Below are positions 1-32,000 of a stretch of 32,000 bases of DNA, in pieces. The stretch is from the NCBI RefSeq assembly GCF_003945235.1, contig NZ_RSDW01000001.1:2370001-2402000 (forward strand), in the 5' to 3' direction. Under the pieces are notes generated by a model. The model had not been told where the DNA came from and made no database searches. It was given only the letters and a program-made list of their open reading frames with translations. Source of the DNA: Edaphobacter aggregans (GTDB taxonomy: Bacteria > Acidobacteriota > Terriglobia > Terriglobales > Acidobacteriaceae). How positions within the stretch are numbered: the first letter of the stretch is position 1; each line of letters opens with the position of its first letter. The position numbers were made by a program, and so were the translations under genes.

Positions 1-450
1 CAGAACGCGGAAGATTTCGGCCAGTAGCGCGAACCGGCTGGGAATGTGGCAGAAGACGTCGCTGGCGAAGATGGCATCGAAGACGGCGGTGTCGTAGGGA
101 AGTTTTTGGGAGATGTCAGCACGCACGAAGCGCACAAGGGGAAGCATGTCTTTGGCACGTGCGAGACGATTGGCGTTGCGGATGGCCTGGGCGTTAATGT
201 CGATGCCTGTGACACGGCAGGCGACTCTTTCGGCGAGATAGATGGCGTAGCCGCCGGAGCCGCAGCCGAGTTCGAGGACGTTGGAATCCTGGTTAAGTTT
301 AAGCTGGGTGGGGATGTGATTGGACTCGTAGGGGCCGCTCCAACTGGTCTGGCCGAGATCGTTGCCAAAAGTGTCGAGACGAATCTGACGGTAAAGCTCC
401 GAGGCGTAGTTTTCGTACGCAATGTCGTAGAGTTCGACCTTGTCGGGCAT
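1..450 (-). CDS. Class I SAM-dependent methyltransferase, 5' portion (150 codons); gene runs off the left edge of the window
   Basis: Absent from the ORF track because no stop lies in the window. My reverse-strand translation from the ATG (comp 448-450) stays open to base 1: MPDKVELYDIAYENYASELYRQIRLDTFGNDLGQTSWSGPYESNHIPTQLKLNQDSNVLELGCGSGGYAIYLAERVACRVTGIDINAQAIRNANRLARAKDMLPLVRFVRADISQKLPYDTAVFDAIFASDVFCHIPSRFALLAEIFRVL. It contains the Rossmann-fold SAM-binding motif I (VLELGCGSGG). A GGAGGAG Shine-Dalgarno (comp 458-464) lies 7 nt before the ATG. Track ORF 46..531(+) is its antisense shadow. Confidence 0.8.
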   Translation of the reverse strand, partial: MPDKVELYDIAYENYASELYRQIRLDTFGNDLGQTSWSGPYESNHIPTQLKLNQDSNVLELGCGSGGYAIYLAERVACRVTGIDINAQAIRNANRLARAKDMLPLVRFVRADISQKLPYDTAVFDAIFASDVFCHIPSRFALLAEIFRVL

Positions 451-621
451 GCTATGGCTCCTCCACGTGATGCTGTCCGAAGGCGTGCAAGAAGAGAGCA
501 CATCTTAGCAGGTGTCGGCAGGAGTTGGTAGATAGTCATGGGGACGTGCGACCCGCTTCCTTTGTGGGAGACGGGTCATGATGGATTAAAAGGTTATAGT
601 TCCTGCTGCCATCCATGTAGC

Positions 622-1218
622 TCAGTGTTTCCAATGGAGGTCAGGACCACGGAAGAGTACGCCAGCGCCGATGCGGAACTGGTTTTGTCGATTGCCCTGG
701 ACGTTTCTGAGTTCGGAGTAGAAGTAGTCTGCCTGCAGGGCGCGGATCCAGATGTGCCTGGATACGGAGATGTCGAGGCCACCGCCGACGGTGAGGGCGA
801 AGGAAGTGTCGTAGCTCGTTGGCAATTTGCCAACGGGTGCGGGAAAGTAGCCGTCGAAGCCGTGGACGCCTCCGAACAACGCCTGGCCAAAGGGCTGGAA
901 GCGGGTGTGGTTGGGCACGCGCATCCGCAGGCCGCCCATGCCGTAGAAAAGGCTCAGGCCCGTGTTGAAGTTGGGGAGGTTCCCTGTGGTGTGTCCCCCC
1001 ATTTCGGCGACGGCTGAAATGTTGCGCCACACGGGCACGGAGATGCCACCGTGGCCCCCGCTCATCCAGAAGCATCCGCAGCCTCCCACAGGAGCGTTGG
1101 CACGCATCTCACTATAGACGGCGTAGGCGTCCAGGGTGTTCGATGGCTTCTGGGCCATAGCTGCCAGAGAGAGCGACAACAGCAGCGCGTAGGCGAAGAC
1201 TTGCGTCAGCTTATTCAT
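622..1218 (-). CDS. Small outer-membrane beta-barrel protein (8-strand OmpX/OmpW/OmpA-TM-like class), paralogue A, with a CGC motif
   Basis: Track ORF 622..1380 trimmed to the internal ATG at comp 1216-1218; the longer form would overlap the giant gene's 3' end. The junction reads GAA TAG GAGGAGCG ATG, so the SD abuts the upstream stop. Product is 198 aa. Sec signal MNKLTQVFAYALLLSLSLAAMA/Q is followed by about 8 amphipathic Gly/aromatic-rich strands: FWMSGGHGGISVPVW, LSLFYGMGGLRMRV, FQPFGQALFGGVHGF, FALTVGGGLDISVS, IWIRALQADYFY, NQFRIGAGVLFR. Roughly three quarters of residues are identical by eye to the 6619..7206 product. Confidence 0.85.
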   Translation of the reverse strand: MNKLTQVFAYALLLSLSLAAMAQKPSNTLDAYAVYSEMRANAPVGGCGCFWMSGGHGGISVPVWRNISAVAEMGGHTTGNLPNFNTGLSLFYGMGGLRMRVPNHTRFQPFGQALFGGVHGFDGYFPAPVGKLPTSYDTSFALTVGGGLDISVSRHIWIRALQADYFYSELRNVQGNRQNQFRIGAGVLFRGPDLHWKH

Positions 1219-1226
1219 CGCTCCTC

Positions 1227-4200
1227 CTATTCCACAATCAGCGTTACGGTAGTGTTGTGAACCAAGTTGCCGCTGGTTGCGGTGATGGTAATAACATAGG
1301 ACTGCTGCGTCTGGTTGAAGTAGCCGCCGGTTCCACAGCCAGCGATTGCTCCAAACGATATCAGCGCCAGCAGCAGCCACAAAAGCGCGCCAGGTCGTCC
1401 GCGTGCTCTTCTCAGTAGCGCGAAGGGTACTAGCAGCGTCGCAAATACCAGTGGCGTGCGAGAGCTCCGGTCGAGTGTGGCATTCTGTTTTGGAACGTTG
1501 ACGGTCATGGTCGATTGGACGCCGTCAGCTCCCGGTATTACAGGATTAGGACTGAAGGTGTAGCTTGCTCCCGCGGGTAGTCCCGACGCGCTCAGCGTTA
1601 CCGGACTGTTGTATGGAAGATTCAGATCAGGGATCTTGATTGCAAAGTTAGCAGCCCCCCCAGGCGGGACCGTCTGCGGCGGCGTGGGGCTTATGACGCC
1701 GAAGTCCGGCGCGAGGATAGTCACACTGACCAACGCGAACGGCGTTATTGTTGTGAAGTTTGTATCACCGCTATATGAAGCCGTGAGCGTGCGTTCTCCA
1801 ATAGGTAGCGTGGTGGTAATCAGCGTCGCCGTGCCATTGACGATCGCCACGGTGCCGAACGCCGTGCCGCCGTCGTAGAAGGTAATGGTCCCGGTTGCGC
1901 CTGCATTGACCATTGCCGTCAGCGTTACCGGATTACCCTGCACAGTTTGGCTTGGTGACGCAGTCAAAGTGACGAAAGTGCTCGCCTTGGTGATCGTCAG
2001 GGTGCCGTTCACTGCACGGGTGATGTAGTTTGCAAGTGCCGATCCGGTAGCGGAGGGGACGATGGGATACGTTCCCGGAGGAGAGTTGGTAGTCGCGATC
2101 GTAGATGCCGAGAAAGTAAAGGTGTCGTTGAGGACGGCACCCGTGATTGTTCCGGTAAAGGCTGGATTTGCCTCCCCAAAGACGCGCGAAGCATTGTTCG
2201 CAGACAGCGCCAGTAGGGCAGGAGTCACCGTCACGGCAAAGTTGACGGCTTGGCTAACTCCGGCTGTCATGGCAGTTGCAACAAAATCTCCAACATGTGT
2301 TCCGGTTACTATTACGCTGGCCTGTCCGCTGCCGTTAGTTGTTACGGTGGCGCTCGGCGAGAAGGTTAGGCCTGCTCCCGCGAAGGTCACCGTGGCCCCT
2401 GCAACCGGATTCCCAATGGCATTCGCGACCATAACAACCAGAGCCTGCGCGAAGGCCGTTCCACGGACAGCAGACTGGGCGTTGCCACCCACCAACTCGA
2501 TAGTGGTTGGCAGACCGGTAACAATGCTTACCGCAACGGGGCTGCTCGAGCTAACCCCGTTATTTGGGTCTCCAGAATAAGCAGCGATGATGTTGTGGGT
2601 TCCCAAACTCAGGGAACTGGTCGAAAAGGTAGCCAGCGCATTCGCATCGATGCCTACTGTCCCGAGTATTGTCGTTCCATCATAGAAGATAACTGTGCCC
2701 GTCCGGGCGGGCACGCCTGCGGATATGGGTGGAGCTACCTCCGCCGTAAGGACGACCGGTTGGCCCTGCAACTGCGGGTTCACATCAGCGGTAACGGTAG
2801 TTGTCGTTGACAGTGGAGCGATCAGGAAGAGATACGCCGTAAGGTTGCCTATCTCCGGCGAGTTTCCACCACCATTCCCACCATTAGTGTTGTGGCCGCC
2901 CTCGTTACCGTATGAGGCGTAGACGTAGAGCGTGTGCAGTCCAACCTGTTGTGGCTGGCTGAGATTAACAGTGAAGCTTGCTGGGTTTGTTCCACTTGAA
3001 CTCGTCATCGTTGCAAGATTCGATGGGTTCGCGCCGTCCACCTCGTAGTACACCTGCGTCGGTGGTGGATTGGTTACGGTGTGGCCGCTATATACACTCG
3101 TGCTGCTGAACACACTATTCACATTCACCGTGAAGCTAGGCGTGCTGTTAGCTGTCTGGAAGATATTTGTCGTCGAGATGGTCAACGGATCGACCACCCC
3201 GGCGATGGTTGTGGTCAGTGGCACGGTCTGATGTCCGTCCACATCGATTACCGCCACGCTGCCAGGGTTTGAGGGACCGGGTGAGAGATTTGTATAGATT
3301 TTGTTGATCGCAGGGTACAACAACACCTCCTGAGGACACGACCCATTTGCAGCGTTGGAACAATTCGTTGTTAGTGCGTTTCCCACAACCGGTACTGTGC
3401 TCGTGACAATGTTGCTTGCTCCATCAATAACCATCATGTTTCGGCTGTTGAAGTTCTTGACATAGACATTGTTGGTGATTGGGTTTACCGCGATCCCCCA
3501 GGGAAAACTTCCCGAACTCGACGTGTTTATTTGGGTCGGGCTATTGGTCACTCCATCGAGAACGGTCACGCTTCCGCCCTGAGGGAAAGGTAGACCGGAG
3601 TTTGAGTTGGAGACATAGATCTTATTTGTCTGCTGGTTTATTGCTATCTCCCGGGGGAAAATGCCTGCTATCGGGTTGGCGATGACCGTGTCAATGGTTC
3701 CGTCGATCACCGAAATTGTGCCGGGAATGCTGCTGTTGTTAAAAGTCGTATTGGCGACATAGATCCTGTTCGTTGCAGGATTCACTGCTATTCCCTGTGG
3801 GCCGGTTCCAACCGTCATCGTGCTCGTGACAGAGTTGCCCGCACCATTTATCACTGAAACGGTGTTGTCGGAAAAATTAGAGACGTAGATTTTGTTGGTT
3901 GCTGCGTTCACCGCGATGCCAGAGGGTGAGAAACCCACGGTTACCGTGGCAGCGATGGTCTCGGTTGTTTCGTCGATCACCGAAACGGTGTTGCCGTTAG
4001 TTAGCGGAGAGAGTGAGATAAAGGGATGGGCGACATAAACCTTCCCTGTCACCGAGTTTGCCGCTACTGCTTGAGGGTAAGGCCCCACAGTCAAGGTGTT
4101 TATGACAGAATCGCTCGCTGAGTCGATCACCGAAACGGTGCCGTCTCCAAAGTTGGTGACGTATACCCTGTTCGTCACTGGATCGACGGCGGCCAAAACA

Positions 4201-5498
4201 GGTTGCGAACCGACACTCACCGTCGCAGTAACGGTATTCGTCGCTACATCAATCGCTGTCACGGTGTCGCTGTCGGTATTGGCGGTATAAATCTTGTTGG
4301 TCACTGGGTTCAACACGACAGTTTGAGGAGAGTCCCCCGTAGGTACAGGAGACGTCGAGATCGGCGCATTGATCGCACCGTCGATCACCGATACGGTACC
4401 GGGGACAGAAGTGTAGACCCTATTGGTCACCGGGTTCGCCGCCACGATCAGGACGCTGCTTCCGGTTCCCACCGCCGCCACGGTAACAGTAGCGTTTGTT
4501 GATCCGTCGATCACAGTTACGGAAGCATCAGAAGGATTGCTGCCACCGGTAAAAGTGAAATTGCCCACATAGATCTTGTTGGTTACCGGGTTCACCGCCA
4601 ACGTATAGGGAAAGGTGCCCCCCATCGTCAGAGTGCTCGTCGTGTAATTGTTCGTTCCATCGATCACAGTAACGGTGTTGTTCGGGCTGCCAGCAAAGTT
4701 GAGTACGTAGGCCTTGTTGGTTACCGGGTTCACGACCACCATGGCGGGTACGGTTCCCACCGTTGGATGTGCGATAGCCACGTTGGTCGTTCCGTCGAAC
4801 ACCGTCAGGGTTCCAGGGCTGGCGACGTAGAACTGGTTGGTCACCGGGTTCACCGCCACCGATTGGGGGGCCCCTGATACCGCCGCCGCGGTGGGCGTAT
4901 TGCTCGCTCCATCGATCACCGTCACGTTTCCCGCGCCGGTGACGGCATTGGCTACATAGACCTTATTGGTCACCGGGTTTACTGCTATCGCGTATGGGCG
5001 ATTCCCGGTTGTAGGCACGGTAGCCGTCACGTTGTTGGTGGCGCCGTCGATCACAGTCACGTTGTTGCTGTCGAGGTTGGCGACGTAGATTTTGTTGGTC
5101 AGGGGATTCACCACGACGTTAAGGGGGGTAGTTCCCACAGGCACCGTGGCGGTAACACTATCGCTTGCACCGTCGATCACCGTTACGGTGTTGTCGGTCG
5201 TGTCGGTAACATAAATCTTGTTGGTCACCGGATTCACTGCCGCCGTAGTGGGATTAGTTCCCGCAGTCACCGCCTTTGTTACATTCGTGACACCGTTGAT
5301 GACGTTGACCGTGTGAAGAGCACCTCTGCTGGGAACGTAGATCTTGTTGGTCACTGGGTTCACGGCCACCGAAAGCCCTCCACCGGTGGTAGGCACAGCG
5401 ATTTGAGCCCTAAGTACCGTAGAAGCAGCGAACACACTCAACAACAGTAAGAGCCGATTGAGAACAGGGCGGCAGCGAAGAACGAGGGACGGCACCAT
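1227..5498 (-). CDS. Giant secreted YVTN beta-propeller repeat / Ig-like / MBG-domain protein with an unusual C-terminal membrane tail (1423 aa)
   Basis: Uninterrupted 1423-codon ORF. GAGGAGG SD (comp 5506-5512) lies 7 nt before the ATG. Sec-type signal LLLLLSVFAASTVLRAQ/IAV. About 16 repeats with core NPVTNKIYV...TVTVIDG (YVTN-family 40-residue beta-propeller repeat type). These are followed by several Ig-like repeats (pattern PVVLTAEV...IFYDGTTILGT...LGTHNIIAAYSGD). One MBG-type domain (LSANNASRVFGEANPAFTGTITGAVLNDTF...YPIVPSATGSALANYITRAVNGTLTITKA). Then a terminal Ig-like domain interrupted by two hydrophobic helices (see findings). Confidence 0.92.
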   Translation of the reverse strand: MVPSLVLRCRPVLNRLLLLLSVFAASTVLRAQIAVPTTGGGLSVAVNPVTNKIYVPSRGALHTVNVINGVTNVTKAVTAGTNPTTAAVNPVTNKIYVTDTTDNTVTVIDGASDSVTATVPVGTTPLNVVVNPLTNKIYVANLDSNNVTVIDGATNNVTATVPTTGNRPYAIAVNPVTNKVYVANAVTGAGNVTVIDGASNTPTAAAVSGAPQSVAVNPVTNQFYVASPGTLTVFDGTTNVAIAHPTVGTVPAMVVVNPVTNKAYVLNFAGSPNNTVTVIDGTNNYTTSTLTMGGTFPYTLAVNPVTNKIYVGNFTFTGGSNPSDASVTVIDGSTNATVTVAAVGTGSSVLIVAANPVTNRVYTSVPGTVSVIDGAINAPISTSPVPTGDSPQTVVLNPVTNKIYTANTDSDTVTAIDVATNTVTATVSVGSQPVLAAVDPVTNRVYVTNFGDGTVSVIDSASDSVINTLTVGPYPQAVAANSVTGKVYVAHPFISLSPLTNGNTVSVIDETTETIAATVTVGFSPSGIAVNAATNKIYVSNFSDNTVSVINGAGNSVTSTMTVGTGPQGIAVNPATNRIYVANTTFNNSSIPGTISVIDGTIDTVIANPIAGIFPREIAINQQTNKIYVSNSNSGLPFPQGGSVTVLDGVTNSPTQINTSSSGSFPWGIAVNPITNNVYVKNFNSRNMMVIDGASNIVTSTVPVVGNALTTNCSNAANGSCPQEVLLYPAINKIYTNLSPGPSNPGSVAVIDVDGHQTVPLTTTIAGVVDPLTISTTNIFQTANSTPSFTVNVNSVFSSTSVYSGHTVTNPPPTQVYYEVDGANPSNLATMTSSSGTNPASFTVNLSQPQQVGLHTLYVYASYGNEGGHNTNGGNGGGNSPEIGNLTAYLFLIAPLSTTTTVTADVNPQLQGQPVVLTAEVAPPISAGVPARTGTVIFYDGTTILGTVGIDANALATFSTSSLSLGTHNIIAAYSGDPNNGVSSSSPVAVSIVTGLPTTIELVGGNAQSAVRGTAFAQALVVMVANAIGNPVAGATVTFAGAGLTFSPSATVTTNGSGQASVIVTGTHVGDFVATAMTAGVSQAVNFAVTVTPALLALSANNASRVFGEANPAFTGTITGAVLNDTFTFSASTIATTNSPPGTYPIVPSATGSALANYITRAVNGTLTITKASTFVTLTASPSQTVQGNPVTLTAMVNAGATGTITFYDGGTAFGTVAIVNGTATLITTTLPIGERTLTASYSGDTNFTTITPFALVSVTILAPDFGVISPTPPQTVPPGGAANFAIKIPDLNLPYNSPVTLSASGLPAGASYTFSPNPVIPGADGVQSTMTVNVPKQNATLDRSSRTPLVFATLLVPFALLRRARGRPGALLWLLLALISFGAIAGCGTGGYFNQTQQSYVITITATSGNLVHNTTVTLIVE
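3290..5370 (-). repeat. Array of about 16 in-frame YVTN-type beta-propeller repeats (period roughly 125-130 nt)
   Basis: The motif GTGAACCCGGTGACCAAC-like (V-N-P-V-T-N) recurs on the coding strand near 5350, 5230, 5100, 4970, 4845, 4725, 4580, 4430, 4305, 4180, 4050, 3900, 3775, 3640, 3480 and 3300. The protein shows repeated NP[VLA]TN[KR][IV]YV ... VTVID units. Boundaries are approximate. Confidence 0.8.
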
Positions 5499-6180
5499 TG
5501 GGAGACCTCCTCAACGCATTTGTCTGGGAATAAGGGTGCAGTCCGACCGAGGTGGTGTATCTCCATCGTCATATCCGTTCCGGTTGAGAGCCAGAACTGC
5601 AAGGACACACCGTCGCGCAAGATCAAGGAACCGAAGTTGGCACGCGGCGAAGACTCACTCCCGCCTGCCAGTGCTCAGCACTTTACATGCAAGATAGTCG
5701 AGTTGTCACGCACTGTGTCCAAATTCGAACTTGGTTCGGAGTTCTATAAACAAAAGTCGGCGCTGGAGATTTAGCCATCAATACGAGCGCCCCGTTTGAG
5801 GCTTCAGCATTCCTCGGATCGCGGCCAATTGCTCGTTTGTTCCAAATGTAGGTAGTCTGCCTACGTCGCGTCGAGTTCTAAATTGAAAAATAGGCTGGGG
5901 ACGGGGCGGTTCTGAATGCCAAAGCCAAACCGAATTTGCTGGCAGCTTCAGCGATGTTTAGAAAGTAGGGTTAGGACGTCCCGTCATCGCATTCGCTTAC
6001 CTGACGAGGATTCGACGCAAACCGCCTCTGCTGCTTGGTCAGAAACACCTGAAGTTGCAAAAAAACGATTATTGGAGAACTGCGAGGGATTCGGCTAATC
6101 AAAATCGAGCGCAATCTGAATAACTTAGAGAAATCTATCAATACGTTAGAGAGCGGAAAACAACCCGACGCAACGCTTAT

Positions 6181-6210
6181 TGGACCCGTAATGGACCCAC
6201 AGTTGGACCC
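6181..6210. promoter_or_regulatory. Three phased direct repeats TGGACCC (spacing 11 and 12 bp); candidate transcription-factor site
   Basis: TGGACCCgtaaTGGACCCacagtTGGACCC. Copies start at 6181, 6192 and 6204, inside the gene-free spacer between the two cassettes. Function is unproven. Confidence 0.3.
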
Positions 6211-6618
6211 ACGCTGGCGCACGCGATTGACAACGCGGCACGAACGGCAACCAGCTAGGGTTACCTAAGCACTACGTCATCTTGACTGGCCTTGACTCGC
6301 AATGACCTTCAAGTGCGTACGCTTGAAGTTCCGATAATCCGTTTCTAGGAATTACAAATTCACTTGTCCGAGAAGCCGACATTACGGGCCAAGTGACGAA
6401 AAGAGCGTTTCCCGGTACTAATCCGTAGTGCGGGTTTCTACTCATGTTCAATGAGTGCTAAGTCATGTTCTCATCAACTGACAATTCTGGGTGATTTGGC
6501 AACCGTTTGCGCCTCCTTAGGGATTACGATTACCAATCGGCGAGAACATCTGCCCGGAGATTCGTGATGCAGGTATGGCTCCGCGATCCTTGAAATAATT
6601 GTCGACCAGATCGCCTTG

Positions 6619-7206
6619 CTACTTCCTGCTGCCACGGAAGAGAATCCCTGCCCCGATGCGCAACTGGTTCTGGTTGTCTCCCTGCAAGTTGCGTAGCGAG
6701 GTGTAGTTGTAGTCGGCCTTCAGCGCACGTATCCAGATATGCCTTGAGATAGCCACATCCAGGCCTCCGCCGATGGCCATGGAATATGAAGTATCGTAAC
6801 TGGTCGGCAATTTCCCCACCCGTGCCGGGAAGTAGCTGTCGAAGCCGTGGACACCGCCGAACAACGCCTGAGCGAAGGGTTGGAACCGTGTGTGATTGGG
6901 CCAGCGCATGCGAACCCCACCCATACCGGAGACCAGGCTCAGGCCGGCATTGAAGTTGGGGATATTGCCCGTGTGATGGCCGGCTACTTCCGCCAAGACC
7001 GAAAAGTTCCTCCATACCGGATACGAGATTTCACCCGTGCCGCCGGACATCCAGAAGCAGCCGCAGCCGCCTACCGGAGCGTTGGCGCGCAGTTCGCTGA
7101 ACGTCACCGATGCGTCGATGGTGTTGGCTGGTTTCTGTTGCGCTACCACTGCTGGGGCGAGCGATAGCAGCAACGGGTAGACGAAGATGCGTAGGCGTCG
7201 GTTCAT
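6619..7206 (-). CDS. Small outer-membrane beta-barrel protein, paralogue B, with a CGC motif
   Basis: Track ORF 6619..7368 trimmed to the ATG at comp 7204-7206. The junction to the upstream giant gene (GAA TAG GAGGAGCG ATG AA) is identical to cassette A. Signal MNRRLRIFVYPLLLSLAPAVVA/QQ. It has the same strand pattern and the same ANAPVGGCGCFWMSGG segment as paralogue A. Confidence 0.85.
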   Translation of the reverse strand: MNRRLRIFVYPLLLSLAPAVVAQQKPANTIDASVTFSELRANAPVGGCGCFWMSGGTGEISYPVWRNFSVLAEVAGHHTGNIPNFNAGLSLVSGMGGVRMRWPNHTRFQPFAQALFGGVHGFDSYFPARVGKLPTSYDTSYSMAIGGGLDVAISRHIWIRALKADYNYTSLRNLQGDNQNQLRIGAGILFRGSRK

Positions 7207-7214
7207 CGCTCCTC

Positions 7215-10200
7215 CTATTCGACAGTCAGGGTTACGGTTGTGCTGCGAATCAGAGTTCCGCTTGTGGCCGTCACGGTGATCGTGTAGGTCTGTTCGGTCT
7301 GCGAGAAGTAGCCGCCCTCTCCGCATCCCGACACAGCGCCGAGCGAGACCAGCGCCGCCAGCATCCATATCAGCAGCTTCTGTGGTCGCCTGCGATATCG
7401 CTTCAGACGGGCAAACGGCAACAACAGCAACGCGAACGCGACAGGTCCGAGGCGACGGCTGCGCGAAGCCATATGGCTTTGCGGAGGAACGCTAACGGTA
7501 AACGTCGTATTGGCTCCCGATGCTCCCGGTGTGACTGTGGCGGGGTTGAAGGTGTAGGTCGCGCCCGGTGGCAGGTTCGTCGCGCTCATCGTCACAGCAT
7601 TGGTGAACGACCCATTCATCGAACTGATGACGATGGTGAAGTTCGCCGAAGCTCCCGGTGGGATGAGCTGCCGTCCCGTGCTCGAGGCCACGGTAAAGTC
7701 TGGCGGCGGCGGGGTGACCACCAGTGTGACCGGCGGTGAGGTGGCCGGCGCGAAGTTCGCGTCGCCGCTGTAGATTGCCGTGATGATGTGCGTCCCTGGA
7801 GCGAGCGTCGTCACCAGCGTCACGGTTATGCCGTCCGTCCTCCCGGTGTTGGTTGGGACCGGCACGGTTCCGAGCACGGTTGTGCCATCATCAAAGGTCA
7901 CGGTTCCAGTGGCCCCGGCCGGCACCGTCGCGGTCAGTGTCACCGAGCTGCCTCCCACTGACGGGCCCGTCGGCGGTGTCACAATTATGTTGTCTATCGT
8001 CAGAATTCCGTTCACGAAGGCGAAGCCGTAGTTCGTCGCAGACAACGTGCCCTGCGTCACCATGATCGGATAGCTGCCAACCGGGGAGGCCGTCGTTGCC
8101 GTGGTCGATACAGCCGCTGCTCCCGAGACCACGGTAGAGGTATCGCCGTTGACGAAGCCGGTGATTGTCGTCGTGAACGGCGGATTCGCCAGACCAACCA
8201 CTCGCGAGGCATGGTTCGCTGTGACGGTGAGGGTCGCCTTGGTCACGGTCAGGATTCCGTTCACGAAGATGAAGCTGTAGTTTTTCGCAGCCAGCGTCCC
8301 CTGCGTTGCCGTGATCGGATAGGCGCCGACCGGGGAAGCCACTGTTGCCGTCGTCGATACAGCAGCCGCACCCGAGACTACGGCAGGGATATCGTCGTTG
8401 AGGAAGCCGGTGATTGTCGTCGTCAAGGGTGGATTCGGCTGACCATACACCCGCGAGGCGTTGTTCGGGGTCACGGTTAGCGTCGCCGGGGTCACGGTCA
8501 GTGTGCCGTTCACGAAGGCGAAGCTGTAGTTTGTAGCAGCGAGCGTTCCCTGCCCGATCGCGATGGGATAGCTGCCTACAGGTGAACTCTCGGTCGCCGT
8601 GGTCACCACCGTGGGCGCGCCGGTGACTGAGCTGGCTGGCGTGTCGCCGCCGACGAAGCCGGTGATCGTATAGGTCAGCGCTCCGTTATGCCCACTGAAC
8701 ATGCGTGTACTGTTGTTTGCGGTTACCGTCAGGATCGCGGGAGTGACCAGTTGCAGCAGTACGTCCGAAGTCGAAGCCGCGTGCGATCCGTCTCCGCTGT
8801 ATGCTGCTGTAATCGAATGTGTTCCCTGCATCAGCGCACTGGTCGCGAAGACCGCAACTGCTCCCGCAAGGGTAACGGGGGCACCCAGATTCGTTGCACC
8901 ATCCTTGAATTGAATGGTGCCTGTAGCTCCGCTGACCACGGTCGCAGTGAACGTCACTGTCTGGCCGAAGTCAGAGGGGTTATCCGAAGAGACGAGAGAA
9001 ACTGCGATCGGCCCTGGACTTACCGTCAGGAAAACCGGAGCACTCAAGCTACCGTCGCGGTTCGAGTCGCCGATAAAAACTGCCGTCAGCCTATGTGGCG
9101 ATCCCGCCACAGTGAAAGTGGACACTGTGAGGCTCGCTTCGCCCGTGGACGAGAGCGGGACTGCTCCTAACAACGTGGTGCCATCGTAGAAGTTCATGGT
9201 GCCCGTCGCTGTCGCGCCGCCTAACGTAAATGGGGTCACATTGGCTGTCAAAGTCACGGGCGTTCCGAACACGATCGTATCTGCCGTCGAAAGCACCAGT
9301 GTTGTCACTGTGGTCACCGGCGTAGCCGTCAATGGAATTGTTGGCGAGGTGCTACCACCAAAGTTCGCGTCGCCCGGATAGATTGCCTCGACATTGCGCG
9401 TCCCGCTACCTGGGATGCTTACCCCAGGTAACACCGCTGTCGTTGTTTGCGTCACCTGGTTCAGCAAGATGCTGATGTCATTAGCGCCATAATTTGGCAC
9501 CGCCAGATCCGCGATACCGTCGCCGTCGAAGTCGCCAACGGCTACTGCGTAGGGGAGATGGCCAACCGTGATCGGCGATCCCGAAGCTAGCGCGAAGCCG
9601 CCACTGCCGTTCCCCAGGAATATGCTCACGTCATCAGCGTCGAGATTCGCCACCGCCAGATCGACAATGCCGTCACCATTGAAGTCCCCCACGGCCACGT
9701 CGTTAGGACCGGCACCCGTCGCGACCGGCGATCCCGGGGCTGGCGAGAAGCCGCCATGACCGTCCCCCAACAATATGTTCATGTCATTCGAGAGATAATT
9801 CGTCACCGCCAGATCCGCGATGCCATCACCGTTAAAGTCTCCCACGGCGACGGATTGGGGATGATTACCCGCCGTAACGGGCGATCCTGGGGCCGGCAAG
9901 AAGCCACCACTGCCGTTTCCTAGCAATATGCTCACATTGGCGGAGGTCTGGTTTGTCACCGCCAGATCGGCGATGCCATCTCCATTGAAGTCACCCACGG
10001 TAATAGCGTAGGGACGAGTACCCACCGGGACTGTCGACCCCGAAGCCGAGAAGCCGCCACTACCGTTCCCTAGCAATATAGTCACGTCATTAGAACCCCA
10101 ATTTGCCACGGCTAGATCCGCAATGCCGTCGCCATTGAAGTCCCCTATGGCCACACCAAAGGGATCGGTGCCCACCGCAATCGGTGATCCCACAGCTGGC

Positions 10201-13200
10201 GAGAAGCCGCCACTACCGTTCCCTAACAATATGCTCACGTTAGTAGAGCCCGAATTTGCCACGGCCAAGTCCGCGATGCCGTCGCTATTGAAGTCCGCTA
10301 CGACCACACCAAAGGGGCTGGGGCCAACCGCGATTGGAGATCCTAGAGCTGGCGAGAAGCCGCCATGGCCGTTCCCCAGCAGTATGGTCAAAGTATTATC
10401 GGTATCATTTGCCACCACCAGATCCGCGATGCCATCGCCATTGAAGTCTCCAATGGCTGCAGCCACTGGTAAGTTGCCCACTGCGATTGGAGATCCCATA
10501 GCATTCGCAAAGCCGTGCCCCAGCGTTGGGGTCCCTGACGTCGCCGTTCCCAGAACACTATTGCCGTTTGTGGTATCGATGAAAGATACGCTGCCCGTGG
10601 GGCCTAGCGTAGCGTTCCCGGTACCCACGACGGTTGCTATCAGCGTGTAGTTCCCTGGAGTGCCGCTGGAAGTAATGGCTGTCGTCGTCGGGAAGGTTGC
10701 CAGTGGCGACACTGTTACTGCTTGTGCGGAGGAAATGCTCGCCGTATATGCTTTTGTCCCCGCAAAGACCGCAACATAGTTATGACTGCCGACACTCGGA
10801 ATAAATCTCAGTGCTGCAGTCCCTGCGCTCGTCAACTGCGCTGTACCCACGACAGCCAGGCCTGTGCAAGACGGCGCCGTTGCATCGCAGAATGTCACCA
10901 AGCCCGGATGGACGGCTGCACCACTGGTCGTCACCGTCGCAGTCAGGGTCATCACTGTCTGTGCCGCTAACGGTGAACCTGGCGACACTGCCAGCGAGGT
11001 CGCCGTCGGAAGCGAAGTAACCTGCTGTGTCAGCACATCCGAAGTCATCGGAAGATGACTTCCATCCCCGCTGTAGACCGCGGTTATCGGACGCGCTCCT
11101 GGCGTCAACGAGCTGCTTGTGTAAGCAGCAACTCCCGCCGCAAGAGTCACAGGTCCGCCCAGGTTCGCTGCACCATCCCTGAATTGAATAGTGCCTGTGG
11201 CTCCGCTGGGCACGGTCGCCGTAAACGTCACCGACTGACCAAAACTGGAAGGATTATCCGAAGAGACAAGGGAAACTGTGGGGGACGATGGACTTACCGT
11301 TAGCGAAACCGGACCGCTTGTGCTGGAGAGGAAGTGCGTGTCACCTTCATAGAGCGCCGTCAACGTGTGAGTACCTACCGCGAAGCCAGGAATCCCTCCG
11401 CTTGGCACCGTCAGGCCCGCTTCGCCAGCGGATGAGGTCGGCACTGTTCCTAACAACGTGGCTCCATCGTAGAAGCTCATGGTGCCCGTCGCAGTCAAGC
11501 TGCCTGCCGTGTATGGGGCCACAGCGGCCGTCAAAATCACCGGCATTCCGAACGCAATCGTGTTTGACGTCGAAAGCACCAGCGTGGTCGCCGTTGCTAC
11601 ACGCGAGCCCGTCAGTGGAATTGTTGGCGAGGTGCTGTCAGCGAAGTGCGTATCTCCGGGATAGGTTGCCTCGACAGGGCGAATCCCGCTGCCTGGTATG
11701 CTCACCCCGGGTAACACTGCCGTCGCCGTCTGCGTCACTTGATTCAGCAATATGCTTACGTCATTCGAGTCGAAATTTGGCACAGCCAGATCCGCAATGC
11801 CATCCCCATTGAAGTCACCAATCGCTACGGCATAGGGCCAAGTGCCCACCGCAACCGGCGATCCCGGAGCCGACGCGAAGCCGCCACTGCCGTTCCCCAC
11901 CAAGATGCTGACATTGTTGGATTCGAAATTTGGCACAGCTAAATCCGCGATGCCATCCCCATTGAAGTCACCAACGACTACATCATTGGGAAAACTGCCC
12001 ACAGCGACAGGCGATCCCGTAGCTGGTGCGAAGCCACCACTGCCGTTCCCCAGCAAGATGCTCACAGTATCCGCAGTTACATTTGCCACCGCCAGGTCCG
12101 CATGGCCATCTCCATTGAAGTCACCAACTTCAACAGCAACGGGAAAAGTGCCCACCGCGACCGGCGATCCCGGAGCTTGCGTGAAGCCGCCTCCACCGTC
12201 GCCCAGCAAGATGCTCACATTACCATCTCTTTGATTTGTTACCGCCAGATCCGCGCGGCCATCCCCATTGAAGTCGCCAACGGCCACACCATAGGCCCCT
12301 CCACCCACCGCGACCGGCGATCCCGAAGCTTGTGTGAAGCCGCCAGTGCCGTCCCCCAACAAAATGCTCACATCGTTACTGGAGAAATTTGTCACCGCCA
12401 GGTCTGCGATGCCGTCCCCATTGAAGTCCCCCGCCGCCACAAGGTAGGGATTGGTGCCCACAGCGACCGGCGATCCCGGAGCCGACGAGAAACCGCCACT
12501 GCCGTTCCCCAGCAATATGGTTACCGTGCCAGAGTCCGTATTTACCACCGCCAAATCCGCGTGGCCGTCACCATTGAAATCCCCAACGGCCAGACCATAA
12601 GGCCCGGCACCAACCGTAATCGGTGATCCCGTAGCTGGTGCGAAGCCGCCACTGCCGTTCCCCAGCAATATGCTTATAGTAGAGTCCGAATTCGACACCG
12701 CCAGGTCAGCGTGGCCGTCGCCATTAAAGTCCCCAACGGCTGCACCTACGGGCAGCTCGCCCACCTCGATTGGAGATCCCGTAGCATTTACAAAGCGGTG
12801 CCCCAGCGTTGGGGATCCCAGCGTCGCCGTTCCCACATTATTGCTGTTTGTAGTGTCGATGAACGATACGCTGCCTGTCGGGCCTAGCGTAGCGTTACCG
12901 GTACCCACGACGGTTGCCGTCAGCATGTAGGCCCCGACACTGCCGCTGGAAGTAATGGCGGTCGTCGTCGGGAAGGTTGCCGGTGGGGATACCGTTAATG
13001 CTTGCGCTGAGGAAGTGCTCGTCGCATACGCTGTTGTCCCCGCAAAGATCGCAATATAGTTATGACTGCCGATGGCCGGAGTAAACCGCAGCAACGCAGT
13101 CCCTGCGCTCGTCAATTGCGCTGTACCCACGACGGCCAGGCCCACGCAAGGCGGCGCCGTTGCCTCGCAGAATGTCACCAGCCCCGGATGGACAGCTGTA

Positions 13201-13388
13201 CCACTGGCCGTCACCGTCGCCATCAGGGTCATCACTGTCTGCGCCGCCAAAGGTGAACTCGGCGACACTGTCAGCGAGCTCGCCGTAGTAGTTTGCGCCC
13301 GCATTATCGTTCCGGGCAGCTGGACGGTCACCAGGAGAAGAACCACCTGTATCACACGGCGTAACTCACAGGCACAGAAAAGCTTCAT
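7215..13388 (-). CDS. Giant secreted FG-GAP/VCBS beta-propeller (2 x 7 blades) / Ig-like / 3x MBG protein with the same C-terminal membrane tail (about 2057 aa)
   Basis: The track ORF runs 7215..13418. I prefer the ATG at comp 13386-13388 (MKLFCACELRRVIQVVLLLVTVQLPGTIMRAQ/TTT) because AGGAGG (comp 13395-13400) lies 6 nt upstream. There are two blocks of seven GDFNGDG[IH]ADLAV...ILLGNGSGGF blades (integrin-alpha FG-GAP type). These are flanked by Ig-like repeats, then three tandem MBG-type domains, an Ig-like domain, and a terminal split Ig-like domain with a TM hairpin. Confidence 0.92.
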   Translation of the reverse strand: MKLFCACELRRVIQVVLLLVTVQLPGTIMRAQTTTASSLTVSPSSPLAAQTVMTLMATVTASGTAVHPGLVTFCEATAPPCVGLAVVGTAQLTSAGTALLRFTPAIGSHNYIAIFAGTTAYATSTSSAQALTVSPPATFPTTTAITSSGSVGAYMLTATVVGTGNATLGPTGSVSFIDTTNSNNVGTATLGSPTLGHRFVNATGSPIEVGELPVGAAVGDFNGDGHADLAVSNSDSTISILLGNGSGGFAPATGSPITVGAGPYGLAVGDFNGDGHADLAVVNTDSGTVTILLGNGSGGFSSAPGSPVAVGTNPYLVAAGDFNGDGIADLAVTNFSSNDVSILLGDGTGGFTQASGSPVAVGGGAYGVAVGDFNGDGRADLAVTNQRDGNVSILLGDGGGGFTQAPGSPVAVGTFPVAVEVGDFNGDGHADLAVANVTADTVSILLGNGSGGFAPATGSPVAVGSFPNDVVVGDFNGDGIADLAVPNFESNNVSILVGNGSGGFASAPGSPVAVGTWPYAVAIGDFNGDGIADLAVPNFDSNDVSILLNQVTQTATAVLPGVSIPGSGIRPVEATYPGDTHFADSTSPTIPLTGSRVATATTLVLSTSNTIAFGMPVILTAAVAPYTAGSLTATGTMSFYDGATLLGTVPTSSAGEAGLTVPSGGIPGFAVGTHTLTALYEGDTHFLSSTSGPVSLTVSPSSPTVSLVSSDNPSSFGQSVTFTATVPSGATGTIQFRDGAANLGGPVTLAAGVAAYTSSSLTPGARPITAVYSGDGSHLPMTSDVLTQQVTSLPTATSLAVSPGSPLAAQTVMTLTATVTTSGAAVHPGLVTFCDATAPSCTGLAVVGTAQLTSAGTAALRFIPSVGSHNYVAVFAGTKAYTASISSAQAVTVSPLATFPTTTAITSSGTPGNYTLIATVVGTGNATLGPTGSVSFIDTTNGNSVLGTATSGTPTLGHGFANAMGSPIAVGNLPVAAAIGDFNGDGIADLVVANDTDNTLTILLGNGHGGFSPALGSPIAVGPSPFGVVVADFNSDGIADLAVANSGSTNVSILLGNGSGGFSPAVGSPIAVGTDPFGVAIGDFNGDGIADLAVANWGSNDVTILLGNGSGGFSASGSTVPVGTRPYAITVGDFNGDGIADLAVTNQTSANVSILLGNGSGGFLPAPGSPVTAGNHPQSVAVGDFNGDGIADLAVTNYLSNDMNILLGDGHGGFSPAPGSPVATGAGPNDVAVGDFNGDGIVDLAVANLDADDVSIFLGNGSGGFALASGSPITVGHLPYAVAVGDFDGDGIADLAVPNYGANDISILLNQVTQTTTAVLPGVSIPGSGTRNVEAIYPGDANFGGSTSPTIPLTATPVTTVTTLVLSTADTIVFGTPVTLTANVTPFTLGGATATGTMNFYDGTTLLGAVPLSSTGEASLTVSTFTVAGSPHRLTAVFIGDSNRDGSLSAPVFLTVSPGPIAVSLVSSDNPSDFGQTVTFTATVVSGATGTIQFKDGATNLGAPVTLAGAVAVFATSALMQGTHSITAAYSGDGSHAASTSDVLLQLVTPAILTVTANNSTRMFSGHNGALTYTITGFVGGDTPASSVTGAPTVVTTATESSPVGSYPIAIGQGTLAATNYSFAFVNGTLTVTPATLTVTPNNASRVYGQPNPPLTTTITGFLNDDIPAVVSGAAAVSTTATVASPVGAYPITATQGTLAAKNYSFIFVNGILTVTKATLTVTANHASRVVGLANPPFTTTITGFVNGDTSTVVSGAAAVSTTATTASPVGSYPIMVTQGTLSATNYGFAFVNGILTIDNIIVTPPTGPSVGGSSVTLTATVPAGATGTVTFDDGTTVLGTVPVPTNTGRTDGITVTLVTTLAPGTHIITAIYSGDANFAPATSPPVTLVVTPPPPDFTVASSTGRQLIPPGASANFTIVISSMNGSFTNAVTMSATNLPPGATYTFNPATVTPGASGANTTFTVSVPPQSHMASRSRRLGPVAFALLLLPFARLKRYRRRPQKLLIWMLAALVSLGAVSGCGEGGYFSQTEQTYTITVTATSGTLIRSTTVTLTVE
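7990..8740 (-). repeat. Three tandem 249-bp repeats encoding MBG-type domains
   Basis: The marker CCGTTCACGAAG(G/A) recurs at 8008, 8257 and 8506, exactly 249 bp apart. The protein units are ...LTVT(A/P)NN(A/S)(T/S)R...TTTITGF...SPVG(S/A)YPI...TNY(S/G)F(A/I)FVNG(T/I)LT(V/I). Confidence 0.85.
9456..10510 (-). repeat. FG-GAP blade array B (7 units, about 153 nt / 51 aa period)
   Basis: Seven [GA]DF[ND][GS]DGI[AV]DL[AV]VAN... units are read in the protein. ATTGAAGTC markers lie 153 nt apart, for example at 10287 and 10440. Confidence 0.85.
11740..12790 (-). repeat. FG-GAP blade array A (7 units)
   Basis: Seven GDFNGDG[HIR]ADLAV... units are read in the protein. This is the counterpart of array B, one super-module upstream. 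Confidence 0.85.
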
Positions 13389-13666
13389 CTGCGTCCTCCT
13401 GACGGATGTCTTGCACAAATTCAGTTGTGAGGTTTTCGTGTCTTTGTTCGGGGTCTACTGATCCGGGGAGAATGGGATTCCGGGAGCATGTGGAATCAGT
13501 CTGACAGTACAAACCCAAGGGATGAACAGCGAGGTATACCGGAACTTACGCATCGGAGTCAATACCTCGAGAACAACTTCCAGTGTTATCGCCAACATTC
13601 GCCTTGTAAGAGGTATTTGGGGGCGCTGCGATCTCGTTCATTTGCGGAATCACGACATCATAATGC

Positions 13667-13708
13667 GTAAAAAGAGAACAGGCCATAGCACTCATTGAGT
13701 GCTATGGC
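13667..13708 (-). terminator. Strong intrinsic-terminator-like hairpin (12-bp perfect stem, 3-nt loop, U-rich tail on the minus strand)
   Basis: GCCATAGCACTC (13682-13693) / att / GAGTGCTATGGC (13697-13708). On the minus strand the stem is followed by CTGTTCTCTTTTTAC. No annotated gene ends nearby; the closest is the IS110 transposase, which ends at 14209. Confidence 0.6.
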
Positions 13709-14208
13709 AATTCATCCGCCAAGTTACTTGTCCAAAGGACTCGGCTTGCAGCGAATGCGAATAGAAACCGGGTGGAGCAATATGCGGTAGAACGATAAAA
13801 AGCCCTGATCAACGGAAAACAACATTGACAACAGGGACCTGCTCAGAGAAAACGCGCTTGTCGAAAGTGATCTAGCGTCGCACCTATGTTGCTTCAATGA
13901 GTGCATTGGCCTTCCATGAGAAGGCCGGTCGGTGTCAACCCGTTTTTTCTGTGGTGGGGGCAAGTCCATCTCCTGGCCGATGTGAACGCGATTTTGCACG
14001 CCGAGTTACTTTTGTCGCCACCCTTCCATCCGCACTCTGAGTGAGCTTTCAATAGCTCGGTGCAAGTTGGGTGTTCTCGATTCAGCCGGTGCTGCCACCT
14101 GTTAGAGCGACCTTTGACTCGATCTCTCAGCTGGAGTGTTGGGCCAGGCCAATGACGCAGTCACCGGAACTCGGCTTATGACGTTAAACCTCCATCCTCT
14201 GGGCTGAA

Positions 14209-15312
14209 CTATGCGGCTGCCGGCAGTGTAGCCCGACTGCTTGGCCGTAGTGGCACATAAACCTCTCTGCTCACCCATAGTCGATGCAGCAGGACGGCCA
14301 GCTTACGCGCGACCGCGATCACTGCGCGTTTCTTCCCGCGCTTGCCTCCGTGCTCAGCCAGCTTCATGCCCCATCGGCGCAGGTCGCTGTCGACTCCCCA
14401 GGGACCGAGTACGTGGTGGGCAGCCTGCACCAGAAGTGCTCGTAGATACGGATCGCCCTCTTTGCTGATGTGCATCTGCGGCTCGCTCTGTCCCGAGTTA
14501 CGCCTTCCAGGCTGGAGACCTACGTAGCAGGCTGCATCCCGGCTCTTGCGAAAACGGTGTGGATCTTCCAGCGTCAACATGTACGTGAGGGCGATTAGCG
14601 TTCCCACTCCCTTGATCTGCTTCAACTGCTCTGCTTCGGGATATCTGTTCCGCGCCATGGACTCAAGCAGCTGGTCGTACTCGCAGATCCGTTCGCTGAC
14701 CGACTCTATCTCTCTCATCATCGGTTCCAGTGCACGCTTCAACTCCGGACTCAGATCCTGGGCCGCCTGCGGCTTCATCCCTGGTGCGTTGCATCCGCGG
14801 AGCCGCTCCCCGTAGGACTTCGTCAGACCGCGCGCCGCGTTGACCAACATCGTCCGTGTGCGGACCGGAGCGGCCCGCGCCCGGATCACCGTAAGATCCG
14901 CTTGTGCCTCGGCGCTCCGATGCTTCACTGGGCACAGCAGCTGCGGATCGATCCTTACGAGTCGCGCAAGTGTCCTAGCGTCGAGCCGATCATCCTTGCG
15001 CCTGCTCTCCCCGATTAGCCGCACGCTGCGCGCGTGGGCCACGATCGCCTCATGACCGAGTTCGCTGAGCAACCGACTTACCCACGGTGAATGCGTTCCG
15101 GTCTCCAGTGCGATACGGCTCCGAGGCATCACTCCGAAAACCTCTTTTATCGCCTTGGGCGTCGTGCTCACCTTCTGCTCCAGCAGCACGTCACCTGCAT
15201 CATCCAACACGCAATAAAAGCTCGCCCTGTCGCCCAAATCCAGACCGACGGTCAGGCGTCCGTCCTGCTTGTTGAGTGTCTCCTGCATCATCGTGGTGGT
15301 AAGCTTTTTCAT
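14209..15312 (-). CDS. IS110-family (DEDD) transposase/recombinase, 367 aa
   Basis: N-terminal RuvC-like DEDD region (VGLDLGDRASFYCVLD ... IALETGTHSPW ... KDDRLDARTLARL). C-terminal Transposase_20-type region (LKQIKGVGTLIALTYMLTLEDPHRFRKSRDAACYVGLQPGRRNSGQ...ISKEGDPYLRALLVQAA). GAGGAG SD directly upstream. Confidence 0.92.
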   Translation of the reverse strand: MKKLTTTMMQETLNKQDGRLTVGLDLGDRASFYCVLDDAGDVLLEQKVSTTPKAIKEVFGVMPRSRIALETGTHSPWVSRLLSELGHEAIVAHARSVRLIGESRRKDDRLDARTLARLVRIDPQLLCPVKHRSAEAQADLTVIRARAAPVRTRTMLVNAARGLTKSYGERLRGCNAPGMKPQAAQDLSPELKRALEPMMREIESVSERICEYDQLLESMARNRYPEAEQLKQIKGVGTLIALTYMLTLEDPHRFRKSRDAACYVGLQPGRRNSGQSEPQMHISKEGDPYLRALLVQAAHHVLGPWGVDSDLRRWGMKLAEHGGKRGKKRAVIAVARKLAVLLHRLWVSREVYVPLRPSSRATLPAAA

Positions 15313-15511
15313 CGCCGGTCTCCTCTATCTCCCGCGCTTCGAGCGCGTCGATAACTTGGGAGCTTAACGCATCCCGTTGGAGACCGGCCTTCTCATCCCA
15401 TCTGTCATCGCCATTTGACAGGATCAGGTCACTTGTCCGCTTCACCGGCTATTCGGAAATTACCGCCCATATGGCATTTCAACTTCCGTGTCGCGGACGA
15501 TGCCGGAAGTT
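15313..15511 (-). other. Highly structured IS110 5' leader (SD-sequestering stem plus further hairpins); candidate bridge/guide-RNA region
   Basis: Perfect 10-bp inverted repeat GCCGGTCTCC (15314-15323) / GGAGACCGGC (15379-15388); the first arm overlaps the transposase SD. A nested hairpin CGCGCT-tcg-AGCGCG lies at 15333-15347. An 8-bp stem AACTTCCG (15481-15488) / CGGAAGTT (15504-15511) is also present. Confidence 0.5.
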
Positions 15512-15710
15512 AGCTGACGAGAAGTGAAAGTCAACGAACCGGGTTCGAATCCATGGACCCATTCAGGGTAGTCGCCACCTGTAACTAATTGAAAATAATG
15601 GTCGGCCCTAGTGGACGATTTTCGAACTTTCGATGAGACGATCCCTCTTTCAATGCCATCGATTCAAACTGCAGGGTGACTTTGGTGGAGATTCGGAAGG
15701 CATCAAGATA

Positions 15711-15733
15711 GATCGAACCAGGGTGGTCCGATC
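15711..15733 (-). terminator. Candidate terminator hairpin downstream of the TonB-dependent receptor gene
   Basis: GATCGAACCA-ggg-TGGTCCGATC, a 10-bp stem with one mismatch, lies 16 nt after the TAA stop (comp 15749-15751). On the minus strand it is followed by UAUCUUGAU. The U-tract is weak. Confidence 0.4.
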
Positions 15734-15748
15734 TATCTCGTATCCCTG

Positions 15749-18700
15749 TTAGAAATCGATTCTCAATGCAAGTTGGCCGGTACGATTGCCCGCATTTTCC
15801 GCTGTTTGCGGAGCGCTTAAGACACCGAAGGTCGTTGAGTTGTCGATTTGTGTGGCGGGCGGTGCAAAGTTCGTGTGGTTTAGAACGTTGGTGAAAGTAC
15901 ACTCAAAGCGTGCTTTCACTCGTTCAGTGAACGCATAGTTCTTCGCCAGTCCAAGCGCAACGGCTGCTGTGCCTGGCCCCTGAAGGATGCCGACGCCTGC
16001 ATTTCCGAACCGGCCTGCTCCAACTGGAGTGGGAGAGAACGCAGCCAGGTTGAAGTACTGGCCACGTGACAGTCCTTTGTAATAGTCGTGCGAAATGACG
16101 TCGGGACGGAGCGTGGCACCACGATTCACGACATTGGTATTGGACTGGTCGTAAGACGTGCTGATGTTGGGTGTGAGCCATGGTCCGGTCTGGAGCAAGG
16201 TAACGTTATTGAGCTCCCATCCGCCGAGGAGTGCGTTCCTCCAGCCGCCGGTGTTGAGGAACGCCCTCCCGTCGCCGAAAGGCAACTGGTAGAGACCAGT
16301 CAGCAGGAACCGGTTGCGCCGATCTCCTTCTACGTTCCCGTAGTCGCTGGCGATGTGGAAACGGTCGGTAATCGGAATGCCGTAATTAACTTCACCGGCG
16401 AATGCTGTTGGAGTGCTTCCCTGGTTGTCCGCCAGATTCTTGGCCAACGTGTAATTCGCCTTGAAGTACAGGTCGTGGGCCATGCGGTGTGTTCCCTCTA
16501 CTTGCAGGGCCTCGTAGTTTGCTTTACCGGCGTTAAAGGTACTGAAGAGTGTAAACCAGTTAGGATAGGGCGCACGCGGATCAACGTAAGGGCTGGTTGC
16601 TGTTGTCTGATACGGTGATGTGCTTGCGGGAATCTGGTTCAGGTCTTCTGTGATGTTTAAGCGGTACGAGTGCATACCAACATAGCTGACACGCAGAGTA
16701 TCGTTGCCGGTTAGCTGGCGTTCAACAGTGAGATTCCATTGGTTCGACTGCGGGTCGCGGTAGTTGGGGGAAACTCCTTGATCAAGTCCGCCACCACCAT
16801 ACTGGATACCGGCAATTGACGGAGCGGTGTTCGGGAATTGGATCAAGGGCGTTCCAGCCGCGGTGAGTGCGTTTGTATATGTGTGCAGATTTGATGTCGG
16901 GTTGCCACTGTTATTGAACGAGAGCGGCCCAAGGTTGGTCATTGTAAATACACCGAACCCGGCGCGGATTACGGTCTTCGTATCGTTGAATGGACGATAG
17001 GCCAACGAGAAACGTGGTTGAAAGTTTCCGAAGTAAGTCTTACGCAGACCCTGAGGCAAGTGATCCTGACTTGCTGTTACGTAATTTGAACAGGGCAATG
17101 CGGTGTAACCGAGACTGCACGCATTGAAGGACTGTTGGAATGCCAGGTTCGAGCCTTGAATCTTCTGCTGTGCAAGGTAGGAGGACAGGTCGTCCGGTAC
17201 GACGATCGAGTTGTTCTTCTGGTCAAAGTTGGCCAGATTGCCTCCATCTTCGCGCATCGCTGGAAGAACCTGCCAACGCAAGCCATAGCTCAGAGTAAGT
17301 CTGCTGTTTAGTTGAAACTCGTCTTGCGCAAACAGCCCGTATTGCCAGGCGCTACCGCCTACATCAGGACTTGATACCGCAAAGAATAGGGTCGTAGGCG
17401 TGCCTTCAAGAAAATCTCCAAATGCAGTGCCGGTGAATGTCGGTTGAAAGGTAAACTGCCCAAAATCATCAGACGGCAGGAAGAGCTCAACATCAAAGTA
17501 ACGGACACGGCGAGCATCAATGCCTGCTTTAAGCGTGTGCTTGCCGATGGTGTAAGTTACGTTGTCAGTAAATTGCATGGTCTTCGACTGAGTTACACCG
17601 GTCTTGTCGCGACCGATCGGGGTGAAGCCATTGCCGGCACTGAAGTTAAATGTTGGGAACGCGTGTGTGGTTGGGTGTTGGCTAATGTCCACGCCACTGA
17701 GATCGAGTTGCGTCAGGGCATTCGCGCCTTCTATGGGGAACCCAACACTAGTAGTCGCATTCGTGAAGCCATATCGAAATTCGTTCACGAGCTTCGAAGT
17801 GATGGTGTAGGTATAGGAAACGAGCAGGCTGCGATTATGGATGCTATCAGCATCGTTTGGTAGAAGAGGGTTGGCGTAGTCCTGCGTGATGTTCTTCCTG
17901 CTGAATCTCGCATAGGCCGATTGCTTCGCGGTGATCGTCTGGTCGATGCGGAGATCAGCCCCATCCGTTCGGGCCGGGGTCGATTGAAAGTTTTCGTAAT
18001 TGTAGTTGGATTTTCCTGTTACGTTTGGCAATGGATAGTATGCAAGCAGTGCGATGGCGGTCGGATTGATATTACTTTGCGGAATGACCGGGCTGCCGAG
18101 GGCAGTCAGGTCTCCGTTGCGCTCTGCCTGTGTGGGAACCAAGAACTGCTGGGCGACAGCGGTCGTGCGGCGATTGCCCTCGTAGTCGGCAAAGAAGAAG
18201 GTTTTGTCCTTGCCGTTATATAGACGCGGGATGTGCACAGGGCCTCCGAGCGATCCTCCAAATGTATTGAATCGTTTTGGAGCCTTGCCGTTGAATCCAT
18301 AAGGATTTGCATCAAGAGCACTGTTCTGCAAGTATTCAAATGCGCTGCCGTGATACTGATTTGTGCCACTCTTGGTCGTGAAGGTAACGTCCCCGACCTG
18401 CGAAAACTCGGCGCTATTGTTGAAGGCCGTCACTCGGATAGCCGAGATTCCTTCCTGTGAAGGATAGGCGTCCTGCAGCGCACCATTCTGTCGCACATTC
18501 GCGGTGGAGATGCCATCAACCGAGAAATTCACCATTGCGCCGCTCGCGCCACTGAGGGCTATATTGCCCGAACTGTCCTGTTGCACATTTGCCGAGAGTG
18601 CAAGCGCGCCAAGAGGGCTCGTCGTGGTTGCGCGGTTATTCAGGGGAAGTTGTGTAATGAGCTGATTGTCCTTCGAGTCGCTTAGAGTTCCGTTTTCCGT

Positions 18701-19192
18701 ATTGATCTGATCAGATGCGGCGCTCACTTCAACAACTGTGGGTTTAGCGGATGCAATAGCAAGCGTGATCGGGATGCGGAGGTCTTGTCGCGTTTCCAGC
18801 GATGCAGAGTTAACGACTGCGTCTGCGAAGCCATCGTGACGGATTGTGAGTTGGTAGTGTCCTGGCTTAAGGTTCTCGGCGACAAACTCACCCGCGTCGC
18901 CGGTCGTGACCTGCCTGTCTACATTCTCATCCAGCGAGTGGATTGTTACGGCTGCTCCTGGGACCACCGCTCCAGAAGAGTCTTGCACTACGCCTCGAAT
19001 ACTGCCAAAGGTGGACTGACAGAAGGCGTTGGGGATTGGCATCGCACCCCACACAAACATGAGGAGCCACATAACAGATATTCTTCTGCAGAGCGATAAT
19101 GGCCTTTCATGGCGTAGTGCAGTAGCGGCGGTGTTTTGTGAAGCGACACTTGTTGTGCGACCAATGGAAGGCAGGCCTCGAGAGTTCGTCAT
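15749..19192 (-). CDS. TonB-dependent outer-membrane receptor with an N-terminal carboxypeptidase-regulatory-like domain (1147 aa)
   Basis: GGAGA SD lies about 7 nt before the ATG at 19192. Signal-like segment RRISVMWLLMFVWGAMPIPNAFC/Q. CarboxypepD_reg-like segment STFGSIRGVVQDSSGAVVPGAAVTIHSLDENVDRQVTTGDAGEFVAENLKPGHYQLTIRHDGF. The long Gly/Asn/aromatic-rich barrel ends in the OMP-type terminal ...GQLALRIDF. Confidence 0.88.
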   Translation of the reverse strand: MTNSRGLPSIGRTTSVASQNTAATALRHERPLSLCRRISVMWLLMFVWGAMPIPNAFCQSTFGSIRGVVQDSSGAVVPGAAVTIHSLDENVDRQVTTGDAGEFVAENLKPGHYQLTIRHDGFADAVVNSASLETRQDLRIPITLAIASAKPTVVEVSAASDQINTENGTLSDSKDNQLITQLPLNNRATTTSPLGALALSANVQQDSSGNIALSGASGAMVNFSVDGISTANVRQNGALQDAYPSQEGISAIRVTAFNNSAEFSQVGDVTFTTKSGTNQYHGSAFEYLQNSALDANPYGFNGKAPKRFNTFGGSLGGPVHIPRLYNGKDKTFFFADYEGNRRTTAVAQQFLVPTQAERNGDLTALGSPVIPQSNINPTAIALLAYYPLPNVTGKSNYNYENFQSTPARTDGADLRIDQTITAKQSAYARFSRKNITQDYANPLLPNDADSIHNRSLLVSYTYTITSKLVNEFRYGFTNATTSVGFPIEGANALTQLDLSGVDISQHPTTHAFPTFNFSAGNGFTPIGRDKTGVTQSKTMQFTDNVTYTIGKHTLKAGIDARRVRYFDVELFLPSDDFGQFTFQPTFTGTAFGDFLEGTPTTLFFAVSSPDVGGSAWQYGLFAQDEFQLNSRLTLSYGLRWQVLPAMREDGGNLANFDQKNNSIVVPDDLSSYLAQQKIQGSNLAFQQSFNACSLGYTALPCSNYVTASQDHLPQGLRKTYFGNFQPRFSLAYRPFNDTKTVIRAGFGVFTMTNLGPLSFNNSGNPTSNLHTYTNALTAAGTPLIQFPNTAPSIAGIQYGGGGLDQGVSPNYRDPQSNQWNLTVERQLTGNDTLRVSYVGMHSYRLNITEDLNQIPASTSPYQTTATSPYVDPRAPYPNWFTLFSTFNAGKANYEALQVEGTHRMAHDLYFKANYTLAKNLADNQGSTPTAFAGEVNYGIPITDRFHIASDYGNVEGDRRNRFLLTGLYQLPFGDGRAFLNTGGWRNALLGGWELNNVTLLQTGPWLTPNISTSYDQSNTNVVNRGATLRPDVISHDYYKGLSRGQYFNLAAFSPTPVGAGRFGNAGVGILQGPGTAAVALGLAKNYAFTERVKARFECTFTNVLNHTNFAPPATQIDNSTTFGVLSAPQTAENAGNRTGQLALRIDF

Positions 19193-19280
19193 AATTGTTC
19201 TCCGGATCGATGGCTGGCTAATCGCCAGCTTTCGATGCTAGGAGACAATGGCCGTCATAATTGCTCCATAACTGAGACTC

Positions 19281-19312
19281 GCTTCTTTACGCTTTCTTTA
19301 CAGCTTTCTTAA
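19281..19312. promoter_or_regulatory. Three head-to-tail copies of a GCTTTCTTTAC-like motif (10-11 bp period) in the divergent TBDR/kinase promoter region
   Basis: GCTTCTTTAC (19281), GCTTTCTTTAC (19291), AGCTTTCTTAA (19302). Confidence 0.4.
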
Positions 19313-19380
19313 ATGCGTACATCAGGGGTATGGAAGTCTACTCCATTTCTTATACGCGAGACGAAGCATTACATTCTCAC

Positions 19381-19402
19381 GCTTTCATTACGGTTTACTT
19401 AT
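19381..19402. promoter_or_regulatory. Two further tandem copies of the same motif, 32-53 bp upstream of the kinase start
   Basis: GCTTTCATTAC (19381), GGTTTACTTAT (19392). Confidence 0.35.
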
Positions 19403-19433
19403 GGACTAAGCGATATGCTTCGCCTTAACAACG

Positions 19434-20876
19434 ATGCCCAGATCATGGTTTCAGCGTCCTTTGCGTTTACTGGCCAGCGCGATAATCATTGCGCTAGTGG
19501 CGATCATCGCGTATGGCGCCCATGCGAAATCATTCGCCGCGGGCTTTCTGTTCTTGTTCCCCATCATGTTGATTGCTTTCGGATGGGGCTTCGTTGAGGC
19601 AAGTATTGCGTCCGTGCTAGCAGTCGGCTGCTTGGATTATTTCTTCACCGAACCGCTTTTTCACTTTTATATGACGGACCCACAAGACTGGGTTGCGCTT
19701 GTCGGTTTCGGGACGATCGTTCTCGTTGTCAGCCAGTTTGCTGATCGTCTGAAACGGCATGCGACTGAAGCTAGTATGCAGCGTGTGCAGGTTGAGAAGT
19801 TATATCGCATGAGCAGAGACATTCTTCTGCTAAATCGGCGAACCGCAATTGGGCCGCAACTCGTTCAACTTATTCTTGAAGCATTCGATCTTGACGGGGT
19901 GTCGCTGTGGGATGCTCGAGAGCCACGGCTGGATGTTGCAGGAAAGAGACTCATTCCCGAAGGTGAAATCCGCGCAACTTACATTCGCCAGCGACATGGT
20001 GTGGATGTTGTCAATGGCAAATTCATGCGTGTCTTGCTTCTAGGCAGTAGGGCTATCGGCGCAATCGGCTTGGTGTGCAAGACCGCTGAGGGCAGCATTG
20101 ATGGTCAAACCATTGACGCTATTACTTCGTTGACTGCTCTAGCGTTAGAGCGGTGGCATTCGTTTAAGTCAGAGAGTGAGGCCGAAGCTGCGAAACAGAA
20201 CGAACAACTGCGCTCTGCAGTGCTGGATGGGTTGTCACATGCGTTCAAGACTCCTTTAACTACGATTCAGGGAGCGAGTTCCGGACTGCTGGAGATTGGG
20301 CCCCTTGGCTTAGCGCAAGAAGAACTTGTGGCCCTCATCAATGAGGAGGCGATTCGCCTGAGCGAATTGACAACGCAGGCGCTCCAAACCGCCAGAATAG
20401 ACAGCGCAGACCTCAGGGTGAGCAAAGAAGCAGTCCAAGTCCAATCGCTGCTGGAAGATATATCTGAACAATGTTCGCAACATTTATCGTCACATCTGAT
20501 GCGTGTCCAAGACGAGATGACAAACAAATGTGTCTGGGCGGATGGGCGTCTGCTGAAGCTCGCGTTGCTTGAGTTAGTAGACAACGCTTCAAAATATGCC
20601 GACGCCGAAGCACCGATTACATTGCGCGCGTCACTGATTGGACCTGACATCACCTTCAGCGTGCAAAACGAAGGATCGTACATCGCCCCTGAAGAGAGAC
20701 TTCGCATATTTCGACGCTTCTATCGATCACCAGGCTCGCAGTATCGAGCCGCAGGAACAGGTATCGGGCTGTCTTTCGTCAAGCGAATTGCTGAAGCGCA
20801 TTCTGGCCATGTGTGGGTCGAGAGCGGACGTGAGATCGGCACAACTTTCTTCTTTTCACTCCCAACATCTTTCTAG
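19434..20876 (+). CDS. Sensor histidine kinase with a DUF4118/KdpD-type membrane module (no KdpD N-terminal or Usp domains), 480 aa
   Basis: Four N-terminal hydrophobic helices (LLASAIIIALVAIIAYGA, FLFLFPIMLIAFGWGF, ASIASVLAVGCLDYFF, WVALVGFGTIVLVVSQF). A central GAF-like stretch. H-box LSHAFKTPLTTIQG. ATPase motifs ELVDNASKY and GTGIGLSFVKRIAEAHSGHVWVES. Confidence 0.85.
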   Translation: MPRSWFQRPLRLLASAIIIALVAIIAYGAHAKSFAAGFLFLFPIMLIAFGWGFVEASIASVLAVGCLDYFFTEPLFHFYMTDPQDWVALVGFGTIVLVVSQFADRLKRHATEASMQRVQVEKLYRMSRDILLLNRRTAIGPQLVQLILEAFDLDGVSLWDAREPRLDVAGKRLIPEGEIRATYIRQRHGVDVVNGKFMRVLLLGSRAIGAIGLVCKTAEGSIDGQTIDAITSLTALALERWHSFKSESEAEAAKQNEQLRSAVLDGLSHAFKTPLTTIQGASSGLLEIGPLGLAQEELVALINEEAIRLSELTTQALQTARIDSADLRVSKEAVQVQSLLEDISEQCSQHLSSHLMRVQDEMTNKCVWADGRLLKLALLELVDNASKYADAEAPITLRASLIGPDITFSVQNEGSYIAPEERLRIFRRFYRSPGSQYRAAGTGIGLSFVKRIAEAHSGHVWVESGREIGTTFFFSLPTSF

Positions 20877-20884
20877 GAGATCAT

Positions 20885-21583
20885 TTGAACCAATTTGATG
20901 GAAGAGTATTGATTGTTGAGGACGATTCGTCCGTGAGACGTGCCCTGCGCACTACGCTCGATGCTCTTGGTTTCGATATAGGTGAGGCGAGTAATGGAGA
21001 AGAAGCCCTTCAACGCTTGCGAATGGTCGACTATGAAGCAGTTGTGCTCGACATCAATATGCCTGGCATCGGAGGCATAGAAACTTGTCGGCGAATCCGT
21101 CGGGTCTTCACCAGACTTCCAATTCTTGTACTAACTGTACGAGACAGCGAGGACGACAAAGTTGAGGCACTCGAGGCGGGGGCGGATGACTATGTCATTA
21201 AACCGTTTCAAATCCGGGAACTGGTCGCAAGAATCCGGAGTGCGATCCGTAGATTTCGTGCACCTGAATCTCCGTCAGAGATGCCAATTACGATCCGCGA
21301 CATCGTGCTTGACCCTGTACGCCGTCGGGTCGAGCGCAGTGGAGTTGAAGTGCGGCTTACTCCGCGAGAGTTCGACGCGTTGCAAGTTCTGATGGAACAC
21401 GCGGGTCGTCCCATCACACATTCACGACTCCTGGCAGCTTTGCGCGGCCCAGGCTCGGGAGATGATCGTGAATACTTGCGTGTGCTAATCGGTCAACTTC
21501 GCAAAAAACTAGTAGACAATGCTATTGATCCTGAATACATAGTGACTGATAGCTATATTGGGTATCGCTTTCGCGATGCCTAG
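20885..21583 (+). CDS. OmpR/PhoB-family (KdpE-like) response regulator, 232 aa, TTG start
   Basis: AGGAGA (20875-20880) overlaps the kinase stop and lies 4 nt before the TTG. Receiver domain (RVLIVEDDSSVRR..., AVVLDINMPGIGG, DDYVIKPF). Winged-helix output domain (VRLTPREFDALQVLMEHAGRPITHSRLL...YIGYRF). Confidence 0.88.
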   Translation: MNQFDGRVLIVEDDSSVRRALRTTLDALGFDIGEASNGEEALQRLRMVDYEAVVLDINMPGIGGIETCRRIRRVFTRLPILVLTVRDSEDDKVEALEAGADDYVIKPFQIRELVARIRSAIRRFRAPESPSEMPITIRDIVLDPVRRRVERSGVEVRLTPREFDALQVLMEHAGRPITHSRLLAALRGPGSGDDREYLRVLIGQLRKKLVDNAIDPEYIVTDSYIGYRFRDA

Positions 21584-21617
21584 CTCTATGACGTTGCAAA
21601 ATGCCGTTGCGATTTTC

Positions 21618-21965
21618 TTACGGACGAATCATAGGCTTCCCATCCTGCAAAACTCGTTGTATACATTCTGGGATTGTGGCCAATCGATGGCATTCGATGC
21701 AACAGCGACTGAGTAGCTTTCTATTCTGGTCGGTTACCCCATTGGCCAGTAAATCGCGATGACATTTCGGATTACGGCGGCGAACATGATCGAGAAATGC
21801 TTCTGGACGGATATGCAGTTGTGATGGGTTCTTCGTACAGTAATCAAAGGATGATCGCCAAGTCATCTCCGGTACTCCTGCTAGCGCATAAGCGATTTGT
21901 CTCGGCTCGCTTTTATAGCGTCCGCTCTTCAGAAACTCCCAAAGATCACCGACATGTTCAGTCAT
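21618..21965 (-). CDS. Hypothetical protein (115 aa, several Cys/His); no recognisable family
   Basis: Clean ORF with ordinary composition. There is no convincing SD and I do not recognise any motif. It lies between the response regulator and the recombinase. Confidence 0.4.
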   Translation of the reverse strand: MTEHVGDLWEFLKSGRYKSEPRQIAYALAGVPEMTWRSSFDYCTKNPSQLHIRPEAFLDHVRRRNPKCHRDLLANGVTDQNRKLLSRCCIECHRLATIPECIQRVLQDGKPMIRP

Positions 21966-22323
21966 TTTGATATAGCCTTCGGTAGATTCAGCACCCGGAC
22001 AAGCTAGCTTGATCGTCTTAAGTAGTTGTTCGAGGGCTGCCCAAGGAGTCCGACACCTCCTTTGAGACCTATTGCACAGGCATGTATCTGCGCAGAATGG
22101 CTGAGGAAGACGGGATGTAGGCTCTCGGAACCTTTATCTCACGCAACAGCAAGGGCAATACAGCGTGGGCCTGGGGCAAATATCAGGCGTTTCTGCCTTC
22201 CTGTTTCGAAGGAACGTCCCTTACAAATGCAGCCTTGCAGTTCGCTTTTGAACAATCGCTCCATAGACAGTTGACCGCTTAGGGCGGCGATGTTGTTATC
22301 CTCAAATTCCCACCGGAGGCACC

Positions 22324-23774
22324 ATGACCCAGGCCCTGATCTACACCCGCGTATCGAGCCGCGAACAGGAGCAGGAAGGATTCTCTCTCGGAGCGCAAGC
22401 AAAACTCCTGAAGGACTATGCGGAACGAAACGGTTTCAAAATTGTTGCGGCCTTCGAAGACGTAGAGACGGCCAAAGCAACTGGCCGCATGCAATTTGGC
22501 GATATATGGTGACATATCTCAAACGGAACCGGTCATGCCGAATCTTGCTGGTGGAGAAAACCGATCGGCTTTACCGGAATCTGCGTGATGCCGTGACTGT
22601 CGAGGAGCTCGATATCGAGGTCCATCTCGTAAAGGAAGGCCAAATCGTATCGAAGGACTCGAAATCCCAAGCAAAACTTATTCACGGCATTCATCTAGTC
22701 ATGGCGCGGAACTATTCCGAGAATCTGCGCGAGGAAGCAAAGAAAGGGATGCTAGAGAAGGCCTCACAAGGCGGTTTTCCCGGTCTCGCACCGTTTGGAT
22801 ACCGGAACAACAAAGCGGAGCGCACCATCGAAATCGATCCGGTTGATTCTCTCATCGTGAGCCGATTGTTTGCACTGTACGCAACCGGTTCGCATACGCT
22901 CTCCACCCTCAAGAAAACAATCCACGCGGAAGCCGGTAAAAAGCTGAGTCGCGGCAATATTCACTTGATACTGAAAAATCGGTTTTATATCGGTTTTTTC
23001 GAGTGGGGTGGACAGACCTATCCCGGTATCCATCCGCTGTTCGTAAACCGGTCGGTCTTTGACCAAGTGCAATCGCTTCTAACCGGTCACAACCGGCCAA
23101 AGCCTTCCAAGCGGGAGATTGCCTTCCGTGGACTCATGCAATGCTCCTATGACGGTTGCCTGCTAACCGGCGACGTTCAGAAAGAGAAGTATGTCTACTA
23201 TCGCTGCACCGGACATCGGGGCAAGTGCGAACTTCCCCGCTTCCGGGAGGACGACATTTCCAATCGGTTGGGAGAGCCGCTGAAGGCACTCCAGGTGCCT
23301 CAGGAGGTCGTCTTGCAGATCGTCTCCGCCTTACGCGAGGATCAGCGTCGTGCAGCGAGCAAAATCATCACCGAGCGGTCTCGTCTGGAGTTACGGCTGA
23401 CCGGTATACGCAATCGGATGGACAGCGCATACGCAGACAAACTTGACGGCAAGATCCCAGAAGACTTCTGGGAACGCAAGATGACCGATTGGAGGATGGA
23501 AGAACAGCAGATCAAGATGGCGATGGATGGCCTGAGTAGTGCCGAAACCGGTGACCGGGCTTTGGACGCTCAGAGAATCTTCGAACTCGCGAATAAGGTC
23601 TATTCGCTGTATGTTTCGCAAGATTCGACCGAAAAGGCCAAATCGCTCAAAATGCTATTTTCGAACTGCTCTGTGGACGCCGTAAGTGTAACGCCTACAT
23701 ACAGAAAGCCCTTCGACATGATATTCAAAAGAGCTGTTTTGGAAGAATGGTCGGGACGACTAGATTCGAACTAG
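22324..23774 (+). pseudogene. Large serine recombinase (resolvase/invertase N-domain + recombinase domain + zinc ribbon + coiled coil), disrupted by a frameshift at 22502-22507
   Basis: GGAGG SD precedes the ATG at 22324. The catalytic domain MTQALIYTRVSSREQEQEGFSLGAQAKLLKDYAERNGFKIVAAFEDVETAKATGRMQFGD stops at TGA 22510-22512. The protein continues as MVTYLKRNRSCRILLVEKTDRLYRN... in the frame of track ORF 22290..23774. Removing one AT from the tract ATATAT (22502-22507) restores ...QFGDMVTYLKRN... Zinc-ribbon segment CSYDGCLLTGDVQKEKYVYYRCTGHRGKC. The last 9 codons (23748-23774) are antisense to the tRNA-Pro 3' end. Confidence 0.8.
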
Positions 23775-23824
23775 CGACCTCACCCACCCCAAGGGTGCGC
23801 TCTACCAGGCTGAGCCACGTCCCG
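23748..23824 (-). tRNA. tRNA-Pro (anticodon GGG), 77 nt, CCA encoded
   Basis: Hand-folded cloverleaf: CGGGACG-TG-GCTC-AGCCTGGTA-GAGC-G-CACCC-TTGGGGT-GGGTG-AGGTC-GCTAG-TTCGAAT-CTAGT-CGTCCCG-A-CCA. All stems pair, with one G-U in the T stem. U33 and G37 flank the GGG anticodon. Canonical GG in the D loop and TTCGAAT in the T loop. Confidence 0.93.
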
Positions 23825-24133
23825 ACTTTTTTCTGTCTCCAGAGCGGATGACAGGGGGTAAGCAACAGTTACCAGTGTACACGAATCGTGACCCTTGGTT
23901 GGGTCGCTGCGTTCCGTTGAATCGTGTTCGCTCACTGAAGTTCCTGGCTGTTTTTTTAACTTCCCAGATTTTTATTTTTTAAAGTGGAACACCCCAATGG
24001 AACGGGGTGTGTGTTCTCTTTCAACTCTTCTAACTCTATTTTAGCGAATGGCGCGAAATTAGTCGGCAATGCCCGATCTACTGCGGTGTCAATGACTTGG
24101 GTGAAGTCGGGACTTGACATGTTTCGGGAGCTT

Positions 24134-24406
24134 CTATGCCGTGGGAGGGACGTATTCCTTGGGTAAGGAGCCACCTTCGCCGAAGAAAAACTCGTTCATT
24201 TGTTCGACGAGGAACTCCTGTGCTTCGCGGGTCCAGGGTTGGAGGCGGTACTCGTTTAGGAGCATTTTTTGGCGCTCTACCCACTCGCCCCAGGCTTTCT
24301 TGGAGACGTTTTTGTAGATCTTCTGGCCGAAGTCGGAGTCGAAGGGTGGTTCGTCGAGGCCTTCCATTTCGGCCTTGTATTTTGTGCAGAATACGGTGTG
24401 GGGCAT
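24134..24406 (-). CDS. yggX: Fe(2+)-trafficking / oxidative-damage protection protein YggX
   Basis: The 90-aa product MPHTVFCTKYKAEMEGLDEPPFDSDFGQKIYKNVSKKAWGEWVERQKMLLNEYRLQPWTREAQEFLVEQMNEFFFGEG... is collinear with the E. coli YggX pattern as I remember it (xxIFCTxxxxEAEGLDFxxYPGELGKRIYxxISKEAWxxWxxxQTMLINExxL). Confidence 0.85.
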   Translation of the reverse strand: MPHTVFCTKYKAEMEGLDEPPFDSDFGQKIYKNVSKKAWGEWVERQKMLLNEYRLQPWTREAQEFLVEQMNEFFFGEGGSLPKEYVPPTA

Positions 24407-24555
24407 TCGCTGTGAACTCCTTGAAAGTCCTATTTTACGACGGAATTTTTTGCGCGTGGTTTGTGGTGTTTCGATCGTGGTTTTTTGTGGTTTCTTGTGG
24501 GAGTAAAGTGTGGCAATCGTGGAAAGCGGACACCACGTCTGAGGTCTGGTCTGGA

Positions 24556-26727
24556 TTATGGCCGGGGGAGATCCAGCAGGACTACATCGGAGCGCTCCTG
24601 TTCTCTTTCGAGAACGACTTCATGGCCGTCCGGGGAGATGTCGAAGTCGTGAATATCGAAGTCTGAGGGTAGGTGGGTCAACTGCCGCTCGGAACCTGTG
24701 TCCAGATCGATGAGCCAGAGATCCTTATGTTGAATGTCTCCTCGCAGGACCACGAGTGCGCGTCCTCCAGGCAGGAAGGCGAGGTGTCGGGCTCCGCGAG
24801 TCAAGGTCAGGGCCGGCAGAGGATGCGGTGCGGCGTCGCCGGTGGCGGCCTTCACCGAAAACGTGGTGCCTATGTCGGGTCCCGAGTAGACGACGAGGCG
24901 TCCTTCGGGCGCCCACGCGGGATCAACTGAATAGTCCCGGAGAAAAGAGGTGGGAGGATGGCCGTCGACAGGCACTCGAAAGAGATGTGGGACGCCGTGA
25001 TCAAGCACTGCAGAGGTGATGGATTGTCCGTCGGGCGACCAGGCTGGGGCGCCCTGCAGGTTGAGCGAATCGGAGACGATCCGAGCGTTCGTGCCGTCGG
25101 CCTGCATCACGTACAAGAGCGTTTGCCCGTGTTGGCTGACGGAGAATGCGATATACCGTCCATCGGCAGAGATTGCCGGGCCGCCGAAGATTCGCGCGCC
25201 CTGACCGCTCCACAACTCGGTGCCAGTTCCGTTGGCGAGCTTCCAGATGCTCTCGGTCGTGCCAGTTGCAGAAACATAAACGAGATAATCGGAGCCCAGT
25301 CGCGGGGAGAACCCCGTGCTGGTCGTTAGCGAAATTGGAACGGCCGCCGACATTTCCGTGGCTGAATCAGCGATGGGCAAACGCCAGAGCGTTCTCTTAG
25401 GGCTGGCGAGCGTGGCAACCAGACGGCGACCGTCTGCGCTGGCCGACAGCGACGTGTACCGGTCGAAGCCAGAGGGCAGACGGTGGGGAATGCGGTGCTC
25501 GACGTCCACGCTATAAAGCCCCGGCCCCGAACCATCGGAGTCGGTAGCTAAGTACATTAACGTTCGCCGATCCAATAGGACCGGATAGCTTACGCGCGTA
25601 TTGTGCGACGTGATCCGTTCGGGAGTTCCTCCAACTGAAGGGATGCGCCAGATGTCTAATTTGTCTGGGAGGGTGCCTTGGACGAAGTAGATGAATTTCG
25701 TGTCGGCCGACCACAAAGGAAAGTGAGAGTGCAGTCCGGCGGGGGCAGTGAAGATGGGCCGACCTTCGGGTCGCTGGGTGCCGTCTGATACGAACAACGG
25801 ATCTCCGGGGCCGGGGGTGTGGTATGCGAGTCGTGATCCGTCGCGCGACCAGTCGAATTCGGCCGCGCCTTCGAGGTAGGGTTTCGGTTCTCCGCCCAGC
25901 GTGGGGACTGCCCAAGTGCCGATGGCATAGCCGCTTGAGCTATCTTGCCTGCGAACCCAGTACGTGACGAGAGAGCCGTCGGGCGCGAACCCCAGAGTAC
26001 GGATCGACGGGTTGGCGAGCTCCGGCGCGCTGCCGCGGGTCAGGTTGTGGAACTGCCCGGAACCCACCTGCGTCACCCAGACGTCCATCGGTCCGTCCCG
26101 GTCCGACAGAAACGCCACAAAATGACCGTCGCGTGAGACCGCAGCGGCCTGCTCCACTCCGCCGAAGTCCGTGATGGTCTGAAATCGTGCGTCGGCGATG
26201 GGGTTTCGCCAGAAGCGCTCCGTCCTCTGGAGCCAGAGCGTTGCGGCGGCCATTGCCAGTACAACTGCTGCCAGGAGCGCAGCCAGCAGGCGGGTGGAAA
26301 GGACTCTCTGCCGGGCAGGTTGAACGACAGGGCTTGCAGGTGCCTGAGCTGGCGGTGGTGGCGGCTGTACCTGCAGATTGGAGTTGCCATTGCTGGTGAT
26401 GACCGGAGCGGTGAAGCGGTATCCCTTGCCGACTACGGTTTCTACGAATCGAGGTTTGTCGGGGTCGTCGCGCAGCACCACGCGGATCTTGCGGACGGCG
26501 GTGTTGATGCTGTGGTCGACATCAACGAAGACGTCCTTGCCCCAAAGGGATTCAGCAATCTCCTCGCGCGATACCAATTCCCCGCGCCGTTGAACCAGCA
26601 GGATCAGCAGGTCCATGGGGAGTTTTTCCAGACGCAGGAAGTGTGTGCCCCGTTGGAGCCGGTAATTCGACTGATCCAGCGTGAAATCGCCGAAATGGAA
26701 TTCCTGGGGCGTAAAAATCCCCCGCAT
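24556..26727 (-). CDS. Membrane-bound one-component regulator: CadC/OmpR-type winged-helix DNA-binding domain + TM helix + periplasmic TolB-like (PD40/WD40-like) beta-propeller, 723 aa
   Basis: N-terminus FGDFTLDQSNYRLQRGTHFLRLEKLPMDLLILLVQRRGELVSREEIAESLWGKDVFVDVDHSINTAVRKIRVVLRDDPDKPRFVETVVGKGYRF. Pro-rich linker. TM helix LLAALLAAVVLAMAAATLWL. Repeated ...SPDG..[IL][AV][FY]... propeller blades (AVSRDGHFVAFLSD, FAPDGSLVTYW, WSRDGSRLAYH, ISADGRYIAFSV, WSPDGQSIT, ISPDGHEVVL). Confidence 0.85.
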   Translation of the reverse strand: MRGIFTPQEFHFGDFTLDQSNYRLQRGTHFLRLEKLPMDLLILLVQRRGELVSREEIAESLWGKDVFVDVDHSINTAVRKIRVVLRDDPDKPRFVETVVGKGYRFTAPVITSNGNSNLQVQPPPPPAQAPASPVVQPARQRVLSTRLLAALLAAVVLAMAAATLWLQRTERFWRNPIADARFQTITDFGGVEQAAAVSRDGHFVAFLSDRDGPMDVWVTQVGSGQFHNLTRGSAPELANPSIRTLGFAPDGSLVTYWVRRQDSSSGYAIGTWAVPTLGGEPKPYLEGAAEFDWSRDGSRLAYHTPGPGDPLFVSDGTQRPEGRPIFTAPAGLHSHFPLWSADTKFIYFVQGTLPDKLDIWRIPSVGGTPERITSHNTRVSYPVLLDRRTLMYLATDSDGSGPGLYSVDVEHRIPHRLPSGFDRYTSLSASADGRRLVATLASPKRTLWRLPIADSATEMSAAVPISLTTSTGFSPRLGSDYLVYVSATGTTESIWKLANGTGTELWSGQGARIFGGPAISADGRYIAFSVSQHGQTLLYVMQADGTNARIVSDSLNLQGAPAWSPDGQSITSAVLDHGVPHLFRVPVDGHPPTSFLRDYSVDPAWAPEGRLVVYSGPDIGTTFSVKAATGDAAPHPLPALTLTRGARHLAFLPGGRALVVLRGDIQHKDLWLIDLDTGSERQLTHLPSDFDIHDFDISPDGHEVVLEREQERSDVVLLDLPRP

Positions 26728-26901
26728 ATTGCCTGACGTGCGCTGCGGGAATGATGCCCCATTCTTCGATAAGAAGCAACCACATCAGCAACTTAGGAAG
26801 TTACCTCATCTTTACCTCTTCTTCATATGACGTGCATGGCATTTCAGACGGTTTTTAAGCGATAAGCGAGCTGGCAATTACTGAGCCTTGGAGGATATGT
26901 G

Positions 26902-27489
26902 ATGACGAACAAGTATTTGAGGTGCTTAACCCAGGTCGGAGTCTTCGTGCTGGCGGTAAACATCGGCGCGCTGGCCCAAAATTGGACGCCAGACAGATTA
27001 CCGGAGAAATTTAGCGGGCAGATCAATGCCTATACGCCCACAACAACCAAAGCCCCGACGGGACCGTATGAGATTCGAGGGTCATGGTCCATGAATTTAA
27101 AGAGAGAGGGGACGAAGGCGGATTTTTCCGCTGCCGTGAACATGATCCTGTCCGATGGTTGGGTCTTGACGAACTCCACTGTCCCGCCCAATTTTGATCC
27201 GAGCACGAGGAATGCCCATACTCATCACATCACGATGACCGATGCCGAGGTTACGATGCTTCCGAACAATGCCATTCAGGTGTCCGGCACGGCCACGGTA
27301 ACGCTCAATGGCGGGCCTACGCCCTTTGCGCAACAGTCGCCTTTGACAGTGGTCATTACGGGGGGCGGCACGGGTCCCGACGACGTCGAATATTCCAATG
27401 TCACATTGACTTTTGCCAGTCCGGCCTCTGGGCATTTTGGAACTGAGCCTCTGCCGGGCGTTGTCCGAAAGGTTGAAAAACGGAAGTAG
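26902..27489 (+). CDS. Secreted hypothetical protein (about 195 aa)
   Basis: The track ORF starts at GTG 26899. The ATG at 26902 lies 7 nt after GGAGG (26890-26894). Signal peptide MTNKYLRCLTQVGVFVLAVNIGALA/QN. No family recognised. Divergent from the CadC-like regulator. Confidence 0.65.
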   Translation: MTNKYLRCLTQVGVFVLAVNIGALAQNWTPDRLPEKFSGQINAYTPTTTKAPTGPYEIRGSWSMNLKREGTKADFSAAVNMILSDGWVLTNSTVPPNFDPSTRNAHTHHITMTDAEVTMLPNNAIQVSGTATVTLNGGPTPFAQQSPLTVVITGGGTGPDDVEYSNVTLTFASPASGHFGTEPLPGVVRKVEKRK

Positions 27490-27555
27490 TGTAGCGCGGC
27501 GGCTTTATCCGATTTGGGTACTGTCGCCGTTGCTGATGGCTGAGACGCTTTAGGC

Positions 27556-30339
27556 TTACTTTCGCTTGCCCTTGGTTTTCTTGTTGCGCTCGCGGGATTT
27601 GGATTTGGTCTTGCCCTTTTTGCCGGAGCGGTTGGGGCTGGGCTTGTTCGAAGGAGTTAATTCTGTGGCGCTTCGGCCTATCTTCGGCTCACCGGACTTG
27701 CCGGTGCGGCGAGCCGAAGATGGGGTGCTCGGTTCTTCGATTAGTGCGAACTGCAGGCGGCGCTGAGGGCGGTCGATGCGGTCGAGGAGGACGTGGACGC
27801 GCTGGCCGATCTTGAAGACTCGGCCGTTGCGGGCGCCGGCGATGGTGCGGTCGGTGTCGCGGAAGAAGTAGCGGTCGTCCTGCAGGGTGGCGATGGGGAC
27901 GATGCCTTCGATGAAGAGTTCGTCGAGCTCGACGAAGAAGCCATACTTGGTGCAGGAGAGGATGATGCCGGTGAAGTCCTCGCCGATGCGGTCCTGCATG
28001 AATTTGATTTTTTTCCACTCGATGAGCTCGCGCTCGGCGTCGTCGGCTCGGCGCTCGGATTGGGAGGATTCGGTGGATATGGCTTCTAGTTCTTCGGCAG
28101 GGAGGTCGGGGACACCTTCCTTTGAGATGTGTGGCACTTCGGACGAAATGCGGGGGTTCTTCCCCTTCGGCTCGCTCAGGGTCAGAATGACAGGCTTTTG
28201 TGGTTTTTCGCCCCAGGGTTGGGGGTCGGTGCTTAGGATGGGGTCGCCCTGGGGGTTGGTTCCGGCTTGGAGGAGCGAGCGGAGGAGGCGGTGGACGATG
28301 AGGTCGGGGTAGCGGCGGATGGGTGAGGTGAAGTGGGTGTAGCTGGGGGAGGCGAGGGCGAAGTGGCCTACGTTCTTTTCGCTGTAGCGGGCTTGTTTGA
28401 GGGAGCGCAGCATGAGGTAGGAGAGGATGCGCTCTTCGGGCTTGCCGGCGATTTTGGCGGTGAGGCGCTGGTACATCTGGGGAGTGACGGGGATGGATTC
28501 GGCGACTTCGTGGGTTTTGACGGAGTGGCCTCGGGTGGTACCGCGGTCGTTTCGGCTGCGGGCGTCGCGGCGGTCGCCTTTGGTCTGGATGCGCTTGACG
28601 GGGAGGCTGGAGAAGCCGAGGGAGTAGCCGAACTGGGCGGCGGTGTCTTCGAAGTCGATGATGCGCTTGGGGTCGGGGGTCTCGTGGATGCGGTAGATGC
28701 CGGGGATGGCTTGGGCTTCGATCCAGTGGGCGACGCACTCGTTGGCGGAGAGCATGAACTCTTCGATGAGGCGATGGGACCAGCCGCGCTCGGAGCGGAC
28801 GATGGCTTGCATGTTGCCGTCGGGATCGAACTGGACGACGGGCTCGGGGAGGTCGAAGTCGATGGAGCCGCGGCGGTGACGCTTGGCGTTGAGCTTGAGG
28901 GCGAGGGCGTGCATCTGCTCGAACTCGGGGACGAGGGTGGCGAATTGCTGGCGGGTGGGTTCGTCGCCGTCGAGGATGGCCTGGACCTGGGTATAGGTCA
29001 TGCGGCTGGCGCTGCGGATGATGCCTTCGCAGATCTCGTAGCCGAGGACTTCTCCGCGAGGGTCGATCTCCATGAGGCAGGAGAGGACGAGGCGGTCTTC
29101 GTTGGGGCGGAGGCTGCACATGCCTGACGAGAGGTCGGGCGGGAGCATGGGGATGGCGCGGTCGGGGAAGTAGACGGAGGTGCCGCGGAGACGGGCTTCG
29201 AGGTCGAGCGCGGTGCCGGGGCGGACGTAGTGGCTGACGTCGGCGATGTGGACCTGGAGTTCGAAGTTGCCGTTGGGGAGGGGGTGTACGAGGACGGCGT
29301 CGTCGAAGTCGCGCGCGGTTTCGCCATCGATGGTGACGATGGGGAGGTGGCGGAAGTCGCGGCGGAGGTTGAGGTCGGCTGGGGGGAGGGTGTCGACGGT
29401 TTGGGTGGCGGAGGCTGCGGCTTCGGCGAGGACATTGGTGGGGAAGGTGTGGGGGAGATGGTGCTTGCGGATGATGATTTCTACGTCGACTCCGAAGGCG
29501 TCGGGTGGTCCTAGGACTTCGAGGATGCGGCCTCGTGCGGGTCGGCCGGGTGTGGGGAAGTCGGTGACTTCGACGTCGACAGCGAGGCCTTCAAGTGGGT
29601 TGTGGCTGGCGTCACGTTCGGGGTCGGCCCAGCTTCGTTGCTGGATTTGGGCCTCTTCACCGAGGACGCGGTGTGGGGTTTGTTTTGGTGTTGCGGGGAT
29701 CTCCATGCCCTCAGGGATGAGGATGGGTTGGGTCATGCGCTCGTCGAGCGGGGTGACGTAGTTTCCGTTGATGAGAGGCATGTGCTCCCACGTGTTGGTG
29801 CGACGGTGGGAGCGGGCATAGTGGAAGATGCCGACGACGGTTGGGTTGCGGCGGGTGAGGACTCGGGCTACCCGGCCGGAGCGGCGGCCTTCGCGGTCGC
29901 GGGGAGCTTCGTCGACGAGGACTTCGTCGCCTTGCATGGCTCCGTTGATCTCGTTGGGGGGGATGAAGAGATCGTCTTCGCGGTCGGTGCTGCCGTTGGG
30001 TCGGACGAAGGCGTATCCGTCGCGGTGCATGTCGATGCGTCCGGCTACGAGGCGGTCGCGGGTGACACGATGCTCTTGCGGGAGGTCGACGGCGTTGCGG
30101 GGTGGGCGGGCGGTGCGTTCGGGAGCGGCTGAGGGGATGGCCCACTGCTCGCTTTCGGTTTTGACGAGGTCTCCGCGTGCGGTGATGCGGGCTAGTTGTT
30201 CGAGAAGGAGGCGACGTTCACGGCCTCCGCCGAGGCCTAGTTCGCGGATGAGTTGCTTGTAGCCGGCGCGATGGCCGGCGGAGCGCTCGATGCGGCGGAT
30301 GAGTTCACGGTCGCTTTGTGGGTATGGGTGGCCAGACAT
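27556..30339 (-). CDS. rnr: Ribonuclease R (3'-5' exoribonuclease, RNB family), 927 aa
   Basis: N-terminal HTH-like region, then cold-shock-like domains. RNB catalytic motifs (IDGETARDFDDAVLV, HFTSPIRRYPDLIVHR). S1 domain (FTGIILSCTKYGFFVELDELFIEGIVPIATL). Lys/Arg-rich tail (GKKGKTKSKSRERNKKTKGKRK). Confidence 0.93.
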   Translation of the reverse strand: MSGHPYPQSDRELIRRIERSAGHRAGYKQLIRELGLGGGRERRLLLEQLARITARGDLVKTESEQWAIPSAAPERTARPPRNAVDLPQEHRVTRDRLVAGRIDMHRDGYAFVRPNGSTDREDDLFIPPNEINGAMQGDEVLVDEAPRDREGRRSGRVARVLTRRNPTVVGIFHYARSHRRTNTWEHMPLINGNYVTPLDERMTQPILIPEGMEIPATPKQTPHRVLGEEAQIQQRSWADPERDASHNPLEGLAVDVEVTDFPTPGRPARGRILEVLGPPDAFGVDVEIIIRKHHLPHTFPTNVLAEAAASATQTVDTLPPADLNLRRDFRHLPIVTIDGETARDFDDAVLVHPLPNGNFELQVHIADVSHYVRPGTALDLEARLRGTSVYFPDRAIPMLPPDLSSGMCSLRPNEDRLVLSCLMEIDPRGEVLGYEICEGIIRSASRMTYTQVQAILDGDEPTRQQFATLVPEFEQMHALALKLNAKRHRRGSIDFDLPEPVVQFDPDGNMQAIVRSERGWSHRLIEEFMLSANECVAHWIEAQAIPGIYRIHETPDPKRIIDFEDTAAQFGYSLGFSSLPVKRIQTKGDRRDARSRNDRGTTRGHSVKTHEVAESIPVTPQMYQRLTAKIAGKPEERILSYLMLRSLKQARYSEKNVGHFALASPSYTHFTSPIRRYPDLIVHRLLRSLLQAGTNPQGDPILSTDPQPWGEKPQKPVILTLSEPKGKNPRISSEVPHISKEGVPDLPAEELEAISTESSQSERRADDAERELIEWKKIKFMQDRIGEDFTGIILSCTKYGFFVELDELFIEGIVPIATLQDDRYFFRDTDRTIAGARNGRVFKIGQRVHVLLDRIDRPQRRLQFALIEEPSTPSSARRTGKSGEPKIGRSATELTPSNKPSPNRSGKKGKTKSKSRERNKKTKGKRK

Positions 30340-30532
30340 CTGTGAGAAGGATAGCGCGTCGAGGGTAAGGCTGGGTAAAGGCGGGTTTCTCCGCTGCGCT
30401 GCTCACGATGAAACTGTGAACAGCTTCGGTCGCAATGACGCTTTTTAGAGAGGGATAAGTAAAGGCAACAACAGAAGCAGATCCCTATGGGATGACAAGC
30501 AAGAAAGGCAACAGCAACGGCAACGGCAACAA

Positions 30533-31378
30533 TCAGCGTTGAGCGGCGAGGGCGGTGGGCTCTCCCTTGAGGATCGTGGCTGCTTGTTCGAGTGTGGTTG
30601 CCGGAGGGGTGGGGCGGAAGTCGGTCTTTACTTCGTCTTCCTGCTCGTGGATGTTTTTGAAGAGGAGGACGTGGCCGTCTATGTGGATGTGGGACTCGGT
30701 GATCTGCCAGACTTTCGGGGCGAGTTCGCGACGCTCGATGTTGAAGGTGCCACCCTGGTACATGCGGCCAAAGAGGCCATAGGCGAATTTGACGTCGTGG
30801 ATGAGCTTGCCTTTGATGGACTGGATGCGATTCTGCGGCTTGCTGACGACGATTTCGCCTGCCATGGCGGCGAAGACGCGAGCCTCCATGGACGGTGCGG
30901 TGAAATCAGGATCGGGAGTGAAGGCCAGGGTGACGGCGTCGGGGGCATCGCTCTTCACGGTCCAGAGGAAGGCGTCGGGCAGGAGACGCAACATGTTCTC
31001 GGCGCGCTTGTCGTCCTGCTCACCGTCTTTGCGCTGCTTGGCTTGCTGGGCGGGATCGTTGACGAAGGACTGGATGCGGGCGTCCTCGGCTCGAAGCTGA
31101 TCGGGGGTGAGGGGCTGGCCGTTCTGCTTCAGTTTTTTCTTTATAGAGCCGTGATCGGTTTCGACGACATGGAAAAGAAACTCTCCATCGGGGTTGCTGT
31201 AGAGGTCGCGGTAGCGCCAGCGGGAGTGATCATCGCGGTCGGCGGTAAGCTCGGTTTGTACGGCAGCGCGGACGATGGCCTGCGCGTGGGGATCCTGATG
31301 CTGCGCATAGAGAGAGATCGCAGGCAGGGAGAGTACAAGAGCAAAGACCAGGGAAACAAACCGCATGCATGCAGGCAT
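30533..31378 (-). CDS. Secreted hypothetical protein (about 281 aa)
   Basis: The track ORF runs 30533..31423. The likely start is MPACMRFVSLVFALVLSLPAISLYA/QH at comp 31376-31378, with AGGAG 11 nt upstream; the ATG at comp 31364-31366 is an alternative. The mature part is hydrophilic and I do not recognise a family. Confidence 0.6.
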   Translation of the reverse strand: MPACMRFVSLVFALVLSLPAISLYAQHQDPHAQAIVRAAVQTELTADRDDHSRWRYRDLYSNPDGEFLFHVVETDHGSIKKKLKQNGQPLTPDQLRAEDARIQSFVNDPAQQAKQRKDGEQDDKRAENMLRLLPDAFLWTVKSDAPDAVTLAFTPDPDFTAPSMEARVFAAMAGEIVVSKPQNRIQSIKGKLIHDVKFAYGLFGRMYQGGTFNIERRELAPKVWQITESHIHIDGHVLLFKNIHEQEDEVKTDFRPTPPATTLEQAATILKGEPTALAAQR

Positions 31379-31581
31379 CGTCTTTACGACTCCTGTATCG
31401 ATTAGACGCATTGTAGCGCGCACGCGTTCGCCGATGGCGTGGTTTCAAGGAGCTACGGGCGAAACGGTGCTGAATCTATATTTTGCGGGAACGCTGCGCC
31501 AACAAATGAGTGTCCTTCATAGCCTTTTCTGGCTGGGTTGTTCGCGATATAGAGGATTGATCTTTCTTCGGGTCCTTACGC

Positions 31582-31611
31582 AAAAAAGGCTGCGAGATTC
31601 GTCTCGCAGCC
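31582..31611 (-). terminator. Rho-independent terminator downstream of the 31644.. membrane-protein gene
   Basis: GGCTGCGAGA (31588-31597) / ttcg / TCTCGCAGCC (31602-31611). On the minus strand the stem is followed by TTTTTTG (comp 31582-31587), 33 nt after the stop. Confidence 0.8.
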
Positions 31612-31643
31612 CTTCTGTTTTGGATTTTGGTGGGGATTAGAAA

Positions 31644-32000
31644 TCAGGCCAGCGGAAGGTGCTTGTCCTGCGACTCGCGCAGGCTTTCCGCAATGCTCGC
31701 CGCCAACGCGGGGAGACCGAAGAGCGCGCCTGCCGTAATGGCGGTCGACATGACGTCATTGGCGTAGAACGGAATCGCCGCGACATAGCAAGCCGCAAGA
31801 CCGGCCAGCGAGTGCGGATACATGCCGCTGCCCGCCCAAACCATGAAATTGCTCAGGATGAAGAACGACGTTGAGGAGGCCAGAACAGCTCCGCCCACAC
31901 GCAGCATGGAGGGCTTGCCGCTCAGCATCTGGTGGCCGAGGAGGCAGATGGCCGCGTACCAGGCCCAGGTGACCAGGTAAGCGCTGGCGTGGAAGGCCGC
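31644..32000 (-). CDS. Integral membrane protein, 3' portion (DUF6580-like putative transporter component); gene runs off the right edge
   Basis: The track ORF 31644..31928 starts at an internal Met. My translation stays open to base 32000 (AAFHASAYLVTWAWYAAICLLGHQ-MLSGKPSMLRVGGAVLASSTSFFILSNFMVWAGSGMYPHSLAGLAACYVAAIPFYANDVMSTAITAGALFGLPALA...). It is hydrophobic throughout. The family assignment is from memory of the FLxSNFxVW...YPxxxxGLxxCYxAAxPF pattern. Confidence 0.65.
   Translation of the reverse strand, partial: AAFHASAYLVTWAWYAAICLLGHQMLSGKPSMLRVGGAVLASSTSFFILSNFMVWAGSGMYPHSLAGLAACYVAAIPFYANDVMSTAITAGALFGLPALAASIAESLRESQDKHLPLA

Follow-up and report, generated by a model that had tools for sequence, protein, structure and literature searches.

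Two adjoining operons of the soil acidobacterium Edaphobacter aggregans each pair a giant gene with a small barrel gene, and the locus raises the question of how such large proteins could be fixed to the cell envelope and what part the barrel might play. We address this question from the window, the whole stretch of 32,000 nucleotides that was analysed, and from relatives of its genes in other genomes and in metagenomes.

Two cassettes with unrelated passengers and a common end

An ORF check confirms the four genes and the repeated same-strand architecture described in an earlier note on this DNA. Cassette A comprises a giant gene at 1227-5498 and a barrel gene at 622-1218, and cassette B a giant gene at 7215-13388 and a barrel gene at 6619-7206; these and all features below lie on the minus strand. 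By Pfam and NCBIfam domains, giant A (1423 aa) has a Sec-type signal, YVTN/NHL propeller repeats, two Big_3_5 domains, an MBG_2 domain and a lipo-invert tail, and giant B (2057 aa) has a Sec-type signal, two duplicated FG-GAP blocks, eight Big_3_5 domains, three MBG_2 domains and a tail of the same kind. Both N-termini look like Sec signals of 32 residues, ending in LRAQ in giant A (...STVLRAQ; aa 1-32, 5403-5498) and in MRAQ in giant B (...GTIMRAQ; aa 1-32, 13293-13388).

The propeller passengers of the two giants are unrelated. A regular expression finds 14 core N-x-x-T-N-K-x-Y motifs of the YVTN/NHL type in giant A; the YVTN-like repeats reported earlier are thus present, but at a lower count than the roughly 16 first given. 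Giant B carries 13 GDFNGDG motifs and 12-13 Pfam FG-GAP stretches, with seven FG-GAP blades in each of two blocks that form an internal tandem duplication (aa 41-791 vs 801-1549, 70% identity). Passenger diversity extends beyond the window, as expected of a conserved module with varied passengers: among 35 tail-bearing ORFs we observe NHL repeats in 17, SBBP in 15, FG-GAP in 4, ASH/HYDIN-type Ig domains in 5-6 and GH28 in one. Models for T1SS, T5SS, T9SS and PEP-CTERM match neither giant in Pfam/NCBIfam searches, in keeping with the earlier reading of these proteins.

What the cassettes have in common is the stalk, tail, junction and barrel. The giants are homologous over their last ~339 aa (A1085-1423 vs B1709-2057, 50% identity), scattered matches between Big_3_5 repeats being the sole further similarity, and barrels a and b are 72% identical over 192 aligned aa. 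At the DNA level, BLASTN returns a block at 647-1379 vs 6632-7367 (72% identity); its offset of about 5985-5988 agrees with the earlier note, but its extent falls short of the 600-1720 vs 6600-7720 proposed there. In the window this conserved block is exactly helix 2, hairpin, junction and barrel, and 5' of it, toward the giant's N-terminus, the cassettes resemble each other at the protein level only. The junctions are identical, as had been noticed, and both read GAA TAG GAGGAGCG ATG AA: in junction A (1219-1229) the TAG overlaps a GGAGG Shine-Dalgarno sequence 8 nt ahead of the barrel ATG, and junction B (7207-7217) repeats this as TAG GAGGAGCG. Most other loci share the layout, with a Shine-Dalgarno sequence at the stop codon and 7-16 nt between giant stop and barrel start. 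A giant-barrel fusion made by read-through or frameshifting is excluded, because a TGA lies three codons past the TAG and spacers of 7-16 nt keep no frame.

A predicted split Ig-like tail with a lipoprotein-type signal

The cassettes were initially thought to represent a possibly undescribed system. The tail itself is not undescribed, because NCBIfam already names it as a putative sorting domain: tails B and A match NF058595 ('invert_tail', "lipo-invert putative C-terminal anchoring domain") at 53.0 and 50.7 bits respectively (cutoff 37), and the model is above threshold in 18/18 sampled homologues where scores were checked. The match spans helix 1, the basic loop, helix 2 including its Cys, and the terminal hairpin. 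A literature search found no paper mentioning NF058595 or the lipo-invert domain. The entry covers the tail alone, and 'putative' is part of its name; the window cassettes add a barrel for which NCBIfam has no model, and the present analysis adds the barrel linkage, the predicted split of the Ig fold and statistics on the lipobox.

AlphaFold2 predicts tail B as one Ig-like sandwich split by two helices (mean pLDDT 87.7), in agreement with the terminal Ig-like domain and two-helix insert proposed earlier. Residues 4-73 and 140-163 of the model lie in one sandwich (strand pLDDT 96-98), with helices at residues 87-104 and 110-127 between its halves and hairpin strands at 140-150 and 153-163 (pLDDT about 98), and in Foldseek ~100-residue Ig-like domains align across all 164 residues. 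The N-terminal part of the split domain is accordingly placed at aa 1896-1967 of giant B (7488-7703) and, as five strands predicted by alignment to the tail B model and Foldseek, at aa 1264-1335 of giant A (1494-1709). Helix 1 reads TPLVFATLLVPFALL in giant A (1413-1457), where it is a putative stop-transfer segment with a conserved Pro, and GPVAFALLLLPFARL in giant B (7404-7448, model helix 87-104); with only ~15 uncharged residues it is short for a membrane span. The basic cluster that follows, RRARGRPG in giant A (1389-1412) and KRYRRRPQK in giant B (7377-7403), is predicted from tail charge statistics to be a cytoplasmic loop and the n-region of an internal signal. Helix 2 supplies the h-region and the lipobox, I-A-G-C at Cys1388 in giant A (1335-1388) and V-S-G-C at Cys2022 in giant B (7323-7376, model helix 110-127). 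The last 36 aa of each giant consist of the Cys with its Gly-rich linker (CGTGGYF in giant A, 1230-1337; CGEGGYF in giant B, 7218-7325) and the terminal beta-hairpin, which in the tail B model, and by homology in tail A, completes the Ig sandwich.

Judged by its sequence, helix 2 is a signal of the lipoprotein type with an invariant Cys at its end, a feature missed when the insert was first described as hydrophobic. Across 137 unique tails the Cys is present in 137/137, position -3 holds L/V/I/M in 94%, position -1 holds G/A/S in 98%, and Gly follows the Cys at +1 in 91%. The uncharged stretch ahead of the Cys is 17-20 aa long, the median net charge of the n-region is +5, and 114/137 tails match a PROSITE-type lipoprotein core pattern. 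The linker directly after the Cys follows the pattern C-G-x-G-G-[YF]-F, and the post-Cys hairpin, of 34-43 aa, is the segment with the highest mean identity (0.63, vs 0.39 for the N-terminal Ig part and 0.26-0.30 for the stalk).

A predicted eight-stranded barrel with a conserved rim

Barrel a (198 aa, 622-1218) and barrel b (195 aa, 6619-7206) each have a signal peptide followed by a predicted 8-stranded outer-membrane beta-barrel. No specific Pfam or NCBIfam model covers them: generic PF13505 is the sole library match, at 24.4 bits for barrel a and 34.2 bits for barrel b, below and above the cutoff of 28.7 respectively, and no sequence relative is detectable in the PDB. The AlphaFold2 model of barrel b has 8 strands (pLDDT 83.1), as the earlier assignment to the 8-strand class had it, and Foldseek matches it best to NspA (1p4t, E 2e-8, TMt 0.80), then to Ail, OmpA, OmpX and OmpW, with PagL also among the structural matches. 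Such a barrel is too small for a translocation channel, and searches of Pfam/NCBIfam give no POTRA domain and no match to type V or Omp85 models. The motifs CGCFWMxGG and HGFDxYFP, both present in barrel a, and LPN sit at the L1/beta2, beta5/L3 and L4/beta8 boundaries, which form the predicted outer rim. NspA, Ail, OmpX and the N-domain of OmpA share this PF13505-type fold but have variable loops, whereas the loops here are short and highly conserved, more so than the periplasmic turns (2.12 vs 1.75 bits).

Tail and barrel are linked across genomes

The adjacency seen in the window recurs in both directions of search. A complete tail ends just upstream of the barrel in about 64/75 barrel-seeded genome loci, and a barrel directly follows a complete tail at 60/61 genome loci and 69/79 metagenome loci. 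Pairing is more than chance, because it recurs in well over 100 independent loci, with barrel identity down to 27%. Where a genome carries 3-4 cassettes, each giant has its own barrel, and deletion remnants of the giant gene (L004, L018) still hold the junction and barrel. Nearly every member of the barrel subfamily that we found follows a lipo-invert tail, so this is not a generic porin found everywhere. A barrel is absent next to several divergent tails (L156, L157, L089, L104, L137, L138, L140) and is thus not strictly required in cis; co-divergence of tail and barrel is moderate (Spearman 0.29-0.40). In the cassette flanks we observe no conserved third gene, a sortase-like enzyme included, which is consistent with use of the general lipoprotein machinery.

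Discussion

We suggest, as a reading with an even chance of being right, that the two genes of each cassette form an operon encoding a portable module for envelope anchoring, whose tail receives its lipid from the general lipoprotein pathway and docks to the co-expressed barrel. Sec would export the giant protein until helix 1 and the Arg/Lys cluster near the C-terminus halt translocation. Helix 2, with its n-region, h-region and lipobox, would then restart export for the last ~35 residues, which would turn back to supply the two closing strands of the Ig-like sandwich begun before helix 1. Lgt and LspA would lipidate the invariant Cys and probably cleave there, and the passenger would be held by a lipid-bearing beta-hairpin inside its own terminal Ig domain, as an 'inverted' C-terminal lipoprotein anchor. 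The barrel, whose start lies 8 nt past the giant's stop, would be a dedicated outer-membrane partner; most likely, the lipidated tail docks to it or is held by it at the conserved motifs of its outer rim. Several points weigh against this model, among them the shortness of helix 1, the divergent tails that lack an adjacent barrel and the moderate co-divergence. After a cut by LspA alone, the hairpin of helices 1 and 2 would still tie the passenger to the inner membrane; a second cut or an extraction step would be needed to bring it to the outer membrane, and no motif or enzyme for either is conserved in the tails or cassette flanks. Nor does the model account for how a passenger of 1400-2000 aa would cross the outer membrane, should it be exposed at the surface.

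That LspA alone would not release the passenger lends some weight to a plain helical-hairpin anchor in the inner membrane, with no lipid and no cleavage, in which the giant is periplasmic or periplasm-spanning and the barrel provides the outer-membrane contact of a trans-envelope tether. Two hydrophobic helices around a strongly basic loop fit the positive-inside rule, no releasing protease is conserved nearby, and each giant keeps one barrel. Such an anchor nevertheless has no need for an invariant Cys that sits in a canonical lipobox between Gly residues at -1 and +1, nor for a post-helix hairpin as the most conserved part of the tail; the predicted extracellular rim of the barrel, and not its periplasmic turns, carries the conserved residues, and NHL, FG-GAP, MBG and Big_3 domains are typical of extracellular adhesin-like proteins. 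We consider it rather unlikely. The tight linkage of a giant exoprotein gene to its own outer-membrane barrel gene also recalls TpsA/TpsB, and a miniature two-partner or type V-like export can be imagined in which the amphipathic C-terminal hairpin inserts into the small barrel, or beside it, by beta-augmentation and the BAM-assembled hybrid moves or fixes the passenger outside. Hairpin and barrel are both highly conserved, and the hairpin alternates hydrophobic and Thr residues (YTITVTATSG...TTVTLTVE), but AlphaFold2 sets it inside a soluble Ig sandwich, it terminates in Glu/Gln instead of the aromatic residue usual for outer-membrane beta-signals, the barrel has the strand number and the lack of POTRA and type V/Omp85 matches noted above, and the lipobox is left without explanation; this reading is improbable.

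Less probable still is an enzymatic role for the barrel in the outer membrane, of the PagP/PagL/OmpT kind, in which a rim Cys-Gly-Cys, His and Asp would process the lipidated tail, transfer it or acylate it further. The CGC, HGFD and LPN cluster at the outer rim looks invariant in the window's clade, PagL is a structural match, and CGC and His are partly co-lost (7/12 CGC-less barrels also lack the His). Across the family, however, about 10% of the barrels linked to a tail have no CGC; many of those with CGC show R, K, E, N, I, M or Y in place of the His, and S, N or G frequently stands where the Asp would be. No catalytic set is universal in the family, because each of these elements varies. 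An incidental adjacency, with the barrel as a small generic porin or OmpA-like protein that happens to lie beside large genes, is barely credible: the lone, generic PF13505 match, below cutoff in barrel a, and the JGI annotation of relatives as 'outer membrane immunogenic protein' would fit it, but it is already contradicted by the reciprocal linkage, the conserved junctions, the constant ratio in multi-copy genomes and the two deletion remnants.

The lipo-invert and barrel cassette belongs among C-terminal sorting systems. In MYXO-CTERM proteins, a single helix closes the C-terminus and the Cys comes before it; cleavage is by a dedicated CPBP protease, MrtX, and T2SS is put forward as the route to the surface (PMC11980579; bioRxiv 10.1101/2023.06.07.544157). 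The two systems share large surface-type proteins, a diderm host, a C-terminal tripartite signal of motif, membrane helix and Arg-rich cytoplasmic stretch, and an invariant Cys that is predicted to be lipidated and so to give a C-terminal lipid anchor. They differ in that the lipo-invert Cys comes after a second helix resembling a standard type II signal peptide and is followed by about 35 folded residues, and in that the cassette is linked to an 8-stranded barrel and has no sortase-like gene. Ordinary lipoprotein signals, handled by Lgt, LspA and Lnt, have the same n-region of about +5, hydrophobic h-region and [LVIM]-[TS]-G-C lipobox; the lipo-invert signal, in contrast, lies within the protein, 1370-2000 residues away from the N-terminus and behind a putative stop-transfer helix, its h-region is long (17-20 residues), and the 'mature lipoprotein' would be a ~35-aa hairpin of a domain encoded mostly upstream of the signal.

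For the contact that we infer between tail and barrel, the lipoprotein RcsF offers a likeness: it pairs with OmpA, OmpC and OmpF, and for the flexible linker beside its lipidated Cys a course through the barrel or along it has been proposed (PMC7553776, PMC6529637). Even the 8-stranded OmpA is among its partners, and the lipo-invert tail likewise has a Gly-rich linker after its Cys. RcsF, however, is small and N-terminally anchored, and its partners are abundant general porins rather than a dedicated co-transcribed barrel. LptE-LptD is another lipoprotein-barrel complex in the outer membrane. TpsA/TpsB and type V systems also couple a giant repeat-rich exoprotein gene with diverse passengers to its own barrel gene, but TpsB has 16 strands and POTRA domains, and autotransporters have 12 strands, against the predicted 8 and no POTRA here, and TpsA carries an N-terminal TPS domain where the lipo-invert giants carry a C-terminal lipobox-bearing element. 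The NspA, Ail, OmpX and OmpA barrels differ in turn by lacking the link to a tail-bearing gene that marks nearly every member of the present family. The pairing of a lipo-invert tail with its barrel may be an undescribed way to fix very large proteins to the cell envelope.

Two cassettes with a common tail, junction and barrel

The window carries two minus-strand cassettes in which a very large, repeat-rich protein gene is followed by a small gene for a β-barrel: giant A (1227-5498, 1423 aa) precedes barrel a (622-1218, 198 aa), and giant B (7215-13388, 2057 aa) precedes barrel b (6619-7206, 195 aa). The two gene pairs and shared junction described in the earlier note are confirmed, with matching coordinates and with both junctions reading GAA TAG GAGGAGCG ATG AA. 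In each, a GGAGG Shine-Dalgarno sequence overlaps the giant's stop codon, and the barrel ATG lies 8 nt past that stop. Barrel a and barrel b share 72% identity, while homology between the giants is limited to their last ~339 residues, at 50% identity. This region contains the C-terminal module of ~165 aa that we call the tail, and the stalk that precedes it. Similarity at the DNA level was also correctly anticipated, but it is shorter than had been proposed, with BLASTN aligning only 647-1379 with 6632-7367 (72% identity). Its coordinates show this block to consist of helix 2 and the terminal hairpin of the tail, plus junction and barrel.

The passengers ahead of the stalks are different. According to Pfam and NCBIfam, giant A has YVTN/NHL-type propeller repeats, two Big_3_5 domains and one MBG_2 domain; its YVTN repeats had been put at about 16, and a regular expression finds 14. 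Giant B has 12-13 FG-GAP repeats, eight Big_3_5 and three MBG_2 domains by the same models, and a recent internal tandem duplication (aa 41-791 versus 801-1549, 70% identity) explains its apparent 2 x 7 blades. The duplicated block of ~750 aa consists of a Big_3_5 domain, seven FG-GAP blades and another Big_3_5 domain. Read from its sequence, each giant begins with an N-terminal Sec-type signal that is separate from the internal signal of the tail.

Elsewhere in the window, a large serine recombinase is encoded at 22290-23774 (plus strand), and the 3' end of its ORF is overlapped by a tRNA gene (23751-23824, minus strand, 61 bits). GC content at 19-24 kb falls to 0.50-0.53 from 0.58-0.62 nearby, and the region resembles the margin of an integrated element. 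An IS110-family transposase gene (14209-15312, minus strand) is the immediate upstream neighbour of giant B, with a perfect 12-bp stem hairpin (13682-13708) between the two and a giant outer-membrane protein with CarboxypepD_reg and OMP_b-brl_4 domains (15749-19192) beyond. The 1.1-kb spacer from barrel b to giant A (5499-6618) has a lower GC content, no ORF of note and no Rfam match; one weak sigma-70-like match lies within it at 5680-5709, upstream of giant A. Scans for sigma-70 promoters and terminators returned fewer sites than shuffled controls and are uninformative. In L002, a related locus, the corresponding upstream cassette carries a tail and lacks a barrel. A metagenomic contig that extends past the window's left edge (L076, Ga0209060_10000153) encodes a SAM-methyltransferase-like protein downstream of barrel a (5221-6081 in L076) and, ~2.5 kb further on, a 161-aa protein (7580-8065) that by eye looks like a type VI secretion Hcp.

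Tail and barrel are linked across genomes

The adjacency of tail and barrel suspected from the two cassettes is conserved. We scanned 185,579 species genomes, seeding the search with barrel motifs, and obtained 75 loci, nearly all in Acidobacteriaceae (Terriglobales) with a few in MAGs labelled Verrucomicrobia; several genomes carry three to four copies of the cassette. Relatives occur in MAGs of Edaphobacter, Granulicella, Terracidiphilus and Silvibacterium. A metagenome scan seeded with tail motifs gave 80 loci, one of them the window's own contig (Ga0209060_10000153, 100% identity). A complete tail ends the ORF just upstream of the barrel in ~64 of the 75 genome loci, a barrel follows 60 of 61 complete tails in the same loci, and a barrel lies within 400 nt in 69 of 79 complete metagenomic tails with room downstream, frequencies that come from loci found via motifs of the window's own clade, describe mainly Acidobacteriaceae and are lower in more divergent tails. 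Four such divergent tails were examined singly; L158 and L159 (Granulicella sp. 5B5) have a barrel, and no barrel stands beside L156 or L157.

The exceptions among the genome loci are of several sorts. L010, L021, L033 and L036 have frameshifted or truncated genes, and L059 and L074 involve contig edges or partial barrels. L004 and L018 are deletion remnants in which a signal peptide is joined directly to the last tail strand, with junction and barrel kept. L008 has a different outer-membrane protein upstream, and L058 is one further exception.

Some of these loci merit description in their own right. The giant in L004 (5699-5989) and L018 (~5783-5989) is reduced to an ORF of ~70-100 aa that ends ...LVHNTTATLTVE, with an intact barrel at 6001, and the L004 remnant also retains the first propeller motif. 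L036 (5666-6519, on the chromosome of the isolate Tunturiibacter empetritectus M8UP27) has a tail gene apparently frameshifted within helix 2: a 649-aa ORF stops 214 nt ahead of the barrel and the hairpin falls on a 79-aa ORF, which could reflect a pseudogene or a sequencing error. In cultured Granulicella sp. 5B5 (L159, 3001-4069 of the locus, CP046444.1), an intact CGC-type barrel directly follows the 156-aa ORF GOB94_00935, a degenerate tail that keeps the Ig N-part and terminal hairpin and has lost both helices and the Cys. The MAGs labelled Verrucomicrobia (L061, OY970344.1; L065; L072), which include a 4.0-Mb chromosome-level assembly, carry cassettes nearly identical to those of Acidobacteriaceae (L060, L062-L064), the result of either mislabelling or binning error, or of horizontal transfer.

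In most loci, 7-16 nt separate giant and barrel, and a GGAG-type Shine-Dalgarno sequence lies at or over the stop; the spacing is 25-34 nt in some loci and 62-77 nt in the most distant clade. Read-through or frameshift fusion of the two proteins was considered and rejected, since a TGA lies three codons past the TAG and the 7-16-nt spacers break frame. The flanks of the loci hold no other conserved gene family, including no conserved linked enzyme. An apparent third gene conserved in 30 loci is an antisense shadow ORF of the barrel gene, and the other large flank clusters are likewise shadow or alternative-frame ORFs, including antisense of the giant genes; TonB-dependent-like outer-membrane proteins near nine loci are too sporadic to count. 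Seemingly permuted proteins starting with a lipoprotein signal and hairpin are artefacts of taking the first Met within frameshifted or stop-to-stop ORFs. Mirror-tree correlations between tail and barrel are moderate (0.29-0.40) and confounded by shared ancestry, and we do not count them as support for co-evolution.

Passengers vary widely across 35 tail-bearing ORFs, among which we find 29 Big_3_5, 12 MBG_2, 17 NHL, 15 SBBP, 4 FG-GAP and 5-6 ASH/HYDIN-type Ig, with Big_1, DUF7948 and DUF7933 in others and one GH28. The idea of a portable module onto which passengers have been grafted is thus well supported, and we consider it near certain that the paired genes form an operon and that their conserved part is a module.

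The tail belongs to a catalogued family

The earlier note took the system to be potentially undescribed, and listed a match to an already described sorting domain among the observations that would speak against its proposal. Such a match exists. Against NCBIfam NF058595, whose curated cutoff is 37 bits, the scores are 53.0 bits for tail B (E 3.8e-14) and 50.7 bits for tail A (E 1.9e-13), and all 18 sampled homologues match as well. The entry reads 'invert_tail: lipo-invert putative C-terminal anchoring domain-containing protein', a name assigned by curators and qualified as 'putative', with no characterised mechanism behind it; 'inverted' presumably denotes a C-terminal lipoprotein anchor. In both giants the match runs to residue 163 of the tail, which has 164, and by score and position we assign both to NF058595 as predicted members. 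Isolated C-termini of 164 or 300 aa score 48-53 bits, while an NCBIfam scan of the full-length giants (1423 and 2057 aa) does not report the family. This miss was reproduced and is a property of scanning long repetitive proteins; because of it, tail-bearing giants are probably under-annotated in routine pipelines.

Other resources add little. Pfam gives a weak DUF5980 signal in some tail relatives and nothing more, 'lipo-invert' occurs in no paper of the literature available to us, and the preprint on myxosortase and MYXO-CTERM, in which related Cys-containing sorting signals are introduced, does not mention it (bioRxiv 10.1101/2023.06.07.544157). A profile search with the tail alignment gave 54,154 matches, a number we rejected as family size since it is dominated by generic Big_3_5 proteins, some alignment members having brought a Big_3_5 repeat into the profile.

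A lipobox within a split Ig-like domain

Across 137 unique tails from 155 loci, alignments have the same elements in the same order: a stretch of beta-strands (~75 residues), a variable linker, helix 1, a basic cluster, helix 2, a Cys and a hairpin. Helix 1 has ~15 hydrophobic residues with a conserved Pro (LLLP), the basic cluster, or n-region, has a median net charge of +5, and helix 2 has 17-20 hydrophobic residues ending [LVIM]-[TS]-G-C. The Cys is present in all 137 tails and is followed immediately by Gly in 91%, then by a Gly-rich G-G-[YF]-F. The terminal hairpin (consensus YTxTVTxTSG...TTVTLxV[EQ]) closes the protein, which ends 34-43 aa beyond the Cys in every tail. No segment of the module is more conserved than this post-Cys hairpin, whose mean pairwise identity of 0.63 exceeds that of the barrel (0.41), the Ig N-part (0.39), the helices (0.33) and the stalk (0.26-0.30).

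The features of a type II (lipoprotein) signal, namely a positive n-region, a hydrophobic h-region and a lipobox, are all found inside the tail. Their position is not N-terminal: the Cys is residue 1388 in giant A (1423 aa) and residue 2022 in giant B (2057 aa). The lipoboxes in the window are IAGC (giant A) and VSGC (giant B). Of the 137 tails, a strict pattern ([LVI][ASTVI][GAS]C) fits 108, a relaxed one fits 122 and the PROSITE-type core fits 114; most of the tails that miss this core differ from it by a Pro at position -4 alone.

AlphaFold2 models tail B from an 87-sequence alignment with a mean pLDDT of 87.7 and a pTM of 0.70, placing residues 4-73 and 140-163 in beta-strands (pLDDT 96-98) and helices at 87-104 and 110-127 with lower confidence. 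In Foldseek, Ig-like domains of ~100 residues align over all 164 columns, including a sialidase linker domain, S-layer SbsC domains and 4lba (target TM-score 0.66). Predicted strand placement and these matches together lead us to model the tail as one Ig-like sandwich broken by a helical pair.

The barrel is a distinct subfamily of small outer-membrane proteins

The AlphaFold2 model of the barrel (46 sequences, pLDDT 83.1, pTM 0.74) has a signal helix and eight strands. Its best Foldseek match is NspA (1p4t, E 2e-8, TMt 0.80), followed by Ail, the OmpA transmembrane domain, OmpX and OmpW, with NspA, Ail, OmpA and OmpX spanning E 2e-8 to 7e-6. The sole Pfam match is PF13505 (OMP_b-brl), a generic model of small outer-membrane beta-barrels, with 34.2 bits for barrel b and 24.4 bits for barrel a, above and below the gathering threshold of 28.7 bits, respectively. 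A PDB sequence-profile search gave no match, and NCBIfam has no model for the barrel, the best match (OMP_myx_plus) being far under its threshold. Structurally the barrel is of the NspA/OmpX/OmpA class, yet it is a distinct, unnamed, tail-linked subfamily.

This subfamily is unusually conserved, close relatives having a mean column identity of 73%. In a set of 121 unique sequences that reaches down to 27% identity, we find the motifs G-x-CGCFWM-x-GG, GPR, HGFxxxFP, GGGxD, LPN and QNxLR, most of them at loop-side strand ends in the predicted topology, and information content is higher in loops (2.12 bits) than in periplasmic turns (1.75 bits). Eight-stranded outer-membrane proteins have a canonical membrane orientation and, because we assume it here, the conserved face of the barrel would be its outer rim.

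The CGC pair is present in ~90% of barrels and absent from several tail-linked clades; 12 of the 121 barrels lack it, 7 of which also lack the His of HGF, and many CGC-bearing barrels replace that His by R, K, E, N, I, M or Y. The tail Cys and CGC are unlikely to be joined by a disulfide, as the former is invariant and the latter is missing in ~10% of linked barrels. Candidate roles for the vicinal Cys pair include a disulfide, a metal site or other functions.

Discussion

We class the system with C-terminal sorting and anchoring signals; the giants lie outside the T5SS, PEP-CTERM, MYXO-CTERM, T9SS-CTD and RTX classes. The earlier impression that T1SS, T5SS, T9SS and PEP-CTERM hallmarks are lacking stands up to tests of their defining features with Pfam, NCBIfam and the 8-strand barrel. 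Type V systems use a 12-stranded autotransporter barrel, or a 16-stranded TpsB barrel with POTRA and a TPS passenger domain, whereas here eight strands are formed by 195 aa, and Autotransporter, ShlB, POTRA and TPS models have no match in Pfam or NCBIfam scans of the cassettes. At their extreme C-terminus, PEP-CTERM proteins have a PEP motif, one helix and a basic cluster, and they come with a linked exosortase; in the tail, a second helix and a further 35 residues come after the basic cluster, and PEP-CTERM models have no match at E <= 0.01 in the full-length giants or at E <= 10 in the tails. MYXO-CTERM places its Cys motif immediately before a single C-terminal helix and Arg-rich end, with MrtX, whereas here the Cys comes after the second helix, and MYXO-CTERM models do not match the tails. 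Neither giant has a Pfam or NCBIfam match to a T9SS CTD or an RTX/T1SS C-terminal signal. MYXO-CTERM serves us as an analogy for a C-terminal anchor: its signal carries an invariant Cys, is cut by a dedicated protease and is required for anchoring at the surface (PMC11980579).

The explanation we put forward, with an even balance between belief and doubt, is an anchoring module lipidated at the tail and docked to a co-expressed barrel. The steps we infer are an export halt, its re-initiation, Cys modification, cleavage and barrel docking. Helix 1, which resembles a stop-transfer segment, and the basic loop would halt export; helix 2 would then re-initiate export of the hairpin, which would complete the Ig fold in the periplasm. 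Lgt and LspA would modify the Cys and probably cut there, leaving the passenger held by a lipid-bearing hairpin within its own last domain as a C-terminal 'inverted' lipoprotein anchor. We think lipid processing somewhat probable. The barrel would be made in step with the giant, one per giant, and would most plausibly be the outer-membrane docking partner of the tail, a part of the explanation that we advance tentatively and with some doubt. With only eight strands, the barrel cannot be a channel for a passenger of 150-200 kDa. An analogy for a pair of this kind is the lipoprotein RcsF, which forms complexes with OmpA, OmpC and OmpF (PMC7553776, PMC6529637). Several points weigh against this explanation. 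An LspA cut alone would leave the passenger joined to the helix pair in the inner membrane, and no second protease or cleavage motif is conserved; moreover, helix 1 is short, some tails lack a barrel in cis, and nothing indicates the passenger's route across the outer membrane. With only eight strands, the barrel cannot be a channel for a passenger of 150-200 kDa.

Other readings of the cassettes are less probable. The tail could be no more than a hairpin anchor in the inner membrane, with the barrel making contact across the envelope; this fits the topology of the tail, but it leaves the invariant lipobox and the conservation of the hairpin unexplained and seems to us unlikely. We consider it improbable that hairpin and barrel form a type V-like hybrid barrel or export device, as the hairpin is confidently placed in the predicted Ig fold, the 8-strand barrel has no POTRA, the C-terminus is non-aromatic, and the lipobox would again have no explanation. 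The Cys, His and Asp columns of the barrel (barrel b residues 48, 50, 120 and 123) might suggest an outer-membrane enzyme, but the HGF His and its neighboring Asp are not universal and neither are the Cys; a Cys-His-Asp catalytic site was rejected on these grounds, making an enzyme very improbable. The chance adjacency of a generic porin is contradicted by the reciprocal linkage of tail and barrel and is scarcely credible.

A more ambitious form of the lipidated, barrel-docked anchor would be an outer-membrane display route, unrecognised before, built from the tail and its private 8-stranded barrel; we find it conceivable but rather doubtful. The lipidated hairpin would stay clamped in the split Ig domain, much as SEA and GAIN domains tether non-covalently, and the Gly-rich linker beside the lipid would be where the co-translated barrel is assembled, either around it or against it. 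The resulting one-to-one lipoprotein-barrel complex would hold adhesin-like passengers of 1400-2000 aa on the surface, with neither a sortase-like enzyme nor a known secretion-system barrel involved. Such a compact module, ~165 aa plus 195 aa, could be of use for the display of large passengers.

As an entity, the tail is already catalogued as NF058595. We found no earlier account, in databases or in the available literature, of the pairing of the tail with an obligate private barrel in a two-gene system, of its split Ig architecture, of how strong its lipobox signal is or of how diverse the passengers are. These features connect the NF058595 name to a processing signal that seems to draw on the universal lipoprotein machinery from a C-terminal, inverted position, and to a dedicated minimal barrel partner that is absent from Pfam and NCBIfam as a specific model. 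Acidobacteria dominate many soils and encode many giant proteins, and to our knowledge, how very large proteins are attached to the envelope in diderms beyond model Proteobacteria is largely unknown. If our explanation is true, the Acidobacteriaceae cassettes would represent a new class of sorting signal beside LPXTG, PEP-CTERM, GlyGly-CTERM and MYXO-CTERM, and a new kind of lipoprotein-barrel complex.

Follow-up and report, generated by a model that had tools for sequence, protein, structure and literature searches.

Organization of the locus

The window analyzed here, a 32,000-nucleotide stretch of Edaphobacter aggregans DNA, carries two genes, A and B, coding for large proteins that end in related C-terminal tails. 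Protein A (P0016), for which an identical sequence has been called on independent public assemblies, is composed of an N-terminal Sec-type signal followed by YVTN/NHL β-propeller repeats, a Big_3_5, an MBG_2 and a second Big_3_5 domain, and a last Ig-like domain that is split by a membrane hairpin and runs into the tail. The gene and its parts are as follows:

1227–5498, reverse strand: gene A, 1423 aa
5406–5498, reverse strand: probable N-terminal signal peptide of A, MVPSLVLRCRPVLNRLLLLLSVFAASTVLRA before Q; hydrophobic segment at residues 11–31, cleavage site placed by eye
1491–1712, reverse strand: N-terminal part of the last Ig-like (DUF5980-like) domain of A, APDF...TMTVNVP, residues 1263–1336; all strands except the last two, profile positions 1–75, AlphaFold2 (AF2) pLDDT ~90
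1458–1490, reverse strand: linker KQNATLDRSSR of A, from the interrupted domain loop to TM1; contains the conserved VP-x-Q motif, AF2 pLDDT <50
1413–1457, reverse strand: TM1 of A, TPLVFATLLVPFALL, residues 1348–1362; short hydrophobic helix with a conserved Pro
1392–1412, reverse strand: basic cluster RRARGRP of A, residues 1363–1369
1335–1391, reverse strand: TM2 and lipobox of A, GALLWLLLALISFGA-IAGC, residues 1370–1388; the codon of Cys1388 is at 1335–1337
1302–1334, reverse strand: post-Cys linker GTGGYFNQTQQ of A, with the conserved G-x-GGYF-x-Q motif of the barrel-associated subtype
1230–1301, reverse strand: terminal β-hairpin of A, SYVITITATSGNLVHNTTVTLIVE, the last two Ig-like strands; profile positions ~133–162, AF2 pLDDT ~93

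The translation of 1230–1466 on the reverse strand matches exactly the 79-aa tail quoted in the original prediction. The piece of about 38 aa that had been described after the Cys is present but shorter, since 35 residues follow Cys1388 (36 counting the Cys). On the Kyte–Doolittle scale, no 19-aa stretch of either whole protein is more hydrophobic than TM2 (A, 2.18; B, 2.00). TM1 is shorter, with about 15 uncharged residues (13–16 hydrophobic ones) and a central Pro, and its score is marginal in B.

Gene B starts with a TTG as an open reading frame, its true start probably being the ATG located 10 codons in, at 13388. The encoded protein has FG-GAP repeats and Big_3_5 and MBG_2 domains, followed by a split Ig-like domain and tail as in A. 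Proteins A and B are 50% identical over their last ~340 aa, and their N-terminal parts do not match. The parts of gene B are:

7215–13418, reverse strand: gene B, open reading frame of 2067 aa
7218–7706, reverse strand: split domain and tail of B as a whole, matching the NCBIfam model NF058595 with 53.7 bits
7485–7706, reverse strand: N-terminal part of the split Ig-like domain of B
7404–7448, reverse strand: TM1 of B
7377–7403, reverse strand: basic cluster KRYRRRPQK of B
7323–7376, reverse strand: TM2 and lipobox of B, LLIWMLAALVSLGA-VSGC; the codon of Cys2032 is at 7323–7325
7290–7322, reverse strand: post-Cys linker GEGGYFSQTEQ of B
7218–7289, reverse strand: terminal hairpin of B

Translation of 7218–7463 gives an 82-aa paralogous tail with the layout of A, as had been claimed. 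Among the reading frames of the window, only A and B combine a lipobox at most 90 aa from the stop codon with a helix-Arg-helix arrangement. No further tails were found in the window, the remaining lipobox-like strings being located in non-genic frames and lacking the helix-Arg-helix arrangement.

An Ig-like domain interrupted by a membrane hairpin

It had been proposed from the sequence that a single Ig-like β-sandwich carries the membrane hairpin in the loop preceding its last two strands, and the repeats of related proteins, an in silico splice and structure prediction all agree with this. Relatives contain uninterrupted tandem repeats of ~100 aa that match positions 1–75 and ~133–162 of the tail profile back to back, in 293 adjacent pairs of matches, most of them separated by −5 to +10 aa. 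When the insert was deleted in silico, B matched the Pfam family DUF5980 (PF19410, gathering score 27.1 bits) with 35.2 bits over model positions 7–93 of 97, in a single stretch across the splice; with the insert kept, only positions 8–57 were matched, at a sub-threshold 21.5 bits. Spliced A also gave a single stretch spanning the splice, at a score below the threshold (15.6 bits). In the AF2 model of the tail, pLDDT values are ~90 for both flanks (~93 for the hairpin) and ~55 for the two helices, and the query-normalised TM-score of 0.47 obtained with Foldseek exceeds the 0.44 that is attainable by the N-terminal part alone. A PDB sequence search with the tail profile returned nothing meaningful. 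Together, the AF2 confidence values and the homology suggest that the hairpin packs against the domain.

The split has a topological consequence. As the flanks together make up one domain, both membrane-proximal ends must lie on the same, exported side, and the Arg loop between them is thus expected to be cytoplasmic. TM1 would then act as a stop-transfer segment with its N-terminus out and its C-terminus in, and the basic cluster RRARGRP would function both as the cytoplasmic loop and as the n-region of a lipoprotein signal.

Conservation of the tail and an existing family model

Homologs were collected by an exhaustive profile search, a word-indexed search having given only 5, and the family set consists of one representative for each of 64 clusters at 50% identity. 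The Cys in its lipobox context is kept in 64 of 64, at 34–46 aa before the C-terminus, and so is the basic cluster (3–7 Arg or Lys per 9 aa, with acidic residues nearly absent), so that the expectation that Cys and Arg cluster are conserved in relatives holds for every representative. The residue at −1 is small, Gly is found at +2 after the Cys in 57/64, and TM2 has a median length of 17 aa. TM1 has a median of 16 uncharged residues and contains a Pro in 54 of 58 cases. Of 60 full-length family matches, 58 end at most 3 aa from the C-terminus and the remaining two at most 9 aa from it. Such recurrence at the C-terminus across all 64 representatives, with Cys, basic cluster and spacing retained, shows that the helix-Arg-helix-lipobox layout is not a product of chance.

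A PROSITE PS51257-type lipoprotein rule (lipobox Cys, uncharged h-region, Lys or Arg in the n-region) is passed by the excised segments of 58/64 representatives. RRARGRP-GALLWLLLALISFGA-IAGC of A and KRYRRRPQK-LLIWMLAALVSLGA-VSGC of B both have the lipobox, h-region and n-region that it asks for; the rule also places the Cys at residues 15–35 from the N-terminus, which is where it lies in the excised segment only, the Cys of the full proteins being residue 1388 of 1423 (A) and 2032 of 2067 (B). Separate translation of a lipopeptide from an in-frame internal start was also considered and rejected, as the family does not keep a start codon at the position before the Arg cluster and no ribosome-binding motif precedes the putative internal start in A.

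The same data bear on a simpler reading, in which TM1 and TM2 form an uncleaved helical hairpin that tethers the passenger to the inner membrane, the Cys being unprocessed or lipidated without consequence. Two hydrophobic helices surround a basic loop that obeys the positive-inside rule, and such an anchor needs no unprecedented enzymology; however, one C-terminal helix would suffice for it, and it leaves unexplained why the representatives retain a full lipobox (small residue at −1, Gly at +2) and why the insert always occupies a domain loop such that a detachable hairpin follows the Cys. The passengers, with their FG-GAP, YVTN, Big_3_5 and MBG domains, moreover resemble surface adhesins and are paired with an outer-membrane barrel (see below). 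We therefore regard a plain inner-membrane anchor as unlikely.

The tail is already represented by a family model. NF058595 (invert_tail, 'lipo-invert putative C-terminal anchoring domain'; NCBIfam release 20.0, June 2026; curated cutoff 37 bits) matches tail A with 48.9 bits (E 7e-13) over model positions 4–112 of 113, tail B over positions 9–112, and all 39 of the 39 relatives. The model is listed in tail-only scans but not in scans of full-length A and B, probably because the long repetitive sequences are affected by filtering. The original prediction had stated that no sorting signal with this layout was described; this does not stand, as NF058595 covers the tail, an outcome that the prediction had itself named as refuting. 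Tails A and B are members of this family without structural difference. Judged from its name, which corresponds to one of the alternatives originally offered, a processed internal lipobox, the NCBI curators appear to have arrived at the same reading as the one that we favor below. Literature searches for lipo-invert, for internal or C-terminal lipobox or lipoprotein signals and for lipobox or sorting in Acidobacteria found neither a paper nor an experiment on this layout, and a preprint on the Deinococcus HPI S-layer was discarded as a precedent because it describes an ordinary N-terminal signal.

The co-encoded barrel and the search for a sorting enzyme

Each tail gene in the window is followed by a gene for a small outer-membrane protein:

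1219–1229, reverse strand: junction TAG-GAGGAGCG-ATG, with the A stop codon, a ribosome-binding site and a spacing of 8 nt before the barrel start
622–1218, reverse strand: barrel A, 198 aa; signal peptide and 8-stranded outer-membrane β-barrel
6619–7206, reverse strand: barrel B, 195 aa; 72–75% identical to barrel A

The stop-to-barrel junction, including the 8-nt gap, is identical in cassettes A and B, and the barrel is apparently translationally coupled to the tail gene. With the Pfam family OMP_b-brl (PF13505, gathering score 28.7 bits), barrel B scores above the threshold (34.2 bits) and barrel A below it (24.4 bits); no NCBIfam model matches the barrel. The AF2 model (pTM 0.70) has 8 strands, and its best Foldseek matches are NspA, Ail, OmpX and OmpA (E 1e-7 to 1e-6), headed by NspA 1p4t with a query-normalised TM-score of 0.64 and an E-value of 1.4e-7. 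The barrel is thus similar to NspA, Ail, OmpX and the OmpA N-terminal domain in its signal peptide and its 8 predicted strands, but it differs from them in forming a distinct, highly conserved subfamily that has a Cys-Gly-Cys loop and is paired with lipo-invert tail genes. Barrel homologs are 70–85% identical. The barrel gene is located directly downstream of the tail gene in 43/51 loci, and look-ups starting from the barrel found a paired tail gene in 2/2; the E. aggregans barrel (P0196) gave no record in the locus look-up. Among cultured strains, a cassette of tail and barrel genes is found in Granulicella paludicola DSM 22464 and in Silvibacterium bohemicum S15, and E. aggregans has the barrel. 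Divergent tails, which still keep the Cys, have no barrel alongside, and for this reason a role of the barrel cannot be general. The conserved gene pairing supports the suggestion, made from the sequence alone, that the tail might be a sorting signal handed to the co-encoded barrel, but since divergent tails occur without a barrel, such a hand-over cannot be the core mechanism.

A more specific form of hand-over would be a disulfide between the tail Cys and the Cys-Gly-Cys of predicted extracellular loop 1, linking passenger and barrel covalently. This loop lies in the most conserved segment of the barrel, NAPVGGCGCFW, and the tail has a single invariant Cys with which it could pair. We consider such a link highly improbable, given that the surroundings of the tail Cys fit a signal-peptidase-II site and not merely a free Cys, that the barrel-less tails retain the Cys and that a thioether-lipidated Cys is unable to form a disulfide.

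Apart from the tail gene and the barrel, no third conserved gene, coding for a sorting enzyme or similar, was found when 59 loci were examined over ~3 kb to each side. This points to the absence of a dedicated sorting enzyme encoded nearby and fits the use of the housekeeping enzymes Lgt and LspA. It is also among the observations that make it quite unlikely that the tail is a new sortase-type signal, in which TM1 and the Arg cluster would be part of a tripartite tag cut by a putative intramembrane protease, the passenger would be passed to the barrel or another envelope component and the lipobox would be accessory. Tripartite C-terminal tags, in which a signature motif, a TM helix and a basic cluster make up the extreme C-terminus, include LPXTG and are known from the PEP-CTERM/exosortase, GlyGly-CTERM/rhombosortase and PGF-CTERM/archaeosortase systems. 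The order of TM helix and Arg cluster is as in such tags (MYXO-CTERM architecture, PMC11980579), the helix-breaking Pro in TM1 and the upstream VP-x-Q motif are conserved, and the barrel pairing is conserved as well. NF033207 (midcut_by_XrtH), which shares the idea of a sorting signal located away from the extreme C-terminus, matches 5/39 tails weakly (best E 3e-4), but these matches are far below a meaningful score, exosortase context was not seen, and the window tails match neither this model nor PEP-CTERM or any other sorting-tag NCBIfam model at E-values up to 1. TM1 and the Arg cluster are furthermore not at the extreme C-terminus, being part of a tail in which 61 residues follow TM1 (Arg cluster, second helix, Cys and β-hairpin), and the conserved lipobox is left unaccounted for. 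MYXO-CTERM, the tag recognized by myxosortase, combines a TM helix, a cytoplasmic Arg-rich stretch and an invariant Cys that is thought to be lipidated, and it shares with the tail its place as a C-terminal tag on large diderm surface proteins and the presumed aim of attaching the C-terminus to the envelope (PMC11980579). In MYXO-CTERM, however, the Cys comes before the TM helix and the Arg stretch, whereas in the tail it comes after both and after a second helix; the tail also differs from the tripartite tags in the folded β-hairpin behind the Cys and in the lack of a match to the tag models and of an accompanying sortase-like gene within the ~3 kb examined on each side.

A model for C-terminal lipid anchoring

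Based on the sequence features described above, we hypothesize, with the arguments for and against about evenly balanced, that the tail is a topology-inverted C-terminal lipoprotein signal placed in the loop of the last Ig-like domain, and that cleavage by the Lgt/LspA pathway leaves a lipidated hairpin as the non-covalently bound remainder of the domain. The N-terminal signal would route the large passenger through Sec until transfer is stopped by TM1, with the Arg cluster remaining in the cytoplasm. TM2 would then re-insert in an N-in/C-out orientation, forming with the Arg cluster and the lipobox a complete signal-peptidase-II signal and bringing the last 35 residues to the periplasmic side. 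Next, Lgt would lipidate the Cys (Cys1388 in A, Cys2032 in B) and LspA would cut before it. The resulting 36-residue lipopeptide would donate the last two β-strands to the passenger, which would be held on the lipid anchor by strand complementation in place of a peptide bond. In the main subtype, the dedicated 8-stranded barrel encoded immediately downstream would be the likely outer-membrane partner. More tentatively, and with some doubt on our part, the signal-peptidase-II cut in the domain loop, retention of the passenger by a triacylated 36-residue peptide through β-strand complementation and the coupled barrel may together make up an uncharacterised two-gene module that presents exchangeable giant adhesins at the outer membrane of Acidobacteria.

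Several points count against the lipoprotein-signal model. To our knowledge, Lgt and LspA have never been described to process a signal at a distance of more than 1300 residues from the N-terminus. TM1 is short, contains a Pro and, in B, has a marginal score. After cleavage, the TM1-TM2 remnant would still hold the passenger in the inner membrane, so that the lipid anchor looks redundant unless the remnant is removed; a sortase-type cut could coexist with the model as the step that removes it.

The proposed mechanism resembles known systems in its parts. As in an ordinary lipoprotein signal processed by Lgt, LspA and Lnt, the tail has a basic n-region, an h-region of ~17 residues and a lipobox of the type [LVIM][STAG][GAS]C with a small −1 residue. 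It differs in its position, at residues ~1363–1388 of a 1423-aa chain with an N-terminal signal of its own, in the extra preceding helix that restores the N-in orientation and in the size of the 'mature lipoprotein', which comprises only 36 residues. Incomplete Ig-like folds that are completed by strands from a separate polypeptide are known from chaperone-usher pilins and from engineered split CnaB domains. The proposed Ig-like sandwich of the tail would likewise need strands from a separate polypeptide; in contrast to these cases, it would be made as one chain and split by signal peptidase II, and the donated piece is predicted to be lipidated.

The C-termini of envelope proteins are known to be fixed either by transpeptidation through sortase-like enzymes or by plain transmembrane anchors. 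If the proposed processing is true, the tail would represent a third way of attaching a surface protein to the envelope through its C-terminus, one without a dedicated enzyme, in which the universal lipoprotein pathway is re-used on an internal signal and a protein domain is severed on purpose. Lgt and LspA would then be able to act far from the N-terminus, which would change lipoprotein prediction, and the tail could be transferred to other proteins as a tag that gives them a C-terminal lipid anchor. Little is known about the envelope biology of Acidobacteria, which are abundant in soil; the adhesin-plus-barrel cassette, which bears on the surface attachment of these bacteria, is present in several copies per genome and varies between strains.

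Architecture, family and conservation of the tail

The paralogous genes A and B encode large proteins ending in a tail that comprises a first transmembrane helix (TM1), a basic cluster, a second helix (TM2) with a lipobox Cys, a linker and a β-hairpin.

1227-5498, minus strand: gene A, 1423 aa; N-terminal Sec-type hydrophobic segment, YVTN/NHL β-propeller repeats, Big_3_5 and MBG_2
7215-13418, minus strand: gene B, up to 2067 aa; FG-GAP repeats, Big_3_5 and MBG_2 domains
Tail A, residues 1337-1347: linker, KQNATLDRSSR
Tail A, residues 1348-1362: TM1, TPLVFATLLVPFALL
Tail A, residues 1363-1369: basic cluster, RRARGRP
Tail A, residues 1370-1388: TM2 and lipobox, GALLWLLLALISFGA-IAGC
Tail A, residues 1389-1399: linker after the Cys, GTGGYFNQTQQ
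Tail A, residues 1400-1423: β-hairpin, SYVITITATSGNLVHNTTVTLIVE

The 79 residues quoted in the original prediction are exactly those encoded by window 1230-1466 (minus strand), and the paralogous tail (7218-7463, 82 residues) has the same layout, as had been stated. By sequence comparison, A and B are 50% identical over their last ~340 residues and unrelated in their N-terminal parts. TM2 is the most hydrophobic stretch of the whole protein in both, and TM1 is short and contains Pro; a scan of the other reading frames of the window revealed no further tail of this layout.

The claim that no described sorting signal has this layout did not hold. In NCBIfam release 20.0 the layout is already covered by NF058595 ('invert_tail', 'lipo-invert putative C-terminal anchoring domain-containing protein'). 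Nearly the full length of this model aligns with the tail of A (48.9 bits) and with that of B (53.7 bits) when each is excised, above its curated cutoff of 37 bits. An existing model of this sort is what the original prediction had itself named as evidence against its proposal. Judged by profile score, A and B are members of NF058595, as are all 39 relatives tested. The family is known but experimentally uncharacterised, with no publication or experiment on the lipo-invert tail found in the literature; the tail itself is real and its structural reading correct. Pfam has no model matching the tails of A and B. In the same scan NF058595 was reported for the tails alone and not listed for full-length A or B, and automatic annotation pipelines may therefore under-call the family in long repetitive proteins.

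Searching exhaustively with a profile built from an alignment of the last 166 residues retrieved 13,728 proteins (E ≤ 0.001), the majority of which carry the ordinary Ig-like repeat. The whole profile is matched by 60 of the 150 top-ranking proteins; the match stops at most 3 residues short of the C-terminus in 58 and at most 9 short in the remaining two. Both the Cys and the Arg cluster, whose conservation had been put forward as a check, are kept among 64 representatives. The Cys stands in a lipobox context in all 64, is followed by Gly at +2 in 57 and lies 34-46 residues (median 35) from the end; the basic cluster holds 3-7 Arg/Lys per 9 residues (mean 4.7) and almost no acidic residues. 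The median length of TM2 is 17 residues; for TM1 it is 16 uncharged residues, with Pro in 54/58. When excised at the basic cluster, 58/64 segments satisfy a PROSITE-PS51257-like lipoprotein rule. The tail can be likened to a lipoprotein signal in its working, but lacks the N-terminal position that is a criterion for such signals.

A membrane hairpin within an Ig-like domain

The key idea of the original prediction, that the membrane hairpin is spliced into one Ig-like domain, is borne out by tandem repeats, in-silico splicing and AlphaFold2. When repeat proteins are scanned with the tail profile, each tandem ~100-residue repeat aligns to positions 1-75 and, with hardly a break, to positions ~133-162 (n=293 adjacent pairs, nearly all separated by -5 to +10 residues). 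An ordinary repeat aligned beside the tail reads '...STLTVTTAASTPTGTYTLTITGTSGSLVHSATVSLVV', and its loop 'AASTPTG' marks the site where the tail has about 60 residues instead. With its insert, B gives a partial match to Pfam DUF5980 (21.5 bits, model 8-57; threshold 27.1 bits), whereas removal of the insert in silico yields a single full-length match (35.2 bits, model 7-93 of 97); spliced A stays below threshold, and its single match also crosses the splice. AlphaFold2 models the strands with pLDDT of ~90 (residues 8-80 of the modelled stretch) and ~93 (terminal hairpin), and the two helices with ~55. Foldseek matches of this model are Ig-like domains, including a sialidase linker domain and the S-layer protein SbsC, with a query-normalised TM-score of 0.47 against at most 0.44 reachable by the N-terminal part alone. 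Sequence and model together support an insert sitting inside one Ig-like domain, of which the flanks would be two parts.

Topology and proposed processing

Since the sequences on either side of the insert belong to a single exported domain, TM1 should begin and TM2 should end in the periplasm, with the Arg loop in the cytoplasm, a topology that agrees with the positive-inside rule. The linkers flanking the membrane hairpin have matching lengths of 11-13 residues. Beyond the anatomy, conservation and split domain observed here, we infer Lgt/LspA processing and complementation after cleavage. The passenger, i.e. the large part of the protein ahead of the tail, would be exported by Sec until TM1 stops transfer; TM2, the Arg cluster and the lipobox would then serve as a signal-peptidase-II signal, Lgt and LspA would lipidate the Cys and cut the chain in front of it, and the resulting 36-residue lipopeptide would complete the Ig-like domain, anchoring the passenger non-covalently. 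We consider this the most likely mechanism and give it about an even chance. An uncleaved hairpin acting as a plain anchor seems unlikely, as it leaves both the conserved lipobox and the position of the insert in a domain loop unexplained. The main weakness of the Lgt/LspA mechanism is that the cleaved passenger would still bear a TM1-TM2 remnant. A helix-breaking Pro in an N-out TM1 and a freed periplasmic TM2 end would suit rhomboid- or RseP-type intramembrane proteases.

Somewhat less probable again than the plain anchor is a tag of the sortase type on which some other protease or the barrel would act: tag models do not match the window tails and no enzyme gene was found in the neighbourhood of the loci, although such a step could coexist with Lgt/LspA processing by removing the remnant. 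The MYXO-CTERM tag carries a TM and Arg element (PMC11980579), and it is in this element and in its purpose that the lipo-invert tail resembles MYXO-CTERM and other tripartite tags of that kind. It differs in the order of its parts, in the further helix and folded β-hairpin, and in that no dedicated enzyme gene was found in the neighbourhood of its loci. NF033207 ('midcut-by-XrtH protein'), a family defined by a mid-protein sorting signal, weakly matches 5/39 tails in our alignment of relatives (best E 3e-4) and neither window tail.

The barrel partner

Directly downstream of the tail gene, each of the two cassettes has a gene of ~195 aa (barrel A, 622-1218; barrel B, 6619-7206; both minus strand), which starts 8 nt past the stop codon across an identical junction, TAG-GAGGAGCG-ATG. 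The stop-to-start junction TAGGAGGAGCGATG is the same at window 1219-1229 and 7207-7217 and in an Edaphobacter MAG (locus L005, 1079-1092). This identity points to conserved translational coupling of the two genes. The barrel protein carries a signal peptide and is predicted to form 8 strands (pTM 0.70). It is similar to NspA, Ail, OmpX and the barrel of OmpA and matches PF13505 weakly to moderately; NCBIfam has no model for it. It is far better conserved than the passengers, with homologues 70-85% identical to barrel A. Of the 51 tail genes in the loci retrieved, 47 come from reference genomes or MAGs and 4 from contig look-ups made earlier. A barrel homologue lies directly downstream on the same strand in 42 of the 51, and in 43 when a better profile is used. 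Look-ups that set out from two barrel homologues found in each case a large Big_3_5 protein, with β-propeller repeats of the FG-GAP or YNCE type, whose gene stops 8-11 nt before the barrel; the tail was confirmed in one. No conserved third gene was found in the loci compared.

Divergent tails (L019, L038, L041, L045, L047, L052 and L053; tail ends near 3100-3250) have no downstream barrel gene, and carry a Gly/Ser/Thr/Pro-rich linker after the Cys in place of GGYF-x-Q. Because these tails lack a barrel, the barrel is a feature of the main subtype rather than of the core mechanism; it may be an outer-membrane docking partner. In locus L012 the GGYF motif is present and the barrel absent. With the domain shown to be split and the barrel pairing established, the anchoring role that the curators call putative can be tested directly.

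Loop 1 of the barrel, predicted to be extracellular, contains NAPVGGCGCFW with a Cys-Gly-Cys (window 1066-1098, minus strand, and the equivalent in barrel B). It is the most conserved barrel segment among divergent homologues (mean column identity 0.72 versus 0.33-0.60 elsewhere); to our knowledge, outward-facing loops are rarely conserved in small outer-membrane barrels. This suggests a fixed partner or a redox role. A disulfide between the tail Cys (Cys1388 in A) and the CGC motif is very improbable, as the Cys is kept in tails without a barrel.

Distribution and genomic surroundings

Tail carriers belong to Acidobacteriaceae and other Terriglobia, including Edaphobacter, Granulicella paludicola DSM 22464, Silvibacterium bohemicum S15, Terracidiphilus and Candidatus Sulfotelmatobacter, and one genome may hold several copies. 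Three MAGs labelled Acetobacteraceae (Alphaproteobacteria) also hold tail-plus-barrel cassettes (L020, L021, L022 and L025), two on 110-153 kb contigs, which could reflect horizontal transfer, or mis-binning or mis-labelling.

Window 5797-15596 (~9.8 kb) comprises barrel B, gene B and an IS110-family transposase (14209-15312). As this segment is missing from the otherwise 98.5-99.6% identical public metagenome contig L001, in which a CarboxypepD_reg/OMP_b-brl_4 gene directly precedes gene A, the second cassette is a strain-level insertion or deletion beside a mobile element. Three features of these surroundings are:

14209-15312, minus strand: IS110-family RNA-guided transposase, <10 kb from the large serine recombinase
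22290-23774, plus strand: large serine recombinase (Resolvase, Recombinase and Zn_ribbon_recom domains)
24556-26727, minus strand: 723-aa protein with an N-terminal OmpR/CadC-type DNA-binding domain (Trans_reg_C) and TolB/PD40-like β-propeller repeats

The part of the window with the recombinase and transposase may be a mobile or recombination-prone region, and the 723-aa protein has, by its predicted domains, a membrane-regulator architecture.

Follow-up and report, generated by a model that had tools for sequence, protein, structure and literature searches.

In the window analysed here, the whole stretch of 32,000 nucleotides, two large genes on the minus strand (A and B) end in homologous tails, each followed directly by a gene for a small outer-membrane beta-barrel. 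The tail is best explained as a module that has been inserted in a loop of the final Ig-like domain in large adhesin-like proteins secreted by Terriglobia, and we assign a rough probability of 0.7 to this explanation as a whole, with the mechanism proposed below included. The positions of the features are given in Table 1.

Table 1. Features of cassettes A and B, with positions in the window.
Feature	Position	Strand	Description	Basis
Barrel A	622..1218	(-)	198 aa	
Gene A	1227..5498	(-)	1423 aa; signal peptide, YncE/NHL-type beta-propeller passenger, Big_3_5, MBG_2, tail A	
Split Ig-like domain and tail of A	1230..1712	(-)		
Terminal hairpin of A	1230-1301	(-)		
Post-Cys linker of A	1302-1334	(-)		
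Helix 2 and lipobox of A	1335-1394	(-)	Lipobox-type motif IAGC	
Basic loop of A	1395-1412	(-)		
Helix 1 of A	1413-1457	(-)		
Ig-like N-part of A	1485-1712	(-)		
Barrel B	6619..7206	(-)	195 aa, signal peptide; 8-stranded OmpX/Ail/NspA-like outer-membrane barrel; predicted L1 NAPVGGCGCF	
Junction of gene B and barrel B	7204..7222	(-)	GAATAGGAGGAGCGATGAA; last Glu codon, TAG stop, Shine-Dalgarno, barrel B ATG	
Gene B	7215..13388	(-)	2057 aa from ATG at 13388 (enclosing ORF reaches 13418); N-terminal signal peptide, 2 FG-GAP/Big_3_5 units, 3 MBG_2 domains, C-terminal tail	
Block of gene B colinear with gene A	7218..8264	(-)	aa 1719-2067; last MBG_2, Big_3_5, split Ig-like domain, tail	BLASTP
Terminal beta-hairpin of B	7218..7289	(-)	TYTITVTATSGTLIRSTTVTLTVE; predicted last two strands of split Ig-like domain	AF2 strands 147-157, 160-170
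Post-Cys linker of B	7290..7322	(-)	Gly-rich, with aromatic pair (GEGGYFSQTEQ)	
Helix 2 and lipobox of B	7323..7376	(-)	LLIWMLAALVSLGA-VSGC; Cys codon 7323-7325	
Basic loop of B	7377..7409	(-)	RLKRYRRRPQK; predicted cytoplasmic, would also serve as n-region of lipoprotein-type signal	
Helix 1 of B	7410..7451	(-)	LGPVAFALLLLPFA; hydrophobic, putative stop-transfer, holds invariant Pro	AF2 helix 95-109
Variable linker of B	7452..7478	(-)	SHMASRSRR; joins last N-part strand to helix 1	Lowest conservation in two homologue alignments
Ig-like N-part of B	7479..7712	(-)	PPPPDFTV...TFTVSVPPQ	AF2 strands 11-80

As judged by profile matching, both tails are ordinary members of the NCBIfam family NF058595.1, 'invert_tail' (lipo-invert putative C-terminal anchoring domain-containing protein), with nothing that sets them apart, and the domain is already catalogued. 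Tail B scored 52.9 bits and tail A 50.7 against a curated cutoff of 37 bits, and the family was matched by all 50 aligned homologues. The model, 113 positions long, spans the last strand of the N-terminal part of the Ig-like domain (the N-part), helix 1, the loop, helix 2, the Cys and the hairpin, and its layout is found in both tails, namely a location at the extreme C-terminus and the succession of helix, basic loop, helix, lipobox Cys and short tail. A search with the tail returned 1507 cluster representatives at E<=1e-3, the top-scoring of which nearly always have it at the extreme C-terminus. No paper or experiment was found in the literature under 'lipo-invert', NF058595 or such internal or C-terminal lipoboxes, and the family name itself says 'putative'; the lone match for 'C-terminal lipoprotein signal' described an ordinary signal, whose Cys becomes residue 1 of the mature protein.

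An earlier note on this DNA had proposed that the tail of gene A recurs, position for position, on the different passenger of gene B. The tail B sequence quoted there is the exact C-terminus of the ORF at 7215..13418 (-), with 7218-7720 covering its last ~168 codons, and the two tails are indeed collinear, their alignment needing just two single-residue gaps. Every one of the shared motifs listed was found, and the terminal Glu is present in both A and B, although the family as a whole has either Glu or Gln there (160 of 196 tails). The tails alone (7218-7478 in B, minus strand) are 60% identical over 83 aa (E 2e-29), and because their alignment reaches a z-score of 16 against shuffles that preserve the position of each hydrophobic or basic block, the likeness reflects homology rather than a common hydrophobicity. 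The preceding Ig-like N-part can be aligned as well (76 residues, 50% identity), as had been stated. The further statement that only domain types are common upstream of this region does not hold, as the homology continues for ~190 residues more (MBG, Big_3_5) at ~50% identity. BLASTP delimits a colinear block formed by the last ~350 aa (A 1085-1423 versus B 1719-2067; 50% identity over 354 aa, E 2e-72), and within it the MBG_2 and Big_3_5 domains directly upstream of the split Ig-like domain show 53.5% identity over 142 aligned residues, similar to the Ig N-part. Consequently, the tail is better conserved than its flanks between A and B, but with an identity of 60% against 50-54% the excess is modest.

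The conservation of the tail appears clearest at the family level. In an alignment of 50 sequences, 14 of the 16 columns conserved at >=90% fall in the tail and not in the Ig N-part, and two columns are invariant, the Pro of helix 1 (P105) and the lipobox Cys. The purifying selection postulated for the tail is supported by dN/dS ratios between A and B of ~0.19 in the tail as a whole and 0.18 from the Cys to the end; in closer pairs (B versus L001 and L002) the hairpin gave ratios of 0.13-0.39 and the helices 0.21-0.26, and most comparisons put the lowest dN of any gene segment in the hairpin. Cassettes A and B share an orientation and are separated by 6 kb, and the 19-nt stop-SD-ATG junction of cassette B is identical at 1216-1234 in cassette A, as would suit a recent duplication or gene conversion, in which case the likeness of the tails would carry no information on constraint. 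Such a recent copy has a negligible probability and is excluded by the saturation of synonymous sites between A and B (pS 0.6-0.7, with 0.68 and only 62% nucleotide identity in the tail). The barrels, which are 71-74% identical at the protein level, have a dS of ~1.7, and each cassette has nearer relatives in other genomes than in the other cassette.

In Terriglobia, passengers of no fewer than five unrelated types carry the tail, among them FG-GAP, YncE, NHL/teneurin and DUF7948+SBBP+ASH-type proteins. This diversity, together with the mosaic locus L001, in which an A-type passenger bears a B-type C-terminal module and its barrel, the tail and barrel having been transferred together, bears out the idea that the tail is independent of its passenger. 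The unit exchanged in the window exceeds the tail and comprises MBG, Big_3_5, the split Ig-like domain, the tail and the barrel.

Regarding the domain that the tail interrupts, the AF2 model places the two helices between the N-part strands (pLDDT >95) and the hairpin (pLDDT 98), and judged by this pattern of confidence the ~35-residue hairpin supplies the final two strands of the Ig-like domain before it. In Foldseek, the alignments with Ig-like domains were ~164 columns long on the 171-residue model; since this exceeds what the N-part alone supplies, the Ig-like match covers more than the N-part. Furthermore, in four unsplit homologues (P0071, P0109, P0116 and P0117) the same domain and hairpin are present with a short loop replacing the helices.

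The Cys at the end of helix 2 is invariant (50/50 aligned sequences) and lies in a lipobox-like context. Across 196 tails, L/M/V/I occupies position -3 in 179, S/T/A position -2 in 162 and G/A/S position -1 in 192, while position +2 after the Cys is Gly in 150 and Asp in 1. The median number of uncharged residues in helix 2 is 19, and the basic loop before it has medians of 9 aa, 5 Lys/Arg and 0 Asp/Glu. If the loop is counted as the N-terminus, 173 of the 196 tails satisfy a PROSITE-type lipobox rule. The tail thus resembles the type II lipoprotein signals processed by Lgt, LspA and Lnt in its basic n-region, its ~19-residue uncharged h-region and its L-[ST]-G-C lipobox, and the pattern [LVI][ASTVI][GAS]C with these two regions is present in both proteins (VSGC in B, IAGC in A). 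It differs from them in position, as the Cys is residue 2032 of 2067 in ORF B and 1388 of 1423 in A; the signal lies ~55 residues from the C-terminus, behind the putative stop-transfer helix, and maturation would yield a lipidated product of just ~36 residues. Because the lipobox is placed so far from the N-terminus, the proposal depends on helix 1 restoring an N-in orientation. From these sequence features, we consider it reasonably probable that the tail Cys is lipidated.

In the mechanism that we propose, the passenger would cross the inner membrane via Sec, led by its N-terminal signal peptide, until helix 1 halted the transfer and the Lys/Arg-rich loop remained in the cytoplasm. Helix 2, which follows the basic loop and ends in L-[ST]-G-C, would act as an internal lipoprotein-type signal, and the last ~35 residues would be re-exported. 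Lgt would lipidate the Cys, and LspA would probably cut just ahead of it, leaving a short lipopeptide in the form of a beta-hairpin that supplies the last two Ig-like strands; as the hairpin completes the Ig-like fold, the lipid would be retained on the passenger via the folded domain. Finally, the translationally coupled 8-stranded barrel would dock the lipidated end through its conserved loop L1. We infer lipidation, cleavage, outer-membrane docking and surface display alike from features of the sequence, which are what was observed. It is important to consider that several points speak against the proposal: a passenger cut by LspA would stay covalently bound to helix 1, the loop and helix 2 in the inner membrane, no conserved protease or sortase gene lies close by, helix 1 is short in B, the barrel is too small for translocating a passenger of 1400-2000 aa, and 19 of 80 loci have no barrel downstream.

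Helix 1 itself, with a family median of 17 uncharged residues and only 14 in tail B, carries a semi-conserved [LM]AP...LLLLPF motif around its invariant Pro. A C-terminal hydrophobic helix followed by a basic cluster, on many unrelated surface proteins within a lineage, is likewise the mark of tripartite signals (LPXTG/sortase, PEP-CTERM/exosortase, GlyGly-CTERM/rhombosortase, PGF-CTERM/archaeosortase), and helix 1 with its Arg/Lys cluster, found on varied surface-type proteins, could be a sorting signal of this sortase type, removed by a transpeptidase or protease encoded elsewhere, for which the motif and its Pro could form the recognition site and whose cleavage would release the passenger. 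However, the tail has no signature motif before the helix, and the putative signal is not C-terminal, as another helix, a lipobox and a folded, strongly conserved hairpin come after it. The PEP-CTERM, LPXTG, GlyGly-CTERM and T9SS C-terminal-domain (Por_Secre_tail) models of NCBIfam and Pfam were unmatched at E<=0.01 by full proteins and tails, and no protease or sortase-like gene is conserved beside the cassette, whose neighbouring genes vary among loci. A sorting signal is therefore an improbable account of the tail.

The downstream gene encodes a barrel of the same fold and size as NspA, Ail, OmpX and the N-domain of OmpA (PF13505, OMP_b-brl). Barrel B scored 34.2 bits with this Pfam model (cutoff 28.7) and barrel A 24.4, under the cutoff; the NCBIfam models gave no match to the partner barrel. 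AF2 predicts that barrel B closes by itself with 8 strands, and its Foldseek matches were NspA, Ail, OmpA and OmpX. What distinguishes the downstream barrel from these proteins is the unusual conservation of its predicted L1 and its tight linkage to a tail-bearing gene. L1 is its best conserved region (consensus NAPxGxCGCFxMNGG) and is predicted, by the general topology rule for outer-membrane proteins, to be extracellular (AF2 pLDDT there ~61). Barrel dN/dS values of 0.06-0.12 indicate the strongest constraint among the cassette genes, and among the resources searched the barrel gene looks like an apparently uncatalogued partner of the tail protein.

An amphipathic hairpin next to a barrel gene could also be read as a pair of strands that inserts into or augments the barrel, giving a hybrid of 10 strands as the outer-membrane anchor of the passenger; the alternation of hydrophobic residues and Thr in the hairpin, the adjacent barrel in most loci and the joint inheritance of tail and barrel all agree with this. 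Against it stand the confident modelling of the hairpin together with the Ig N-part, the extent of the Foldseek Ig-like alignments and the same hairpin inside an ordinary Ig-like domain in the unsplit homologues, to which is added the occurrence of the hairpin motif in internal Ig/cadherin-like repeats. The chain ends in Glu or Gln and not in the aromatic residue typical of outer-membrane-protein beta-signals, and the barrel model is already closed, which makes a hybrid barrel very improbable.

The association between tail and barrel was examined in 80 related loci, compared after a locus search with a 16-sequence alignment. The barrel gene lies on the same strand, typically 7-19 nt past the stop codon, in 61 of the 80 loci and is absent downstream in 19. 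When look-ups started from the barrel, a Big_3_5/MBG_2 giant was directly upstream in two of three places, and the third had a 751-aa product without a Pfam record. Within 10 aa of the Cys, 59 of 62 barrel-linked tails have a Gly-aromatic motif, versus 5 of 17 barrel-less ones, and in clusters at 50% identity the counts are 10/1 versus 0/6 (p 6e-4); the LLxP[FL] motif of helix 1 shows no association with barrel presence (p = 1). The aromatic position after the tail Cys also tracks the CxC motif of barrel L1, with only ~3 independent lineages behind the association of CxC loss and aromatic shift. The tail Cys is retained even alongside barrels that have lost their two Cys residues and so does not serve as a dedicated disulfide partner. 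The covariation of tail and barrel that the earlier note had hoped to use as a co-evolution signal was found as a correlation of distances (r 0.68), but the Ig N-part correlates with the barrel almost equally well (r 0.65); these similar values point to co-inheritance and not to specific co-evolution, and they are not counted here as evidence of contact.

These data also bear on a simpler explanation, according to which the tail is a plain two-helix anchor in the inner membrane, the hairpin completes the Ig-like domain in the periplasm, the Cys has a structural or disulfide role and never undergoes lipidation or cleavage, and the barrel is unrelated or loosely linked. Two hydrophobic helices around a positive loop fit the positive-inside rule, the passenger would be membrane-bound even after cleavage, and the loci without a barrel are in keeping with such an anchor. 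Nevertheless, conservation extends beyond the Cys to the whole lipobox, with helix 2 ending exactly in L-[ST]-G-C and a correctly spaced basic n-region, the barrel shows tight translational coupling in most loci and travels with the tail in the recombinant, and the Cys persists in loci whose barrels lack both Cys residues. A plain inner-membrane anchor is for these reasons unlikely.

Returning to the proposed lipidated module, a role of the barrel as the cognate partner that docks the lipidated end at the outer membrane, with contact via L1, has in our estimation somewhat less than an even chance. A fuller version, in which tail and barrel are an undescribed two-gene surface-anchoring system of Terriglobia, with an LspA cut, a triacylated hairpin of ~36 residues held by strand complementation, L1 docking the Cys-Gly-Gly-Gly-aromatic end and giant adhesin-like proteins tethered to the outer membrane, is tentative and on balance doubtful. 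The closest parallels come from other systems. For T9SS type B cargo (SprB-SprF, PG1035-PorP), anchoring of the C-terminal domain by a cognate PorP/SprF-like barrel has been proposed (PMC9143113); there too a giant adhesin-like protein has an Ig-like C-terminal domain and a dedicated outer-membrane beta-barrel as the proposed anchor, but the phylum and the barrel family are different, and the T9SS domain is without membrane helices or lipobox. RcsF forms lipoprotein-OMP complexes with OmpA, OmpC and OmpF (PMC7553776), in which a lipoprotein whose N-terminal linker is short and flexible likewise associates with a small outer-membrane barrel, whereas in the present case a 36-residue hairpin that complements a giant protein would be the lipoprotein, the gene for the dedicated barrel is adjacent and the interaction is a predicted one. 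Type V (autotransporter) secretion, defined by a translocator beta-domain of 12-16 strands in the same polypeptide or by a TpsB/Omp85 partner, finds no counterpart, as no autotransporter or POTRA family was matched in A or B and the partner barrel has just 8 strands.

Acidobacteria rank with the most abundant bacteria of soils and have many giant adhesin-like proteins to display. If the proposal is correct, proteins could be lipid-anchored at their C-terminal end in a new way, by an internal lipoprotein signal close to it, the folded domain kept together across the signal-peptidase cut would represent an unusual split-domain design in nature, and the linked barrel would be a cargo-specific outer-membrane partner outside the T9SS of Bacteroidota. 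The tail is anticipated by name in NCBIfam, and the barrel partner and the docking are uncatalogued in the resources searched; were the tail merely an inner-membrane hairpin, it would be an ordinary domain that is already catalogued. As the cassette is carried by culturable Granulicella (Granulicella paludicola DSM 22464 and Granulicella sp. L60), these predictions are directly testable.

Additional observations concern the genomes and the window. Stand-alone genes for small lipoproteins consisting of only the loop, helix 2 and the hairpin, which would have favoured a product of two chains, were rejected, since the short matches (51-94 aa) were contig-edge fragments or gene calls from an internal Met. 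A regex scan for N-terminal lipoproteins in the same genomes (~0.8 Mb) returned 16 candidates, mostly false, and a promoter and terminator scan of positions 300-7500 gave a number of sites not above chance expectation. Gene B contains a duplication of ~760 aa within the protein.

The tail of gene B, whose final ~168 codons correspond to the region described in the earlier note, belongs to a family that is already curated yet uncharacterised. NF058595.1 'invert_tail' (NCBIfam r20), described there as a lipo-invert putative C-terminal anchoring domain, scored 52.9 bits for tail B and 50.7 bits for tail A (cutoff, 37) and matched 50/50 aligned homologues. No Pfam model covers the tail, the sole match, a weak one, being that of DUF5980 to the Ig N-part (the N-terminal part of a split Ig-like domain, just ahead of the tail), and our literature search found no paper mentioning NF058595 or the lipo-invert family. 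Across 196 tails, the median number of uncharged residues is 17 in helix 1 and 19 in helix 2, and the basic loop has a median length of 9 residues, with medians of 5 Lys/Arg and 0 Asp/Glu; the lipobox carries L/M/V/I at -3 (179/196), S/T/A at -2 (162/196) and G/A/S at -1 (192/196), then Cys. Gly stands at +2 after the Cys in 150 of these tails, the post-Cys length is 28 to 50 residues (median, 36), and 160 end in Gln or Glu. With the loop taken as the N-terminus, 173/196 satisfy a PROSITE-type lipobox rule. A rival reading is an inner-membrane hairpin only, without lipidation. The Cys and a Pro in helix 1 are the invariant columns of a 50-sequence alignment, in which 14 of the 16 columns conserved at >=90% lie in the tail.

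The similarity between tails A and B is real, and the sequence comparisons support the inference of functional constraint made in the earlier note, which had quoted tail B correctly. The tails share 60% identity over 83 aa (E 2e-29), and their alignment has a z-score of 16 against shuffles keeping every hydrophobic/basic block in place; it is position for position, as claimed, except for two single-residue gaps. The stretch ahead also aligns as described (Ig N-part, 76 residues, 50% identity). However, the statement that only domain types are shared further upstream was wrong: colinearity extends over the last ~350 aa (50% identity, E 2e-72), and MBG_2 plus Big_3_5 directly upstream of the Ig N-part show 53.5% identity over 142 aligned residues. 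Thus, the tail is better conserved than its flanks in this pair, but the excess is modest. Recent gene conversion as the source of the likeness is refuted, since synonymous divergence has reached saturation (pS 0.6-0.7) and the tails are 62% identical in nucleotides. Between A and B, dN/dS was ~0.19 for the tail, 0.18 from the Cys to the end and 0.38 for the Ig N-part. For the hairpin, it was 0.13-0.39 in the closer pairs of B with loci L001 and L002, where dN was 0.04-0.08, and for the barrel 0.06-0.12 in six pairwise comparisons among A, B, L001, L002, L004, L007 and L012.

Searched without a profile, 1.84 billion cluster representatives yielded 1507 tail matches at E<=1e-3, of which 156 reached E<=1e-10. 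In the top 150, in proteins of up to 3234 aa, the match lay nearly always at the extreme C-terminus. A removable sorting signal of the sortase type is another rival reading of the tail. Passengers bearing the tail include FG-GAP, YncE, NHL/teneurin and DUF7948+SBBP+ASH-type architectures, and the 80 best genomic loci come from Terriglobia/Acidobacteriaceae MAGs and Granulicella isolates. One Acidobacteriaceae MAG locus is a mosaic (L001:1984-7112), with an A-type YncE passenger (65-81% identity to A), a B-type C-terminal ~330 aa (75-82% to B) and a B-type barrel (89-91% to barrel B). This implies recombination moving anchor module and barrel jointly, the exchanged unit being MBG, Big_3_5, split Ig, tail and barrel. 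Full cassettes were also present in MAGs labelled Acetobacteraceae (L021, L024, L026 and L030; Brown_* bins); either these bins are mislabelled or the family reaches beyond Acidobacteriota.

Structure prediction supports the Ig N-part and terminal hairpin as one split Ig-like domain. In an AlphaFold2 model of the last 171 aa, built with the 50-sequence alignment, pLDDT exceeds 95 in strands 11-80 and is 98 in the terminal hairpin (147-170), with ~70-78 in the two helices (95-109 and 117-133). Foldseek matched this model to Ig-like domains (sialidase linker and SbsC S-layer domains) over ~164 columns, for which the ~70-residue N-part alone is too short. Furthermore, in homologues P0071, P0109, P0116 and P0117 a short loop of this domain takes the place of both helices, and internal Ig/cadherin-like repeats of unrelated proteins match the hairpin motif too. 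Together, these observations indicate that the two helices are a loop insertion into an ordinary Ig-like domain; the rival here is that the terminal hairpin joins the barrel.

In 61/80 loci, the gene directly downstream on the same strand is homologous to barrels A and B and typically starts 7-19 nt past the stop. Look-ups from barrel proteins in three places found a Big_3_5/MBG_2 giant just upstream in two (gap, 8-11 nt) and, in the third, a 751-aa product without a Pfam record. In the window, the junction runs from the last Glu codon through a TAG stop and the Shine-Dalgarno sequence GGAGGAG to the ATG of the barrel, a layout that indicates translational coupling of tail gene and barrel. It is identical in both cassettes, although the genes around it are saturated at synonymous sites. 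AlphaFold2 predicts eight strands, four long loops and three short turns, with Foldseek matches to NspA, Ail, OmpA, OmpX and OmpW; no NCBIfam model matched the barrel. Its most conserved region is, unusually, a loop, L1 (NAPxGxCGCFxMNGG; 0.75 versus 0.50-0.71 for strands), predicted to be extracellular from the general topology rule for outer-membrane proteins. The L1 CxC is present in 48/56 barrels, both Cys being absent together in the remaining 8; a disulfide, metal binding and partner contact are candidate roles. Tails without the downstream 195-aa barrel occur at L051, L064, L065, L077, L079 and L018, the last with a 359-aa signal-peptide protein in its place (L018:6724-7803). One clade has a different helix 1, without the LLLLPF motif, lacks the Gly-aromatic motif after the Cys, and has unrelated genes downstream.

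That Gly-aromatic motif, within <=10 residues past the tail Cys, was found in 59/62 barrel-linked versus 5/17 barrel-less tails (Fisher p 4e-8), and by 50%-identity clusters the counts were 10/1 and 0/6 (p 6e-4). Where L1 carries CxC, the first tail aromatic is at +5 or +6 in 46/48 pairs (CGGGF or CGxGGYF); with the 8 Cys-less barrels, representing only ~3 independent lineages, it is at +7 to +10. In whole-sequence distances, the tail correlates with the barrel at r 0.68 and the Ig N-part at r 0.65. Since this fails to set the tail apart and Cys-loss lineages are few, a contact between post-Cys linker and L1 is suggested but not established. The tail Cys is retained where the barrel lacks its pair, which argues against a mere disulfide partner. 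Neither the tightly coupled barrel nor its relation to the linker appears to have been catalogued, and both open the system to experiment.

From these sequence features we infer every step of a mechanism. The passenger would be exported by Sec until helix 1 stops transfer, the basic loop remaining cytoplasmic; helix 2 and the lipobox would act as an internal lipoprotein signal re-exporting the hairpin. Lgt and LspA would lipidate the Cys and probably cut ahead of it, the hairpin would complete the Ig-like domain, thereby tying the lipid to the passenger, and the barrel would dock the lipidated end in the outer membrane. This scheme has two gaps: once the cut is made, the passenger is still attached to helix 1-loop-helix 2, with no releasing enzyme encoded near the cassette, and a barrel of eight strands is too small to translocate it. 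In function, the nearest parallel is T9SS type B cargo, which cognate PorP/SprF-like barrels anchor (PMC9143113); a second is lipoprotein-OMP complexes such as RcsF-OmpA (PMC7553776).

Features of the cassettes and their surroundings in the window
Feature	Position	Strand	Description
Barrel A	622..1218		outer-membrane barrel, ~195 aa, directly after gene A
Gene A	1227..5498	minus	1423 aa; YncE/NHL-type beta-propeller passenger; C-terminal tail same as B
Junction GAATAGGAGGAGCGATGAA	7204-7222 and 1216-1234	minus	19 nt, identical in both cassettes
Intergenic region	5499-6618		~1.1 kb between barrel B and gene A
Sigma-70-like site	5680-5709	minus	one, weak
Spurious ORFs	6530-6635	minus	overlap end of barrel B
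Barrel B	6619..7206		outer-membrane barrel, ~195 aa, directly after gene B
Barrel B L1	7053-7082		Cys-Gly-Cys pair; equivalent in barrel A
Gene B	7215..13388 (ORF to 13418)	minus	2057 aa
Tandem duplication	8640-13295	minus	internal to gene B
IS110-family transposase	14209-15312	minus	immediately upstream of gene B
CarboxypepD_reg + OMP_b-brl_4	15749-19192	minus	giant outer-membrane barrel, neighbouring gene
Histidine kinase + response regulator	19434-21583	plus	neighbouring pair
Large serine recombinase	22290-23774	plus	farther from gene B
RNase R	27556-30339	minus	neighbouring gene

Besides the tail, gene B encodes an N-terminal signal peptide, two FG-GAP/Big_3_5 units and three MBG_2 domains. 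Its duplicated unit of ~760 aa (Big_3_5, seven FG-GAP repeats and Ig domains; copies 70% identical over 759 aa) is single in the closest orthologue, L002 (1313 aa). Mobile-element genes adjoin the duplicated cassettes; the giant barrel, the histidine kinase-response regulator pair and RNase R do not recur beside the cassette in other loci. Apart from the spurious ORFs, the intergenic region holds only ORFs of 53-84 aa, has a GC content of 0.53-0.54, below that of adjacent gene B (0.58-0.62), and presumably serves as gene A's promoter region; the sigma-70-like site lies inside it.
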